Source: Polyangiales bacterium
GTDB lineage: Bacteria > Myxococcota_A > Polyangia > Polyangiales > Ga0077539
Reading direction: 5' to 3'
Length of the DNA: 64,000 nucleotides
Assembly (NCBI GenBank): GCA_044229975.1
Contig: JBGARZ010000004.1
Coordinates: forward strand, 320,001-384,000
Shown here: positions 1-64,000 of the stretch, in pieces
Position numbering within the stretch: position 1 is the first letter of the stretch
How the letters are laid out: each line of letters starts with the position of its first letter
Notes under the pieces: model-generated
Told to the model about the DNA's origin: nothing
Seen by the model: only the letters and a program-made list of their open reading frames with translations
Databases searched by the model: none
Made by a program: the position numbers and the translations under genes

Positions 1-1403
1 GCGCCCACGCCCAGCGCCACCACCGCCGCGTGCGCCGCGCGGAACGGCTCCCCGCGGGCCTTCAACGCCGCCTCGGCCGCCGCCGCCTGGCCGAGCGCGG
101 CCTGCGTGCGCTGGCGGGCTTGTGAGAGGTCCTGCCCGAGGGCGTCCATGGCGCGGCCGAAGCGACCCTGCGCGTCCTTGGCGGTGCGGGCCAGCGAGTC
201 GAGGCACATCTGCTCGTGCAGCCAGCGCGAGTGCACGTCGGACATGAGCACCACCGTCGCCCGGATGCGCCCGAAGGCCGCGGTGAGCTCCGGCGTCGTC
301 CCCTGCGGAAAGGCCCGCGCCAGCATCGACGAGAGGATCTCCGTGCGCCGACCCCAGCGCGTCGCCGAGTCCGTCGCGAACATCCCGTGCATCGACGTGT
401 TGGTCGCCGGCGGAATGGAGCGCGTCGGCATCGCCGGGGCGACGAGCCCACCGGAGGGACGGCGCGGCTGCGGGTAGCGGGCGGTGACGTCGGTGAGCGC
501 GCGCTCGATGGCGTGGGCGTCGACGGGTCGCCGCGCGGCGTCCTTCTCCAGGCACTGGAGGATGAGGGCGTCGAGCTCCATCGGGATGTTGGGGTTGAGC
601 CCGCGCGGTGAGGGCGGCGGCTCGCGCAGGTGCTGGATGAGGTAGCTGGTGACGTCCTTCGCGCTGAAGGGGAGCTGCCCCGTCACGCACCGGAACATGA
701 TGCACCCGAGCGCATACAGGTCGGCCGGGATGCCCGCCTCGGTGGTGGTGATGCGCTCCGGGGCCATGTACTGCGGCGTGCCGAAGATCTCGCCGGTGCC
801 GGTGAGCCGCGTGTCGAGCAGGCAGCGCGCGATGCCGAAGTCGAGGATCTTGAGGAGCTCGGAGCCGTCGGGCTGCGGGCACACGTAGAGGTTCTCGGGC
901 TTGAGGTCGCGGTGCAGCACCTGGAAGTCGTGGGCGCGCGCGAGCCCGGCCGAGAGCTGTAGCATCAGGTCGACGGCGCGCTCGATGGGCAGCGGGCCCT
1001 GCGCGCGCTTGAGCACCACCTCCAGCGTGGCGCCCTGGAGAAACTCCATCACCAGGTACGGGATGCCGTCGTCGAGCTCGCCCTCTTCGAGGATCTCGAT
1101 GACGTTGCGGTGCGCGAGTCGCCGGGTGTTGGTGGCCTCGCGGCGGAAGCGCTCGCGCAGCTTGGCGTCGCCCACCAGCTCCTTGCGAAACACCTTCACG
1201 GCGACGGGCCGGTCGCCCGCGTTGCCCATGGCGCGGTAGACGGTCGACATGCCGCCCGCGCCGATGGTCTCCTCGATGCGGTAGCGCCCGGCGATGACCG
1301 ACCCGAGGTGCGGGTCGGGCGCGGTGATGAGCGCCGTGCGGTCGACGAAGCAGTGCGTCGCCTCGGTCGGGTAGCGCAGCTTGCAGGTGGGGCACAGCTT
1401 CAT
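1..1403 (-). CDS. Ser/Thr protein kinase (Hanks type); 3' end runs off the window
   Basis: Manual translation from ATG at 1403: MKLCPTC zinc-ribbon-like start, GRYRIEETIGAGGMSTVY, VLHRDLKPEN, DFG and YMAPE motifs. Absent from the ORF track because there is no stop in the window. Confidence 0.93.
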   Translation of the reverse strand, partial: MKLCPTCKLRYPTEATHCFVDRTALITAPDPHLGSVIAGRYRIEETIGAGGMSTVYRAMGNAGDRPVAVKVFRKELVGDAKLRERFRREATNTRRLAHRNVIEILEEGELDDGIPYLVMEFLQGATLEVVLKRAQGPLPIERAVDLMLQLSAGLARAHDFQVLHRDLKPENLYVCPQPDGSELLKILDFGIARCLLDTRLTGTGEIFGTPQYMAPERITTTEAGIPADLYALGCIMFRCVTGQLPFSAKDVTSYLIQHLREPPPSPRGLNPNIPMELDALILQCLEKDAARRPVDAHAIERALTDVTARYPQPRRPSGGLVAPAMPTRSIPPATNTSMHGMFATDSATRWGRRTEILSSMLARAFPQGTTPELTAAFGRIRATVVLMSDVHSRWLHEQMCLDSLARTAKDAQGRFGRAMDALGQDLSQARQRTQAALGQAAAAEAALKARGEPFRAAHAAVVALGVG

Positions 1404-1480
1404 CCGGTCACTCCGAGGGCGCGCAGTGTAACATCGCGGCCCCCCATCGCCGCCACGCGCGAATTGCACCACCCGACGCC

Positions 1481-2455
1481 ATGAACCCCGACCGCCTCGT
1501 CATCGATGCCGCATCCGCCAACCAGACCCTGAGCGCCGTCGCGCGGCGTTGGAAGGACGTTCCGTGGTCGACGGCGAAGGAGTGGTGCGCGCGCGGCAAG
1601 CTGACGGTCAACGGCGTGGTCGAGCGCGACCCGGGCGCCCGCCTCGGGGTCGGGGTCGTGGTCGAACTGCAACTCCACGCGCGCAACACGGGCCCCGAGG
1701 GAGGTGCGCCCGACGCGCTGTATCTCGACCGCGCGCGGCTGATCCACTGCGACCCGCAGATCGTCATCGTCGACAAGCCGCCGGGGGTGAACAGCGTTCC
1801 GTTCGAGGTGGGCGAGCGCGGGGCGCTGGTCGATCGGGTGTCGGCGATGCTCCCGAAGTGGAAGCTCGCGCCCGCGCACGCGCCGCTCTTCGTGGTGCAC
1901 CGGCTCGACCGCGAGACCTCGGGGCTGCTGGTGTTCGGTCGTACCTGGGTGGCCAAGCGCCACCTCGCGGGGCTCTTCCGCAAGCACGACGTCGAGCGGG
2001 TGTACGTCGCGCTGGTGAAGGGCATCATGCCGACGGCGCGTCGCGTGGAGACGGTGCTCCTCGAAGACCGCGGCGACGGGCTGCGGGGCTCGGCGCGCGG
2101 GAAGACGGCGCCGCACATCGGGCAGCGCGCGGTGACGCACGTCCGGCCGCTGCTGGAGTTTCGCAAGGAGGAGGGCGTCACGCTGGTCGAGTGCCGCCTG
2201 GAGACGGGGCGGCAGCACCAGATCCGCATCCACCTGTCGGAGCTGGGGCACCCGGTGCTGGGCGACCGGGTCTACGCGCGGGGCAGGGACGACATGCCGC
2301 CGGCGCCGCGGGTGATGCTGCACGCGCGCACGCTGGGCTTCGTCCACCCGACGCGGGACAACGGGGAGGTGGTTCGGTACGAGGCCACGGTGCCCGACGA
2401 CATGATGACCGTCGCGCGGCGCCTGGGCTTCGTGGGGACGTGGCTGCCGACGTAG
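1481..2455 (+). CDS. RluA/RluD family pseudouridine synthase
   Basis: VDKPPG, VHRLDRETSG (catalytic Asp), GRQHQIRIH and HPVLGD motifs; S4-like N-terminus. Confidence 0.93.
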   Translation: MNPDRLVIDAASANQTLSAVARRWKDVPWSTAKEWCARGKLTVNGVVERDPGARLGVGVVVELQLHARNTGPEGGAPDALYLDRARLIHCDPQIVIVDKPPGVNSVPFEVGERGALVDRVSAMLPKWKLAPAHAPLFVVHRLDRETSGLLVFGRTWVAKRHLAGLFRKHDVERVYVALVKGIMPTARRVETVLLEDRGDGLRGSARGKTAPHIGQRAVTHVRPLLEFRKEEGVTLVECRLETGRQHQIRIHLSELGHPVLGDRVYARGRDDMPPAPRVMLHARTLGFVHPTRDNGEVVRYEATVPDDMMTVARRLGFVGTWLPT

Positions 2456-2509
2456 AATCGGCCTCCCGTGTCCCCTGTCGCGTCACCACGCAGGCGGTCG
2501 GACCTGGTC

Positions 2510-3727
2510 TCAGGGAGCGTGCGGGGCGTCGGTGCGCGCGGCGATCTCGACGGTTCCGCCGCCGCGGTCCATGGACACGGTGAAGCGCGCGAGGAAGCTC
2601 AGCCCGAGCAGTCCATCGAGGTCACCGAGGTCTTCGACGATGGCGACCTGCACGTGCTGCGCGCTCACCCCCTGCACCTCGATGCGATCGACCCAGCCGT
2701 ACTTCGCCGGGTGTCGTCCGCCCGCCGTCTGCACGGTGATGGTCTCCCAGTTGGTGGTGACGATGCCGAGCCGCGCGGCCGTCGCGGCGCTCAGGGCCAC
2801 GAGGCTCGCGCCCGTGTCGACGGCGAACTGCCCCGCGGGCCGTCCGTTGACGCTGACCGGTGCGCGCAGAACGCCCGCCCCGCGCATCGGTCGCAGCACG
2901 GCACGCCCGGAGCCCGCCATCGCGCGGCAGGCGTCGTTCTCGTAGAGGCGTCGGATGCGCGCCTCGATCTCCATGCGGTTGCGGACGTCGGGGTTGTAGT
3001 AGACGAACTGTTCGAGCGGGAAGATCGCGTCGCAGGGTCGGTGCGCCTGCTCGTACGCGGTGGCGAGGTTGAAGGGGACATTGTTGATGCGAGGCGAGAT
3101 GGCGAGGGCCTGCTCGAAGTCGACGATGGCGTGGGCCAGGTCGCCGCGGTTGCTGTACGAGACGCCGCGCCAGAAGCGGTAGGTCGCGCTGTTGGGTTCG
3201 GCGTCGACGAGGCGGGTCCACTCGATGGTGGCGGCGTCCCACTGGCTGAGGGTGTCGAGGGCCTCGGCCTTGATCCAGCGGAGGCGCGTGAGGTCGCCGC
3301 AGCGGGCGAAGAAGGCGTCGGCGCGGGTGACGACGGCGCGGTTCTCTCCGGCGCGGCGGAGGTGGCTCGCGAGCTCGACGATCTTCGCGCGGTCGCAGGG
3401 CTCACGCTGGAGGGCCTCGTCGAGCCGCTGGGCCTCCGGCGAGAGCGTGAGCACGGGGTTGGCGATGGCGTCCGCGGTGCGCTTGCGGAAGGCGTTGATG
3501 CCGTAGAGGGCGCCTCCGATGACGGCCGCGAGCGCGACGAGGGCGAGCACGGTCGACTGCATGCGCTGGCGGTCACGGAGCGTGCGCGCGCAGGCGGGGC
3601 AGTGGGGCGACGCGCCGACGTAGACGGTGCACACGTCGCAGGTCTCGCGCAGGCAGCGGGAGCAGGTGCCGGTCGCGGGCGTGGACGGGTGGGCCCGGCA
3701 GTGTGGGAGCTCGACGGCGTCGGTCAT
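2510..3727 (-). CDS. Membrane-anchored clan AA (retropepsin-like) aspartyl protease with B-box-like Zn finger and TPR repeats
   Basis: N-terminal CxxH/CxxC clusters, one TM helix, TPR-like helices, VDTGAS and GLLGLSFL motifs. Confidence 0.82.
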   Translation of the reverse strand: MTDAVELPHCRAHPSTPATGTCSRCLRETCDVCTVYVGASPHCPACARTLRDRQRMQSTVLALVALAAVIGGALYGINAFRKRTADAIANPVLTLSPEAQRLDEALQREPCDRAKIVELASHLRRAGENRAVVTRADAFFARCGDLTRLRWIKAEALDTLSQWDAATIEWTRLVDAEPNSATYRFWRGVSYSNRGDLAHAIVDFEQALAISPRINNVPFNLATAYEQAHRPCDAIFPLEQFVYYNPDVRNRMEIEARIRRLYENDACRAMAGSGRAVLRPMRGAGVLRAPVSVNGRPAGQFAVDTGASLVALSAATAARLGIVTTNWETITVQTAGGRHPAKYGWVDRIEVQGVSAQHVQVAIVEDLGDLDGLLGLSFLARFTVSMDRGGGTVEIAARTDAPHAP

Positions 3728-3749
3728 TGGTTCGGCGAGTAGATCATGA

Positions 3750-3773
3750 TTCCGCGGCCTTCAGGCCGCGGAA
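3750..3773 (-). terminator. GC hairpin downstream of the tRNA cluster (terminator or processing stem)
   Basis: TTCCGCGGCC-TTCA-GGCCGCGGAA perfect 10-bp stem; U-tract weak. Confidence 0.45.
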
Positions 3774-3800
3774 CCGATATCCCCCTATCTGTTCAATGAG

Positions 3801-3874
3801 TGGACCCGACGAGACTTGAACTCGCAACCGTCGGAATAGAAGTCCGCCGCGCTGACCATTGCGCCGCCGGGTCC
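3801..3874 (-). tRNA. tRNA-Arg(UCU), atypical
   Basis: GGACCCG GCG GCGC AATGGTCA GCGC G GCGGA CT-TCT-AT TCCGA CGGTT GCGAG TTCAAGT CTCGT CGGGTCC A. Extra nt before the D arm, no U8, no encoded CCA. Confidence 0.75.
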
Positions 3875-3888
3875 ATTGGACAAGCGGG

Positions 3889-3960
3889 TGCATCCGGGGG
3901 GAGTTGAACCCCCAACCTATCGGGTAAGAACCGAGTACGCTGCCATTGCGTCACGGATGC
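3889..3960 (-). tRNA. tRNA-Lys(CUU)
   Basis: GCATCCG TG ACGC AATGGCA GCGT A CTCGG TT-CTT-AC CCGAT AGGTT GGGGG TTCAACT CCCCC CGGATGC A; no encoded CCA. Confidence 0.88.
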
Positions 3961-4005
3961 ATCGATACGCTGACTTGTTGCTACGCCCTGCTCAGGCGTA
4001 GCGGG

Positions 4006-4101
4006 TCACTTGCGTTTCGACCCGACGGAGCGCGCGCACGCCGCGCCATTGTCGACGATGCGACAATTCAAGGCGCGGGAGGTGCGGGCGATGACAGACA
4101 T
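4006..4101 (-). CDS. 31-aa small ORF between tRNA genes (MSVIARTSRALNCRIVDNGAACARSVGSKRK)
   Basis: Strong GAGGAG Shine-Dalgarno 6 nt upstream of ATG; TGA lies in the 5' arm of a long hairpin preceding tRNA-Lys. Confidence 0.5.
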   Translation of the reverse strand: MSVIARTSRALNCRIVDNGAACARSVGSKRK

Positions 4102-4132
4102 GACGAACTCCTCAAGACGTGCGGACACAGAG

Positions 4133-4205
4133 TACACCGGGAGGGAATTGAACCCCCGACCATCGACTTAACAAGCCGCCGCTCTAACCACTGAGCTACC
4201 GATGC
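4133..4205 (-). tRNA. tRNA with Asn anticodon (GUU) and Lys-like body
   Basis: GCATCGG TA GCTC AGTGGTTA GAGC G GCGGC TT-GTT-AA GTCGA TGGTC GGGGG TTCAATT CCCTC CCGGTGT A; G1-U72, A73; no CCA. Confidence 0.85.
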
Positions 4206-4207
4206 GT

Positions 4208-4277
4208 CGAACGAAAGCCGAGACGTAGTTCCCAAGCGCTAACGCTTGGGGTTCCGATTCTTCGGCTTGCTGTTCGT
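4208..4277 (-). promoter_or_regulatory. Attenuator/terminator-like hairpin immediately 5' of the tRNA cluster
   Basis: Minus strand: outer stem AAGCCGA..TCGGCTT, inner perfect stem CCCAAGCG-TTAG-CGCTTGGG, ending in U-rich TTTCGTT. Confidence 0.55.
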
Positions 4278-4289
4278 CTGGGGGCGCAT
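4239..4289 (-). CDS. Putative leader peptide MRPQTNSKPKNRNPKR
   Basis: ATG CGC CCC CAG ACG AAC AGC AAG CCG AAG AAT CGG AAC CCC AAG CGT TAG; 6 of 16 codons are AAC/AAT/AAG; no SD seen. Confidence 0.5.
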   Translation of the reverse strand: MRPQTNSKPKNRNPKR

Positions 4290-4308
4290 GGAGGTAGGTC
4301 CGGTGCCG

Positions 4309-4336
4309 ACCCTACACCATTGATCAGACATCACAA
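4309..4336 (-). promoter_or_regulatory. Candidate sigma70 promoter of the tRNA operon
   Basis: TTGTGA-N16-TAGGGT with AT-rich upstream DNA; ATCACA-N17-TGTGAT inverted repeat (4330-4358) overlaps the -35. Confidence 0.4.
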
Positions 4337-4438
4337 GATAAAAAATCATCGATGTGATTGTTTTGTGGCTTGAGGGCGTTGCGGGTGTCGGCTGGGAGGG
4401 GATGACGTCTCCATGGGTGTTCTGGCACCTTCACGGCC

Positions 4439-5503
4439 ATGTCAGAGCTCGAACCCTTCCTCGCCGTGCTGCGCCGCGCGGCGGTCGATCAGACCATCGA
4501 CGGAGCGACCGTCCACGCCGCCACGCAGGCGTTGATGGAGGCGTCCGAGCGGTGCTCACCCGCCGAGCGCGACGCGTTGCTCGACGCGCTGCGCGAGGTG
4601 CTCGACCAGCACGGTCCCGCGACGGGCTCCGTCGCCATGCTCACGGGCGCGCTGCTGGAGGAGGGCGGCGACGTGTCGCGGGTGGAGGGCTGGTTCGTCG
4701 AGACGCTGCCGGGCCTGCTGCGCGCGTGCACCGAGGCGAAGGCCCGCCTGGTCGAACTCGGCGACGGGGCCATCGAGCCCGAGCGCCTCGACGAGCTGCT
4801 CGAAGCGCTCGCCGAGAGTGACCCGCGGCTCTTCGGATCGTGGCAGACCTTCACGCACTTCTGGCCGCCGTTCATCGTGGTGCTCGGGTGCAGCTCATTG
4901 GCGCGGGCGGCCCTGCGCGACCAGCGCGACGCGGCCCTCGCGTTGCGGGACGAGCTCGAAGGCGCTGACTGGATCGGGCGGATGCTGTGCGTGATCGACG
5001 ACGAGCCCTTCGTGGCCATCGACCCCGTCGCGCGGCGCGGCTACGTTGGCACCTTCGGCGGTGTCGCGGACAACTTCCAGCTCCACACGCTGCTGGCCGA
5101 CGCGCTCATCGGCGACGTGAAGGACGGCTGGCTGGAGGGCACCCGCCCCGCGCCCGAGGTGGTCCGCTGCGTCCGCGGCGAGGGCCCACAAAACGTCGAG
5201 CCCGTCGTCCACGGCGCGTGGAACCTCTACACCTGGCAGGCCTTCGCGCACGACCCGACCTTGAGTGACGCCTCGTCGATTCCGCATGATCTGTGGGTCT
5301 GGGGCGAAGGCATCCCGACGGACATCCCGACGCTCGACGGCCACCGGGTCATCGGCCTCGGCCCATCGGCCTACCACCGCACATGGCGGGGCAATCGGAT
5401 GTTCCACACGCTGCGCAGCAACCTCACCGTGACGGGTCAGCTCGACGAGGCGGAGCTGGAGCGATGGTTCGCCCGCATCGCGAGCGAGGGCCCGCAAGCC
5501 TGA
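4439..5503 (+). CDS. Hypothetical protein
   Basis: 354-aa ORF with host-like codon usage; no family recognised. Confidence 0.75.
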   Translation: MSELEPFLAVLRRAAVDQTIDGATVHAATQALMEASERCSPAERDALLDALREVLDQHGPATGSVAMLTGALLEEGGDVSRVEGWFVETLPGLLRACTEAKARLVELGDGAIEPERLDELLEALAESDPRLFGSWQTFTHFWPPFIVVLGCSSLARAALRDQRDAALALRDELEGADWIGRMLCVIDDEPFVAIDPVARRGYVGTFGGVADNFQLHTLLADALIGDVKDGWLEGTRPAPEVVRCVRGEGPQNVEPVVHGAWNLYTWQAFAHDPTLSDASSIPHDLWVWGEGIPTDIPTLDGHRVIGLGPSAYHRTWRGNRMFHTLRSNLTVTGQLDEAELERWFARIASEGPQA

Positions 5504-5554
5504 CGACGCGGTCCCCATTGCCCTCGATGGCCCTCCCGGTGGAGCATCCCGGCG

Positions 5555-7396
5555 ATGCACTCGAAACCACGGCGGGGCGCGACGGATCTCGGGGACGGCG
5601 GCGCGGAGTTCGTCCTCTGGGCGCCGTCCTACAACGACATCACCATCGAGCGCGTCGACGTGCGCGCCGAGGGTCTCACCGAGCGCACGCTGCTCACCTC
5701 ACCGAGCGACGATGGCCACTGGGTTGCGCGCGGTCGCACCGCCGCGCCGAAGGTCTTCTACGACTACGAGGTGCACGCCCGCGTGAACTCCACCGGCGAG
5801 CGCTACACCCGCGTCGTCAGCGACCCGTACGCCCGCGAGGTGCACCGCGACTTCCGCTCCGTGCACGCCGCCGCCGATGCGCCGCCTCCGCCGCGACCCT
5901 TCGCGCGCCCAGCCCTTCGCGACCTGCTCATCTACGAGCTCCACGTCTACAACTTCACCGCCGAAGACCCCGTCGTCCGCGGCGCCGCGCGCGGAACCTA
6001 CGCGGGCGTCATCGCGCGTCTGCCGCACCTGCTCGACCTCGGCGTCAACGCCATCGAGCTCATGCCCGTCTTCGACTACTCCGACCCGTGGCAGGTCGGC
6101 GTTCGCTGGAACTACATCACGGCCTGCCACCTCCTCGCGCCGCATCGCGGGTACGCCGCGCACGAGGACGAGGCGCGCCGGGAGTTCATCGAGCTCGTCG
6201 ACGCCTGCCACGCCGCGGGCATCGCCGTGCTCATCGACGCCGTCTTCAACCAGGTGTCGCGGCGCTTCTCCTACGCGCGCATCTACGACCCCGCGCACAA
6301 CCCGCGCGAGGCGCCCGACTGCCGCAACAACCCCCTCCTCGGCAACTTCGGCGGAACCGACCCCAACCCCGGCTCAGAGCCCTACCGCGACAAGGACTGG
6401 GGCGGCGTCGACCTCGACTACGCGCGCCCCGCGGCGATGGAGTTTGTTCGTGATGTGATGGGCGTGTGGTTCGACGAGCTCGGCGTCGACGGCATGCGCT
6501 TCGACCACACCCTCGGCTTCTACCACTGGAAGGACCAGTCGGTCGGCGCGGGCGCTGCTGCGGTCGCAGCGAAGGAGATCGGCGGCGACGACTGCTACCG
6601 CATCGCCGAGCACTTCTCCAACGACCACAACGAGCTCGAACTCTTGAAGGACTCGGCCTTCAATTCCATGTGGGCCAAGGGGTTCTTCTACGCCGCGGAC
6701 GACGCCCTCCACGGCCGCGGCCTCGCGCACCTCGAACACCGCATGAACGTCCGCGCCCAGGGCTTCCCCGACGAGAAGCCCCCGGTGGTGTTTCTCGACA
6801 ACCACGACGACGAGCGCCTCATCAACCGCGGCGCCCAACCGTGGTGGCGCATCCAACCGCCGACCATCGCGCTGCTCACGCACCCGGGCGTTCCGATGCT
6901 CTACATGGGCTGCGAGTACGCCGAGGACGACCGCACGCGCTTCGCGTCGGGCCTGCCCCGCGAGCTCAACCCGCTCGACTGGGACCAGACCGAGGCCACC
7001 GCTCCGCTGCTGCGTCTGCACCGCGCGATGGGCTTCCTGCGCAAGCGCGTGGCGGCGCTGCGCAGCGCGGGCATGACCCCCATCTGGCGCCACGAGAACG
7101 AGCGCGTGCTGATCTACGGTCGCGGCGAGGGAGAGCCCTCGGTCATCGTGGCGCTCAACTTCCACGAAGAGCCGCAGAGCGTGCGCGTGCCGGCGCCGGG
7201 CGGTGACCACGAGTGGCATGAGTTCTTGTTCAACCTCCGCTTCGTGTCGCACGGCGGCGCGATGCATTTCCGTGGTCGCGACGGCGCCGTCTACGACCGC
7301 GTGCTGGTGCCCGGCTCGTACGCGCACATCTACTGCCGCGAGCGCGTCTGGAGCGACGCAGAGTGGACAGCTCTCTTCGCAGTCGACCGGACCTGA
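5555..7396 (+). CDS. GH13 alpha-amylase-family glycosyl hydrolase (TreZ/GlgB/pullulanase-like)
   Basis: CBM48-like N-terminus (FVLWAP, SDPYAR), IYELHV, LGVNAIELMPV; catalytic DGMRFD, IAEH and FLDNHDD. Confidence 0.88.
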   Translation: MHSKPRRGATDLGDGGAEFVLWAPSYNDITIERVDVRAEGLTERTLLTSPSDDGHWVARGRTAAPKVFYDYEVHARVNSTGERYTRVVSDPYAREVHRDFRSVHAAADAPPPPRPFARPALRDLLIYELHVYNFTAEDPVVRGAARGTYAGVIARLPHLLDLGVNAIELMPVFDYSDPWQVGVRWNYITACHLLAPHRGYAAHEDEARREFIELVDACHAAGIAVLIDAVFNQVSRRFSYARIYDPAHNPREAPDCRNNPLLGNFGGTDPNPGSEPYRDKDWGGVDLDYARPAAMEFVRDVMGVWFDELGVDGMRFDHTLGFYHWKDQSVGAGAAAVAAKEIGGDDCYRIAEHFSNDHNELELLKDSAFNSMWAKGFFYAADDALHGRGLAHLEHRMNVRAQGFPDEKPPVVFLDNHDDERLINRGAQPWWRIQPPTIALLTHPGVPMLYMGCEYAEDDRTRFASGLPRELNPLDWDQTEATAPLLRLHRAMGFLRKRVAALRSAGMTPIWRHENERVLIYGRGEGEPSVIVALNFHEEPQSVRVPAPGGDHEWHEFLFNLRFVSHGGAMHFRGRDGAVYDRVLVPGSYAHIYCRERVWSDAEWTALFAVDRT

Positions 7397-7492
7397 CACC
7401 CCCTCGCAAACGTCGTTGACGGGCCTCGCGGAAAGCGCTCCTATCCGCGTCTCCCGCGGCGCCCGTACCGCGTCGCGCGACAACGAGGGACG

Positions 7493-8809
7493 ATGGTCAG
7501 CACACCGCTTGATCCAGACCGCGCCGAGGCGGTCTTCGCTGATTTCAAGGGCGAGTACTCCCGTGAGCAGGCGACGCTCGAAGCGAGCCGCTGCCTCTAC
7601 TGCGCCGACGCGCCGTGCGTGAAGGCCTGCCCCACGCACATCGAGATCCCGCAGTTCATCCGCAAGATCGCGACGGGCAACGTGAAGGGCTCCGCCCGCA
7701 CCATCTTCGACGCCAACATCCTCGGGATGTCGTGCGCGCGGGTGTGCCCCGTCGAGACGCTCTGCGTCGGCGACTGCGTCTACAACCACATGCACAACCC
7801 GCCGATCCAGATCGGCAAGCTCCAGCGCTTCGCCACCGACGTGGCCTACCGCGAGGGCTGGCGCTTCTTCGAAGCCGGTCCCGACACCGGCAAGACCGTC
7901 GCGCTCCTCGGCGCCGGGCCCGCGAGCCTCGCGTGCGCCCACGAGCTGCGCCGCCGCGGCCACGGCTGCACCGTCTACGAGAAGCGACCCGTCGTGGGCG
8001 GCCTCAACTCCACCGGCGTCGCGCCGTACAAGATGAAGGCCGACCGCGCGGCCGACGAGGTCGACTGGGTGCTCGGCATCGGCGGCATCGAGATGGTCAC
8101 CGGCGTCGAGGTCGGCGCGCAGGTGTCCTTCGCCGAGCTCGAAGCCCGCCACGACGCGGTCTTCCTCGGCATGGGACTCGGCCCCGACACGCGGCTGCGC
8201 GTGCCCGGCGAAGACCTGCCGGGTGTTCATGGCGCGGTCGACTTCATCGAGCAGATGAAGCTCACCCGAATGGACCTCTCGGGTGTCCGTCACTGCGTGG
8301 TGGTGGGCGGCGGCAACACGGCGCTCGACGCGGTGCGCGAGGCGAAGGGCCTCGGCGTGAGCGAGGTGGTGATGCTCTACCGCGGCGACGAAGCGGCCAT
8401 GAGCGGCTACGCTCACGAGTGGGCTGCCGGCAAGCAGGAGGGCATTCGCGCAGAGTGGCGCGGCGTGGCCGTGGGCTTCGAGGCGGGCGCCGACGGGCGC
8501 GTGGCGCGAGTGCTCTGCCAGCGGCTCGACGACAAGCGGCAGCCCATCGCGGGTGAGACCTTCACGCTGGCCGCCGAGCTGGTGCTGGTGGCCATCGGGC
8601 AGTCGAAGCTCGGGGCGATGGTCGCGTCGCTGTCGGGCATCGTGGTGGACAAGGGGCGCGTGGTGACCGATGAGCGCGGCGCCACGGGGCGCAAAGGGTA
8701 TTTCGCGGGCGGCGATTGTCGCAACGGCGGCATGGAAGTGGTCAACGCGGCGGCCGAGGGGAAGGCCGCGGCGCTGGCCATCCACGCGTATCTGACGGGA
8801 GAAGTGTGA
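7493..8809 (+). CDS. preT: Dihydropyrimidine dehydrogenase, Fe-S/FAD subunit (GltD-like)
   Basis: RCLYCADAPCVKACP, GAGPA, VVGGGNTALD; TGATG overlap with preA. Confidence 0.9.
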   Translation: MVSTPLDPDRAEAVFADFKGEYSREQATLEASRCLYCADAPCVKACPTHIEIPQFIRKIATGNVKGSARTIFDANILGMSCARVCPVETLCVGDCVYNHMHNPPIQIGKLQRFATDVAYREGWRFFEAGPDTGKTVALLGAGPASLACAHELRRRGHGCTVYEKRPVVGGLNSTGVAPYKMKADRAADEVDWVLGIGGIEMVTGVEVGAQVSFAELEARHDAVFLGMGLGPDTRLRVPGEDLPGVHGAVDFIEQMKLTRMDLSGVRHCVVVGGGNTALDAVREAKGLGVSEVVMLYRGDEAAMSGYAHEWAAGKQEGIRAEWRGVAVGFEAGADGRVARVLCQRLDDKRQPIAGETFTLAAELVLVAIGQSKLGAMVASLSGIVVDKGRVVTDERGATGRKGYFAGGDCRNGGMEVVNAAAEGKAAALAIHAYLTGEV

Positions 8810-10080
8810 TGCCGGATTTGAGTTCGAATACGGGCGGGATTCGCTCGCCCAATCCCTTCTGGCTCGCGTCGGCGCCGCCGGCCAACTCGGGCGGTCAGGT
8901 GCAGCGGGCCTTCGATGCGGGGTGGGGCGGCGCGGTGTGGAAGACCCTCGGTCAGCCCATCCAGAACGTCTCCAGTCGCTTCGGCGCGCACCACATCCCC
9001 GGCACCAAAGCCATCGGCTTCAACAACATCGAGCTCATCACCGACCGCTCGCTGGAGATCAACTTCCGCGAGATCTACGAGACCAAGAAGAAGTATCCCA
9101 ACAACGCGGTGATCGTCTCGCTGATGGTGGAGACCCGCGAGGAGTGGAAGGACATCATCAAGCGCTCGATCGACACGGGCGCCGATGGGTTGGAGCTCAA
9201 CTTCGGCTGTCCGCACGGCATGTGCGAGCGCGGCATGGGTTCGGCGGTGGGGCAGGAGCCCAAGGTCAACGAGCAGATCACCTCGTGGGCGGTGGAGTAT
9301 TCGAGCATCCCGGTGCTGGTGAAGCTGACGCCCAACGTCTCGGACATCATCCCGCACGGGCTCGCGGCCAAGCGCGGCGGGGCGCACGGCGTGTCGCTCA
9401 TCAACACCATCAAGAGCATCATCTCGGTGGACATCGACCGCTTCGTGCCGGAGCCCCGCGTAGAGGGGTTGAGCACCAACGGCGGGTACTGCGGTCAGGC
9501 GGTGAAGCCCATCGCGATGCACATGCTGGCGGCGCTGGCCCGCGAGGAGCGCTTCCGTCTGCCCATCAGCGGCATCGGCGGCATCTCCAACTGGCGTGAC
9601 GCGGTGGAGTTCATTCTATTGGGGTCGAGCTCGGTGCAGGTGTGTACCGAGGTGATGCTGCGCGGCTTCCGCGTGGTGGAGGACATGATCGAGGGCCTGG
9701 AGGAGTACATGCGTACCCACAACTTCTCCAACCTCGACCAGATGATCGGGAAGGCCATTCCGCAGTACTCGGAGTGGGGCAACCTCAACCTCAACTACGA
9801 GACGGTGGCGAAGCTCGACCCGGAGCTTTGTATCGGTTGCAACAAGTGCATGATCGCTTGTGACGATGGGGCGCACCAGTGCATCCACCCCAACCCCAGC
9901 GGGGCGCGGGTGCCGGTGGTGGACGAGAGCGAGTGCGTGGGCTGCAACCTCTGCCAGATCGTGTGCCCGGTGGACGGGTGCATCACCATGGTGGAGGTCG
10001 ACAACGGCTTCGCGCCGTCGAGCTGGAACCAGTTTGTCGAAGAGGGAAGGGTGCTGCGGCCGAAGAAGGGCGCGCACTGA
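8809..10080 (+). CDS. preA: Dihydropyrimidine dehydrogenase, FMN subunit
   Basis: NPFWLASAPP, NNIELI, LELNFGCPHG, VKLTPN, C-terminal 2x[4Fe-4S]; start set to ATG 8809. Confidence 0.95.
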   Translation: MPDLSSNTGGIRSPNPFWLASAPPANSGGQVQRAFDAGWGGAVWKTLGQPIQNVSSRFGAHHIPGTKAIGFNNIELITDRSLEINFREIYETKKKYPNNAVIVSLMVETREEWKDIIKRSIDTGADGLELNFGCPHGMCERGMGSAVGQEPKVNEQITSWAVEYSSIPVLVKLTPNVSDIIPHGLAAKRGGAHGVSLINTIKSIISVDIDRFVPEPRVEGLSTNGGYCGQAVKPIAMHMLAALAREERFRLPISGIGGISNWRDAVEFILLGSSSVQVCTEVMLRGFRVVEDMIEGLEEYMRTHNFSNLDQMIGKAIPQYSEWGNLNLNYETVAKLDPELCIGCNKCMIACDDGAHQCIHPNPSGARVPVVDESECVGCNLCQIVCPVDGCITMVEVDNGFAPSSWNQFVEEGRVLRPKKGAH

Positions 10081-10108
10081 CGTACGGGCTACGCGGAGGA
10101 GTTCATCG

Positions 10109-10987
10109 ATGACGGCAAAGAGCAAGATCGTTCGCTGCGGGCTGATTCAGTGCAGCAACCCCATCAATGACGAGAGCCGCCCGGTGGCGGAGATCCAGAA
10201 GGCGATGTACGAGAAGCACATCCCCTTCATCGAAGACGCGGGCAAGCGGGGCGTGCAGATTCTCTGTCTGCAGGAGATCTTCAACGGGCCGTACTTCTGC
10301 CCGAGCCAGGATCCGCGGTGGTATGCGGCCACGGAGTCGGTGCCGGGGCCGACCACCGATGCGCTCGCGGAGTACGCGAAGAAGTATCAGATGGTCATCA
10401 TCGTCCCCGTGTACGAGAAGGAGATGGCGGGGGTGTTCTACAACACCGCGGCGGTCATCGACGCGGATGGGACGTACCTCGGCAAGTACCGCAAGCAGCA
10501 CATCCCGCAGGTGCGGCCGGGCTTCTACGAGAAGTTCTTCTTCAAGCCGGGCAACGGGGGTTATCCCGTGTTCGAGACCCGCTACGCCAAGATCGGGGTC
10601 TATATCTGTTATGACCGGCACTTCCCCGAGGGGGCGCGGTGCCTTGGGCTCAACGGCGCCGAGATCGTGTTCAACCCGTCGGCCACGGTGGCGGGGTTGT
10701 CCCAATACCTCTGGAAGATCGAGCAGCCCGCGCACGCGGTGGCCAACGGGTACTTCGTCGGCGCCATCAACCGCGTCGGCACCGAAGCGCCCTGGAACAT
10801 CGGGAAGTTCTACGGTTCGAGCTACTTCGTGAACCCGCGCGGCGAGACCATGGTGCAGGCGTCCGAGGACAACGACGAGCTGGTGGTGGCCGACCTCGAC
10901 CTCAACCTCATCGACGAGGTGCGGTCGACGTGGCAGTTCTTCCGCGACCGCCGGCCCGACGCCTACGACGAGATCGTGGAGTCGTAG
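10109..10987 (+). CDS. Nitrilase-family beta-ureidopropionase (N-carbamoyl-beta-alanine amidohydrolase)
   Basis: LQEIF, YRKQHIP, ICYDRHFPE (E-K-C triad); GGAGGAG RBS; operon context. Confidence 0.88.
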   Translation: MTAKSKIVRCGLIQCSNPINDESRPVAEIQKAMYEKHIPFIEDAGKRGVQILCLQEIFNGPYFCPSQDPRWYAATESVPGPTTDALAEYAKKYQMVIIVPVYEKEMAGVFYNTAAVIDADGTYLGKYRKQHIPQVRPGFYEKFFFKPGNGGYPVFETRYAKIGVYICYDRHFPEGARCLGLNGAEIVFNPSATVAGLSQYLWKIEQPAHAVANGYFVGAINRVGTEAPWNIGKFYGSSYFVNPRGETMVQASEDNDELVVADLDLNLIDEVRSTWQFFRDRRPDAYDEIVES

Positions 10988-11007
10988 AGAAGAGCTGTGT
11001 ATTCGCG

Positions 11008-11250
11008 TGCCGGGGTTCACCGTGCAGGCTCTGCGTCCACCGCGCTCGGTTCACCCCGGGCGATGGTAGGGGGTCACCCCATCGCTCCGCGATGGGGTTG
11101 CAACACTGGGGTCGCTTTGCAACCCATCGCTCTGCACACCAGTGCTCGTTCTCTCTGCAACCCCGTCGCGGAGCGATGGGGTGACCCCCTACCATTGCCC
11201 GGGGTGAACCGAGCGCGGTGGACGCAGAGCCTGCACGGTGAACTCCGGCA
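11008..11250. repeat. Long palindromic REPIN/MITE-like element, copy 1 (95-bp arms, 53-bp spacer)
   Basis: Arms 11008-11102 and 11156-11250 are reverse complements with 3 mismatches; homologous to 60563-60880. Confidence 0.92.
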
Positions 11251-11274
11251 CAACGGCCAGACGACATCGAATGA

Positions 11275-12765
<1,491 letters not shown>

Positions 12766-12898
12766 AACCCACGGCAGCCAAGAGAAAGTCCGCTCTGCGG
12801 ACTGCTCAATGCCGAGCACAGTGACCAGCCCGCCACGCGACAACGAATCAGACAATCATCCAACAACCAATAAACCGCATATCAACCAAGGATCTACC

Positions 12899-14389
12899 AT
12901 GGAGCTTCAATTCCCCGCGACGGGCTACGATTTCACCCCCTACGCGCCGGCCCTCAATTGGGTGGGCGGTTCATGGGCCGACGCCCAGCAGAAGCACGGC
13001 GAGCTCGAGATCATCAACCCCCGCCACGGCAAGGCGATGTCCCGCGTGGTGCTCTCCGGCGCCGCGGACGTCGACGCCGCGGTGCGCGCGGGCGAGGCCG
13101 CCTTCGCCACCTGGAAGGACTGGCCGCTGCGCGAGCGCGCCCACGTCTTCTACCGGCTGCGCGAGCTGATGGTGAAGAACATCGACGAGCTCGCGTGGCT
13201 CGTCTCGCACGAGAACGGCAAGATCTTCTCCGAGGCGCGCGCCGAGGTGGAGAAGGGCATCGAGTGCATCGAGTATGGCTGCTCGCTGCCCAACCTCGCC
13301 TCCGGCAACCAGCTCGAAGTGAGCCGCGGTGTCGCCTGTGAAGTGACCTATGAGCCGCTCGGGGTGGTGGCGGGCGTCACGCCGTTCAACTTCCCGTGCA
13401 TGGTGCCCTTCTGGATGCTCCCGCAGGCGATCGTGGGCGGCAATGCCTTCATCTTGAAGCCCAGCGAGCAGGTTCCGCTCTCGTCGATGCGCATCGCGGA
13501 GATGCTCAAGCTGTCGGGGCTGCCCGATGGTGTCTTCAACATCGTTCAGGGTGGTCGCGAGGTGGTGGAGGCGCTCTGCGACCATCCCCGTATCAAGGCA
13601 TTGGGCTTCGTCGGGTCAACGAAGGTGGCGAAGCTCGTCTACGGGCGGGCGTGCTCGACCGGCAAGCGCGCGCTCTGCCTCGGCGGCGCCAAGAACCATC
13701 TCATCGTCGTCCCCGATGCGGACATGGACCTTACGGCCGAGAACGTGATGGCGTCGTTTACGGGCTGCGCGGGTCAGCGCTGCATGGCGGCGAGCGTGCT
13801 GCTGGCGGTGGGCGAGGTCGACCACATCGTCGACGCGGTGGTGAAGCGCGCGGCGAAGATGAAGCTGGGCACCGAGATGGGCCCGGTGACGAGCCGCGAG
13901 GCGGCCGAGCGCATCACGCGCTACATCGACCAGGCCGAGAAGATGGGCGCCAGGGTGCTCATCGACGGCCGCGGCCAGCGCGCGACCGACGGCGGTTACT
14001 GGGTGGGCCCGACGGTGCTCGACGGCGTCACCATGGACATGCCCGCGTCGGCCGAGGAGATCTTCGGACCGGTGCTGTCGATCGTGCGCGTTCCGAATAT
14101 CGACAAGGCGCTGGAGATCGAGAACAACAACCCCTACGGCAACGCGGCGTCGGTCTACACGACCAGCGGCGACGTGGCGCGGCGCGTGATGGACAACGTC
14201 GAGGCCGGGATGTGCGGCGTGAACGTGGGCGTCCCCGTTCCCCGAGAGCCCTTCGGCTTCGGCGGGTGGAACGACTCGGCCTTCGGTCAGGGCAACCTGA
14301 CGGGCTGGGACGGGTATCGGTTCTGGACGCGCCAGCGCAAGATCACCAGCAAGTGGGCGCTCCAGAAGGACGCCACCTGGATGAGCTGA
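12899..14389 (+). CDS. mmsA: CoA-acylating (methyl)malonate-semialdehyde dehydrogenase
   Basis: TPFNFP, LKPSE, FVGST, GGAKNH, AGQRCMA, EEIFGPV, VNVGVPVP. Confidence 0.9.
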   Translation: MELQFPATGYDFTPYAPALNWVGGSWADAQQKHGELEIINPRHGKAMSRVVLSGAADVDAAVRAGEAAFATWKDWPLRERAHVFYRLRELMVKNIDELAWLVSHENGKIFSEARAEVEKGIECIEYGCSLPNLASGNQLEVSRGVACEVTYEPLGVVAGVTPFNFPCMVPFWMLPQAIVGGNAFILKPSEQVPLSSMRIAEMLKLSGLPDGVFNIVQGGREVVEALCDHPRIKALGFVGSTKVAKLVYGRACSTGKRALCLGGAKNHLIVVPDADMDLTAENVMASFTGCAGQRCMAASVLLAVGEVDHIVDAVVKRAAKMKLGTEMGPVTSREAAERITRYIDQAEKMGARVLIDGRGQRATDGGYWVGPTVLDGVTMDMPASAEEIFGPVLSIVRVPNIDKALEIENNNPYGNAASVYTTSGDVARRVMDNVEAGMCGVNVGVPVPREPFGFGGWNDSAFGQGNLTGWDGYRFWTRQRKITSKWALQKDATWMS

Positions 14390-14404
14390 AGGGTCATAGC
14401 AACC

Positions 14405-15724
14405 ATGGAATCAAAAGAGATGATCGAGGCGTGCCTGAAGCACAGCCTCTATTCGTGGTCGGCCAACGGGAAGGTCAACCCGCTGCCGGTGGCGCGCGCC
14501 GAGGGGTTGTACCTGTACACCCCTGAGGGCAAGGCCATCATGGACTTCAACAGCCAGCTCATGAGCGTCAACATCGGACACGGTCATCCCAAGGTGATCG
14601 AGGCGATGAAGAAGCAGATCGACACGCTGATCTTCTCGTACCCGGGGACGGCCACCGAGGTGCGCGCGCGGCTCTCGCTCAAGCTCGCCGAGATCGTCCC
14701 TGGTGATCTCAACATGTTCTTCTATGCGCTGGGCGGCGCCGAGGCCAACGAGAACGCCATCCGCGCGGCCCGGCAGTCCACCGGGCGCTTCAAGATCCTG
14801 AGCCGATATCGCAGCTACCACGGTGGTACCAACGCGATGCTCCAGCTCACGGGCGACCCGCGGCGCTGGGCCAACGAGCCGGGGATGCCCGGCGTGGTCC
14901 GCGTGATGGACCCGCACCCCTACACGTACCGCTTTGGCGACAACGAAGAGGAGGTCGTGGCCAACAACCTGACCTACCTCGAAGAGGTCATCATGTACGA
15001 GGGGCCGCAGACCATCGCCGCGATGGTCATCGAGACGGTCACCGGCAGCAACGGCATCCTGCCGCCGCCGAAGGGCTACCTCCAGGGGCTCCGCAAGCTG
15101 CTCGACAAGCATGGCATCCTGCTCATCTGCGATGAGGTCATGTGCGGCTGGGGGCGGACGGGCAAGCTCTTCGCCTTTGAGCATGGGGAGATCGTTCCCG
15201 ACATCGTGACGATGGCGAAGGGGCTGACGAGCAGCTACTTCCCGCTGGGCGTGATGGCGATGCGCGACAAGGTCGCCAACCACTTCAAGGACAACGTGTT
15301 CTGGGGGGGCTTAACGTACAACGCGCACCCGGTGGGGCTCGCGACGGCGCTCGCGGTCATCGAGGTGTTGGAGGAAGAGAAGCTCGTCGAAAACAGCGCC
15401 CGCATGGGCGAGGTGATGGGCGAACACATGCGGGCGCTCAAGGCGAAGCACCGCTCGGTGGGCGCCGTGCGCAACATCGGACTCTTCGGCATCGTCGAGG
15501 TGGTCAAGAACGCCAAGGGCGATCGCATCGCTCCCTACAACGGCGCGCACCCGGCGATGGCCGCGATGGCGAAGTTCATGCTCGATAACGGGTTGTTCAC
15601 GGTGTTTCGTTGGGACAACTTCATGTGCAACCCGCCGCTGTGCATCAATGAGGCGGAGCTGAAGAAGGCCTTCGACATCATCGATCGGGCGCTGGAGATC
15701 ACCGACGCCGTCTTCGAGGGGTAG
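14405..15724 (+). CDS. Class III PLP aminotransferase (probable beta-alanine transaminase)
   Basis: NIGHGHP, GAEANENA, SYHG, LLICDEVMCGWGRTG, PDIVTMAKGL; operon context. Confidence 0.87.
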   Translation: MESKEMIEACLKHSLYSWSANGKVNPLPVARAEGLYLYTPEGKAIMDFNSQLMSVNIGHGHPKVIEAMKKQIDTLIFSYPGTATEVRARLSLKLAEIVPGDLNMFFYALGGAEANENAIRAARQSTGRFKILSRYRSYHGGTNAMLQLTGDPRRWANEPGMPGVVRVMDPHPYTYRFGDNEEEVVANNLTYLEEVIMYEGPQTIAAMVIETVTGSNGILPPPKGYLQGLRKLLDKHGILLICDEVMCGWGRTGKLFAFEHGEIVPDIVTMAKGLTSSYFPLGVMAMRDKVANHFKDNVFWGGLTYNAHPVGLATALAVIEVLEEEKLVENSARMGEVMGEHMRALKAKHRSVGAVRNIGLFGIVEVVKNAKGDRIAPYNGAHPAMAAMAKFMLDNGLFTVFRWDNFMCNPPLCINEAELKKAFDIIDRALEITDAVFEG

Positions 15725-15726
15725 TC

Positions 15727-16701
15727 GTGACGGGGGGGATCGCCACCGTTCCGCTCACCAACCGGCGCAACCTCGTGCTGTCGCGAGGGCTCATCGCCGT
15801 GATGGTCGTGCTGGTCGTGCTGCTCGTGGTGACGCTGCTCGCCAGGGACAGCGGGCTGTCGCCGCGGGAGGTGCTGCTCATCGTGGCGGCCGTGAGCACG
15901 CCGTTGGTGGCGGCGCTGGTGTGGTCGGTGGTCGCGCGCTGGGGCGACTGCATCGAGCTGATGGCCGACCGCGCGGTGCGGTGGAAGCACTGGCGGGCGG
16001 AGGAGTTCTACTGGCGGGACATCGCGACGACGTGGGCGCGGCTGGGCGGCGACGGCGGGGTCTTCGGTCTGGAGGCGTTCGGTCTTCGCGTGGAGATGAA
16101 CGACAAGCGGACGTTTGCCGTGGAGGGCGTGACCCAGGGGGAGGCCGCGCCGCTCATGCGGGCGATCAACGAGGAGATGCTGGGTCGCTGGTTCGGGGTG
16201 CTGCGACAGGGCGGGGAAGTGGTGTGCCCGGACGCGGTGCGGTTTCCGTGGTTGCGGGCGACGTGGATGGCGGTGGTTGCCGTGTCGGCGCTGGTGAGGT
16301 TGTTCACCAGCGGCGAGGGCGCGGTGGTGGCCGTGGTGCGCGGCGCGCTGGTGGTCGCGAGCGTCTGGTGGGGGTCGTGGCGCGCGGTGCGGACCTGGCA
16401 TCGGGCGCGGAAGATCGGTGGCGTGCGGTTATCGGCAGTGGGCATCCGGGCGGTGAAGGAGACCGCGGAGGAGGCGCTGGTTGCGGCGCCCTATCGGGAT
16501 GCGTCGGCGACGGCGGGGTGGATCCCGTGGTCGATGGTGGAGAGCGCGTCGGTGGACGGTTACGGCATGGAGATTCGCTGCCGCGATCGGGCAGAGCCGC
16601 TGGTGCTGTCGAGCGGGACGGCGAACCTCCTGGTGGTGTACGAGCTCCTGCGGGTGATGCTGAGGGGCGAAGTGCTGACGGGGCCGCCGCGGCGGGACTG
16701 A
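15727..16701 (+). CDS. Hypothetical membrane protein
   Basis: Two pairs of TM helices, each followed by a beta-rich (possibly PH-like) domain. Confidence 0.65.
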   Translation: MTGGIATVPLTNRRNLVLSRGLIAVMVVLVVLLVVTLLARDSGLSPREVLLIVAAVSTPLVAALVWSVVARWGDCIELMADRAVRWKHWRAEEFYWRDIATTWARLGGDGGVFGLEAFGLRVEMNDKRTFAVEGVTQGEAAPLMRAINEEMLGRWFGVLRQGGEVVCPDAVRFPWLRATWMAVVAVSALVRLFTSGEGAVVAVVRGALVVASVWWGSWRAVRTWHRARKIGGVRLSAVGIRAVKETAEEALVAAPYRDASATAGWIPWSMVESASVDGYGMEIRCRDRAEPLVLSSGTANLLVVYELLRVMLRGEVLTGPPRRD

Positions 16702-16702
16702 G

Positions 16703-17467
16703 CTACGGGCAGGTCGACGGGTTGACGATGTGCCGCGAGGGGTCGGTACCGACGGCGGGCCGACCCGACTGGTCGTGCGCGACGACGACGTGGCAGACCT
16801 CGTCGGTCACGTTGCCAGCGCGGTCGGTGACGCGAACGCCGAGGGAGTACACGCGCCCGTCGCCGTTGCCCCGCCGCTCGGCGCGCACGGCCACGGCATC
16901 ACACCCCACAAACTGAACGTCCTCGGTGGTGTTGCCGTCGCCGGTGGTGTTGTCCGGTTCGTCGACCGAGGCCCAGGTGAACACCGCGCGCGGAGCCGCG
17001 TCGCAGGCGTCGCGCACCGTGACGCAGTCGGCCGGGTGGATGGTCTCCATGCGGTGGTTGGGTGGCCAGAGCGCGACCACGCGGGGCGTGACGACGGGAG
17101 CCACGCGGTCGACCACCACCACGGTCGCGGTGCACACGCTACGCGCGGGGTCGCTCGCCGCGTCGCGAACCACGACGGCGTTGGCGCCGAGCGCGAGGCC
17201 GTCGGGCGTCGCGGTGAGTCGCGCAGACGCGCACCAGCCGGGAGCTGATGCTTCGACGAACAACGGCGGGACGACCGCGCCGCATTCGAGGATCTGCTCG
17301 CCCTCGCAGAGGAGCGCGCCCGTCGGCGGCGGCGGCGCGCCGGGCTCGATGCAGGTGACCGTGATGGCCTGAGCGGTCGATGCGGGAGGCGCGGGGGCGT
17401 CGGCTCCGCAAGCGGCCAGCAGGCTGACGGCGAGGCACGGGATGAGGTGCTTGTGGAGTTGGATCAT
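16703..17467 (-). CDS. Lipoprotein with Ig/HYR-like Cys-containing domains
   Basis: Lipobox LLAAC; LWPPNH and RAERRGNGDGRVY motifs. Confidence 0.72.
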   Translation of the reverse strand: MIQLHKHLIPCLAVSLLAACGADAPAPPASTAQAITVTCIEPGAPPPPTGALLCEGEQILECGAVVPPLFVEASAPGWCASARLTATPDGLALGANAVVVRDAASDPARSVCTATVVVVDRVAPVVTPRVVALWPPNHRMETIHPADCVTVRDACDAAPRAVFTWASVDEPDNTTGDGNTTEDVQFVGCDAVAVRAERRGNGDGRVYSLGVRVTDRAGNVTDEVCHVVVAHDQSGRPAVGTDPSRHIVNPSTCP

Positions 17468-17574
17468 GGGAGCGCGAAGTAGCATGAAGCGTGCGCGGCG
17501 AGCGGCGTGGTCGGGTGGGGTTGAGGTTGTAGTGGCGCGTCACGGGTGGGGCTCGTTGCCTCAGGTGACGCGGC

Positions 17575-18039
17575 TCACGACTCCAGCACCTCCAGCGTCG
17601 CGAGCAGCGCCTCGTGCAGCGCCTTCATCGCCTTCGCGCCGAGGCGCGCCTCGATCTCCCCTTCGATCTCGCGCAGCACCCCGAGGCCCTGGTGGATGCC
17701 CTGGATGCCCTTCGGCGTGAAGCGCACCAGCTTCGCCCGCGCGTCTGCCGGGTCGGTCACGCAGGTCACCACGCCCATGGACTCCATCTCCGCCACGAGC
17801 TGACCCACCGCCTGCTTGGTCACGCCCAGCTTCGCCGCCAGCGCCGTCAGCCGAACGCCCTCCACCGTGATGTGCGGCAGCAGCTTCGTGTGCGCCGGCC
17901 GCAGCGTGGGTTTCCCTCGCGCGGCCTTCGCCACCCGCGCCAGCGCCCGCTCGTCCAGCAGCCGCGCGCACTTGAAGAGCAACTGCCCCACGCTCGCCCG
18001 CTTCGCCGACTCCAGCACCTCACGCTCCGTCTTGTTCAT
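17575..18039 (-). CDS. MarR family transcriptional regulator
   Basis: LAAKLGVTKQAVGQLV HTH; DPADARAKLVRFT wing. Confidence 0.92.
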   Translation of the reverse strand: MNKTEREVLESAKRASVGQLLFKCARLLDERALARVAKAARGKPTLRPAHTKLLPHITVEGVRLTALAAKLGVTKQAVGQLVAEMESMGVVTCVTDPADARAKLVRFTPKGIQGIHQGLGVLREIEGEIEARLGAKAMKALHEALLATLEVLES

Positions 18040-18042
18040 ATG

Positions 18043-18105
18043 GTCAACCTTACTTGACGAACCACCCGGAGAGCACCTAGAGATTGGTCAATGTAACTTT
18101 ACCAA
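18043..18105. promoter_or_regulatory. Two palindromic operator boxes between divergent marR and hydrolase genes
   Basis: GTCAA-N6-TTGAC (18043-18058) and TTGGTCAA-N6-TTTACCAA (18084-18105). Confidence 0.65.
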
Positions 18106-18119
18106 TGGAGGACACCACC

Positions 18120-19061
18120 ATGACGACCACCGCGCTCGCTCCCTCATCGCCCGCCTGGCTCGACCGCCGCGCGTACCCCTTCGACCACCATTTCGCCGCG
18201 CTCGCTGACGGGAAGATGCACTACGTCGACGAGGGCGACGGGCCTGTGGTGGTGTTCGTTCATGGGACGCCGACTTGGTCGTTTGAGTACCGGCACCTCG
18301 TCGAGGGGCTGCGCGCCACGCACCGCTGCATCGCGCCCGATCACCTGGGCTTCGGCCTCTCCGATCGGCCCACGGGGGCGTCGTACACGCCCGAGGCGCA
18401 CGCGGCGCGGCTGCGGGAGTTCGTCCGGTCGCTCGGGCTCAAGCGCTTCACGCTGGTGGTGCACGACTTCGGCGGTCCCATCGGGCTGCCGCTCGCGCTG
18501 GACGACGAGTTCGAGATCGAGCGCGTGGTGGTGCTCAACAGCTGGATGTGGAGCTTCGCCGACGACCCCGCGATGACCCGCCTGGCGCGCTTCGCGGGGA
18601 GTGCGGTCGGGCGGTGGATGTACCGCTGGCTCAACGCGTCGCTACGGATGATCGCGCCGAGCGCGTGGGGTGATCGTCGCAAGCTGACGCCGGCGATCCA
18701 GGGGCAGTACCTGGCGCCCTTCGTCGACCGCGACGCGCGCGGGCGGGTGCTGTGGGCGCTGGCGAAGGCGTTGAGCGGGTCGGCCGCGCACTACGACGGG
18801 TTGTGGTCGAAGCGCGAGCGCTTGGCTGCGAAGGAGGTGCTGCTGGTGTGGGGGATGAAGGACCCGACCTTCGGCGCGGCGGCGCTCGACCGCTGGACGA
18901 AGGCGCTGCCGCGGGCGCGGGTGGTGCGCGCGGAGGCGGCCGGGCACTGGCCCCACGAGGAAGAACCGGGCGCGGTGCTGGAGGCGCTACGGCGCTTCGT
19001 CGGCGCGCGCGAGTCTACGGAGGGGGATCGTTGGCCCCGAAGTCCCGCACCACCACGTTGA
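18120..19061 (+). CDS. Alpha/beta hydrolase (haloalkane dehalogenase/OleB-like)
   Basis: HGTPTWS, APDHLGFGLSD, VHDFGG, WGMKD, GHWPHEE; GGAGG RBS. Confidence 0.9.
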   Translation: MTTTALAPSSPAWLDRRAYPFDHHFAALADGKMHYVDEGDGPVVVFVHGTPTWSFEYRHLVEGLRATHRCIAPDHLGFGLSDRPTGASYTPEAHAARLREFVRSLGLKRFTLVVHDFGGPIGLPLALDDEFEIERVVVLNSWMWSFADDPAMTRLARFAGSAVGRWMYRWLNASLRMIAPSAWGDRRKLTPAIQGQYLAPFVDRDARGRVLWALAKALSGSAAHYDGLWSKRERLAAKEVLLVWGMKDPTFGAAALDRWTKALPRARVVRAEAAGHWPHEEEPGAVLEALRRFVGARESTEGDRWPRSPAPPR

Positions 19062-19734
19062 GCTCGACCTCGACGGGGCTCTGGCTCCGGTGTTCGGGGC
19101 CGAGCGTGCCGCGCACCGTGAGCCGACAGTGCCAGCGCGTCCCCTTCGCGCCCTCGGCGCCGCGCGAGTCGACGGTCACGCTGAGGATGGCGCAGCGGGT
19201 GTCCCGGGCGATGCGTCGCGACACCGCCTGGAGCGCGTCTTCGCCGGGGAGGATGCGCGCCCTGCCGCCGGACAGCCCCTTGGTGATCGGGTGCCGCTCG
19301 GCGAGGGTGAACGTCGCGACGCGCAGCCGTCGGGCGTTGCCCACCCCCGACGCGTGCGGCTGAATCGCCTGGGGCCTCGACCCGGTCGTGCGCGTGAGGA
19401 GGTCATCCAGCATGCCCATCCTCGGGGCCGATGACGTCGCGGCGGACGTCGTCGGGTCGTCACCCGCGACCGTCCGTCCGATCGCGCGGTGCGCGTCGAG
19501 GTAGCCGCGGACGGCGGCGGCGATGGCGACGTCCTGGTGGGCCTGCGGGAGCGAGCGCAGGATCGCGCCGAAGCGACGGACGAGGATGATCTCGGCGTCG
19601 CGGGCCGAGAGCACTTCGGGCACCGGGGAGGCGTTGTTGAGGTCGTAGGCGGCGCGACCGCGCGACACCCAGGCGGCCTCGTCGATCGGATCTGCGCTCG
19701 GCGCGGGGGATGGCCGCGAAGGGCGATCGGTCAT
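19015..19734 (-). CDS. Hypothetical protein
   Basis: Codon-biased part of ORF 19015..20073 from MTDRPS; short tail-to-tail overlap with the hydrolase. Confidence 0.55.
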   Translation of the reverse strand: MTDRPSRPSPAPSADPIDEAAWVSRGRAAYDLNNASPVPEVLSARDAEIILVRRFGAILRSLPQAHQDVAIAAAVRGYLDAHRAIGRTVAGDDPTTSAATSSAPRMGMLDDLLTRTTGSRPQAIQPHASGVGNARRLRVATFTLAERHPITKGLSGGRARILPGEDALQAVSRRIARDTRCAILSVTVDSRGAEGAKGTRWHCRLTVRGTLGPEHRSQSPVEVELNVVVRDFGANDPPP

Positions 19735-19868
19735 GGCGGGCGCGATTGCACGGCGCCGACCAGTGACGAAAACGCAGGATTCGTAGGGATTTTCGACGGC
19801 GGAGGCGCCCGGAGTTGTGAGCGTATCGGGCAGGGTTGTGCGCCGTTCGCACAGGCCCGAATGGGGAG

Positions 19869-20639
19869 CTACTGGAAGTTCTGCACGGCGGTGGTGGTGC
19901 TGCCGCTGATGAAGAAGCCGCACGCGACGCGGGTAAAGCGGGTGGAGGACATGTTGATGTAGTGGCCGTGCGGCGGCGGGCCGTAGAAGTCGCCGGGGCC
20001 CTCGTCCCACATCTGCTGGAGGCACCCGGAGATGGTCGACTCGACGCTGCCCCAGCCGAGCCAACCGGGGCACTCGTTTTGCCCGCCGCCGGAGGAGCAG
20101 ACGCCCATGCGGAAGCCGTTGTGGGCCGTCATGGTCTGCTGGTCGATCATGGCCTGGCGGTCGGCGCAGTCCTCACCGTCGGTCCAGCGCTGGAGCGGCG
20201 GAAGGCACTGGCACTCGCGGCGAAACTGGTTGATGCGGTTGACGCAGTCCTGGGCGGGATCACCCGTGGCAGGTGGGACTGAAGGGCGGCAACCGGCGAG
20301 CGGCGTGGCGAGCGGACCACCCGCGCACATGGCAGGCGTGACGACGTCGACGGCGGGTGTGCCAGCGTCGCGAGCGGCGATGCCGACGTCGCGAGCAGGA
20401 GTGCCAACGTCGCGAGCAGGAGTGCCAACGTCGCGAGCGGGAGTGCCGGCGTCGAGGCGAGGGACACCGATGTCGATGGGCGTCGCGGGGACATCGCGCG
20501 GGGCAGTGCCGACGTCGACCGCGTCGACGAGCGAGGGGGCGACGTCATCGGGCGTCGTGGTGGGGTCGCCGAGGAGGTTGCCCGTGCACCCCGCGAGGGC
20601 AGCGATCAGCAGCAGGGATCGCGGGCGGAGACGCATCAA
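19869..20639 (-). CDS. CAP/SCP-domain lipoprotein with RDVGTPA repeats
   Basis: Lipobox LAGC; CVNRINQFR, MWDEG, GHYINM, VACG. Confidence 0.82.
   Translation of the reverse strand: MMRLRPRSLLLIAALAGCTGNLLGDPTTTPDDVAPSLVDAVDVGTAPRDVPATPIDIGVPRLDAGTPARDVGTPARDVGTPARDVGIAARDAGTPAVDVVTPAMCAGGPLATPLAGCRPSVPPATGDPAQDCVNRINQFRRECQCLPPLQRWTDGEDCADRQAMIDQQTMTAHNGFRMGVCSSGGGQNECPGWLGWGSVESTISGCLQQMWDEGPGDFYGPPPHGHYINMSSTRFTRVACGFFISGSTTTAVQNFQ
20352..20462. repeat. 21-bp intragenic tandem repeat (about 5 imperfect copies)
   Basis: gtgccaacgtcgcgagcagga units encoding RDVGTPA. Confidence 0.8.
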
Positions 20640-20668
20640 TCGTTGATGCTACCGCGAAGGCGCCGACG

Positions 20669-21184
20669 CTACAGCACCCGCTGGGCGGAGACGGTGACCT
20701 CGTAGCGGCGGTGCGAGGTGAGGTCGTAGACACTGGTGACGAGGGCGGGTGTTCCGGGCGAGACGGCCACCACGCTCTCCGATCGGACGCGGTGAACGCT
20801 CACCGGACCAGCGCCCGCGGCGTCGGCGGTGGAGAGCTCGAAGCCGCCCGAGAGCAGCAGCGCGGTGCCTCGTTGCGCGAAGCTGAAGTGCAGGTTGAGC
20901 CCGACGTCCATGCGCGGCGCGGTAGCTCCATTGGGGCTGGGACCGAGCGGGATGTTGGTCCCGGTGGAGACGTGGCCGGTCTGGTTCTCCTGGAGGACGA
21001 GGGTGTACGTCGCGGGGTTGGCGCGTGGACCGTCTTCGACGCCAGTGACTGCGAAGTCGAAGCGGTACACGGGGCGCGCCGCGGACGAGGGCGGCGCGGG
21101 CGGGTCAGCGTGGACGGGCGCTGCGACGAGCAGGCAGGTGGCGGTGAGGAGCGCGACCGATCGAAGACGGAGAGAGAGGTTCAT
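20669..21184 (-). CDS. Secreted hypothetical protein, weakly secretin-C-terminus-like
   Basis: Signal peptide ending VHA-D; GHVSTGTNIP..DVGLNL beta pattern. Confidence 0.6.
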   Translation of the reverse strand: MNLSLRLRSVALLTATCLLVAAPVHADPPAPPSSAARPVYRFDFAVTGVEDGPRANPATYTLVLQENQTGHVSTGTNIPLGPSPNGATAPRMDVGLNLHFSFAQRGTALLLSGGFELSTADAAGAGPVSVHRVRSESVVAVSPGTPALVTSVYDLTSHRRYEVTVSAQRVL

Positions 21185-21374
21185 GGCCCGGCGCCTTGAG
21201 CAGCGAGCGTGCCGATCGGAGAACACCGCGATCGCACGAAGGGCCGACGACGCGAGCGTGACAATGTGTCGGAGGGCCGGTGCCGCGGTGGGATTTGTCG
21301 TCAGCGCGGCGGTGTCGAAGCACGCCGACGTGACGGCCCACACCCTCGGCGCGCATCATCCGTCGACAGCGCCC

Positions 21375-21635
21375 ATGAACTCCCGCCGACCGACCCCCGC
21401 CCTCCGCTCTTCGGCGCTGCCCGCGCTGGCCGCTGTCCTCGCCGCAGGCGTCGCGGTCGAGGGATGCCTGCCCGACGCGCACGCGCAGACGCCGCCTTCG
21501 CAGGACGCGGGTGTCCGTTCCGATGTGCCGCGTTCGCCTACGCGGGGGGTGAGGGTTCCGGTGAGGCCGACCCCGCCGCCGGACCCGCCCATGCAGATCG
21601 AAGGGGGTGTCAGCCGCAGCAGCGCCTCCCGGTAG
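21375..21635 (+). CDS. Small Pro-rich secreted hypothetical protein
   Basis: Signal-peptide-like N-terminus; 86 aa. Confidence 0.4.
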   Translation: MNSRRPTPALRSSALPALAAVLAAGVAVEGCLPDAHAQTPPSQDAGVRSDVPRSPTRGVRVPVRPTPPPDPPMQIEGGVSRSSASR

Positions 21636-21664
21636 GGGGCGGCTGGTGCTGGCCCGCGACCCCG

Positions 21665-21770
21665 GGGCCCACGCCGCGGCGTCAGCGCGGCGCGCAACGG
21701 TCACGCATGCAGTCACCGTCGACAGCAGACGTCGCGGATGCGCGCCGCGCTGACGCGGCGGCGTGGGCCC
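21665..21770. repeat. Intergenic inverted repeat (32-bp arms)
   Basis: GGGCCCACGCCGCGGCGTCAGCGCGGCGCGCA and its reverse complement with 1 mismatch; related single arm at 62164-62204. Confidence 0.8.
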
Positions 21771-21791
21771 GGAGCACCGCAGCGGCGGCAC

Positions 21792-22907
21792 CTACGTCGG
21801 GACGACGAGGTACTTCTCGCCGGTCGCCATCTTCGCGTACCCGCGCAGCACGTCGAGGTCGAGCAGCTCGCGCAGCGTGATGCGCTTCGTGTAGTGGCTG
21901 GCGAAGGTGGTCGTGAGCTCGTTCGCGACGCGCGTTCGCAGCCCGACCACCTCGGGCCCGGTGAGCTTCGCGAGCGTGTTGCTCACGAGCCAGCCGCCGA
22001 TGCCCCAGGACATGCCGTAGTTGCGCGAGAGCGTCGTGGCCGCGCGGTCGAGCCCGCCATAGACGTAGAGCTGCTTGTGGGTGGTCGATCCGTAGGGGCT
22101 GTACCGCGCGGCGTCCCTGCTCGCGACGCGCTCCATCGCGCGCAGCAGAACGTCCGCCAGCGGGCCGCCACCGATGGCGTCGAACGCGAGCGTCGCGTTG
22201 GTGCGGGCGATGGCTTCGACGAGGTCGTCCTCGAAGGTCGGTGCGCTGGAGTCGACGACGTGCTCGGCGCCGAGCTCACGCAGCGCGCTCACCTGCTCCG
22301 CGCGACGAACGACGTTGACCAGCGCGACGCCGTCCTTCGCGCAGAGCTTCACCAGCATCTGCCCGAGGTTCGACGCCGCGGCGGTGTGGATGATCGCGGA
22401 GTGACCCTCGCGGCGCATCGTCTCCAGCATGCACAGCGCGGTCGTCGGGTTGACGAAGTTGGAGGCGCCCTGCTCGGCGCTTACCCCGTCAGGTAATGCG
22501 AGGCACATCGCCGCGGGGAACACGCGGTGCTGGGCGTAGGTTCCGCCGCCGTAGACGCCGACGGTCTTGCCGAGCAATGCCTGGGCGGCTGGTGACGCGC
22601 CCGCGGCGACCACGACCCCGGCGCCCTCGTTGCCGACGGGCAACGGCTTGCCCACGCGCGACGCGAGGCCGGCCATCGCCGCGGGCGGGATCTTCGCCGT
22701 CAGCGCGGGGAGCTCGGCGGTGCCCGTGGAGCGGGCGGTGTCGAAGTCGGCGCGCGCGAAGAGCACGCCGAGGTCGGAGGGGTTGATGGGCGCCGCGTCG
22801 ATGCGGACGACCACGTCATCGGGCCCCGGCGTGGGCATCGGCGCCTCGTGCAGCGCGACCTCGACCTCACCCTCGGGACGAACCAGCGATCGGAGCTGTA
22901 GCGACAT
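21792..22907 (-). CDS. MDR-family (quinone/enoyl reductase-like) oxidoreductase
   Basis: AAPINPSD, VGNEGAGVV, FVNPTTA, HTAAASNLG; start set at MSLQLRSLV. Confidence 0.9.
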   Translation of the reverse strand: MSLQLRSLVRPEGEVEVALHEAPMPTPGPDDVVVRIDAAPINPSDLGVLFARADFDTARSTGTAELPALTAKIPPAAMAGLASRVGKPLPVGNEGAGVVVAAGASPAAQALLGKTVGVYGGGTYAQHRVFPAAMCLALPDGVSAEQGASNFVNPTTALCMLETMRREGHSAIIHTAAASNLGQMLVKLCAKDGVALVNVVRRAEQVSALRELGAEHVVDSSAPTFEDDLVEAIARTNATLAFDAIGGGPLADVLLRAMERVASRDAARYSPYGSTTHKQLYVYGGLDRAATTLSRNYGMSWGIGGWLVSNTLAKLTGPEVVGLRTRVANELTTTFASHYTKRITLRELLDLDVLRGYAKMATGEKYLVVPT

Positions 22908-22989
22908 GGCCACCGGGATAGAGGTGCGCGCGGACTTCGACAAGTCGTTCAAAGGCCCACTGGGCCAACCGAGGGGCAGCGCAGCCTGG

Positions 22990-23397
22990 TAGCGCCCGCG
23001 GAAGGTGTCTTCGAGCCAGCGTTCGGCGTCGGTGCGCTCGGGGCTGGAGCCCCACGGGAGGCGATTGCTACGGAGACGCTCGCGCATCGCCTCGATCGGC
23101 GCTGAGAGGTCGCGCGCGAGGGTGAGCCGCCCCTGCTCGAAGAGGAGCTCGTGGACTTCCGCCCAACACCAGAAGCCGTTGTAGTACCGGTCGAAGCCCG
23201 GCGCGTCCGTGTGGCCGTTGCCCGCCAGCAACGCGCCAGTGAAGGGAACGGGCACCGAGAGACCCTCGTACTCGAACTGCTCTCCCGCGCGTCGGGTGGG
23301 CAGGAGCCCTTCGAGCGCTGGAAGCGCCCTCTTCAACGCGCGCACCCGCTCCGCCACGCCGAGACCGAGGCGGAGCGCGCGGAGCGTCAGCGCGTCG
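22990..23397 (-). pseudogene. 3' part of hypothetical gene split by the IS3 element
   Basis: Rejoins in frame with 25010-25177 (..RYALADD|ALTLRAL..) when the IS and one GTCG copy are removed; 3' boundary approximate. Confidence 0.75.
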
Positions 23398-23437
23398 CGG
23401 AACGTGTCAACGAACGTGAGACAGTTTGGGTGAAAGA

Positions 23438-24526
23438 TTACTGAAGCATCTGCTCCTGCGCGGGGGTCGCACCCCCGCACCCCGCGGGTTCCTTGGGCGC
23501 GCAGGACGGCGGCCCGTCCTGCGTCCCGGCGGAACTCGTCTTGGGCGGGTTGATCCACGCCGCGGTGGGTGCTCGGGGCGCTCGTGGCCGACCGCGCACG
23601 AAGCGCTCAGGGTGGTCGGCGTAGGCCGCCGCGAGCACGACGTCGCGCGCCGCGATCCGCTCGTGCGTGAGTCCGTGATGGACGTCCGCAGGCGTCAGCA
23701 GCGCGAGGCCGGCGTGATGATGGTCGCGGTTGTACCAGTCGAAGAACGGGCCGCAGAAGCCGCGCGCGTCCTCCAGCGAGCCGAACCGATCGGGGAAGTC
23801 GGGGCGGTACTTCAAGGTCTTGAACTGCGCCTCCGAGTACGGGTTGTCGTCCGAGACGTGGGGCCGCGAGTGCGTCTTCTCCACGCCCAGATCCGAGAGC
23901 TTCTGCGCCACCGTGCGCGACGTCATCGACGAGCCGCGATCGGCGTGCAGCGTCAGCTGACCGGGCGCGATGCCCTGGCGACGACAGGTCTCCGCGATGA
24001 ACTCCTCGGCCAGCGCCGCCGACTCCCGCAGCGCGACCATCCAGCCCACGACGTAGCGGCTGAACACGTCGAGGATCACGTACAGGTAGTAGTAGGTCCA
24101 CTTGCCCGGCCCCCGCAGCTTGGTGATGTCCCACGACCACAGCTGGTTGGGTCGCGTGGCCAGCAGCTCGGGCCGCTGATAGTTCGGGCGCATCGTCAGC
24201 GCCCGCCGCTCGCGCACCTCCTCGTGCCGATGGAGCACCCGGTAGAACGTGCGGATGGAGCCCAGGTAGCGGCCCTCGTCGAGCAGCGCCGCGTACACCT
24301 CGGCGGGCGCCTGGTCGGCGAAGCGGGACTCGTGCAGCACGTCCAACACGCGCTGCTCCTCGTCCTCCGACAGCCGCCTCGGCGAGCGCCGGGAAGGCGT
24401 CTCGGGCGGCGGCGAGGGCTCCTCGACGGGCGTTCGCAGCCGGTACCAGGTGGCCCGCGACAGGCCGATGGCCCGGCAGACGGCGGCCACACCGAGGAGC
24501 GCCACGAAGGGCAGCGCGAGGTCCAT
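23438..24526 (-). CDS. IS3-family transposase OrfB (DDE/rve)
   Basis: PNQLWSWDIT, VILDVFSR, LHADRGS, DNPYSEAQFKTLK; TGATG coupling to orfA. Confidence 0.95.
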   Translation of the reverse strand: MDLALPFVALLGVAAVCRAIGLSRATWYRLRTPVEEPSPPPETPSRRSPRRLSEDEEQRVLDVLHESRFADQAPAEVYAALLDEGRYLGSIRTFYRVLHRHEEVRERRALTMRPNYQRPELLATRPNQLWSWDITKLRGPGKWTYYYLYVILDVFSRYVVGWMVALRESAALAEEFIAETCRRQGIAPGQLTLHADRGSSMTSRTVAQKLSDLGVEKTHSRPHVSDDNPYSEAQFKTLKYRPDFPDRFGSLEDARGFCGPFFDWYNRDHHHAGLALLTPADVHHGLTHERIAARDVVLAAAYADHPERFVRGRPRAPRAPTAAWINPPKTSSAGTQDGPPSCAPKEPAGCGGATPAQEQMLQ

Positions 24527-24936
24527 CACCGCGTCTCTCCGCCCGGCGTCGGGTCGGTCGAGAACAGCCCCACAAGTTTTTTTTGCAGGGTCACGAGCAT
24601 CTCGGCGCGCTCGGCCCGCAGGGTCATCTGGGTGAGCTGCTGCTCCAGTTCGCGCACTCGTGCAGCGTCCTGAGCGACCGGGGCCGGCACCGGTCCTCGT
24701 CGCACGGGCGCGGCCTCGGCCAACGCACCGGCGTCGCGGGCGCGCCGCCACTCGGTCAGGTGCGAGGAGTACAGGCCGTGTCGCCGCAAGAGCGCGGCGA
24801 GCTGACCCGGCTCGGCGGCGGCCGCGTCGGCTTCGGCGAGAATCTTCCGCTTGAACGCGGGGCTGTACGTGCGGCGCTTCGCCTTGGGCGTGACCTCGGT
24901 CGGAGCGACGTCGGGCTTCTTCGTGACCATGTCCAT
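24526..24936 (-). CDS. IS3-family transposase OrfA (HTH)
   Basis: KRRTYSPAFKRKIL, LYSSHLTEWR; LQKK encoded by an A8 run at 24577-24584. Confidence 0.92.
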   Translation of the reverse strand: MDMVTKKPDVAPTEVTPKAKRRTYSPAFKRKILAEADAAAAEPGQLAALLRRHGLYSSHLTEWRRARDAGALAEAAPVRRGPVPAPVAQDAARVRELEQQLTQMTLRAERAEMLVTLQKKLVGLFSTDPTPGGETR

Positions 24937-25009
24937 GAGACCGTCTCCTGACCGCCCTGGTTCAGTAAACTCCCCGGCTGGGGTGTCTCACGGGTTATTG
25001 GCACGCAGG

Positions 25010-25177
25010 GTCGTCCGCCAGCGCGTAGCGGCAGTGGAAGCCGCGCCAGCAGTGGCTCCCCAGCCAGCTCGTCGTGATGCCGAGCGCTCTCGGATCGAAG
25101 AGGCCGCGGCCGTCCACGTCGGTGATGACGTGCGGCCTGTCGCGCATTTCGAGGAGGTCGAGGAGCTGTGTGGTCAC
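25010..25177 (-). pseudogene. 5' part of hypothetical gene split by the IS3 element
   Basis: AGGAG RBS and GTG start; LFDP..CWRGFHCRY; stop supplied by the IS end. Confidence 0.75.
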
Positions 25178-25188
25178 GGTACGGACTC

Positions 25189-26457
25189 CTACAAGCCGAC
25201 GAGGGCTGCGAAGTCGCGGCGGCGCGCGGGCAGGCCGTAGACCATCGGGAGGTCGCTGTCGGTGCGCCAGAAGGCGTCCGAGCGCGCGAGGGCTTCGACG
25301 ACACGACGCTCATCCGTGGTCAGCGAAGCAGTCGTGACGGGCTCCGCGATGTTGACTACCACTGTGGACCCACCGGCGAGTCGCTCGGGCCAGTAACCAG
25401 GGCGCGGAGAGTCCCAGGTGCACAGGTACGGGTGAGAGATGAACTCGACGTCAGGGGTGCGCTCTTCGCGCGTGCGCCAGTGGACCTTCATCTGGAAGGG
25501 ATCCTCCTGATCCGGCCAGAATCCGCCGCCGCCCGTGAGTCTCGGAAGGGCGAGCGACTGCACACACGCGAAGGGACGCGGCGGACGCGCCGGGCCACCG
25601 AGCCGCCAGTGCAGCGCAAGCCACAAGATGTCCCCGCCGAGATCGAACGCGTTGTACCGATCCTCGACGTCAGGGAACGCGCGCAGCATCGCGTCGAGGA
25701 GCAACGGTCTCCAGACCACGGGCGCCCCATGGAGGACCTCGTCGATATCGAGGTGGTGCACGTAGCCCCCTCCCCTCGCGCTCAGTGGCGCCAGGGAGTT
25801 CCGCACCACCGCGTCGGCCCACGACGGATCGGGCGGATGCGTGGCGCTCTTCATCAGTCCATAGGAGGCGCGTGCGGCGACCAGCGGGTCAGGGTCGTCG
25901 ACGAAGGTCCGCAGGCGGGCGCGAACCTCTTCGCTCTCTGGATCGACGAAGCGGCTGTAGTTCGCGAGCAGCTCCGCGCGCGCACCAGGGTCCAGCTCCG
26001 CATCAAGGGCCGCTTCGATGTCCGACTTCGCCGCTCGCGCTCGCTCTGGATATGCCGCCACCAGACTCGCCGCCACCGCTCGCGCGTCAGGCTCCTCCGC
26101 CGCAAGCAGCTCCACATAGCGAGGGAAGCCGAGCTCCGCCGCGCGGATGCATCGCTCGCGGACTGCGGGCTCGCGCGTCATTCCTACCGCGATCGCGTCG
26201 AGCAGGTAGAGGACGCCCACGAGGTTGTCCCCGCTCGTCACGCGCGTGAGGTTGATGAGGAAGGGGGCCGCCGCCGCGGACGCCTCGTCGACGCTGTCCT
26301 GGTTGGTGATCGACGCAAACAGCTCGCGCCACGTCTCGTCGTCGGCCTCGCCGCGCGCGATCTGTCGCAGCCTTCGCGGCGTGTCGATCGGCGGGCCGCA
26401 CGTGTGTCGCAACCGATCCCACGGAACGTCGTCGAGCCCCGCCAGCGGGTCATCCAT
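25189..26457 (-). CDS. Hypothetical HEAT/ARM-like helical protein
   Basis: LDDVPWDRLRH N-terminus; DPGARA/DPLVAARA helical repeats. Confidence 0.7.
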   Translation of the reverse strand: MDDPLAGLDDVPWDRLRHTCGPPIDTPRRLRQIARGEADDETWRELFASITNQDSVDEASAAAAPFLINLTRVTSGDNLVGVLYLLDAIAVGMTREPAVRERCIRAAELGFPRYVELLAAEEPDARAVAASLVAAYPERARAAKSDIEAALDAELDPGARAELLANYSRFVDPESEEVRARLRTFVDDPDPLVAARASYGLMKSATHPPDPSWADAVVRNSLAPLSARGGGYVHHLDIDEVLHGAPVVWRPLLLDAMLRAFPDVEDRYNAFDLGGDILWLALHWRLGGPARPPRPFACVQSLALPRLTGGGGFWPDQEDPFQMKVHWRTREERTPDVEFISHPYLCTWDSPRPGYWPERLAGGSTVVVNIAEPVTTASLTTDERRVVEALARSDAFWRTDSDLPMVYGLPARRRDFAALVGL

Positions 26458-26466
26458 CGCCCGACG

Positions 26467-27237
26467 TTACCGCCCTGCGCGACGCGCCGCGAAGCCCTCC
26501 AGCGCCGCGTACTGGTCCCCCTTCACGCGCACCGACGGCCGCGCCGCCGCCACCAGCGCCACCGCCTCCGCCGCGCCCTTCGCCCGCCCGAGCGCGATGA
26601 GCACCGCCGCCGCCACCGTCGCGCTGCGCCCTCTGCCAAAGGCACAATGCACGTACACCGCGCCGCCCGCCTCGACGCGGTCGACGGCCCACTGCACCGC
26701 CGCGTCCATCTTCTCTGGCCGCGGTGGTGCCCGGTCGAGCGTTGGCACCGCGTGCCGCTCGAACGGCGCCCGCGCGAACACCGCCGCCGTCGGCAGCTCG
26801 CTCGTCAGGTCGATCACGCCGGTCACCCCGCGCGACCGCAGCATCTCCGCCTCCCACGGAAACAACCGCGCCCCGAGGAACACCCCCGGCGACACCTCGT
26901 CGAGCACCGCCGACCGCCGCGTCCAGCGCGCGCCCGCGAACACCGCGTAGCTCACCACGCGAAACGGGAAGAACACCCCCTGCATCCACCCGTGGCGCTC
27001 GCCCTTGAGCAATGGTCCGGGATCGCCCCCGCGCGCCGCGTCGAGGTACAGCGCGCACACTGCCAGCAGCGAAAGCGCCGCCCACGCGCCCGCGACGCCG
27101 AGCAGCGTCAGCGCGAGGATACCGTGTTGGGTAAAAGAGACCGCGAGCAGGAAGGCCGCGGCGTCGACGGCGAGGAGCAGCGCCGTCCACCGCAGCAGAC
27201 CCGGAGACCAGGGTCGTGCTGCGGCGGGGGTGCCCAT
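26467..27237 (-). CDS. Membrane-bound dual-specificity phosphatase (YnbD C-terminus-like)
   Basis: N-terminal TM helices; VIDLTSE; VHCAFGRGRS (CX5R). Confidence 0.88.
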   Translation of the reverse strand: MGTPAAARPWSPGLLRWTALLLAVDAAAFLLAVSFTQHGILALTLLGVAGAWAALSLLAVCALYLDAARGGDPGPLLKGERHGWMQGVFFPFRVVSYAVFAGARWTRRSAVLDEVSPGVFLGARLFPWEAEMLRSRGVTGVIDLTSELPTAAVFARAPFERHAVPTLDRAPPRPEKMDAAVQWAVDRVEAGGAVYVHCAFGRGRSATVAAAVLIALGRAKGAAEAVALVAAARPSVRVKGDQYAALEGFAARRAGR

Positions 27238-27250
27238 CGCGGGTGTTGGA

Positions 27251-28363
27251 TCAGCCCTTGTTGCTGGCGGCGGCCATCTCGGCGACTTCGGTGGCGAAGT
27301 CCTTGGCGGCTGCCTTCTCGATGCCCTCGCCGACCTCGAAGCGCACGAAGCGCACGATGGAGGTGCCGGGCACTTCCTTCGCGACGTTCGCCTGCACCTT
27401 GCTGATCGGGGTGTTGGACTCCTTCACGGAGATCTGGTCGAGCAGCACGATCTCGGTGAGCCACTTGGCGATCTTGCCGTCGAGGATCTTCTCCTTCGCG
27501 GCGGGCGCGCGCCCCTTGGCCTTCTCGGCGGCCTTCTTGAAGCCCTCCATGGTGCCGCGGTCCTTCTCGGACTTCTCGAAGTGGGCCTTCACCTCGGCGT
27601 CCATGTCGCCGAGCGTGCGCCCCTCTTCGGCCGCGATCTCCGCGATGACCGTCTGCACGCGCGTGAGGAACTCACCCGGCGCCGCGGCCGCCTCGGCGTC
27701 TTCCTTGTCCATCAGCGCCGAGAAGATCTCGCGCTGCTTGGCGATGTCCGACGCCGGCACCTCGCTCTTGTCGAGGTACTTCGGGTTCATCGACGCCACC
27801 TGGAGGCAGACGTCGTCGGCGAACTCGATGACCTTCTCGCTCTTCGGGTTGGAGCTGGCGATCTCCGCCACCACCGCGATGCGGTCGTTGGAGTGCACGT
27901 ACGTGTGGAGGTGCGACCCGGCGGCGCTCTCGATCACCGCTACGCGGCGGACGGTGTGCTTCTCGCCCGAGCGCGCGGTCATGGTCTCGATGCGGTCCTT
28001 GAAGGTCATGCCCGAGAAGGCGATGGCTTCGAGGGCCTTGGCGTCGGCCGGCTTGTGCTCGAGCGAAGCCTCCGCGAGGTCCTTCAGCGTGGCCTTGAAC
28101 TCCTCGCCGCGGGCGACGAAGTCCGTCTGACAGTTGAGCTCGACCACCACGCCGACGTTGCCGTTGACGCGCGCGGTGACGCAGCCCTCCGCGGCGACCT
28201 TGCCCGCGGCCTTGATGTTCTTGATCGTCCCCATCTTCTGGAGGACTTCCACGGCCTTCGCCATGTCGCCCTCAGCCTGCACGAGCGCGTTCTTGCAGTC
28301 CGACATGCCGGCCTGGGTGCGCTCACGGAGTTCCTTGACCATCGCTGCGGTGATAGTGGCCAT
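27251..28363 (-). CDS. tsf: Translation elongation factor Ts (with about 60-aa insertion)
   Basis: VKELRERTQAGMSDCKNAL, ELNCQTDFVAR, RFVRFEVGEG; follows rpsB. Confidence 0.97.
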   Translation of the reverse strand: MATITAAMVKELRERTQAGMSDCKNALVQAEGDMAKAVEVLQKMGTIKNIKAAGKVAAEGCVTARVNGNVGVVVELNCQTDFVARGEEFKATLKDLAEASLEHKPADAKALEAIAFSGMTFKDRIETMTARSGEKHTVRRVAVIESAAGSHLHTYVHSNDRIAVVAEIASSNPKSEKVIEFADDVCLQVASMNPKYLDKSEVPASDIAKQREIFSALMDKEDAEAAAAPGEFLTRVQTVIAEIAAEEGRTLGDMDAEVKAHFEKSEKDRGTMEGFKKAAEKAKGRAPAAKEKILDGKIAKWLTEIVLLDQISVKESNTPISKVQANVAKEVPGTSIVRFVRFEVGEGIEKAAAKDFATEVAEMAAASNKG

Positions 28364-28506
28364 CGTTCTGCCTCTTCGCGTCTCTCGGAGTGGTGCGCCG
28401 CCCCCGCTCGTCGTGAGCGGAGGGGTTGGCGCGATTCAATTACTGGTTGGTGTAAGAAGGCGTGAGGGTCGGAGCGCCGTGTGACGCCCCGACTCCGGGG
28501 ACGGTC

Positions 28507-29508
28507 TCAGGCGCCGGAGGAGCCGTCGCCGCCGAAGGAGCTCGTCCCGCGCGGGCCGGTGCTCGCCGGAGCGCCCGTCGCCGGGGCCGCGCTCGGGCCA
28601 CGACCGCCGCCGCCAGGGCCGCCCGGACCACGACCACCAGGGCCGCCCGGACCACGACCGCCGGGGCCGCCGGGGCCACGACCGCCGCCGGGGCCGCCCG
28701 GACCACGCTCACGACCGCGCTCGCGGTCGCGCTCACGCGGGGACATGTCGACCTCGCGGTTGCCGCGGTGCTCGCCACCGGGGACGTCGCGGCGCTTCTG
28801 CACCCCTTCGATGCACGCGTCGGCGATGCGCGCCGTCACGAGCTTGATGGAGCGGATCGCGTCGTCGTTGCCCGGGATGGGATAGTTGATCTGGTCGGGG
28901 TCGCAGTTGGTGTCCGTGATGGCCACCAGCGGGATGCCGAGCTTCTTGGCTTCCTTCACCGCGATGTCCTCGAGCGCCGGGTCGATCAGGAACACGGCCG
29001 CCGGGAGGCTGTTCATGTTCTTGATGCCGCCGATGTACTCCTCGAGGCGGATGCGCTCCTTCTCGAGCTGGAGCGTCTCCTTCTTGGGGAGGTTCTCGTA
29101 GGTGCCGTCCTCCTTCATCTTCTCGATGTCGCGGAGGCGGGCGATGCCCGTGCGGATCGTGCGGAAGTTGGTGAGCGTCCCGCCGAGCCAGCGGTTGGTG
29201 ACGAAGTGCATGCCCGCGCGGGCCGACTCCTCCTGGACGATCTCCTGCGCCTGGCGCTTGGTGCCGACGAACAGCACGTGGCCGCCCTTGCCGACGACGT
29301 CGCTGATGAAGTTGTAGGCGCGCGTGAAGAGGCGCGTGGTCTGGTCGAGGTCGATGATGTGGATGCCGTTGCGGGCGCCGTAGATGTACTGGCGCATCTT
29401 CGGGTTCCAGCGCTTGGTCTGGTGGCCGAAGTGCACGCCAGCGTCGAGCAGCGCGCGAACGGGGAGGGGGGCTTCGCCCGGGGTGGGCTGGTTCGCTTCC
29501 ATCGTCAT
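28507..29508 (-). CDS. rpsB: 30S ribosomal protein S2 with Gly/Pro/Arg-rich C-terminal tail
   Basis: [44 protein letters not shown]. Confidence 0.98.
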
Positions 29509-29530
29509 GGTGAGACTCCTCAAGGCGTCT

Positions 29531-29647
29531 GGGTTGAACCTCCCTGGTCCGACCGGCGCGTGAGACCCGGAAAGCTCCGGGCACCCTCTCCCGCGCCGCC
29601 GTGAAACGCCCCTGTAGAGGGGCGATCCGCGTTGTCGGCAGGTGTGG
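29531..29647 (-). promoter_or_regulatory. rpsB 5' leader (S2 autogenous regulatory RNA)
   Basis: CACAC...GGGTGC hairpin...GGAGGTTCAACCC layout resembles the enterobacterial rpsB leader. Confidence 0.65.
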
Positions 29648-29684
29648 ATTCTCGCGGCCCGGGCAACATCGCCCGCTTCGCGAG

Positions 29685-29720
29685 GGCGCGCTTGATACCA
29701 CCGGGCCCAGCGGCGTTCAA
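29685..29720 (-). promoter_or_regulatory. rpsB promoter
   Basis: TTGAAC-N17-TATCAA with extended TGG and GCGCGCC discriminator. Confidence 0.7.
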
Positions 29721-29732
29721 GGAGGGGCGGGT

Positions 29733-29903
29733 GGGGACGGTTTCAGCTTTTCAACTTCAGCGGGGGAGCGGGGACAGCGGGGACCGGGGACGGTTTCAGC
29801 TTTTCAACTTGTTCAGGTCGGCGGACCCGACAACTTGAAAAGCTGAAACCGTCCCCACCCACCAGTGCCAACCTGAACAAGTTGAAAAGCTGAAACCGTC
29901 CCC
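29733..29903. repeat. Four-unit REP-like cluster (2 direct + 2 inverted)
   Basis: GGGGACGGTTTCAGCTTTTCAA at 29733 and 29786; reverse complements ending at 29856 and 29903. Confidence 0.9.
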
Positions 29904-30024
29904 GCCCTTGGTCCCACCCCCACCCCCGGCTCTCGACCCCCCGCTCGGGGTTGGTCTGCCGTGTGCAACCGGTCCCTCCCACGCCATCAACATCGACCTG
30001 ATCGCAGAAGGGACCCGCGACACC

Positions 30025-30876
30025 ATGACCCACGACACCGACCCGGCACTCGAGCGCTACATCGCCTGCGTGAAAGAACTCCCCACGCTGTCCCGCGAGG
30101 CGGAGCACGATCTCGCCGTGAAGGTTCGCGACCACGACGACGCGGCCGCCGCCGAGGCCCTCGTCACCGCCAATCTCCGCTACGTGGTCGCCATCGCGGT
30201 CTCCTACCGCCGCTACGACGTCCGCCTCGCCGACCTCATCGCCGAGGGCAGCGTCGGCCTCCTTACAGCCGTGAAGAAGTTCGACCCCGAGAAGGGAACC
30301 CGCTTCGTCACCTACGCCGCCTTCTGGATCAGGGCGTTCATCCTCAACGCCGTCATTCGCGCCTGGTCGCTCGTCGGGTCGGGCAGCGGCCCGCTGCGCT
30401 CGAAGATGTTCTTCCGGCTGCGCCGCGAGCGCGCCCGCATGGCCTCGCTCAGCGTCGGCGAAGAGGAGATGCTCACCACCCTCGCCACGCAGCTCAACAC
30501 CACCCGCGACCGCGTCGCCGAGATGCTCCAACGCCTCGATGTCCGCGACATCTCGCTCGACGCCCCGCTCCACGAGGACGGCAAGACCACCGGCCTGGAG
30601 CAGCTCGAAGACACCAGCGCGCCGCAGGACGAAGTCTACGAAGCCCGCGTTCGCGCGGGCCTGGTCGACGGCCGCGTTCGCGCCGCCGTGAGCACCCTCG
30701 ACGCCCGCGAGCGCTTCATCGTCGAGCAGCGGATGATGGCCGACGAAGAGCTTTCCCTCGCCGAGCTCGGCCGCCGCCTCGGCGTCTCCCGCGAGCGCAC
30801 CCGCCAGCTCGAAGCCCGCGCGCGCAAGAAGCTCCAGCGCTCGCTGTCCGACCTCCAGTTCGCGCTCGCGAGCTGA
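30025..30876 (+). CDS. RpoH/sigma-32-like RNA polymerase sigma factor
   Basis: ANLRYVV, DLIAEG, KFDPEKGTRFVTYAAFWIR, RpoH-box-like RSKMFFRLR, LGVSRERTRQLE. Confidence 0.9.
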   Translation: MTHDTDPALERYIACVKELPTLSREAEHDLAVKVRDHDDAAAAEALVTANLRYVVAIAVSYRRYDVRLADLIAEGSVGLLTAVKKFDPEKGTRFVTYAAFWIRAFILNAVIRAWSLVGSGSGPLRSKMFFRLRRERARMASLSVGEEEMLTTLATQLNTTRDRVAEMLQRLDVRDISLDAPLHEDGKTTGLEQLEDTSAPQDEVYEARVRAGLVDGRVRAAVSTLDARERFIVEQRMMADEELSLAELGRRLGVSRERTRQLEARARKKLQRSLSDLQFALAS

Positions 30877-30887
30877 GCCTTTCCCCT

Positions 30888-31442
30888 CTATTCCTCCGGC
30901 ACCAGCACCTCTCGCGTGATCGTCCCCTCGACGGTCTTGTCCCCGACGGTCACGTAGAGTGCGCCGTCGGTGCGGAGCAGCGAGAGCTTCGCGTTGCGGT
31001 CGACCTTCCCCTCCAATTCATCGAGAAAACCAGTCTCCAAGCGCCACAGGGCGATGTCCGCCGCGCGGTGGATGGGCCGCGAGGCCGCCTCCTTGCGCAG
31101 CAACCCCAGGTCGACGTGGGAGTAGAGCGCCACCCGCGGCGCCGCCTTCGACGCCTTGTGCAGGCGCTCGGCGGAGGGGGCGCCGATGTCGATCCACGCC
31201 TTGAGCAGACCCGTCAGGTCGCGGATCGCGATGGGCGGCTCCAGCTCCTCCGACGAGATGCCCGCCTTGCTGAACGCGATGCCCTCCTCGTACTCCAGGC
31301 AGTACGCGAGGGTGCGGGTGAGCATGTAGCGCATCGACTCCGACGGATGCCGCGCGACCCTGAAATCAAGGGTTTCGTAGACGCTCCGGTCGACGTCCGA
31401 GAGCTCGACCAGGAAGTGGAACATCGTCGCCGTGAGCGCCAT
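30888..31442 (-). CDS. yaeQ: YaeQ family protein
   Basis: MALTAT, LSDVDR, ARHPSES, WIDIGAP, RLHKA. Confidence 0.93.
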   Translation of the reverse strand: MALTATMFHFLVELSDVDRSVYETLDFRVARHPSESMRYMLTRTLAYCLEYEEGIAFSKAGISSEELEPPIAIRDLTGLLKAWIDIGAPSAERLHKASKAAPRVALYSHVDLGLLRKEAASRPIHRAADIALWRLETGFLDELEGKVDRNAKLSLLRTDGALYVTVGDKTVEGTITREVLVPEE

Positions 31443-31476
31443 GGGGAGCCTTGTAGGGGGGGAGAGCCCTTGCGGT

Positions 31477-34446
31477 CTATCGCCGGGGCAGCATGAGTAG
31501 GTGGTCGACGCGAACCCGGGCGGCGGGAGTGTCGCTCACGATCGCCACAGGGTGTGCGCCAGCGCTCAGGGGCCCGACGGCGAGACGCACCTCCTCCCAC
31601 CCGGGTGAGAGTCGGAAGCGGGCGACCTCGCGGTCGTCGATCCGCAGGGCTGCGTCGACGGCGTCACCGGGGTCGTCGCGACGGGCTCGCAGCACGACGA
31701 GCGCATCGCCAGACCAGCTCGGATTGACCGTGAAAAGAGGGGCGTTGCTCACGCAGCTACGGGCGCGCAGGAGGCGCCAGCCGAGGGTGTCTTCGTGGGT
31801 CTCGCAGCGGTCCCAACCGGAGCCGGGGGTGCGGGCGTCCCAGCCGGGGAGGGTGGTTCCGATGGCGTTCAGTGCCCCGAGGGCCTCGGCGGCGTAGCGC
31901 TCGGTGCGGGCGAGGGTGATGTGATCGACGATCCAGGGGACGGCGCGTCGGTCGCCGAGCATTCCGAGGGCGGCGACGGCGTTGGCGCGCACGTCGTCGG
32001 TGGGATCGGTGGTCAATACCTGGTGCAGTAAGTCGAGGGCGCGCGGGTCGCGGGTGGCGCCGAGGGCGAGCACGACCCGGTAGCGGACGTGATCGTCGGG
32101 CAATCGGGCGACGAGGGCCTCGAAGGCGCCAGGGTCGCGGACCGAACCGAGAGCCCGGGCGGCGTCGAGGGTGGTGGCCTCGTCGGCGCTCCAGAGGGCT
32201 TCGGTGAGGGCCTCGGTGGCGCGGTGGTCGCCGAGCGCGAGCGCGGCGCGCCATCGCCTCTCGGGCGGATCGCTGGTGAGCAGGTCGGCGAGGAGCGAGC
32301 GGGCGCGTGCGTCGCCGGCGCGGCCGAGGGCGATGGCGGCTTCGGCGCGGACGTCGGCGGAGGGGTCGGCGAGCAGCGGCGTGAGGCGGGCGGTGAGGGC
32401 GTCGTCGGCGAAGCGCGCGAGCAGGGTGACGGCCTCGGCGCGGGCATCGGCGGGGCGAGCGCGGTCGACGGCGAGAGCGACGAGGTCGGGCGCGGCCGAG
32501 CGGTCGCCGAGACGACCACGGGCGAGGGCGGCGCCGCCACCGGACTCAGCCGCGAGGGTGGCGAGCCAGCCATCGAGCGCGGCGCGGAGGGCGGTGCGCT
32601 CGGTGGGGAGAGACTCGACGAGGTTGCGGCGCTCGGCGGGGTCGCGGGCGAGGTCGAAGAGTTCTTCGGTGCCGTAGGTGAGGTCGACGATGAGCTTGAA
32701 GGGCCAGCGAACGGCCGCGGCGCGGGTGTTCACCGCGGAGAAGACGGTGCGTGGTTGGGACGGCGGCGTGGGGAGGAGCCAGGGGCGGAGGTCGGTTCCG
32801 CGCATGGAGGCGGGAGGGCGGTGGCCCGTCATGGAGAGCAGCGTGGGGGCGACGTCGACGAGCTGGGCGGGGGCGTCGACGACGCGCGCGGTCATGCCGG
32901 GCGCGGCGATGAGGAGCGGGACGCGGACCTGTTCATCGTAGACGGTAGAGCCGTGGTAGACGCCGCCGTGCTCGCCAAACTCCTCGCCGTGGTCGGCGGT
33001 GACGGCGACGATGAGCGGGCGATGGAGCACCGCGCGGGCGTGGTCGAGCACCGTCGCGATGGCCGCGTCGACGTGGCGGACGCCGTCGTCGTACTGCGCC
33101 TCGGGCGTCGCGCCGGACCCTTGGTAGGGCGCGTGGGCGTCGAAGAAATGCACCCACGCGAACACGGGCGGTTCGCCGCGGCGCACGACGTCGTCGAGCT
33201 CGCGGTTGAGGGCCTCGGCCTGACCACGGGCGTCGCGGTCGACGTGGTCGGCCCGGGTGAAGCCGAGGTCGCGGTCGCGGTAGGCCGTGAGCCGCTCGCC
33301 CTCGGTGAAGAACACCCCGCGGGTGAACACCGCCGCCGTGGTGTAGCCCGCGCGACTGAGAGACTCGGCGAGGGTGTCGAGGGGCTGCGGCTGACCCAGC
33401 GGGACGGTCTCGTGCAGGTACTCGCCCGTGTGCAGCGACGAGAGCGAATAGCTGGAGTGGGGGGCCTGGGCGTAGGTGCGGGAGAAGAGGGTTCCGCGGG
33501 CGGCGAGGGCGTCGAGCGTCGGGGTGAGGGAGCGACCGGCGACGACGCGGCCGAGGCGGTCGGCGCGCATGGCGTCGACGGTGATGAGCAGGACGTGGGC
33601 GTCTTCCCAACGAGGGAGATGGGCGTCGTCGGAGGTAGAGGCAGTGCGGGCGGTGGGTGTGTAGGGACGCGCGGTCGGCGCAGGACGTAGTGCGGTGACG
33701 GCGAGCGCGGCGTGGCGGACGAAGGGCGCGTGGACGCCGAAGACCTCGGCGCGCACGTTGGGCCAGGCGTCGAGCCGGGTGAAGGACCACGGCGCGACGA
33801 CGAGCGCGAGCGCGCTCAGGATGACGGCGGGGCGTGACGGGTGTGGGCGCGCGAAGAGGGATGCGGCGACCGCGAAGGCGAGGAGGGTGAGCGCGCCGAG
33901 GGCGGCGTGGAGATACTCGTAGAGGCGCGGGAGCACGCGGTGGTCGACGGCGTGGAGGATGAGCGCGGCGACGACGAGGAGCGCGGCGGTGGGTACGCGA
34001 GCGCCGAGCGAGCGCGGGCGGAGCGCGGTCACGAAGCGGCGCAGGAGGGTGAGCGCGACGGCGGTGGCGGCGACGAGCGCGAGGGCCGTGAGGGGGCGGA
34101 CGATCCAGAGGGCGGGGAGGCGGCGCATGCGACCGCCAGTGAAGAGGAGCCACGCGACGAGCGAGAGCGCGGGGGCGGCGAGGAGGGCGTGGCGCGCGAG
34201 GGGGCGGGCGAGCGCGCGGGCGAGGAGGGCGTCGGCTGCGAGGAAGGCGGCGCCGACGAGGGCGCCGACCGCGGCGCCGAGCGGGAGGAGCACCGCGACG
34301 AGGCGGAGCTGGTCACGGCCGGGCGCGAGCCAGAGGATGGTGCTGGCGACGTCGGCGAGGGCCGAGAGGGCACCGGCGGTGGCGCCGAGGGTCAGGCCGC
34401 GAAGGGCGGCGGCGTTGGTTGAGGTGCGGATGGGATTTGAACCCAC
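31477..34446 (-). CDS. Membrane protein with sulfatase/alkaline-phosphatase-superfamily domain and HEAT repeats; start uncertain
   Basis: N-terminal TM helices; LITVDAMRAD, HFFDAH, TADHGE, VRVPL, VDVAPT; PBS-lyase HEAT repeats. Confidence 0.85.
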   Translation of the reverse strand: MGSNPIRTSTNAAALRGLTLGATAGALSALADVASTILWLAPGRDQLRLVAVLLPLGAAVGALVGAAFLAADALLARALARPLARHALLAAPALSLVAWLLFTGGRMRRLPALWIVRPLTALALVAATAVALTLLRRFVTALRPRSLGARVPTAALLVVAALILHAVDHRVLPRLYEYLHAALGALTLLAFAVAASLFARPHPSRPAVILSALALVVAPWSFTRLDAWPNVRAEVFGVHAPFVRHAALAVTALRPAPTARPYTPTARTASTSDDAHLPRWEDAHVLLITVDAMRADRLGRVVAGRSLTPTLDALAARGTLFSRTYAQAPHSSYSLSSLHTGEYLHETVPLGQPQPLDTLAESLSRAGYTTAAVFTRGVFFTEGERLTAYRDRDLGFTRADHVDRDARGQAEALNRELDDVVRRGEPPVFAWVHFFDAHAPYQGSGATPEAQYDDGVRHVDAAIATVLDHARAVLHRPLIVAVTADHGEEFGEHGGVYHGSTVYDEQVRVPLLIAAPGMTARVVDAPAQLVDVAPTLLSMTGHRPPASMRGTDLRPWLLPTPPSQPRTVFSAVNTRAAAVRWPFKLIVDLTYGTEELFDLARDPAERRNLVESLPTERTALRAALDGWLATLAAESGGGAALARGRLGDRSAAPDLVALAVDRARPADARAEAVTLLARFADDALTARLTPLLADPSADVRAEAAIALGRAGDARARSLLADLLTSDPPERRWRAALALGDHRATEALTEALWSADEATTLDAARALGSVRDPGAFEALVARLPDDHVRYRVVLALGATRDPRALDLLHQVLTTDPTDDVRANAVAALGMLGDRRAVPWIVDHITLARTERYAAEALGALNAIGTTLPGWDARTPGSGWDRCETHEDTLGWRLLRARSCVSNAPLFTVNPSWSGDALVVLRARRDDPGDAVDAALRIDDREVARFRLSPGWEEVRLAVGPLSAGAHPVAIVSDTPAARVRVDHLLMLPRR

Positions 34447-34493
34447 GTATCACGGTTTTGCAAACCGTTGCCTGGCCACTTGGCTACCGCACC
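34422..34493 (-). tRNA. tRNA-Cys(GCA)
   Basis: GGTGCGG TA GCC AAGTGGCCA GGC A ACGGT TT-GCA-AA ACCGT GATAC GTGGG TTCAAAT CCCAT CCGCACC T; U73; upstream TTGACA at 34547-34552. Confidence 0.95.
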
Positions 34494-34566
34494 ACCTCTC
34501 ACCGGAACGATGAGGGAGGCGGAGTTAGCACCAGGGCACCGGGCGCTGTCAACCGTTCGTGCGGGC

Positions 34567-35886
34567 TCAATCGCGGACGCGCAGGTCGAGCCAGCGGTCG
34601 CAGCGGGCGAGCCACTCGCGCGGGCCGCGGCGCGCATCGAGATGCTCCACGAGCTCGGCGGCCATGTGGACGCAGTGGTCCATGTTGCAGTGCAGGAAGA
34701 GACCCTGACGGCCGACGGGGTACACCTCGCCGAGGTCGATGGTGGTCGCGAGGGCGCCGCGCCAACGCTGCACCCAACCGCGCTCGTACAGCGGGTACAC
34801 CGAGGGGACGAAGGTCTGCCGCAGGGCAAGTGGTACGGCACGCGTACGAATGATCCCCGCGGCGCGGAGCTGCGCGACGAGCTCGTCGGCGCGGGCCACG
34901 AAGTCGACGTCGGCGCCCCAACGCCCTTCGGGAATCTCCACGCAGAGCACCTCGCGCCCATCGACCTGCAGCGCCGGGGAGAAGCGCTCGGGGCGCGACA
35001 CGCGGCCGAACCAGTAGCGCGCGTCGGGCACGTACCAGGTGTCGGCGTCGGAGAGTGATCCGCGGGGCAACGCGAGGTGCAGGAGGTACAGGCCGCGGTG
35101 GCGCAGGCCCGCCGCGGGCGCGAGCTCGGGCAGGCGACCGGTGAACACCACGGGGCGACCGACGCGCACGTCGTCGGAGCGGAAGGGGCGACCGAAGCGC
35201 GGCTCGACCCCGGCGCGACGAAGCTCCGCGACGAGGTGCTCGATGAGACCCGCCATGGCGCGCGTCGGGTAGAGGAAGGTCGCGCTCGTCGGCTTCGCCT
35301 GCGCGCGGAGCGAGTCCCATGGCGAGGCGACGGAGACACGCTGGCGGGCGATGGTGCGTGAGAGCTGCGCTGCGGGGGCACCCCACACCTTCTCCACGTA
35401 CGGTTGGTAGAAGCGCTCGAAGGCCGCGCTCCCCACCCGCGCGCGAACGAAGTCCGCGAAGCCCTCATCGCCTCCAGTGGCCTCGCCGCGGTCGGCCTCC
35501 CATCGTCGGAAGCGTCGGAGCTGCCCCGGTCGCAGCGCCCAGCCCGCGCCCATCGCCAGCGCCGCGCGTGGTCCTAGCGCGCGCAGAAACGCGCCGAGAC
35601 GCAGCGGGTACTCCACCGACCGATCGCCCAGCACCAGCACGCCGCGCCTCGGTCGTGGCGTCCAGTGCTCGGCAGCGGTGAGCTCGGTGAGCAGGGGATG
35701 GGCATCGGTGTGCACCCGGTGTGATCCTCGGTCGAAGCGGTGTCCCTCGAAGGGGACGCCTGCCAACAACCCTCCAGGCTCATCAGCGGCGTCGATGAGC
35801 TCGACCCGCCAGCCGCGGCGCGCAAGCAGGAGGGCGGCCGCGAGACCGGTGATGCCCGCGCCTACGACGAGGGCGTCAGCGGTCAC
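34567..35886 (-). CDS. FAD-dependent oxidoreductase (protoporphyrinogen oxidase / UDP-Galp mutase-like)
   Basis: VVGAGITGL, FDRGSH, PYVEKVWG, VGRQGLFLHCNMDH. Confidence 0.82.
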   Translation of the reverse strand: MTADALVVGAGITGLAAALLLARRGWRVELIDAADEPGGLLAGVPFEGHRFDRGSHRVHTDAHPLLTELTAAEHWTPRPRRGVLVLGDRSVEYPLRLGAFLRALGPRAALAMGAGWALRPGQLRRFRRWEADRGEATGGDEGFADFVRARVGSAAFERFYQPYVEKVWGAPAAQLSRTIARQRVSVASPWDSLRAQAKPTSATFLYPTRAMAGLIEHLVAELRRAGVEPRFGRPFRSDDVRVGRPVVFTGRLPELAPAAGLRHRGLYLLHLALPRGSLSDADTWYVPDARYWFGRVSRPERFSPALQVDGREVLCVEIPEGRWGADVDFVARADELVAQLRAAGIIRTRAVPLALRQTFVPSVYPLYERGWVQRWRGALATTIDLGEVYPVGRQGLFLHCNMDHCVHMAAELVEHLDARRGPREWLARCDRWLDLRVRD

Positions 35887-37093
35887 GGCGGAGGATCTCG
35901 TCGCGAAGGGTTCCGCGGTCGGCATCGAGCACGTCGGCGGGGCGCACGGCGCCGACCCCGAAGCGCGTGGCGATGGCGTCGAGGGCGCCGTTGAGCTTGC
36001 TCGCGCGGCGAGCGTCTGCATCGAAGAGGCCCGGTTGTTGGGTGGGCGCTTCGAGCAGCACCGCGCTCACGCCGCACAGGCGCATGGGTGTGAGGGCACC
36101 GTTGCGTTCTTCGCGGGCGAGGAGCTCGGCGACGGCCTCGTAGAGCTGCTGACCGTCGCTGGTGGGCGCGTCGAAGGTGGTGCGTCGGGTGCGCAGCTCG
36201 AAGTCGGCGGTCTTGAGCTTGAGCACGACACCGCGGGCGACACGGTCGGCCCGACGGAGGCGTCGCGCGACGCGCAAAGCCTGGGCGTGCAGGTGCGGGA
36301 GCAGGGCCTCGCGGGTGGAGAGGTCGTCGCCGAAGGTGTCCTCGGCGCCGACGCTCCTGGCGTCGCGGTCGGGTGTCACGCCGCGCGGGTCGATGCCGCG
36401 GGCGAGGTCGTGGAGGTGCGCGCCGAGCGAGCCGAGGAGGTGCTGGAGCGCGTCGCGGTCGTGGCGGGCGACGTCGTCGACGGTCTCGATGCCGACGTTG
36501 GCGAGGCGCTGGTGGGTGCGCGCTCCGACGCCCCACAGACGCGACACGGGGAGCGGCGCGAGGAAGGACACAACAGTGCCTGGAGGGACGACGCGCAGGC
36601 CATCAGGCTTGGCGAGGTCGGAGGCGATCTTGGCGACAAACTTCACCGGCGCGACGCCCGCCGACGCGGGGAGATGGAGCTCGTCGCGGATGCGTTGGCG
36701 GAGCGTTCGGGCGATGACCGCGGGCTCACCGAAGAGGGCGCGTGAACCGGTGACGTCGAGGAAGGCTTCGTCGAGGGAGAGCGGTTCGACGAGCGGCGTG
36801 ACCGACGAGAGGATGTCGTGGAGCTGCTCGCTGGCGGCGACGTAGGCCTCGAAGCGCGGGCGCACCACGACGACATCGCGGGGAGCGAGGCGCAGCGCGC
36901 GGGCCATGGGCATGGCGCTGCGGACGCCGAAGGGGCGCACCTCGTAGCTGGCCGCGAGCACGACGCCGCGCTGGTGGCCGCCGACGATGACGGGTCGACC
37001 GCGGAGGGACGGGTCGTCGCGCTGCTCGACGGACGCGTAGAAGGCGTCCATGTCGACGTGGACGATGGCGCGGTCGGCGGCCGCCGCGGTCAC
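35876..37093 (-). CDS. dinB: DNA polymerase IV
   Basis: HVDMDAFYASVE, ASYE, SLDEAFLD, AKIASDLAKPDG, LWGVG. Confidence 0.96.
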   Translation of the reverse strand: MTAAAADRAIVHVDMDAFYASVEQRDDPSLRGRPVIVGGHQRGVVLAASYEVRPFGVRSAMPMARALRLAPRDVVVVRPRFEAYVAASEQLHDILSSVTPLVEPLSLDEAFLDVTGSRALFGEPAVIARTLRQRIRDELHLPASAGVAPVKFVAKIASDLAKPDGLRVVPPGTVVSFLAPLPVSRLWGVGARTHQRLANVGIETVDDVARHDRDALQHLLGSLGAHLHDLARGIDPRGVTPDRDARSVGAEDTFGDDLSTREALLPHLHAQALRVARRLRRADRVARGVVLKLKTADFELRTRRTTFDAPTSDGQQLYEAVAELLAREERNGALTPMRLCGVSAVLLEAPTQQPGLFDADARRASKLNGALDAIATRFGVGAVRPADVLDADRGTLRDEILRRDR

Positions 37094-38085
37094 TCGTGCC
37101 CGGCAGCCTGCACCCGCGCGAGGAAGCCCGGGTCGGGCAGCGTCGCCGAGACCCGCGAGCGGACCCGCGCGAAGATGTCGTTCCAGCGCTCGCGCTGTGG
37201 CGCGGTGAGTACGACCGTCTGCATGCCGCGCGCTTCGAGCGCCCGCACCGCGTCGCCGTCGGCGCGCAGAAACGCCGGGCGGTAGATGGTCGTGGCCTGC
37301 GCGATGACCTCCGTGATGGTCGTTCGTTGGGCGGGCGTGAGCGACTGCGCGGCCGAGCGCGAGATCACCAGTCCCGCCATGGACCCGCTGGCGGGGCGCT
37401 CGCTCATGTAGCGGACGTGCTGCGACCACTGGAGCGCGATGGCCGCCGACGGCGGCGCGAACACCGTGTCGATGCGGTGGGTCTGCAACCCGCCGAGCAC
37501 CTCGGGCAGTGCGAGCGGAACGCCCGTGGCGCCCGTCTCGGCGTAGAGCGCAGGGAGGATGGGGTCGTCGGTCCAGCGCCAGGGGCGCGCGGCGCGGAGG
37601 TCTTCGGGCGTTCGGATTTCCCGCGTGGAGAACATCCGCGGACCCGTTGCGGGCGACAGGTTGAGGATGGAGAAGCCCGCGCGCTCGAAGCCCGCTTCGA
37701 GGTCGGGCCGCAGTGTCGTGAACGCCCGCATGAAGCCCTCCGGGGTACGGAACACCGCGGGTAGCTGAAACGCCAGCACCGGCCGGTACACCTGCGCGAG
37801 CCCGGTCGCCGTGAGCGCGCCGCCGTCGAGGCGCCCCGAGCGGATCTTGCGCACCACCTCGGACTCGTCGCCCTGCACGCCGCCCACGTACCAGCGAAAC
37901 GACAGCTGTCCGCCGGTGCGCCGTCGCAGCTCGCGGTTCATCGCGTCGAGGACGCGCATCGGCAGCGAGCCCGACGGCGCGAGCGTGGCCATGGAGAGCA
38001 CGCGCTGCGCGAGGGCCGTGGTCGGCAGCAGCACCAGCGTCGTGACGAGTGCGCCCGCGAGGGCCCGTCGGGCGGTAGGTCTCAT
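37090..38085 (-). CDS. dctP: TRAP transporter solute-binding protein
   Basis: Signal peptide; MATLAP, GGVQGDE, KIRSGRLDG, LQTHRID. Confidence 0.85.
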   Translation of the reverse strand: MRPTARRALAGALVTTLVLLPTTALAQRVLSMATLAPSGSLPMRVLDAMNRELRRRTGGQLSFRWYVGGVQGDESEVVRKIRSGRLDGGALTATGLAQVYRPVLAFQLPAVFRTPEGFMRAFTTLRPDLEAGFERAGFSILNLSPATGPRMFSTREIRTPEDLRAARPWRWTDDPILPALYAETGATGVPLALPEVLGGLQTHRIDTVFAPPSAAIALQWSQHVRYMSERPASGSMAGLVISRSAAQSLTPAQRTTITEVIAQATTIYRPAFLRADGDAVRALEARGMQTVVLTAPQRERWNDIFARVRSRVSATLPDPGFLARVQAAGHE

Positions 38086-38125
38086 GGTGCCGCGCAGCGT
38101 ACCAGCAGCGCCGCGAATGGGGGTC

Positions 38126-38884
38126 CTACGCCCGCAGCGCCACGAGCAGCGCGCCGACCCCGCCGTGCTCATCGGGCGCCGTGCGCAGCGCGTCGATCTC
38201 GTTGGCCGTCGGCGCCGCCGCGAGCGCCTTCACCACCGCGTCGCACAGCACGGCCACGCCGCCGGGGGAGTTCTTCCCCTTGCCGCAGATCACCGCCACG
38301 CAGCGCAAGCCCCGCGCCCGCCGCGAGCGCACGAACTCCTGCACCCTCGCCGCGGCCTCCATCGACTCCAGCCGGTGCAGATCGCACGTCTCCTGCGGCA
38401 GCGCGAACCTTCCCAGCGCCTCCAATGAGAACTCGTGCCCGCGCCGAAACGCCACCACCGTCCCGTCGTCGCGCCAGCTCACGGCGAGCCCCGCGCCGCC
38501 CTCCGCCGCCGCCCGCTTGAGCTTCGTCTCCAGCGGAACCTTCCGCGGCTTCACCTCGCCCGCCGGGTCGCTCGCGCTCACCCGCGCGGCCTTCGCGTCG
38601 AGCGGCTGCACCCCCATCATCGCCGACGCGAAGAGCTGCCCCTCGTCCGGTCGCCACACGTCCACGTCGCCGCGCTTCATCGTCGGCGTCGGCGCTGTCG
38701 GCGCGGCCTTCGTTGGCTTCGCCTTCTCCTTCGGCAGCCCCAACCAACGTGCCTGCTCGGCCCGCGCCTCGGCCTTCTTCTTCTCCTCGGCGGCCTTGGC
38801 GTCGATCTCCGCCTGGAGCCCGTCCTTCACCTTCTGGAGCGCGGCGAAGGGGTGGTTGGCGTCGGGCCTGTTCTTCCTGCTCAT
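38126..38884 (-). CDS. Smr/MutS2 C-terminal domain protein
   Basis: CDLHRL, VICGKGKNS, HGGVGALLV. Confidence 0.88.
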   Translation of the reverse strand: MSRKNRPDANHPFAALQKVKDGLQAEIDAKAAEEKKKAEARAEQARWLGLPKEKAKPTKAAPTAPTPTMKRGDVDVWRPDEGQLFASAMMGVQPLDAKAARVSASDPAGEVKPRKVPLETKLKRAAAEGGAGLAVSWRDDGTVVAFRRGHEFSLEALGRFALPQETCDLHRLESMEAAARVQEFVRSRRARGLRCVAVICGKGKNSPGGVAVLCDAVVKALAAAPTANEIDALRTAPDEHGGVGALLVALRA

Positions 38885-39129
38885 GACCGCGCGGGGACGC
38901 GAAACCTCGCCCGCAGCGCCGTCTGCGCCGCGAGCAGGCCCGCGAGGAGCCCGTCCTCGTAGTGGAAGTCCGAGTCGTCGAGCTCGCGGAAATCGTGGGC
39001 GTTGCGAACGTCCTCCGCGGTCAGGCCCGGCCGCAGTCGGCGCGCGAGCGAGAGCACCTTCTGCTCCTGGTGATCGACCATCCGTTGCAGCAGGTCTTCC
39101 ATCGCCGCAAAGCTCTCGGTGTCCATCAA
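38881..39129 (-). CDS. Small hypothetical protein
   Basis: 82 aa, ATGA-coupled to the Smr gene; PGLTAEDVRNAHDF..FHYEDG. Confidence 0.7.
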   Translation of the reverse strand: MMDTESFAAMEDLLQRMVDHQEQKVLSLARRLRPGLTAEDVRNAHDFRELDDSDFHYEDGLLAGLLAAQTALRARFRVPARS

Positions 39130-39151
39130 AAACCTCTCTGCTCCCCTTTAG

Positions 39152-39451
39152 CTACCGTGCACCAAGCGCCTGCGTCAGCACCGCCGCGACGTCGTCGGCG
39201 GTCACCTCGATGAGGTGTTCGTTGTGCGGGTGGATCGCCACCGCGCAACCGCTCCGGGGACAATGCCCCAGACAGCCGGTCGCCGTCACCCACACCCTGG
39301 CCGACACCCCGCCACCCACCGTCGCCCGCTTGAGCGCGTCGAACACCGCGGGGCCCGTCGCGCCGCACCCCGAGCGCAACGGATCATCCGCCCGCCGCGC
39401 GTTGGTGCACACCAGCAGATGCACTCGCGGCCGCAGGGGTGAGGGCTTCAC
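39152..39451 (-). CDS. Thioredoxin-like [2Fe-2S] ferredoxin
   Basis: HLLVCTNAR..SGC..TGCLGHC; GTGA coupling to the upstream gene. Confidence 0.82.
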   Translation of the reverse strand: MKPSPLRPRVHLLVCTNARRADDPLRSGCGATGPAVFDALKRATVGGGVSARVWVTATGCLGHCPRSGCAVAIHPHNEHLIEVTADDVAAVLTQALGAR

Positions 39452-40473
39452 CGCCGCACCGTCCGCAACGCTCGCAGGTGGGCTTCCGCGCGCTGTCGCC
39501 ACGGGTCGGTGGTCGGCGCGCGGTCGAGGTATCGCTGCCACGCGGCCGTCGCTTCGGCGCGGTGCTCGCGCGCCCGCTCGGCGTCGGGCGTCACGCCGAA
39601 GGGGTTGCCCGGCGACCACGCGCGGGCGATGGCCTCGTGGGCGATGCCCTCGTAATACTGGCGGTCGTAATCCGGGACGTAGAACACCCCGGGCGCGGAG
39701 AGCGCGTCGATGAGGGCGGCCGGGTCGAAGCCCGCCGCGGTGCGCGGGGTGGAGGCGTGTCGCATGGACTCGTCGGAGGCGGCGCGGACGGCCCGCGTCG
39801 CATCGGGCATCGGGTCGAGGCGTGCGCGGTCGCGGGCGAGGGCGAGGCCCAGCCAACCGAGCGCCCACTCGGGGCGCAGCGCGATGGCGCCCTCGTAGGC
39901 CGCGATGGACGTCTGCACATCGCCCAGCGCCATGAACGAATCCCCCAGGTTGCCCAGCGTGGTGGCGCGCTCGGAGCCGTCGAGGGGGAAGCGGAGCGAG
40001 GCGAGGTAGTGGTCGCGCGCCGCGGCGTGGTCGTTGAGCCAGGTGTGCGCCACCGCGAGGGCGAAATGAACGCTCGGCGCCGATGGCCCGTCGGGGTCGA
40101 GCGCGAGGGAGCGCGCGCCGTCGCGGAGTGCGCCTGCGAGGTCACCGGTTCGCTCGCGCAGGTGGGCGACCGCGGCGAGGACACCCGCGTCGTCGGGTCG
40201 CAACGACAGGGAGCGCTCGTAGTGGGTGAGCGCCTCGCGGTGCAGCTCGTCGCTGGAGGCGCGCTCACGCTCGCGGTCGATGCGTGCGCGGGAGTAGTCG
40301 GAGAGCCCGGCGAGGGAGGCGACCCAGTCGCCCATGCGGCGCTCGTCGTCGGCCTCACGCGCGGCGGGAGAGGCGGTGAAGCGCGCGACCGCGTCGACGG
40401 TCTGCGCGAGCGCAACGCTGGGCGTCGCGAGCGGAGCGCAGAGCGCGAGGAGGAGGGCGCGCGGGGTGCTCAC
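39448..40473 (-). CDS. Secreted TPR-repeat protein
   Basis: Signal peptide (ALA-Q) and TPR motifs; real portion of the 1455-aa shadow ORF. Confidence 0.75.
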   Translation of the reverse strand: MSTPRALLLALCAPLATPSVALAQTVDAVARFTASPAAREADDERRMGDWVASLAGLSDYSRARIDRERERASSDELHREALTHYERSLSLRPDDAGVLAAVAHLRERTGDLAGALRDGARSLALDPDGPSAPSVHFALAVAHTWLNDHAAARDHYLASLRFPLDGSERATTLGNLGDSFMALGDVQTSIAAYEGAIALRPEWALGWLGLALARDRARLDPMPDATRAVRAASDESMRHASTPRTAAGFDPAALIDALSAPGVFYVPDYDRQYYEGIAHEAIARAWSPGNPFGVTPDAERAREHRAEATAAWQRYLDRAPTTDPWRQRAEAHLRALRTVRR

Positions 40474-40557
40474 GACGGCGGCGCACCGTAGCACCGGGCG
40501 CTCGGCCCTGTCGCGTTGTGGACCCTCCACACCGTCACCCGTAGAGTCCCCGGCCGC

Positions 40558-42474
40558 ATGAGCTACCTCGTCCTCGCGCGCAAGTGGCGGCCGCAGACCT
40601 TCGCCGATCTCGTCGGGCAGGAGCACGTCGTCCAGACGCTGCACAACGCCATCACGCAAGACCGCCTGTCGCACGCGTTTCTCTTCACCGGGGCGCGCGG
40701 CGTGGGCAAGACCACCATCGCCCGCATCCTGGCGCGCTCGCTCAACTGCCTCGGTCGGCCGGGCGTCACCGCCGAGCCCTGTCTGGAGTGCGCGGCGTGC
40801 CGAGAGATCGCGGACGGGAGGGACCCCGACGTGCAGGAGATCGACGGCGCGTCCAACAACGGCGTCGACGACGTTCGGCGCCTGCAGGAGACGCTGCCGT
40901 ATCGACCGCTGCGCGACCGCTACAAGGTCGTCATCATCGACGAGTGCCACATGGTCTCCACCAACGGGTGGAACGCCCTGCTCAAGACCCTCGAAGAACC
41001 ACCGCCGCATGTGAAGTTCATCTTCGCGACGACGGAGGTGCACAAGGTCATCCCGACCATCCTGTCGCGGGTGCAGCGCTACGACTTCCGGCTGCTGCCC
41101 ACGAAGCTCATCCGCGATCGCGTGGCGCACATCCTCACGAAGGAAGGCATCAGGTTCGACGACGACGCGGCGATGCTCGTGGCGCGCGAGGCGGCGGGCT
41201 CGCTGCGTGATGCGCTGACGTTCCTCGATCAGGTGCTCGCGGGCGTCGAGGGTGAGCTCACGGGCGCGGCTGCCTCGCGTCTGTTGGGCATCGCCAATCG
41301 CGGACTGCTCGACACGCTGGTGCGCGCGATGCTGACGGGCGACGCGGGCGGGGCGCTGGAGACGGTGGGGATGTTCGCGCGCGAGGGCTTCGACCTGCCC
41401 AACGCCGCGCGGCGGGTGCTCGGCGTGCTGCGCGACCTCGTGGTGGCGCGCGTCGCGAAGGACCCGGAGTCCATGCTCGACCTCGTCGACGACGAACGCA
41501 CCCAGGCGATGGCGCTCGCCGCGCAGCACGACCCGGCCGACCTGCAACGGCTCTTCACCGCGTGGGCGAAGGTGACCGAGGACGTGAGCCGCGCGCGCGA
41601 ACCGCGCTGGGTGTTGGAGATGGCCGCGGTGAGGCTCGCGCACCGGCCGACGTTGGTTCCGGTGGAGGAGCTGCTCGCGCGGTTGGGGGAGATGGAGCGC
41701 AGGCTCTCGTCGTCGGCCCCGCCGCCGCCGCGTCCGCCGACGACGCCATCGGGTGGGGGTGGCGGTGGTGGTGGCGCTCCGTCGGGTGGCGGTGGTGCGC
41801 CGACGGTGCAGCGCCCGACCACAGGGTCGCCTGCGCCGGGCGGTGGTTCGTCGAAGTTCTCTCTGCCGTCGCGCTCGTCGGCTTCGGCCGCGGTGGCGAC
41901 GGAGCTCGCCCCGACGCCAGCGCCCGTGGTGAAGCCCGCGGTGCAGCCGCCGAGGCCGGTGCTCATCCAGTCGCCAAGGGTTCCGAGCGCGCCACGGCCG
42001 TCCGACCCGCCGGAGCCGATGCCGTCGGTGCCGCCGCCAGCACCGGTTGCGACGGTGGACGTGTCGGGCGCATCGAGCGCGATGGAGGCGTGGCGGCGCG
42101 TGGTCGACGCCGTCGACAAGGCGCTGGTCCCGGTGCTGAAGAGCGCGGTGCCGCTGGAGGTGTCGGGCGAGCGCGTGCGGCTGGCCATCGACCTGCGGGA
42201 CAGCTTCTTCCGCAAGAAGCTCGCGACCGAAGAGGCGCAACAGGTGATCGCCGAGGCGGCGTCGCGGGTGTTCGGCACGCGGCCCACGATGGAGCTGGTG
42301 CAGGGGACGCTCCCCGACGACGCGCCCTCCATCGCGCGCCTGGAGGAGATGGCGCGGCAGGCGGAGCGCTACGGTCGCGAGTCGGCGCTGCGGGCTCACC
42401 CGCTGGTGCAGGCGGTGTGCGAGGTGCTCGGCGGCGAGGTCGCGAAGGTGAAGCTGGAGGGCGACCCGGACTGA
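40558..42474 (+). CDS. dnaX: DNA polymerase III subunit gamma/tau
   Basis: MSYLVLARKWRPQTF, GARGVGKTT, EIDGASN, IIDECHM, LKTLEEPP. Confidence 0.97.
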   Translation: MSYLVLARKWRPQTFADLVGQEHVVQTLHNAITQDRLSHAFLFTGARGVGKTTIARILARSLNCLGRPGVTAEPCLECAACREIADGRDPDVQEIDGASNNGVDDVRRLQETLPYRPLRDRYKVVIIDECHMVSTNGWNALLKTLEEPPPHVKFIFATTEVHKVIPTILSRVQRYDFRLLPTKLIRDRVAHILTKEGIRFDDDAAMLVAREAAGSLRDALTFLDQVLAGVEGELTGAAASRLLGIANRGLLDTLVRAMLTGDAGGALETVGMFAREGFDLPNAARRVLGVLRDLVVARVAKDPESMLDLVDDERTQAMALAAQHDPADLQRLFTAWAKVTEDVSRAREPRWVLEMAAVRLAHRPTLVPVEELLARLGEMERRLSSSAPPPPRPPTTPSGGGGGGGGAPSGGGGAPTVQRPTTGSPAPGGGSSKFSLPSRSSASAAVATELAPTPAPVVKPAVQPPRPVLIQSPRVPSAPRPSDPPEPMPSVPPPAPVATVDVSGASSAMEAWRRVVDAVDKALVPVLKSAVPLEVSGERVRLAIDLRDSFFRKKLATEEAQQVIAEAASRVFGTRPTMELVQGTLPDDAPSIARLEEMARQAERYGRESALRAHPLVQAVCEVLGGEVAKVKLEGDPD

Positions 42475-42501
42475 CCGTGACGAGAGTTCGGAACAGGCGC
42501 C

Positions 42502-42678
42502 GGCAGCGTGGAAGGTGAGAGAGCCGCAAGGGCGCGAGGGTCGCAAGGAACGGATGAGTAGGGATTGGGCACGGCATTCGGAGCAGGCGACCCACAACCG
42601 AATCTGGTCCTCCCATCCATACCCATCCGCTCCTTGCGACCCTCGCGCCCTTGCGGCTCTCTCACCTTCCACGCCGCC
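42502..42678. repeat. Intergenic palindrome (about 60-bp arms) with CGCAAGG submotifs
   Basis: gcgtggaaggtgagagagccgcaagggcgcgagggtcgcaagga and its exact reverse complement, then imperfect extension. Confidence 0.88.
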
Positions 42679-42751
42679 AACGCCCAATCCAACCTCCGAC
42701 GCGGTGACGAGACGCTTGCCTCCGGGCGCGTGATCGCGCCAAGGTGGACCC

Positions 42752-43084
42752 ATGGCGACCTCGACGAAGCGCAAGCAGACGACGAAGGCCACTGCGACCA
42801 CCCGGAGCGCGAAGGCGACCACCACCAAGGTCGTGGCCGCGCCCAAGAAGAAGAAGAAGCCCGCCGTCGTCGTCCGCCGCCCCGTGATGAGCGAGCCGGA
42901 GCGCTGCGCCACCGTCGCGCGCACCCTGCAACGCGCGCTGCGTCGGCACCCCAGGCTCAAGGGCGTGCGGGTCGTGGCGAAGGGCGTGCGGCTGTCGTTC
43001 TTCGAGGTGCCGCAGGAGAGCGTGGAGGTGTTCGCGACGATCCTCGAGAGGATGTGGTCGAAGGTTCGCCGGTACGTCGAGTGA
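42752..43084 (+). CDS. Small basic protein with Lys/Thr/Ala-rich (histone H1-like) N-terminus
   Basis: MATSTKRKQTTKATATT..PKKKKK; AAGGTGG RBS; GTGA overlap with the ATPase gene. Confidence 0.7.
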   Translation: MATSTKRKQTTKATATTRSAKATTTKVVAAPKKKKKPAVVVRRPVMSEPERCATVARTLQRALRRHPRLKGVRVVAKGVRLSFFEVPQESVEVFATILERMWSKVRRYVE

Positions 43085-44400
43085 CCGACGAGCTCGACGC
43101 GCTGAGGCAACGGCTTCGCGCGCAGGTGGCGCCCGTCGGCGCCGCGGCCTCGGGGCGACTGCTGGGGGTGCGGGGGCTGGCGCTGGAGGCCGACGTTCCG
43201 GGTGCGCGCGTGGGCGAGGTGGTGGAGGTCGCGCGCTCCGACGGTGACGTGCTGCGCGCCGAGGTGGTGGGCTTCGACGCGGCGCGATCGGTGCTGCTGC
43301 CGCTCGGGCACGCGCGCGGTCTCGGCGCCGACGACCGGGTGCGGCGCACGGGATCGGCGCTCACCGTGGCGTGCGGCGAAGGGTTGCGCGGGCGGGTGCT
43401 CGACGGACTCGGTGTCCCCAGTGACGGCGCCGGACCCGTGGTGGGAGAGACGGTGCTGCGCGAGGTGGACGCGTCGCCTCCCGAAGCGCTCGCGCGGCGG
43501 CGGGTGCGCGAGGTGCTGCCGCTGGGCGTGCGGGTCATCGACGGACTGCTGACGGTAGGCGCGGGGCAGCGCGTGGGGCTCTTCGCAGGATCGGGCGTGG
43601 GCAAGAGCGCGCTGCTGGGGCAGGTGGTGCGGCGCGCGTCGGCGGACGTGGTGGTGGTGGCGCTGGTGGGCGAGCGCGGCCGCGAGGTGAGGGAGTTCTG
43701 GGAGGACCACGTCGGCGACGCGCAGGGCCGCTCGGTGCTGGTGGTGGCGACGAGCGACGCGCCCGCGCTGGTGCGGCTGCGGGCGGCGTTTACGGCGACG
43801 GCGGTGGCGGAGCACTTCCGCGACGCAGGCGCGCGGGTGCTGCTGGTGATGGACTCGCTCACGCGGGTCGCGCGGGCGCAGCGCGAGGTGGGCCTCGCCG
43901 CGGGCGAGCCGGGCGTGCGTCGGGGATTACCGCCCAGCGTATTCGCGCTGCTGCCGCGGCTGCTGGAGCGGGCGGGTCCGGGCGCGGGCGCGGGGACCAT
44001 CACGGCGCTGTACACGGTGCTGGTGGAGGGCGGCGACATGGACGAGCCCATCGCCGACGAGGCGCGCGGCCTGCTCGACGGGCACGTGGTGCTCGACCGG
44101 GCGATCGCGGCGCGGGGGCGCTACCCCGCGGTGGACGTCCTGGCGTCGGTGTCGCGGCTGATGGACGCGCTGGTGGACGATGGGCACCGCGCGGCGGCGC
44201 AGCGGGTGCGGTCGCTGCTGGCGGCGTACGAGGCGCGGCGCGACCTCATCGCGCTCGGGGCCTACCGCGCGGGAACGGAGCCGACGACGGACGTGGCCGT
44301 GGCGAAGATGGCGGCCATCGAGGCGTACCTGACGCAGGGGCGCGGTGAGGTGGCGGGTTGGCCCGAGACGGTCGCGGGGCTCGCGGCGCTGGCGCGATGA
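43081..44400 (+). CDS. sctN: FliI/YscN-family type III export ATPase
   Basis: GQRVGLFAGSGVGKS, LVGERGREV, MDSLTR, LLERAG, VEGGDMDEPIADE, YPAVDVLASVSR. Confidence 0.93.
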   Translation: MTDELDALRQRLRAQVAPVGAAASGRLLGVRGLALEADVPGARVGEVVEVARSDGDVLRAEVVGFDAARSVLLPLGHARGLGADDRVRRTGSALTVACGEGLRGRVLDGLGVPSDGAGPVVGETVLREVDASPPEALARRRVREVLPLGVRVIDGLLTVGAGQRVGLFAGSGVGKSALLGQVVRRASADVVVVALVGERGREVREFWEDHVGDAQGRSVLVVATSDAPALVRLRAAFTATAVAEHFRDAGARVLLVMDSLTRVARAQREVGLAAGEPGVRRGLPPSVFALLPRLLERAGPGAGAGTITALYTVLVEGGDMDEPIADEARGLLDGHVVLDRAIAARGRYPAVDVLASVSRLMDALVDDGHRAAAQRVRSLLAAYEARRDLIALGAYRAGTEPTTDVAVAKMAAIEAYLTQGRGEVAGWPETVAGLAALAR

Positions 44401-44443
44401 GGGGCCATGCGGCCCACCGGACGTGAGAAGCTCCGCCCGCCCC

Positions 44444-45154
44444 ATGAACCGCGCCCTACTCCCCTCGCTCTGTCTCGCCATCGCCTCCCTGTCGTGCTCG
44501 AACGATCCGCCCGTGCGCCCCGGCATCTTCTCGACGGATGCCACCGTCGCGCTGACTGATCTCGGCGCGTTCGACGTCCCGGCCGCGGACGTCCCGCGGA
44601 GCGACCAACCGACGACCACGACGGACTCTCCTTCGACGACGGACACCGGGTCGTCGATCGACGCCACGAACACCACGGACACGGGCGCTGTCACCACCAC
44701 GGACACCGGCTCGACGACGACCGACGCGGGCACCGTCACCACCACGGACTCGGGCTCGACGACGACCGACGCGGGCACCGTCACCACGGACATCGGCTCC
44801 CCCGCGACCGACGCGGGCACCGACGCCGGATCGACCACCGACACCGGCGCCTGCGCGGCCGCGCTCACCGCGTGCAGCGTCGACGGCGGCACTCCCATCT
44901 GCACCAACACCCGCGTCGACACGCTCAACTGCGGCGCGTGCGGCGTGCGCTGCTGCCTCGCGACCGACACCTGCGCCGCGGGCGTGTGTACGGCGCGCTG
45001 CCCCACGCTCCAGACCTCGTGCCCCGCGGCCCCGACGGACGCAGGCTGCGTCTCGACCCGCTGCGTCGACACCAACGTCGACGACCTCAACTGCGGCGCG
45101 TGCGGTCGCGCCTGCCCCGATGGCAAAGGCTGCGTGAGCGGTCGCTGCCTCTGA
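44444..45154 (+). CDS. Lipoprotein with TTDxG repeats and Cys-rich (STIG1-like) C-terminus
   Basis: Lipobox SLSC; TTTDAGTV/TTTDTGS repeats; two NCGACG motifs. Confidence 0.8.
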   Translation: MNRALLPSLCLAIASLSCSNDPPVRPGIFSTDATVALTDLGAFDVPAADVPRSDQPTTTTDSPSTTDTGSSIDATNTTDTGAVTTTDTGSTTTDAGTVTTTDSGSTTTDAGTVTTDIGSPATDAGTDAGSTTDTGACAAALTACSVDGGTPICTNTRVDTLNCGACGVRCCLATDTCAAGVCTARCPTLQTSCPAAPTDAGCVSTRCVDTNVDDLNCGACGRACPDGKGCVSGRCL

Positions 45155-45159
45155 CGCCG

Positions 45160-45630
45160 ATGGCCTCTGACCTCGTCCACGTCGACCGCCTCCGTGCGCG
45201 CGGCGCCGCTCCGACCAGGGACTGCGGCCCGTGCACGGCCTGCTGCACCGTCATGGCCGTCACCGAGCTCAACAAGCCCATGCGCCGGGCGTGTGATCAC
45301 GTCGGCCGCGACGGCTGCCGCATCCACCCCGAGCGCCCGTCGAGCTGCCGGGAGTTTCATTGCCTCTGGCTGCGCGGCGCGGTCGGCGACGGCGACGAGA
45401 CCCGGCCCGATGCGCTCGGGGTGATGTTCGATCACTTCACCACCCGCGGAACCGACGACGTCCACACCCTCGCCTTCGAGCTCTGGCCCGGCGCCCTGGA
45501 GTCCTCCGTCGTCCTCACCCTCCTCGACGCCCTCGCGGCCGATCGCGTCGTCCAGGTCGCCCGCCGCGATGGCACCATCACCCCCCTCGGCCCGCTCTCT
45601 CCTCTCGGGGAACATCCCGCCGCCCGTTGA
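45160..45630 (+). CDS. YkgJ-like Cys-cluster (Zn/Fe) protein
   Basis: CGPCTACC, CRIHPERPSSCREFHCLWL, RPD. Confidence 0.8.
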   Translation: MASDLVHVDRLRARGAAPTRDCGPCTACCTVMAVTELNKPMRRACDHVGRDGCRIHPERPSSCREFHCLWLRGAVGDGDETRPDALGVMFDHFTTRGTDDVHTLAFELWPGALESSVVLTLLDALAADRVVQVARRDGTITPLGPLSPLGEHPAAR

Positions 45631-45667
45631 CGTTCCCCCTTTCGCCGTGGTGTCTCCGCCCCCTGCC

Positions 45668-46837
45668 ATGCGTCGCGTCGCCCTCTCCCTCGCCGCCCTC
45701 CTCGCTGCCCCCGCGGCGTGGGCGCAGCTCGTGCCGTTCAACTTCGTGTCCCGCAACGGCAGCCCCCGCGGCGTCACGACGCTCGCCGCCCGCATCAACC
45801 GCGTCGACTGCGCCGCTGGCGAGACCATCACCGTCTCGGTCACGCTCCCGTCGCCCGCGGTGGGCGTCCCCGAGCTCTGGGTGAGCGAGACCGTCCAGTG
45901 CGACCCCACGATGCGCGAGCCCCTGCTGGGCGCGACGTGCTTCCCCATCTGCGGCGCCGCCGTCCGCCGCTCGTGCACCATCCCCTACGCAGACGGTGAG
46001 CGCGAGTACACGTTCACCGTCCCCGTCCGCTGGATCATCGACCCGCGCACCGGCATGTGCTCCGCCGTCGCGGGCCGCCGCTACCTCCAGCTCCTCTCCA
46101 ACAGCGAGGTCGTCGCCCGCAGCTCGCCCTCGATGCGCGTCGACCTCGTCGCCCCGCAGGCGCCGCTCTCCGTCGTCGCCACCCTCGGCGGCGTCGAGGA
46201 GTCCGCCGTCGTCACGTGGACCTACGCCACGCCCGACGCCGGCACCGTCGTGGTGGACTCCGGCTCCACCGACGTCATCGACGCGAGCACCGACGTCGCC
46301 GAAGCAGGAACCGACGCGGGTGTGGACGTGGTCGACGTGGTGGACGTTCCGGTCGACAGCGGCGGCCCGAGCGCCGACCCGGAGGTCGAGACGGTGTCGC
46401 AGTTCTATGTGCTGTGCGATCCGGCACCGGGCACCAACCCGATGACCCCGATCGACGGCGGCGTGTGTCCGAGCAACCCCTTCGCCTCCCTCGACGTGAC
46501 CGACGACGCCCAGCTCCAGCGCCTGCGCTGCACCCGAGCCGACCTCACCAGCGCCGCGCGCAACGTCACCCTCGACGGGCTGCCACCGGGGGTTCCGCAT
46601 CGCTTCGGGGTGGTGGCCGAAGACCTCGCGGGCAACCGCAGCGCCGTCACGCTCTCGGGGGACTGCGCCACGCCCCGCGCGGTCAACGACTTCTGGGAGG
46701 AGTACCGCCGACAGGGCGGTCAGGCCGCGCCGGGCGCGTGCGCCGTGGGCCTCGTGGGGACGCGCTCGACGGGCGCCGGTGGGCTCGCCCTCGGGCTGCT
46801 GGGCCTCGGCTGGGCGCTGCGTCGGCGACGGCGGTAG
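45668..46837 (+). CDS. Cell-surface protein with FN3-like domain and MYXO-CTERM sorting signal
   Basis: Signal peptide AWA-Q; VAEDLAGNRS; C-terminal ACAVG..hydrophobic..RRRRR. Confidence 0.8.
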   Translation: MRRVALSLAALLAAPAAWAQLVPFNFVSRNGSPRGVTTLAARINRVDCAAGETITVSVTLPSPAVGVPELWVSETVQCDPTMREPLLGATCFPICGAAVRRSCTIPYADGEREYTFTVPVRWIIDPRTGMCSAVAGRRYLQLLSNSEVVARSSPSMRVDLVAPQAPLSVVATLGGVEESAVVTWTYATPDAGTVVVDSGSTDVIDASTDVAEAGTDAGVDVVDVVDVPVDSGGPSADPEVETVSQFYVLCDPAPGTNPMTPIDGGVCPSNPFASLDVTDDAQLQRLRCTRADLTSAARNVTLDGLPPGVPHRFGVVAEDLAGNRSAVTLSGDCATPRAVNDFWEEYRRQGGQAAPGACAVGLVGTRSTGAGGLALGLLGLGWALRRRRR

Positions 46838-46880
46838 CACCTACGGGTTGCGCCGCTTGCAGTGCAGGGAGCGCGACGAA

Positions 46881-47357
46881 TCAGCGACGGGCGGGCGCGG
46901 GACGACGCCCGGCGCCGACCGTGGGTGCACGCTCGCCGGGGCGGGCCTCGCCGCACGCGCGCACGAGCACCTCGACGCTCGCCGGAGGCAGCGTGCGACG
47001 GAGCTGGCCGAGCGCATTGCGGACGTACAGGCATGACTCGTACGTCTGGTCGAAGCCGGCATCCCAGACGTCCGTGGCGCGCACCGCGACCATGTCGTCG
47101 GTGCCGATGCTCACACGGACGCCGGGCCCCTCGAAGGTCTGTGCGGGGGCCTGGCCGTTGTCGAGCGTGATGACGTCGGCGAGCACGTAGCCGGGTAGCC
47201 CGGAGTCCACCGCCGTCGGGGCAGCCGGAGGGGGCAGGGTGGCGGGTCGGTTGCGTAGCGCCGGGGGGACCACCCCCCCAGCGTCGCGTCGGGCATCGGC
47301 TCGGTGACAGCTCGCAACCAGCGGGAGGACGACCAGGAGGAGCAGCGCGCGGGTCAT
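46881..47357 (-). CDS. Hypothetical lipoprotein
   Basis: Lipobox VASC. Confidence 0.6.
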   Translation of the reverse strand: MTRALLLLVVLPLVASCHRADARRDAGGVVPPALRNRPATLPPPAAPTAVDSGLPGYVLADVITLDNGQAPAQTFEGPGVRVSIGTDDMVAVRATDVWDAGFDQTYESCLYVRNALGQLRRTLPPASVEVLVRACGEARPGERAPTVGAGRRPAPARR

Positions 47358-47376
47358 GGCGGTGTGATGGGCCCTT

Positions 47377-48027
47377 TCAGGCGGCGTCAACGCTCTTGGC
47401 GGCGCGGCTCTTCCACCACTCCAGCACCATCGGCATCACGGAGATGAGGATGATGAGGATGACCACCTTCTCGAAGTGCTTCTGCACGATGGGGAGGCGG
47501 CCCAGGAACGCTCCGGCGCCCATCATCGAGCTCACCCACGCCACGGCGCCGATGATGTTGAAGGTGATGAACTTCGGGTAGCTCATCGCGCCGGCGCCCG
47601 CGACGAAGGGCGCGAAGGTGCGGACGATGGGGACGAAGCGCGCGAGGATGATGGTCTTGCCGCCGTACTTCTCGAAGAAGGCGTGGGTCTTGTCGAGGTT
47701 CTTCCGGCTGAAGAGCTTGGACTCCTCGCCCTTCATGACGCGCGGGCCGATGGCCTGGCCGACGTGGTAGTTGACCGTGTCGCCCACGATGGCCGCGGCG
47801 ATGAGCGCGGCGCCCAGCAGGAAGATGTTGAGCTCGCCGGTGCTGCTCGCCACGAAGCCCGCCGTGAACAGCAGCGAGTCGCCCGGCAGGAAGGGCGTCA
47901 CCACCAGGCCGGTCTCGGCGAAGATGATGACGATGAGGATCCAGTACATGGCGGTGCCGTACTGGTGGGTGAGCGCGCGCAGGCCGTCGATGGTGGCGAG
48001 CGACTTGATGAAGTGAAGGAGGGCCAT
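47377..48027 (-). CDS. dedA: DedA family membrane protein
   Basis: FAETGL, FLPGDSLLF, GD.VNY, ARFVPIVRTFAPFVAG. Confidence 0.95.
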   Translation of the reverse strand: MALLHFIKSLATIDGLRALTHQYGTAMYWILIVIIFAETGLVVTPFLPGDSLLFTAGFVASSTGELNIFLLGAALIAAAIVGDTVNYHVGQAIGPRVMKGEESKLFSRKNLDKTHAFFEKYGGKTIILARFVPIVRTFAPFVAGAGAMSYPKFITFNIIGAVAWVSSMMGAGAFLGRLPIVQKHFEKVVILIILISVMPMVLEWWKSRAAKSVDAA

Positions 48028-48079
48028 GACGTGCCGCGGGACTACGACGAAGGGCCCCGCGAAGGGAAGTAGGCTGCGG

Positions 48080-49444
48080 TCAGAATTCGGTGCGGGTCAT
48101 GAGCGAGCGACAGGCGCCGGGCTGCTCGGGCGACCACCCGTCGAGCAGGGCGTCGGTCACCGATCGATCGTCGGCCACGAGCGGGAGGATCGGGTCGAGG
48201 TAACGGCGCTCATCACTGCCATCGGCGCCCAGCAACGCGCGTCGGCGCAGGGCCTCGACCGCCACCGGGAGCAGTGCCCGCAGCAGGGCGCCCACCGTGG
48301 TGTTACCGATCGGTGTAAGGAGACCGTCGGCGGCGATGCGCGGGCGCAGCGACTGCCACGCGTCGTAGCCGTATGGGACGAAGGTCTCCTCGACGGCGGT
48401 GAGGCACGCGTCGTCGTAGAGCACGGCCGTCCACAGCGCGGCCATCGCAGCAGCGTACGGCAGCGGAACCGAATCGACCCCGCGCACCTCCAGCGTGTGG
48501 GCCAGCCGCACCTCGGGAAACATCGTCTTCAGGTGCGTCTCCCAGTCTCCCTGCGTGGCCCGGGCGCCCTCGAAGCCCTCGGTCATGAAGCGACGGAAGG
48601 TGTGCGTCGTGGCCTGCGTCGCGACGCCGTCGCGCTTGACGAGAAACATCGGCGCGTCGAGCGCCCAGCGGACGTAGTCGCCGAGCGACGCGTCCTTCTT
48701 CCAGGCGAAGGGGAGGAAGCCCGATCGGTCGGGGTCCATGCCCAGCCACACGAGGGCGCGCTCGCTCTTCACGGCCTGCCGAACGCCCTCCTTCATGGGG
48801 CTGTTGGCGAAGAGGCCCGACACGGCGGCGGAGAGACCGAGGGCCGCGCGGAGCTTGCGCATGGCGTCGCGCTCGGAGCCGAAGTCGAAGTTGGCCTGCA
48901 CCGTGGCGGTGCGGCGCATCATGTCGAGCGCGCGCGGACCTCGCGTGGGGAGGTATCCGCGCATGATGGGGTAGCGGGACTTGGGGACCCAATCGAGGTC
49001 GTCCTGCCGCGCGTACGGTTGGAAGCCGAGGCCCAGGAGGTGGAGCTTCGGGGTGGTGTCGAGCGAGCGCATCTCCGCGCGGTGGGTGCTGAGCTCTTCG
49101 TGGAGCGCGTGGAGCGTGTCGTGGGGCGCGCCGGAGAGCTCGAACTGCGAGCCGGGTTCGAGGGTGATGTTGGCGCGACCGCGTTCGAGGCCCAGCACGG
49201 GGCCGCCGTCCTTCTCGGGGGGAGTGGGCGTCCAGCCGTAGCGTTGGATGAGCTGCGCGAAGAGGTCGTCGACGCCGGGGTGGGAGTCGCGCGAGTGATA
49301 GTGGAGGGGGGAGCCGTCGTCGTAGAGGGCGACGCGCTCGGACTCGATGCCGACGGCGCGCTTGTCGGGGCGGTAGGAGTGCTCGAAGACAGCGAGCAGA
49401 TCTCCGTCGCCGCGGAGTGGTTCGTCGTGGCCGTTGGCAGTCAT
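48080..49444 (-). CDS. gshA: Glutamate--cysteine ligase (plant/alphaproteobacterial type)
   Basis: GIESE, ITLEPGSQFELSG, VPKSRY, ATVQANFD, FANSP, FPEVRL, LEVRG. Confidence 0.92.
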   Translation of the reverse strand: MTANGHDEPLRGDGDLLAVFEHSYRPDKRAVGIESERVALYDDGSPLHYHSRDSHPGVDDLFAQLIQRYGWTPTPPEKDGGPVLGLERGRANITLEPGSQFELSGAPHDTLHALHEELSTHRAEMRSLDTTPKLHLLGLGFQPYARQDDLDWVPKSRYPIMRGYLPTRGPRALDMMRRTATVQANFDFGSERDAMRKLRAALGLSAAVSGLFANSPMKEGVRQAVKSERALVWLGMDPDRSGFLPFAWKKDASLGDYVRWALDAPMFLVKRDGVATQATTHTFRRFMTEGFEGARATQGDWETHLKTMFPEVRLAHTLEVRGVDSVPLPYAAAMAALWTAVLYDDACLTAVEETFVPYGYDAWQSLRPRIAADGLLTPIGNTTVGALLRALLPVAVEALRRRALLGADGSDERRYLDPILPLVADDRSVTDALLDGWSPEQPGACRSLMTRTEF

Positions 49445-49533
49445 GGCGCGCGAACATAACCCGAGGGGTCACCGGGGCAACGAGGGTCGAGACGCCGCGG
49501 GGCGATTGGGGGTAGTGTCCGCGCCCCAACACC

Positions 49534-50139
49534 ATGAGCAGCAGGATTGAATCGGGTCTGACCATCGAGGGCAGCGTTCGCGGCGAAGGGGAGCTGGTGG
49601 TCGCCGGTCGACTCCGCGGCGCGCTGGTGTTGCAAGGCACGCTGGTGGTCGAAGAGGGCGGCGTCGTCGAGGCCGAGGTGGAGGCCAGCTCGGTGGTGGT
49701 GGCGGGCGTTCTGTCGGGGAGCGTCACGGCCCACGACGAGATGCGCATCCTGTCGGGCGGCTTCGTCGACGCGCGGGTGCGCGCGGCCCGGCTGGCGTCG
49801 GCCGAGGGCGCGGTGTTTCGTGGCGAGCTGCAAGCGGTGCTGACGCCGTCGGCCGCGCCCGCGCTCGCGCCCGCGGCGACGAGGGAGCGGCTGTCTCCGT
49901 CGGCGCCGGCGCCTCGCGCGCTGGAGCCGGTGGTGCCGGCGGTGGCGGTTCCGACGGCGCCTCCGGTGCCGGTGCCGACGGCGCCGAAGCGGCGGGCGTT
50001 TGCGTCGCCGTCGGTGACACCGGTGGGGACGCCGTCGAGCGCGCCGACGATGGTGGTTCCGCCGAAGCCCGCGGCGCCGTCGGGCCCGCCGCGGATGCCC
50101 GCGCTCCCGAAGGGGCGCAGCAGCTTCCAGGGACGGTGA
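49534..50139 (+). CDS. Bactofilin (polymer-forming cytoskeletal protein) with Pro-rich tail, BacP-like
   Basis: beta-helix repeats IEGSV..LVVAG..VVVAG..SGSV..GAVFRG; disordered C-terminus. Confidence 0.87.
   Translation: MSSRIESGLTIEGSVRGEGELVVAGRLRGALVLQGTLVVEEGGVVEAEVEASSVVVAGVLSGSVTAHDEMRILSGGFVDARVRAARLASAEGAVFRGELQAVLTPSAAPALAPAATRERLSPSAPAPRALEPVVPAVAVPTAPPVPVPTAPKRRAFASPSVTPVGTPSSAPTMVVPPKPAAPSGPPRMPALPKGRSSFQGR
50061..50137 (+). repeat. Direct repeat, left copy (bactofilin 3' end)
   Basis: 77 bp, 70/77 identical to 60484-60560. Confidence 0.9.
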
Positions 50140-50155
50140 CAGCGGGGCGGGGGGA

Positions 50156-50195
50156 AGACACTTTCACGGTGAGTTGGGTCACTGAGAAAGTGTCT
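50156..50195. repeat. 40-bp imperfect palindrome, copy 1
   Basis: AGACACTTTCACGGTGAGTTGGGTCACTGAGAAAGTGTCT. Confidence 0.88.
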
Positions 50196-50291
50196 CGGCG
50201 CGATGGGCTCTGGGCCTTGTGAAGCGAGGGTGGGCGTCGGCGGGGCGGAGGTCGTGCGCGAGGCACGCCAAGTACTCGTCGACCGTCACAC

Positions 50292-50993
50292 TCACGGGCT
50301 CGCACTCGGTCGCGACGGCGGGTCCTGCACCTCCACCCAGAGTGTGGTTTCGTCGTCAGCTTCGCCGCTCGCGAACCGTACCGACACGCCGTCCGGGCGC
50401 CAGCGGACGTCCGAGTCGTAGCTCATCTCCGCCGGGCTCTCGAAGGTGCGCTGCGTGCCGCGGGTCAGGTCGATGAGGACACCGCCGCGGTGGTTGCCAT
50501 CGACGGACAGCGCGCGGCGACCGTCGGGCGAGCGCTCTACGGCCAGTCCGACGGCGTCGACGAGGACGGTGCCGTCGCGGCCGTAGAGGGCACCCATCTG
50601 ACACGCCGCGCCGCAACCCCAGACGTGCCAGAGGTGGTCCCCTGCGGTCCACTCCAGCGAACCGCCCGTGCCGGGCGCCCAGTGACCCACACGCTCGGGC
50701 TGCGCCCCACGCCGCGCGGGGACCGCGAACACGTCGATCTCGCGCGGCGTCTCGTCGGGCTTCGACCACACATAGAAGAAGCGCCCCGACGGCGAGAAGC
50801 TCGCTTCGACGAACGAGCGGTACGGCAGCGCGGCGAAGCGCACCCACGTGGTGCACGCGCTCCCCTCGCAGGCCTCGACGCGCAACCCGTCGCGGAGCGA
50901 GCCGCGCGCTCTCAACCGCGGCGGGTCGGCGTGCGCTGTGGCGGGCAGCGCGACAAGACCGACGGCCAACGCGACGAGGACGTCCCGCACCAT
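50292..50993 (-). CDS. Secreted hypothetical protein (WD40/PD40-like strands)
   Basis: Signal peptide AHA-D; FSPSG, SPDG and WRPDG motifs. Confidence 0.65.
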   Translation of the reverse strand: MVRDVLVALAVGLVALPATAHADPPRLRARGSLRDGLRVEACEGSACTTWVRFAALPYRSFVEASFSPSGRFFYVWSKPDETPREIDVFAVPARRGAQPERVGHWAPGTGGSLEWTAGDHLWHVWGCGAACQMGALYGRDGTVLVDAVGLAVERSPDGRRALSVDGNHRGGVLIDLTRGTQRTFESPAEMSYDSDVRWRPDGVSVRFASGEADDETTLWVEVQDPPSRPSASP

Positions 50994-51088
50994 GCGAGTG
51001 GCCGTAGCAGCCGCGCGGTGCGGGCGTCCAGAATGCGGTGCACCATGCTCCCTTGGTGTCAGTCGAGAGCGGCGCGATACTCGACCGC

Positions 51089-51661
51089 ATGGGGTCCCTG
51101 CACACTCTCTCCCTCTTCGCTCTTCTGCTCGCCTGCAAAACCGAGGGGGAGGAGACGGCGAGCGTCATCCCGGGAATCAGGCTTCCTCCCCCGGCGCCAT
51201 CCGGCGCCAACTATGCGAACGCCGACCTCCACGGTCAGGACCTGCATCACCGACGTTTCCACGAGGCAACGTTCACGGGGGCGAACCTGAGTGGGGCGAA
51301 CCTGATGACCTCCGACCTCTCCCGCGCGAACCTCACCGGCGCCGACCTGCGCGGCGCCAACCTGACGACGACAGCCTTCCTCCGCGCGAACCTTACGAAC
51401 GCCAACCTCGAAGGCGCCACGTTGAGGGCCACCGCCCTTATGCGGTCAAACCTTACCGGCGCGAACCTCACGAACGCGGATCTGTCGGCTGCAGTCCTGA
51501 CCGGCGCGAACCTTACCGGCGCGAACCTCACCGGCGCGACACTGATGGCTACCAACCTCCGGGGCGCAAACCTCACGGGGGCGATCCTGACGGGCGTTCA
51601 CTGCGCGCCCGGCATCACGACCTGGCCGGACGGCTTCGAACCGCCGCCGTGCCTGCCGTAG
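51089..51661 (+). CDS. Pentapeptide-repeat lipoprotein
   Basis: Lipobox LLAC; more than 20 A(N/D)Lxx repeats. Confidence 0.88.
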   Translation: MGSLHTLSLFALLLACKTEGEETASVIPGIRLPPPAPSGANYANADLHGQDLHHRRFHEATFTGANLSGANLMTSDLSRANLTGADLRGANLTTTAFLRANLTNANLEGATLRATALMRSNLTGANLTNADLSAAVLTGANLTGANLTGATLMATNLRGANLTGAILTGVHCAPGITTWPDGFEPPPCLP

Positions 51662-51722
51662 GAGCGGTCGCGGCGCTCTACAAGATGCCCGCACGACCCC
51701 GCCGTCGGCGCGGCGCGCCGAG

Positions 51723-51848
51723 CCAACGAGCTCTCCAACGAATGCGCGGGGAGATCCCCTGCGACGTCGCCGAGAGGGGTACTTCGTAAACTGGGCGTTC
51801 GGTCAGCCAGAGCGGACCCGTGCCGACGATGGTGCCCGTTGGACCTCC
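51723..51848 (+). repeat. Diverged direct repeat upstream of yeeABC
   Basis: Aligns by eye with 58006-58127 (blocks ggagatccc, acttcgt, ctgggc, agagcgga.ccgtg.cgac, ggtgccc, tggacctcc). Confidence 0.75.
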
Positions 51849-51924
51849 GGCCACGGCAACGAGGCCACACGAACGGATTTCTTGACAGCTCCCAGCCGGC
51901 GGAGATCTATGCCAGCACATCGCC

Positions 51925-54711
51925 TTGAACGCCGTTGAGATCGAACAGGCCGTCACAGACCTTGCGGAGCAGTCTTTTGACCCCGCGGTCTTCCCTTATG
52001 CATTCCTTGAAGCCTTTGGCAACAAGGAGACGACGATCAAGAAACTTCGTGTGGGGGGATCGAACAAGTCCGATCTTGCCGGCGGTGTTCTACAGACCAA
52101 CAACATCCACATTCTGACCTGCGATACAGGCGAGGTATCGAAGGCGTTCAAAGTGCTCAAGGACAGCCCCGCCACGACCAAGGCCAAGGCGAAGTTCATC
52201 CTCGCTACTGACGGCATGGACTTCGAGGCGGAGGATCTGATAAGCGGTGAGACGGTCGCCTGCGCGTTTAAAGACTTCCCCAATTACTTCGGCTTCTTCC
52301 TGCCGCTTGCAGGGATCACGACCGTTCGGCAGATTACCGAGAACGCCTTCGACATCCGGGCAACCTGTCGCCTCAATCGCCTCTACATTGAACTACTGCG
52401 AGACAACCCCGAATGGGGAAAGGCCGCGCGTCGCCACGACATGAACCACTTCATGGCGAGGCTCATCTTCTGTTTCTTCGCCGAAGACACCGACATTTTC
52501 GTCGGCAAAGGCAAGTTCACTGAGACCGTCGCGCAGATGAGCGCGAAGAATCCGTCTGATACAGATAAGATCATCAGCACGCTGTTTCTCGCCATGAACA
52601 CCAAGCGAGAGGGACGAGTAGCGGCTAAGACTCCCCGCTGGGCCGACGACTTCCCGTATGTGAACGGCGGCTTGTTCTCCGGTAGCATGGACGTGCCGAA
52701 GTTCAGCAGGATCGCACGATCTTACCTCTTGCATGTTGGCAGCCTTGACTGGACCAGGATCAACCCAGACATCTTCGGATCGATGATCCAAGCCGTTGCG
52801 GACGACGAGGAGCGTGGCGAGTTGGGGATGCACTACACAAGCGTCCCCAATATCCTCAAGGTACTCAAGCCGCTTTTCCTCGACGACCTGCGAGCGCGGC
52901 TTGAGGAAGCCAACACCCCTCGTACCCTGTTCAATCTGCGCAAGCGCATGGCGAAGATCAGGGTCTTCGACCCCGCATGCGGTTCAGGCAACTTCTTAGT
53001 CATCGCCTATAAGGAGATGCGCGAGATCGAGGCGGAGATCAACAAGAGGCGGGGAGAGCCGGCTAGAGCCTCAGAGATTCCGCTTACGAATTTTCGCGGG
53101 ATCGAACTGCGCGACTTCCCTGCCGAGATTGCTCGCCTCGCACTGATCATTGCTGGCTACCAGTGCGACGTGCTCTATCGTGGAAAGCAACTGGCCTTGG
53201 CCGACTTCCTGCCTTTGCGCAATGAAAATTGGATTACCTGCGGTAATGCGCTGCGACTGAACTGGCTTGCTATCTGCCCGCCGACTGGAACCGGAGTGAA
53301 GGTGAAGGCCGATGACCTGTTTGGCACCCCGCTCGACCAAGCCGAGATCGACTTCGAGAACGAAGGCGGCGAGACGTATCTTTGCGGCAATCCACCGTAT
53401 GTGGGCAGCAGTTTGCAGTCCAATTCTCAGAAGGAAGACTTAGAAGATTTGTTCGCGTCGGTTCTTGAGTCTTGGAAGAACCTTGATTACATTGCGGGCT
53501 GGTTCTTCAAGGCTGCACAGTATGCGGAGGCCGTGATCTCCGACTTCGCTTTTGTCAGCACGAACTCAATCTGCCAGGGCCAACAGGTCCCACTGCTGTG
53601 GCCTCTCATGTTTCAGCGGGGCATTCACATTCACTTCGCTCACACGTCATTCAAGTGGTCCAACTTGGCGGCGGCCAACGCCGGCGTAACCGTGGTCATT
53701 GTGGCCGGCACGACGCGCCCGCGTTCCTCAGCGATCTTGTTCTCGTACGACGACGCCGGGTTGCCGCTTAAGCAGAGTGCGGTTCACATCAACGCGTACT
53801 TGGCCCTTGGGGCGGATGTCATCGTCGAGCCTCGAAGCAAGGCGCCAGACTCGCGAGGCCTGATGATGAAAGGGAACATGCCGTCGGACGGCGGATATCT
53901 CGTGCTCTCCTCCGAGGAGCGCGCCGACATCGTTCGTGATGAGAGTCATGCTGATAAGTTTATTTACGGCTATTGCGGCTCTCACGAACTCATCCACAAC
54001 GAAATGAGGCACTGTCTTTGGATACGTGACGACGAGGTTGCCCAGGCGAGTGCCGTTCCGCATATCAAAGTGCGACTGGATGGCGTGCGCGACTTTCGGG
54101 CGAACGCCAAAGCGCCGACAACGCGCCCTTACGCTGCGTTTCCGAACCGCTTTCGTCAAGTTCAAGAAGTCGCACGTAAATTCTCTATTGTCATCCCAAG
54201 GCACTCGTCTGAAAGCCGAGAGTACCTGCCTGTTGGAGTGCTTCCAGCGACCTTCATCATTTCCGATGCCGCCCTGGTCATCTACGATGCTCCGCTTTGG
54301 AACATGGCACTCATCGCGTCGCGGTTGCACCGCTCCTGGATCGCTACGGTGTGTGGACAGTTGGAGACGCGATTTCGCTACTCCAACACCCTCGGTTGGA
54401 ACACCTTCCCTCTCCCAACACTCACAGACAAGAACAAGGCCGATCTCACCCGCTGCGCCGAAGACATTCTACTTACGCGTGAGCGTCACTTCCCGGCGAC
54501 CATCGCAGATCTTTACGATCGGGACGCGATGCCCGATGACTTGCGAGCGGCGCACAATCGCAATGACGAAGTGCTGGAGCGCATCTATATCGGGCGCCGC
54601 TTCAGGAATGATACCGAGCGATTGGAGAAGCTGTTTGATCTGTACATGAAGATGACCGCCACAGCACCACTGCCCAAAGGCAATAGCCGCAAACCGAGAG
54701 CCAAAGCATGA
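51925..54711 (+). CDS. yeeA: YeeA/MmeI-family m6A DNA methyltransferase with TRD
   Basis: FAEDT, FPYVNGGLF, DIFGSM, GMHYTS, FDPACGSGNFL, GNPPY, RYSNTLGWNTFP; TTG start; TTGACA at 51882. Confidence 0.92.
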   Translation: MNAVEIEQAVTDLAEQSFDPAVFPYAFLEAFGNKETTIKKLRVGGSNKSDLAGGVLQTNNIHILTCDTGEVSKAFKVLKDSPATTKAKAKFILATDGMDFEAEDLISGETVACAFKDFPNYFGFFLPLAGITTVRQITENAFDIRATCRLNRLYIELLRDNPEWGKAARRHDMNHFMARLIFCFFAEDTDIFVGKGKFTETVAQMSAKNPSDTDKIISTLFLAMNTKREGRVAAKTPRWADDFPYVNGGLFSGSMDVPKFSRIARSYLLHVGSLDWTRINPDIFGSMIQAVADDEERGELGMHYTSVPNILKVLKPLFLDDLRARLEEANTPRTLFNLRKRMAKIRVFDPACGSGNFLVIAYKEMREIEAEINKRRGEPARASEIPLTNFRGIELRDFPAEIARLALIIAGYQCDVLYRGKQLALADFLPLRNENWITCGNALRLNWLAICPPTGTGVKVKADDLFGTPLDQAEIDFENEGGETYLCGNPPYVGSSLQSNSQKEDLEDLFASVLESWKNLDYIAGWFFKAAQYAEAVISDFAFVSTNSICQGQQVPLLWPLMFQRGIHIHFAHTSFKWSNLAAANAGVTVVIVAGTTRPRSSAILFSYDDAGLPLKQSAVHINAYLALGADVIVEPRSKAPDSRGLMMKGNMPSDGGYLVLSSEERADIVRDESHADKFIYGYCGSHELIHNEMRHCLWIRDDEVAQASAVPHIKVRLDGVRDFRANAKAPTTRPYAAFPNRFRQVQEVARKFSIVIPRHSSESREYLPVGVLPATFIISDAALVIYDAPLWNMALIASRLHRSWIATVCGQLETRFRYSNTLGWNTFPLPTLTDKNKADLTRCAEDILLTRERHFPATIADLYDRDAMPDDLRAAHNRNDEVLERIYIGRRFRNDTERLEKLFDLYMKMTATAPLPKGNSRKPRAKA

Positions 54712-56765
54712 GTGACAAGATCCAATCTATTCCGTCTGTCTCTGTCACCTACGCTCGCAACGGCGCATCTACGAAGGCCAACGCCTTTGGGATGCGGCCC
54801 ATGCAAGAGCGTGTCTACGAGAAGCGCGGTGAGCAGTATCTCCTCATCAAGTCACCCCCTGCGTCGGGCAAGAGCCGCGCCCTCATGTTTGTTGCGCTCG
54901 ACAAGCTGAAGAATCAAGGCTTGAAGCAGGCTATCATCGTCGTGCCGGAGAGGTCCATCGGAGCCAGCTTTAACGATGAGCCGCTGTCCAAATTCGGCTT
55001 TTGGTCCGACTGGCATGTCGAGCCAAAGTGGAACCTCTGCAACGCCCCCGGGAATGACAATGGCGGCAAGGTCAAGTCGCTCGGTGCGTTTCTCGAATCC
55101 GACGACAAGGTGTTGGTATGCACGCACGCGACGTTCCGGTTCGCCGTTGACGCCTACGGCGTGGAGGCCTTCGATGATCGCCTCATCGCGGTTGATGAGT
55201 TCCATCATGTTTCGGCCAACCCCGATAATCGGCTAGGCACGCACCTCGGGCAGCTCATAGCACGGGAACGCACTCACATCGTCGCCATGACCGGATCCTA
55301 CTTCCGAGGCGACGCTGAGGCCGTTCTTAGCCCGAAGGATGAAGCCAATTTCGATACCGTCACTTACACTTATTACGAACAGCTCAATGGCTATGAGTAT
55401 TTGAAGCAGCTCGATATCGGCTATTTCTTCTACAGCGGCCCTTACGTCGACAGCATCCTCAGTGTTCTAAACCCCGCCGAAAAGACGATCATCCACATCC
55501 CTAACGTCAATGCGCGCGAGAGCACAAAGGACAAGGTGCGCGAAGTGGAAGACATCATCGGGGCGTTAGGCGAGTGGCAGGGCGCCGACGCCGCGACGGG
55601 CTTCCAACTTGTCAAGCGACCTGATGGTCAACTGCTGCGCGTCGCCGATCTTGTCGATGACGATCCCGTCAAGCGCGACCGCGTGTCTGCTGCGCTCAGG
55701 GTTTCAGCACAGAAGATGAACAGGGAGTATGTGGACATCATCATCGCGCTCGGCATGGCGAAAGAGGGCTTTGACTGGATTTGGTGCGAACATGCGCTGA
55801 CTGTTGGCTACCGCGCCAGCTTGACCGAGATCGTGCAGATCATCGGTCGCGCAACCCGCGACGCGCCCGGCAAGACTCGCGCGAGGTTCACCAACCTGAT
55901 CGCCGAACCGGACGCCTCCGAAGAAGCCGTGACGGAGGCCGTTAACGACACCTTGAAGGCCATCGCCGCGAGCCTCCTGATGGAGCAGGTTCTCGCTCCG
56001 CGCTTCGAATTCAAGTCGAAGAACGCGGATAGCGGCCCAACGCCTGACTACGACTACGGCGAGGGCGGCTACGATCCAGACAAGTCCAACATTGGCTTCA
56101 ACCATCAGACGGGACAGGTGCAGATCGAGATCAAGGGGCTTGCGGAACCCAAAAGCAAAGAAGCTGCCCGCATTTGTCTGGAGGACCTGAACGAGGTGAT
56201 CGCCACCTTCATCCAGGACAAAACCGCTATCGAACGCGGCTTGTTCGATGATGAACTGGTGCCGGAGGAACTGACGCAGATTCGCATGGGCAAGATTATC
56301 AAGGACAGGTACCCCGAGCTTGACGCGGAAGATCAGGAGTCCGTACGTCAGCACGCCATAGCCGCCCTCAACCTGACGCAACAGGCAAAGCGGCTTGTCA
56401 CGGGAGTTGAAGGCGATAAGACCTCCCGAAACACCGCCTTGCTCGACGGCGTGCGCCGCTTTGCTATGGACGTTCGCGAACTAGACATAGACCTGATCGA
56501 TCGCATCAATCCCTTTGGTGAAGCCTACGCTATCCTCGCTAAGACCATGAGCGAGGGAACCTTGAAGCAGGTCGCGGCGGCAATCTCCGCCAAGCGAGCG
56601 AACCTGACGCCCGAGGACGCGAAGGAACTTGCGATCCGTGCCTTCCAGTTCAAGAGGGAGCGTGGTCGGGTGCCCGCGCTGGATTCGCAGGATGCATGGG
56701 AGCGCCGCATGGCCGAAGGGGCGGCTTCCTTCATGCGCTATAAGAAGGAGGGGCGTTATGAGTGA
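54708..56765 (+). CDS. yeeB: YeeB-like SF2 helicase/ATPase
   Basis: PPASGKS, VDEFHH, MTGSYFRGD, KEGFDW, QIIGRATRD; ATGA overlap. Confidence 0.9.
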   Translation: MSDKIQSIPSVSVTYARNGASTKANAFGMRPMQERVYEKRGEQYLLIKSPPASGKSRALMFVALDKLKNQGLKQAIIVVPERSIGASFNDEPLSKFGFWSDWHVEPKWNLCNAPGNDNGGKVKSLGAFLESDDKVLVCTHATFRFAVDAYGVEAFDDRLIAVDEFHHVSANPDNRLGTHLGQLIARERTHIVAMTGSYFRGDAEAVLSPKDEANFDTVTYTYYEQLNGYEYLKQLDIGYFFYSGPYVDSILSVLNPAEKTIIHIPNVNARESTKDKVREVEDIIGALGEWQGADAATGFQLVKRPDGQLLRVADLVDDDPVKRDRVSAALRVSAQKMNREYVDIIIALGMAKEGFDWIWCEHALTVGYRASLTEIVQIIGRATRDAPGKTRARFTNLIAEPDASEEAVTEAVNDTLKAIAASLLMEQVLAPRFEFKSKNADSGPTPDYDYGEGGYDPDKSNIGFNHQTGQVQIEIKGLAEPKSKEAARICLEDLNEVIATFIQDKTAIERGLFDDELVPEELTQIRMGKIIKDRYPELDAEDQESVRQHAIAALNLTQQAKRLVTGVEGDKTSRNTALLDGVRRFAMDVRELDIDLIDRINPFGEAYAILAKTMSEGTLKQVAAAISAKRANLTPEDAKELAIRAFQFKRERGRVPALDSQDAWERRMAEGAASFMRYKKEGRYE

Positions 56766-57960
56766 CCCCAACCTTGACGAACTAGCCTCAGAGCTGTCCG
56801 AGTTTGCCGCGCCTGAGAAGTCGGGTGGCCGCCCGCCGCGCGAGGAGCGCTTGATTGCCGGGTTCGAACAAATTCAGCGGTTTGTCGCGAAGCACGATCG
56901 CGCTCCGCAGCACGGGGAAGATCGCGACATTTTTGAGCGGCTGTACGCCGTTCGCTTGGATCGACTGCGAGCACTACCGGAATGCCGCGCGCTCCTCACT
57001 CCGCTAGACCATCAAGGCTTGCTCGGGAGCACGGAAATGGCGTCGGAGGCTGCCCTCACCTACGACGTGGATGAGTTGGCCGCTGAACTCGCGGGCGCAG
57101 CCGAAGTGGACGACATCACCGTTCTGCGCCACGTCCGCACGAGTGTCGACAAGCGCGCCGCCGAGGAGATCGCCGACCGCAAGCGCTGCGATGACTTCGA
57201 GAACTTCAAACCGCTGTTTGAGCGCGTGGAGGCGGACCTCAAGACGGGACTGCGCCAGTCCCATCCCATTGAGGCGGGCCGCCGCGCGATTGAGGCCGGA
57301 GACTTCTTCATCCTCGACGGCATCACCCTCTACGTCGCAGAGGTGGGCGAGCCGTTGAAGACGACTGCTAATGAGGTGGATCGCCGTTTGCGGGCAGTCT
57401 TCGCCAACGGCACCGAGAGCAATCTCCTGCTACGCTCGCTCCAACGTGCGTTCTACAACGATCCCGCCGCACGGCGGTTGGTATCCCGAGAGAGCGGACA
57501 ACTTTCGTTCGGCGGCGAGTTTGAAGCAGACGATGTTGAGAGCGGTACGATCTACGTCCTTCGCTCGTCGTCTGATGACCCCTATGTCGCGCAGCACCGC
57601 GACCTGATCCACAAGATTGGCGTGACGGGCGGCAGGGTAGAGACTCGCATCGCCGACGCCGAGCACGACGCTACATACCTTCTGGCTAAGGTCGAAGTGG
57701 TCGCCACGTATAAGCTGGCAGGCATCAACCGCACTCGAATGGAAAAGCTGTTTCACCGACTGTTCGCGTCGGCTCGACTGAACATCACCATCAAAGACCG
57801 TTTCGGTCACCCCGTGCAGCCGCAGGAATGGTTCCTCGTTCCACTGTTCGTCGTTGACGAAGCCGTAGAGCGCATCAGGGACGGGTCGATAACCAACTAC
57901 GTTTATGATCCCGAGGCAGCGCGTCTGGTAATGCCGATTTCTGCGTCGCGCGAAGGCTGA
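56758..57960 (+). CDS. yeeC: YeeC-like GIY-YIG / T5orf172 nuclease
   Basis: GTIYVLRS..HKIGVT..RIADA, EKLFHRLF, PQEWF; overlaps the yeeB stop. Confidence 0.9.
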   Translation: MSDPNLDELASELSEFAAPEKSGGRPPREERLIAGFEQIQRFVAKHDRAPQHGEDRDIFERLYAVRLDRLRALPECRALLTPLDHQGLLGSTEMASEAALTYDVDELAAELAGAAEVDDITVLRHVRTSVDKRAAEEIADRKRCDDFENFKPLFERVEADLKTGLRQSHPIEAGRRAIEAGDFFILDGITLYVAEVGEPLKTTANEVDRRLRAVFANGTESNLLLRSLQRAFYNDPAARRLVSRESGQLSFGGEFEADDVESGTIYVLRSSSDDPYVAQHRDLIHKIGVTGGRVETRIADAEHDATYLLAKVEVVATYKLAGINRTRMEKLFHRLFASARLNITIKDRFGHPVQPQEWFLVPLFVVDEAVERIRDGSITNYVYDPEAARLVMPISASREG

Positions 57961-58005
57961 ACAGGCAGACTCAATGCTTCTACGCACGGCGATTGGGTGT
58001 GCCCT

Positions 58006-58127
58006 CCAGCGAGGTCTCCTACGGCGCGCGAGGAGATCCCAATCGACATCGCTGCCAAATGAACTTCGTGGTCTGGGCCATCTGGTAGAGCGGATCCGTG
58101 TCGACAAGGGTGCCCCGCTGGACCTCC
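58006..58127 (+). repeat. Diverged direct repeat downstream of yeeABC
   Basis: Partner of 51723-51848. Confidence 0.75.
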
Positions 58128-58223
58128 TATTGGCCGTCGCTGTCAACCGCGGCGCGTCGACCCCACTGACGCGCGCTCGTGCGCCGTCGCTGCGCGCCCG
58201 GTGCGCTGGTACGGTGCCGCCCG

Positions 58224-58985
58224 ATGGGCATTCGGGGAGTCTTGGTCGGGGCGCTCGCGATGCTCGGCTGCGGCTCGACCGCGGCCTCGACCGACGCCGG
58301 GTCGGACGCACGCCCGGGCTTCGACGCCTCGCAGGCGTGCGGGCTCCAGCAGTATCAGTTGGCGTCGCAGCTCCTCGCGCCGAACGAAGGGCGGCCCGCG
58401 TGCTCGGTGGTCGTGAGGATCTCGGCGACCACGATGCGTCCGACGGGCTTTCAGGCGTTCTGCGGAGCTGCGACGGGCGCGACGGACGCGCAGGCCGCGG
58501 CGCTCGCGGAGGCGGCGATGATTCCCTCCGCGACGCCGCAGCGCGTGGAGGCCGCGACGCCTGCGGATGCGTTCTTGTTCTACGCGCCGCCTAGCGACCT
58601 CGGCGGCATCGTGGCGGTGAGTGCGCGGCTGGGCGTGACGGTGTTCGCGGCGCCCGTGGTGTGGGGCAACCCCGAGCAGACCTTCGTCCCCGCGCAGTGG
58701 CGCGACGGGTCGGAGCTCGCCTACGGCTGCGGCACCGGCGTGGTGATCCCGCGTGTGCGCGGCGTGAACCTGTCCAGCGGCGCGGCCCTCGACGCGGCGA
58801 CGATCGAGCCGGTGACCGACGCGATCCGCCGCACGATGCTGCCGGGCGCGCTCGCCGACCGGGGCGCGGTGCTCGACGCGGTGGTGTTCGGCTACGACCC
58901 GACGCCGGGGCGCGACGGAGACGGCGACGACGGCCCGCTGTGGATCGCCATCGTCAACGCAGGAAGGGACGACCCGACGCCATGA
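58224..58985 (+). CDS. Hypothetical lipoprotein
   Basis: Lipobox MLGC; PPSDLGG motif. Confidence 0.72.
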   Translation: MGIRGVLVGALAMLGCGSTAASTDAGSDARPGFDASQACGLQQYQLASQLLAPNEGRPACSVVVRISATTMRPTGFQAFCGAATGATDAQAAALAEAAMIPSATPQRVEAATPADAFLFYAPPSDLGGIVAVSARLGVTVFAAPVVWGNPEQTFVPAQWRDGSELAYGCGTGVVIPRVRGVNLSSGAALDAATIEPVTDAIRRTMLPGALADRGAVLDAVVFGYDPTPGRDGDGDDGPLWIAIVNAGRDDPTP

Positions 58986-59284
58986 AGTTCATCGACCTCG
59001 TCGCGCCGCGCCGCCTGGGCGCGCTGGCGCTGGGCGCGGCTGTCACGCTCTCGTGGGGCGAGCGCGCCGCGGCGTGCCGGTGTCGGCTCTACGATCAGGA
59101 GCAGCTCACGCTGGAGCTCGAATCGGTCACGGTCGACGGCGCGCCGACCGCCGACGTCGCGGCCTGGCAGCGGAACGACGTGACGCTCCATCCCGACCCC
59201 AATGGCGAGGTGCTCACGCTGCGATGGCACGAGCGTGATGGCGGCGCAGGCGAGGGGAGCGAGCGCTATGACCCGATCCGTTAG
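58982..59284 (+). CDS. Small secreted hypothetical protein
   Basis: ATGA overlap; signal peptide followed by ACRC. Confidence 0.62.
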   Translation: MKFIDLVAPRRLGALALGAAVTLSWGERAAACRCRLYDQEQLTLELESVTVDGAPTADVAAWQRNDVTLHPDPNGEVLTLRWHERDGGAGEGSERYDPIR

Positions 59285-59558
59285 CCTGCTGTTCGCGGCG
59301 CTCGCGGTCGCCGCCGCGGGGTGCGGGAGCGAGCGATTCGGCTCGTGCGAGGGGGTCGTGTGCCCGCCGCTGCAACGGGTCGCGGTCCGCGCTGGGTCTT
59401 ATGAGGGGTAGCTCGCGACGACCGTGACGCCGTCGGCGGTCCCGTTTCCGCGCGACGAGTCGCGGCGGACGTTGGTGGTTGACCGCGACGCGGGGGTGGT
59501 GACCATCACCGCGGCGCGCGACGGCAGCGTGGTCGTCGAGCGCTGGCGCATCCGTTAG
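59268..59558 (+). pseudogene. Small lipoprotein gene interrupted by an in-frame TAG at 59409-59411
   Basis: Lipobox AAGC; frame continues with biased codons (LATTVTP..VVVERWRIR) to TAG 59558. Confidence 0.55.
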
Positions 59559-59609
59559 CGGGGGTTCAGCCCGAGCGCTCGATCACACCTCCCCCGCGTG
59601 ACCCGCCGC

Positions 59610-59649
59610 AGACACTTTCACAGTGACTCGACCCACCGTGAAAGTGTCT
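59610..59649. repeat. 40-bp imperfect palindrome, copy 2 (opposite orientation)
   Basis: AGACACTTTCACAGTGACTCGACCCACCGTGAAAGTGTCT. Confidence 0.88.
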
Positions 59650-59659
59650 CCCGCGCCCC

Positions 59660-60394
59660 CTACGCCCCGCCCTTGCGCGCCGCGGCGACCAGTGACACCA
59701 GTGCCGCCAGCGGCATTCGCACCTGCGCGTCGGCGCCGCTTTCCTTGCGCGTCGCGATGAGCTTCGCGGCCACGCCTTCGTCGTCGCCGACGATGGCCCG
59801 CAGCCGCTTGACCGTCGCATCGAAGCGGCGCTGCTCGACCGCGCTCACGGTGAGCCCGCGGCGCGTCGCTCCTGTCGCGGCCGCCCCACGCCGTAGCGTC
59901 GCGGCGGCGTCGTTGATGGCCTGCACCGTCGCCTTCGCCACGTCGAGCACGGCGCCCGACGGGAGCGCGAGCTTCGCCGCCAGGAGGTCTTCGACGCGGT
60001 CGTCTTCGGGCGTGGCGTCGGCGAGGTTCATCAGCGCCGAGGCGCGGTCGGTGCCGAGCTCGCGCACCAGCGACGCGTCGAGCTTCTCGTAGAGCTTGAT
60101 GAGCAGGTCGGCGCGCGTCACCGAGAGGTCGAGCTTCTTCGCGCACAGCGTCTCGAAGGAGCCGTAGCCCATCGCGTCGGCGACCCCCTTGCTCTTCAGC
60201 ACCTGGAGCGCGCGCCCCATCGCGAGGAAGTCGTCGCTGATCTTCGTGCGCAGCGCCTTGATCGCGCTCAGCGCCTTGAATCCCTCATCGGCCAGGCGCT
60301 GTCGTTTCGCATCCCGTTGGGCCCGGGCGTTTCTCTCCAGCGCTGCGGGGAGCTTCGATCGGGTCGCTGCGGTCGAGGTCTTCTTCGTCGCCAT
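59660..60394 (-). CDS. Basic helical hypothetical protein (DUF3102-like, possibly DNA-binding)
   Basis: FLAMGRAL..GYGSFETLCAKKLDLS..A..LI pattern; family call tentative. Confidence 0.7.
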   Translation of the reverse strand: MATKKTSTAATRSKLPAALERNARAQRDAKRQRLADEGFKALSAIKALRTKISDDFLAMGRALQVLKSKGVADAMGYGSFETLCAKKLDLSVTRADLLIKLYEKLDASLVRELGTDRASALMNLADATPEDDRVEDLLAAKLALPSGAVLDVAKATVQAINDAAATLRRGAAATGATRRGLTVSAVEQRRFDATVKRLRAIVGDDEGVAAKLIATRKESGADAQVRMPLAALVSLVAAARKGGA

Positions 60395-60483
60395 CGACGG
60401 AGGACGTTACCGTTTGCGGAGATGGACCGCGACCCAACGCTGCCGCCGAGGACGCGGCATCTCCTCGCGGCGACTACTTCGGC

Positions 60484-60560
60484 GCCGAAGCCCGCGGCGC
60501 CGTCGGGTCTGCCGCGGATGCGCGCGCTGCCGAAGGGACGCAGCAGCTTCCATGGGCGGT
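60484..60560 (+). repeat. Direct repeat, right copy (duplicated bactofilin 3' end)
   Basis: Encodes PKPAAPSGLPRMRALPKGRSSFHGR versus PKPAAPSGPPRMPALPKGRSSFQGR. Confidence 0.9.
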
Positions 60561-60562
60561 TT

Positions 60563-60880
60563 ATACCGATTCACCCCGTCGACGTTCGCGAAGTGGGGGG
60601 CCGGGGTTCACGGTGCAGGCTCCGCGTCCGTCGGGCTCCGTTCACCCCGGTCAATGGTAGGGGGTCACCCCGCCGCTGCGCGACGGGGTTGCAACGGAAG
60701 TCACTGCCCCCCGCTTTTCGTCGGTCAGGAGTGTGACGGATCTCGGGCCTGCAACCCCGTCGCGTAGCGGCGGGGTGACCCCCTACCATTGACCGGGGTG
60801 AACGGAGCCCGACGGACGCGGAGCCTGCACCGTGAACCCCGGCCCCCCACTTCGCGAACGTCAACGGGGTGAATCGGTAT
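60563..60880. repeat. Long palindromic REPIN/MITE-like element, copy 2 (131-bp arms, 56-bp spacer)
   Basis: Arms 60563-60693 and 60750-60880 with 2 mismatches. Confidence 0.92.
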
Positions 60881-60898
60881 TAGTCCCGGAGCGGGAGA

Positions 60899-60936
60899 GA
60901 CACTTTCACGGTGAGTCGGGTCACTGCGAAAGTGTC
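60899..60936. repeat. 40-bp imperfect palindrome, copy 3
   Basis: GACACTTTCACGGTGAGTCGGGTCACTGCGAAAGTGTC. Confidence 0.88.
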
Positions 60937-61030
60937 CCGACGAGGCTCACCCATCGCCGCGCACACCGCGGCGACCGTTGGCGCTATGGTCCGCGCCGCT
61001 CACTTTCGAGCGACGAAGGATCACCCCCCA

Positions 61031-61537
61031 ATGGTCGCAGCGCAGATCGCCCAGTTCACCAAGATGCTCGAAAACCTCGACCGCTGGCTCGACAAAGCCG
61101 AGGCCCACGCCGCGAAGAAGTCCTTCGACGTCAACGTCCTCGCGGCCGCGCGGCTCGCGCCCGACCAGTACCCGCTCTCGCGGCAGGTGCAGGCCGCCTG
61201 CGACGCCGCGAAGTTCGCCGCCGCGCGGCTCTCGGGCCAGGAACCGCCGAAGCACCCCGACACCGAGACCACCTTCCCCGAGCTCAAGGCGCGCGTCGCG
61301 TCGGTGCTCGGCTACCTCAAGACCTTCACCCCCGCGAGCTTCGAGGGCGCCTCGTCGCGGGTGGTTCCGCTGTCGTTTCTCCCCGGCAAGGGGCTCGCGG
61401 GCGAGGACTACCTGAACGAGTTGTCCGCGCCCAACTTCTACTTCCACGTCACGACCGCGTACGCGATCCTGCGCCACAACGGCGTCGACGTCGGCAAGAG
61501 CGACTACATGGGTTCGCTCAACCTCCGCGACCTGTGA
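61031..61537 (+). CDS. DUF1993 family protein (DinB-like fold)
   Basis: RLAPDQYPL..QVQ, PNFYFHVTTAYAILRHNGV.VGK.DY. Confidence 0.93.
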   Translation: MVAAQIAQFTKMLENLDRWLDKAEAHAAKKSFDVNVLAAARLAPDQYPLSRQVQAACDAAKFAAARLSGQEPPKHPDTETTFPELKARVASVLGYLKTFTPASFEGASSRVVPLSFLPGKGLAGEDYLNELSAPNFYFHVTTAYAILRHNGVDVGKSDYMGSLNLRDL

Positions 61538-61610
61538 CGCGCAGAGCCTCAGGTCTCGGAGGCACCACCGTCGCGTCGCGCGAGTAGTTGCCGGTCCGCG
61601 TGGCGTGGCC

Positions 61611-61967
61611 TCAGTCGCGATCGCAGTACGGCGCGTCGGCGGGCGCGGTGCAGTGGTAGTGCGCGGGGCAGATGAACGCCGCGCAGGGGTCGCGCGTCGG
61701 GCTCGGCGCGGGGGCGGGGGCGGGGGGCACGCAGCGCGGGCGCGACACCACGCGGTTGCCCTCGGCGTAGTCGGGGCTGGGCTGCAACTCGCAGCGCGTG
61801 CCCGCGGGGCAGACGGCGGCGCGGCAGGGGTCCGACGCAGCGTCGGGCGCGGACGCGTGGGAGGGGGCGGGCGCCCCGTGGACGGCGGGCACCGCGGAGG
61901 GCGGGGGGGCGGCCGCGCACGCGGCGCTACCAAAGACCCAGGCGGTGAGGGCGAGGGGATTGCGCAT
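61611..61967 (-). CDS. Small Cys/Pro-rich lipoprotein
   Basis: Lipobox-like SAAC; two DPC...CP..C repeats. Confidence 0.6.
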   Translation of the reverse strand: MRNPLALTAWVFGSAACAAAPPPSAVPAVHGAPAPSHASAPDAASDPCRAAVCPAGTRCELQPSPDYAEGNRVVSRPRCVPPAPAPAPSPTRDPCAAFICPAHYHCTAPADAPYCDRD

Positions 61968-62228
61968 CGCGGCGGAGTAGCGCAGCGGCGACGCTCGCGC
62001 GAGCGCGAAGACGTGCCCCTGTTCCGGTGCGGCCATCGGCGCGGGGCCGATGGCGACTGCCGCGGTTACGGCGCCGGCGCGAGCGTCACGCAGAGCCGGC
62101 GCTGCCGAAGGGGCGCAGCCGCTTCCAGGGGCGGTGACTGCGCGTCCGCCACGGCCGCCGTCACCGGGCCCCACGCCGCAACGTCAGCAAGGCGCGCAAC
62201 GGTCTGGCCCCGGTCGACGACCGGCCCG

Positions 62229-63176
62229 CTATCCGAAGAAGGTGCGCCGCCCGCGGGCGAGCTCGTCGAGCGAGGCCTGCATGGCCGCGCGCACTTCGTC
62301 GTAGCAGCGCTGGAGGGTCGCCGGATCATCGGCCGCCGAGGGGTCGAGCTCGGGCCACGCGATGGGGGCGCCGAACTGCAGCGTGGTCTGCGCGGGCAGC
62401 GGGAGGTACGGCAGGACGCCCAGGGTCAAGCCCCACGGCACGTTGAGCACCACGGGGAAGACCTCCAGCCGCAGCCACCGCTTCGCGCCGACCCAGCGGG
62501 CCAGCGAGTCGCCGCGGGTGAGCACGATCCACTGCTCGTGCGTCCCTACGCTCACCACCGGGACGATCGGCGTCCGCTCCCGGATCGCCAGCTTCAGGAA
62601 GCCCTTCCGTCCGCCGAGCTCGATCTTGTAGCGGTCCTTGAAGGGCCGCGTGGCGTCGAGGTCCGAGCCCGGGTAGACCAGCACGAGGTGCTCGCCCTGC
62701 AGCGCCCGCGCCGCGCCCTCGTGCCCCGCGCGGAGGACGCCCGCCCGCGAGGCGATCCGGCGCAGCGTCGCGTTGGAGTGCAGCACGTCGTGCGAGAGCG
62801 AGTACAGGCGCCGCGCGTCGCCGAAGCGGTTGTAGATCGCGGCCAGGGTGAGCGCGCTGTCGCTCACCATGAGGCCGCCGTTGTGGCTGCCCACGAGGAG
62901 CGCGCGGCCGGAGGCGGGGACGTGCTCGATGCCGCGCACCTTCCAACGGAAGTAGCGTTCTCCGATGGCCGTGAACGCCTCGCTCCACGCGCGCACCGCC
63001 TCGGGGTCGAAGGCGTCGAGGTCGTGCGAGGGCAGGTGTCGGTCGGGCGCCGTGACGTACTTCGTCAGCGCGTAGGCGAAGCCGGGCGGCGTGAGCAGCG
63101 CGAGCCCGTCGGGGCCGACCTCGCGCGCCACGCGCGTCCACCAGCTCGCCCGCTCGTCGGTCGTCGGTGTGCTCAT
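62229..63176 (-). CDS. Lysophospholipid acyltransferase family protein
   Basis: LLVGSHNGG (HX-D region), LVYPG, RKGF, PIVPV. Confidence 0.9.
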   Translation of the reverse strand: MSTPTTDERASWWTRVAREVGPDGLALLTPPGFAYALTKYVTAPDRHLPSHDLDAFDPEAVRAWSEAFTAIGERYFRWKVRGIEHVPASGRALLVGSHNGGLMVSDSALTLAAIYNRFGDARRLYSLSHDVLHSNATLRRIASRAGVLRAGHEGAARALQGEHLVLVYPGSDLDATRPFKDRYKIELGGRKGFLKLAIRERTPIVPVVSVGTHEQWIVLTRGDSLARWVGAKRWLRLEVFPVVLNVPWGLTLGVLPYLPLPAQTTLQFGAPIAWPELDPSAADDPATLQRCYDEVRAAMQASLDELARGRRTFFG

Positions 63177-63286
63177 GCGCAGGCGAGAGCGTACGCCATC
63201 GGCGTGTCGGGCGAGACGACCGCAAGGCACCTCGCATCACGAGACGCGCGCGCGCCCACCTTTGCGATTACCCTCGACCCCTCCCG

Positions 63287-64000
63287 ATGACCACAGCCCG
63301 CGTCTCCCTCTTCGCCGCCCTGCTCGTCGCCTGCACGGGCGCGTCCTTCGACCCGGTGACGCCGGTCGCCGACGCCTCCATCGCCGACGCGCCCATCGCC
63401 GACGCACCCACCGCCGACGCGCCCTCGTGCGTAGCCTCCGCCACGCAACCTGTCCCGCGTGGCGATGCGGTCGGCGCGGTCGACCCCCTGACCGGCGACT
63501 TCTACCTCTTCGGCGGCGACGTCGGCCCCGTCGAGACGTGCATGGCACGACCGCGGTTCAGCAACGAGACGTGGCGCTACGACGCCCGCTGCGTCAACTG
63601 GGAACGCCTCCAGCCCGAGTCGTCCCCGTCGCCCCGCTCGCGCGCCGCGTACGCCCTCGACGCGCGCCGCCGTCGCCTGCTCGTCTTCGGCGGCCGCTCC
63701 CGCGAGGCATCGAGCGGCGCGTACACCCTCTACGACGAGCTGTGGTCGCTCGACCTCGCCGAGCAGCGATGGACGATGCTCTCCACGAAGGGCACCGGTC
63801 CCACGGCGCGCGCCAACGCCACCCTGGTCACCGACGACGCCTCGGACGCGGCGATCGTGTTCGGTGGCAACACCAGCAGCGACGGGGCGCGCTTCACCCC
63901 GCGCAACGACACCTGGCGCCTCGACCTCGCCTCGCTCACCTGGACTCGGATCGCCAGCACCCGCAGCCCTCCGGCGCGGCAGTTTCACGCGGCGGCGGCG
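63287..64000 (+). CDS. Kelch-repeat lipoprotein; 3' end runs off the window
   Basis: Manual translation: MTTARVSLFAALLVAC; repeated PSPR..LFGG..W motifs. Confidence 0.85.
   Translation, partial: MTTARVSLFAALLVACTGASFDPVTPVADASIADAPIADAPTADAPSCVASATQPVPRGDAVGAVDPLTGDFYLFGGDVGPVETCMARPRFSNETWRYDARCVNWERLQPESSPSPRSRAAYALDARRRRLLVFGGRSREASSGAYTLYDELWSLDLAEQRWTMLSTKGTGPTARANATLVTDDASDAAIVFGGNTSSDGARFTPRNDTWRLDLASLTWTRIASTRSPPARQFHAAAA

Follow-up and report, generated by a model that had tools for sequence, protein, structure and literature searches.

A candidate codon-sensing leader ahead of a back-up tRNA operon in a Polyangiales genome that carries nine such operons

The leaders trpL, hisL, leuL and pheL, the ‘multivalent’ leaders thrL and ilvL, and pheM (ahead of pheST) are all leader-peptide transcription attenuators. 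One published account (PMC3082878) concerns pheL. The locus described here shares several features with these amino-acid-operon attenuators: a short upstream open reading frame (uORF) with cognate codons lies between promoter and genes, alternative RNA helices are predicted, the position of the ribosome is predicted to set read-through, and one leader serves several amino acids. In contrast to those systems, the regulated product is tRNA itself, leader and genes are matched at the level of the isoacceptor, nine parallel operons (for 14 amino acids) occur in the genome, several of the sister leaders end without a U-tract, and the uORF here forms the 5' arm of the terminator-like stem around a nested hairpin that holds the stop codon. 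Because the genes downstream of the leader are three tRNAs, and not proteins of biosynthesis, transport or aminoacylation (synthetases), the operon falls outside the classical attenuator class.

Supernumerary tRNA genes are known from the ‘L-arrays’, including the Anabaena trn operon, where they form patchily distributed sets of isodecoders that are read, in the accessible portion of the source, as a stress-induced alternative set (PMC8421152). Control of the Anabaena operon is there assigned to direct repeats in the promoter, over the -10 box and start site, and a repressor (PMC8421152; TrcR, PMC10272220), the words ‘leader’ and ‘attenuat’ are absent from the main text of the first of these papers, and the portion just mentioned treats the individual regulation of bacterial tRNA genes as largely open (PMC8421152). 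The present genome resembles the L-arrays in its supernumerary tRNA cargo, and in having a Ro60/TROVE gene and a YrlA-like RNA beside other variant tRNAs; unlike them, its set is split into operons of one to five genes, each with a uORF of its own and with no long co-oriented run.

The uORFs of wblC/whiB7 and topAI are similar to the present leader in that they report ribosome trouble. As far as the extracts of these sources go, the WblC regulon includes six tRNA genes that are reached via a transcription factor (PMC7157823), topAI is governed by an antibiotic-sensing uORF attenuator (PMC12121999), and the uORFs control a transcription factor or a toxin gene, with no codon match to downstream tRNAs. 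The leaderless polycysteine short ORFs of mycobacteria, which in the available part of the report attenuate operonic genes in response to cysteine (10.1101/834739), are comparable in that cognate sensing relies on short ORFs at the start of the transcript, without an SD sequence and in a GC-rich host; they differ in that operonic genes are regulated there and tRNA genes here. A T-box riboswitch was considered and excluded, the Rfam matches in the window being tRNAs only; the T-box paper PMC2494555, in the section available, has tRNA ligase genes as its subject. Feedback through cognate-codon leaders is described for amino-acid and antibiotic-response genes, and none was found for tRNA genes. 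A first-pass annotation of this DNA had noted that leader-peptide control of tRNA genes by their own codons is not known to be described, and a full-text literature search, with most subscription journals outside it, agreed: cognate-codon leaders on tRNA genes were described in no title or opening of an abstract.

The operon lies in a window (the whole stretch of DNA that was analysed) of 64,000 nucleotides, from a genome of 10.0 Mb and 71% GC. It consists of three tRNA genes (the variant operons of this genome hold five at most), preceded by a predicted promoter and a leader ORF and interrupted by a second short ORF (Table 1). All three tRNAs score above the Rfam threshold, and housekeeping genes for Asn-GUU, Lys-CUU and Arg-UCU are present on other contigs of the genome, a duplication of all three anticodons in keeping with the earlier description of a ‘back-up’ operon. 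The tRNA-Lys(CUU) variant is of a type seen in tRNA arrays of the order, and the tRNA-Asn(GUU) is a second copy in addition to a housekeeping tRNA-Asn.

Table 1. Features of the Asn/Lys/Arg tRNA operon, in order of transcription (window positions)
Feature	Position	Strand	Basis or remark
Predicted promoter TTGTGA-N16-TAGGGT, AT-rich stretch 5' of it	4309..4336	minus	Best match under the mechanical rule of this study
Leader ORF, 16 codons, MRPQTNSKPKNRNPKR and stop	4239..4289	minus	3 Asn and 3 Lys codons cognate to operon tRNAs; no SD
Segment 1, codons 2-5, with a predicted antiterminator-like pairing to the 3' arm in place of segment 2	4275..4285	minus	Suboptimal folds and folds with masked positions
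Segment 2, codons 8-11, 5' arm of terminator-like stem	4259..4268	minus	Folding
Inner 8-bp hairpin, stop codon in loop	4231..4250	minus	Folding
Segment 3, 3' arm and tail UUUCGUUC (5 U of 8)	4209..4223	minus	Predicted conditional 3' end near 4209
Variant tRNA-Asn(GUU), G1.U72 and A73	4132..4205	minus	ARAGORN; Rfam 64.6 bits
Second short ORF, 31 codons, good SD, end K-R-K-stop in hairpin loop	4006..4101	minus	Between tRNA-Asn and tRNA-Lys
Variant tRNA-Lys(CUU), U32/C38 loop	3886..3961	minus	ARAGORN; Rfam 63.1 bits
Variant tRNA-Arg(UCU)	3800..3874	minus	ARAGORN; Rfam 44 bits

The tRNA-Asn deserves separate comment. G73 is an identity element for AsnRS and A73 one for LysRS. Among 35 GUU calls, A73 is unique to the window's tRNA-Asn; the other 34, all in arrays, carry G73 (32) or U73 (two). 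Its acceptor pairs include two G.U, AsnRS is encoded in the genome, and GatB was not found in the assembly (93% complete). The molecule may be poorly charged, mischarged (possibly with Lys) or decaying. Its acceptor and T-arm also resemble those of the neighbouring tRNA-Lys.

The leader ORF proposed by the first-pass annotation, with 16 codons on the minus strand and six of them AAC, AAT or AAG, is present at 4289-4239, between the predicted promoter and the tRNA genes, and the relevant codons are AAC6, AAG8, AAG10, AAT11, AAC13 and AAG15. Six of 15 leader codons are therefore cognate to tRNAs of the operon, where genome codon usage would predict 0.6 (p=2e-5, with no correction for selection). 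The three Arg codons are CGC, CGG and CGT, as had also been claimed, with AGA absent; neither AGA nor AGG occurs in either short ORF of the operon (the leader and the 4101-4006 ORF). The promoter is plausible under the rule adopted here, and eight sister operons show the same layout, but a strict sigma-70 consensus scan called none at this operon. An SD sequence is indeed missing, which had been entered as a caveat. This is, however, weak evidence against translation of the leader, because starts that lack one are common in this genome: an SD-like word was found in 274 of 1,160 sampled long ORFs (161 after shuffling), a rough estimate in which the first ATG of each long ORF was taken as its start. 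Within the genus, a number of recurrent stretches between promoter and ATG are likewise short and show no obvious SD. One metatranscriptome run yielded a 181-nt contig identical to 3925-4105, the sole full-length piece in positions 1-20000 of the window; it carries no weight, as the run was located using the same stretch, the depth is about 3, and the contig could be DNA. Contigs of DNA runs contained no variants of the leader.

The Asn/Lys/Arg operon is one of nine dispersed operons of supernumerary tRNAs in the genome, each of which has a promoter, a short ORF, a hairpin and tRNAs. Divergent tRNA clusters were located by ARAGORN, nine were chosen in which some sequence separates an AT-rich promoter from the first tRNA, and the leader was taken to begin at the first ATG after the best -35/-10 match within 500 nt. 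Besides MRPQTNSKPKNRNPKR, the leaders are MCACLHHPHRY (operon Tyr, His), MSACLHHPHRY (operon in which only Tyr was called), two of 34 and 32 codons that are rich in Asp, Arg and Glu (operons Glu, Arg, Asp), one of 31 codons with seven Gly (Gly twice), one of 23 codons with three Leu (Leu three times), one of 42 codons with 15 Ser and five Cys (Cys and four Ser), and a 105-codon frame that spans tRNA-Trp and goes on into Gln-rich sequence (Trp, Phe and two Gln). The Cys tRNA was identified by eye, outside the ARAGORN and Rfam calls, and a similar sequence exists in the genus-mate G004. Two further variant loci, for Thr on C21 and for Arg-GCG on C2, were left uncounted, having no promoter match under the rule. 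In the paralogous Tyr operon on C34 the His tRNA is missing and the acceptor stem is damaged.

The match between leaders and tRNAs was assessed by permutation. With paralogues merged into seven leader classes, the true pairing with the tRNA sets was the best of all 5,040, a comparison in which both the nine operons and the leader rule had been selected after the leaders were seen; it kept first place among the 5,040 when Arg was disregarded, and among 720 when the window's operon was left out, whereas control frames (+1, +2 and reverse) ranked 383, 4,804 and 3,361 of 5,040. Counted by gene, the leader of the operon holds a cognate codon for 26 of 27 tRNAs, against a mean of 11.2 under permutation (two of 362,880 permutations reach 26), and the sole gene without a cognate leader codon is the window's tRNA-Arg(UCU). 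The match extends to isoacceptors: the leader of tRNA-Arg(CCU) has three AGG codons, its paralogue ahead of tRNA-Arg(ACG) has none, and the eight leaders other than the first contain a single AGG among their 265 codons, and the Leu leader has CTG, CTT and TTG, one for each of its three tRNAs. Taken singly, the Leu (p=0.32), Trp/Phe/Gln (p=0.25) and single-Tyr (p=0.15) leaders are not significant. As a housekeeping control, 43 other tRNA loci were put through the same rule. Fourteen had no promoter match, 21 of the 29 matches lay within 35 nt of the tRNA, three at 49-92 nt had no complete ORF, and five were distant and lower-scoring; at none of the 43 did a promoter scoring like the nine have a complete ORF before the tRNA.

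A parallel case is provided by the long tRNA arrays of the order. The variant tRNA-Lys pattern was found in 43 of 401 genomes of the order (a reversed control pattern in three), and 40 tRNA-Lys loci were taken, of which one had no tRNA cluster and was excluded. At 32 of the 39 array loci tested, an ORF stops 29-50 nt short of a GC stem whose tail is U-rich; the other seven gave no terminator-plus-ORF under the rule. The stop region pairs with the 5' arm of the terminator better than four upstream control windows do in 28 of these 32 arrays (mean -17.5 versus -12.8 kcal/mol), which, as a prediction from pairing energies, is classical attenuator geometry. When the last 45 leader codons were compared with array tRNA content, averaged by genus over 16 genera, the mean correlation was 0.285, a value reached by one of 200,000 permutations; this overstates the significance, as the genera are kin and the tRNA content of an array is a lower bound, counted within the stretch taken. 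Five genera ranked first and two of the 16 gave a negative correlation, and the control frames returned p=0.048 (+1), 0.63 and 0.78. The hairpin of the Cys/Ser mini-operon resembles the hairpin of its family's arrays, and because this array-type hairpin is retained, the sequences suggest that the mini-operons are pieces of an attenuator-led array. By eye, the leaders of two long arrays, L033 (48 codons) and L071 (about 78 codons), seem to hold all 20 amino acids. In the pair L124/L125, from one genus, the array in which a tRNA-Pro was called has a 30-codon leader with three Pro codons, and the array without one has no Pro codon in the matching 30 codons.

Conservation of this uORF, named as a check at the outset, gave a divided answer: no orthologue of the leader was recovered, but three sister leaders are kept in genus-mates. 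A DNA search for the operon in 41 relatives and 401 genomes of the phylum returned only matches of tRNA length, the tRNA listings of seven genus-mates and selected loci contained no orthologue, and neither the operon nor its downstream protein was found in the eight genus-mates searched. Pattern scans gave six loci, from other lineages, over genome contigs, no match in two metagenome scans, and nine viral tRNA loci, none of them like this operon. The genomes searched are 64-94% complete, with tRNAs often unassembled, and hence the absence of an orthologue is not established. The Tyr/His operon is kept in G004 (leader MTPRIHHPHRY) and G005 (MTACIHHPHRY), both leaders ending in HHPHRY and a stop, G005 also keeps the Glu/Glu/Arg/Asp operon with its leader, and the Cys/Ser operon of G004 has a 39-codon leader with six Ser and three Cys. 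A scan of 60 further genomes of the order for the Tyr/His leader pattern had no match.

Codons 5-16 of the leader ORF had further been described as the 5' arm of a nested hairpin whose loop holds the stop codon and which ends in a U-rich stretch just before the first tRNA. Such a structure was found, with outer arms at 4268-4259 and 4223-4214, an inner stem at 4250-4231, the tail UUUCGUUC at 4216-4209, and an outer helix that continues to 4206, adjoining tRNA-Asn +1. The terminator-like stem closes a large, nested loop of about 35 nt, and its 5' arm is formed by the uORF itself, unlike the situation in the arrays. The fold has a z-score of -2.77 (one of 200 shuffles was equally stable), and three of 1,000 synonymous recodings of the leader ORF folded as well. 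A strict terminator scan called nothing before tRNA-Asn. The U-tract had been thought weak; it does have only five U in eight positions, but this is not unusual, being the median of the related array terminators, whose 32 tails hold from three to eight U (fewer than five in 15 of 32).

The influence of a translating ribosome was simulated by equilibrium folding of RNA emerged up to the U-rich tail, with a ribosome placed on it under three footprint sizes; the stem scored was that between codons 8-11 and 4223-4217. The simulated stem probability was 0.90 with the ribosome on codons 2-4, 0.00-0.41 on codon 6, 0.00 for A-site codons 7-15 under all three footprints, and 0.85, 0.29 or 0.73, depending on footprint, at the stop. 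In the ribosome-free leader it was only 0.23, with codons 2-5 competing for the 3' arm; among suboptimal folds of the nascent leader, the segment-1 alternative has -29.5 versus -28.0 kcal/mol for the terminator form. Failure of initiation would also favour read-through, because the stem probability falls to this low value without a ribosome. All six Asn/Lys codons lie within the range of codons in which the simulated ribosome affects the stem. The proposal that a stall on these codons would mask the terminator is consistent with this predicted geometry, the modelled stem being lost with the ribosome on codons 7-15.

In the mechanism proposed here, the 16-codon, Asn/Lys-rich frame would be translated as a sensor ahead of three spare tRNA genes. 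With the A site on codons 7-15, segment 2 would be masked, the stem before UUUCGUUC blocked, and transcription would proceed into the tRNA genes; a ribosome that reaches the stop would leave segments 2 and 3 free to pair; and with no ribosome, segment 1 would compete and allow read-through in part. The signal would be that functional tRNA for the leader codons is lost, being cleaved, under-modified or under-charged: a supply of further tRNA would be no remedy for starvation of the amino acid itself, and the sister leaders match isoacceptors and not amino acids alone. The mini-operons may derive from an attenuator-led tRNA array that moved horizontally and broke up, with leaders that then specialised. 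That the leader is regulatory and codon-matched is highly probable; that it works by codon-sensing attenuation of back-up tRNAs is likely, with less assurance, and termination as the output at this operon, which is predicted from the folding models, is likewise somewhat favoured and may not be the output common to its sisters. The original claim of codon-sensing control gains from the eight further operons, the sister leaders of genus-mates and the in-frame match over 16 genera; it is left with an unmatched Arg-UCU and a leader for which no orthologue was found.

The strongest challenge to termination comes from a reading with the same codon-matched sensor and a different output, in which a leader helix at tRNA +1 blocks tRNA folding or RNase P, and so maturation, until a ribosome masks it. 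Four sister leader types (Tyr/His, Glu/Arg/Asp, Gly and Leu) have terminal hairpins without a U-tract, which leaves termination as the common output only if terminators that lack one function here. At the Asn/Lys/Arg operon the outer helix does reach the neighbourhood of tRNA +1. The four Tyr/His leaders are complementary, through their His-Pro-His codons, to bases 1-7 of tRNA-Tyr, with one two-sided pair change, and masking these codons raises the predicted acceptor-stem probability from 0.00 to above 0.9 (C4 copy); of the three Glu/Arg/Asp leaders, two show a smaller folding penalty with the ribosome on early cognate codons and one of 7-13 kcal/mol as it nears the end of the ORF. However, the Tyr/His covariation is a single event, matched by 72 of 500 shuffles, the Gly leader has no effect, and leader-acceptor complementarity is not special across the operons (ranks of 900 and 2,131 among 5,040 permutations). 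At the operon in the window, moreover, a stall raises the folding penalty of tRNA-Asn (2.4-5.3 kcal/mol on codons 6-15 versus 2.9 when free), and the second and third tRNAs would stay ungated. Control of maturation is accordingly given a distinctly minor share of the probability, and Rho-dependent release is a further possible output of such a sensor. Decoying of acceptor stems as a general rule for these leaders was rejected on the unremarkable complementarity in the permutations, and short leader-anticodon helices proved to be within chance for sequences of these lengths.

Two further explanations appear improbable. The uORF might be a general sensor of translation stress, like the leaders of wblC and topAI, with any stall or failed loading opening the operon and codon identity of little importance; this would suit the minority share of the ribosome-free terminator form (0.23), the long, mixed leaders of the long arrays and, in the available part of the source, the induction of the Anabaena trn operon by general translational stress (PMC8421152). 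It would leave unexplained both the leader-by-leader codon match at isoacceptor level and the way in which leaders track array content across genera, although general stress sensing can coexist with codon-matched attenuation as a second input. Slightly more improbable still is that the operon is a decaying relic of a regulated array with a non-functional leader, or that A-rich sequence has produced the ORF by chance. Decay is what the failure to find the operon in eight genus-mates, the loss of G73 and the two G.U acceptor pairs in tRNA-Asn, the 44 bits of tRNA-Arg and the damaged Tyr operon on C34 would lead one to expect, but the ORF is intact, codon-matched and placed as in the other eight operons, its fold is better than that of 997 of 1,000 synonymous recodings, and all three tRNAs pass the Rfam threshold.

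Codon-matched attenuation would amount to a direct feedback loop from a failure of decoding to the supply of the same tRNA, in a setting where tRNA arrays have so far mostly been seen as cryptic or under blanket stress control. What this case adds is a bacterial chromosome with nine parallel operons, together with an order-wide test. On present evidence it is likely that decoding is audited by codon family, each operon having its own test ORF, so that a tRNA species lost to a nuclease, a toxin or a missing modification induces just its replacement, and that this is an order-wide design of arrays whose leaders are re-tuned as tRNA genes are gained, lost or split off. The sequence of a leader is then predicted to reveal which tRNAs an array backs up. 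A role of the spare tRNAs in anti-defence or tRNA damage would become testable codon by codon, with nine natural reporters that should each respond to loss of their own tRNA only. PrrC, colicin D and colicin E5 are anticodon nucleases with tRNA targets of their own; because the nine operons together cover 14 amino acids, the system is not specific to those targets.

Several smaller observations concern the tRNA genes and their surroundings. In the second short ORF of the operon (4101-4006), the codons AAA, CGC and AAG match the downstream tRNAs in part only, and an ORF start directly before the first Lys tRNA is seen in several arrays as well. A strong GC hairpin (3775-3748, minus strand), noticed by eye after tRNA-Arg and before a TPR/aspartic-protease gene, is a possible terminator of the operon. 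The Trp/Phe/Gln leader frame (L021, about 3025-3345, plus strand) spans a whole tRNA-Trp-like gene and stops just before tRNA-Phe; the three tRNA-Leu of L028 (3220-3613, minus strand) have short variable arms (73-76 nt), with a long hairpin between the first two; and in L022 the spacer after tRNA-Ser(UGA), which lies between two Ser tRNAs, has an SD and then a minimal ATG-TGA frame. At L029 (3041-3238, plus strand), behind an ORF that by eye looks HNH-like, a variant tRNA-Thr accompanies a YrlA-like RNA whose score of 40.5 bits falls short of the family threshold, and at L030 (2886-4863, plus strand) a variant tRNA-Arg(GCG) precedes the Ro60/TROVE gene. A short RF1-like release-factor gene lies behind the Tyr/His tRNAs (L024, 2400-3100, minus strand; L023, about 3630-4300, plus strand; L038-L051) and is split over two frames; their junction, CTT-TAG-C in C4 and CTT-TGA-C in C34 as well as several relatives, resembles the RF2 frameshift site. 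Among 301 genomes of the order, 15 have this gene, and in G273 and G624 it lies inside long tRNA arrays.
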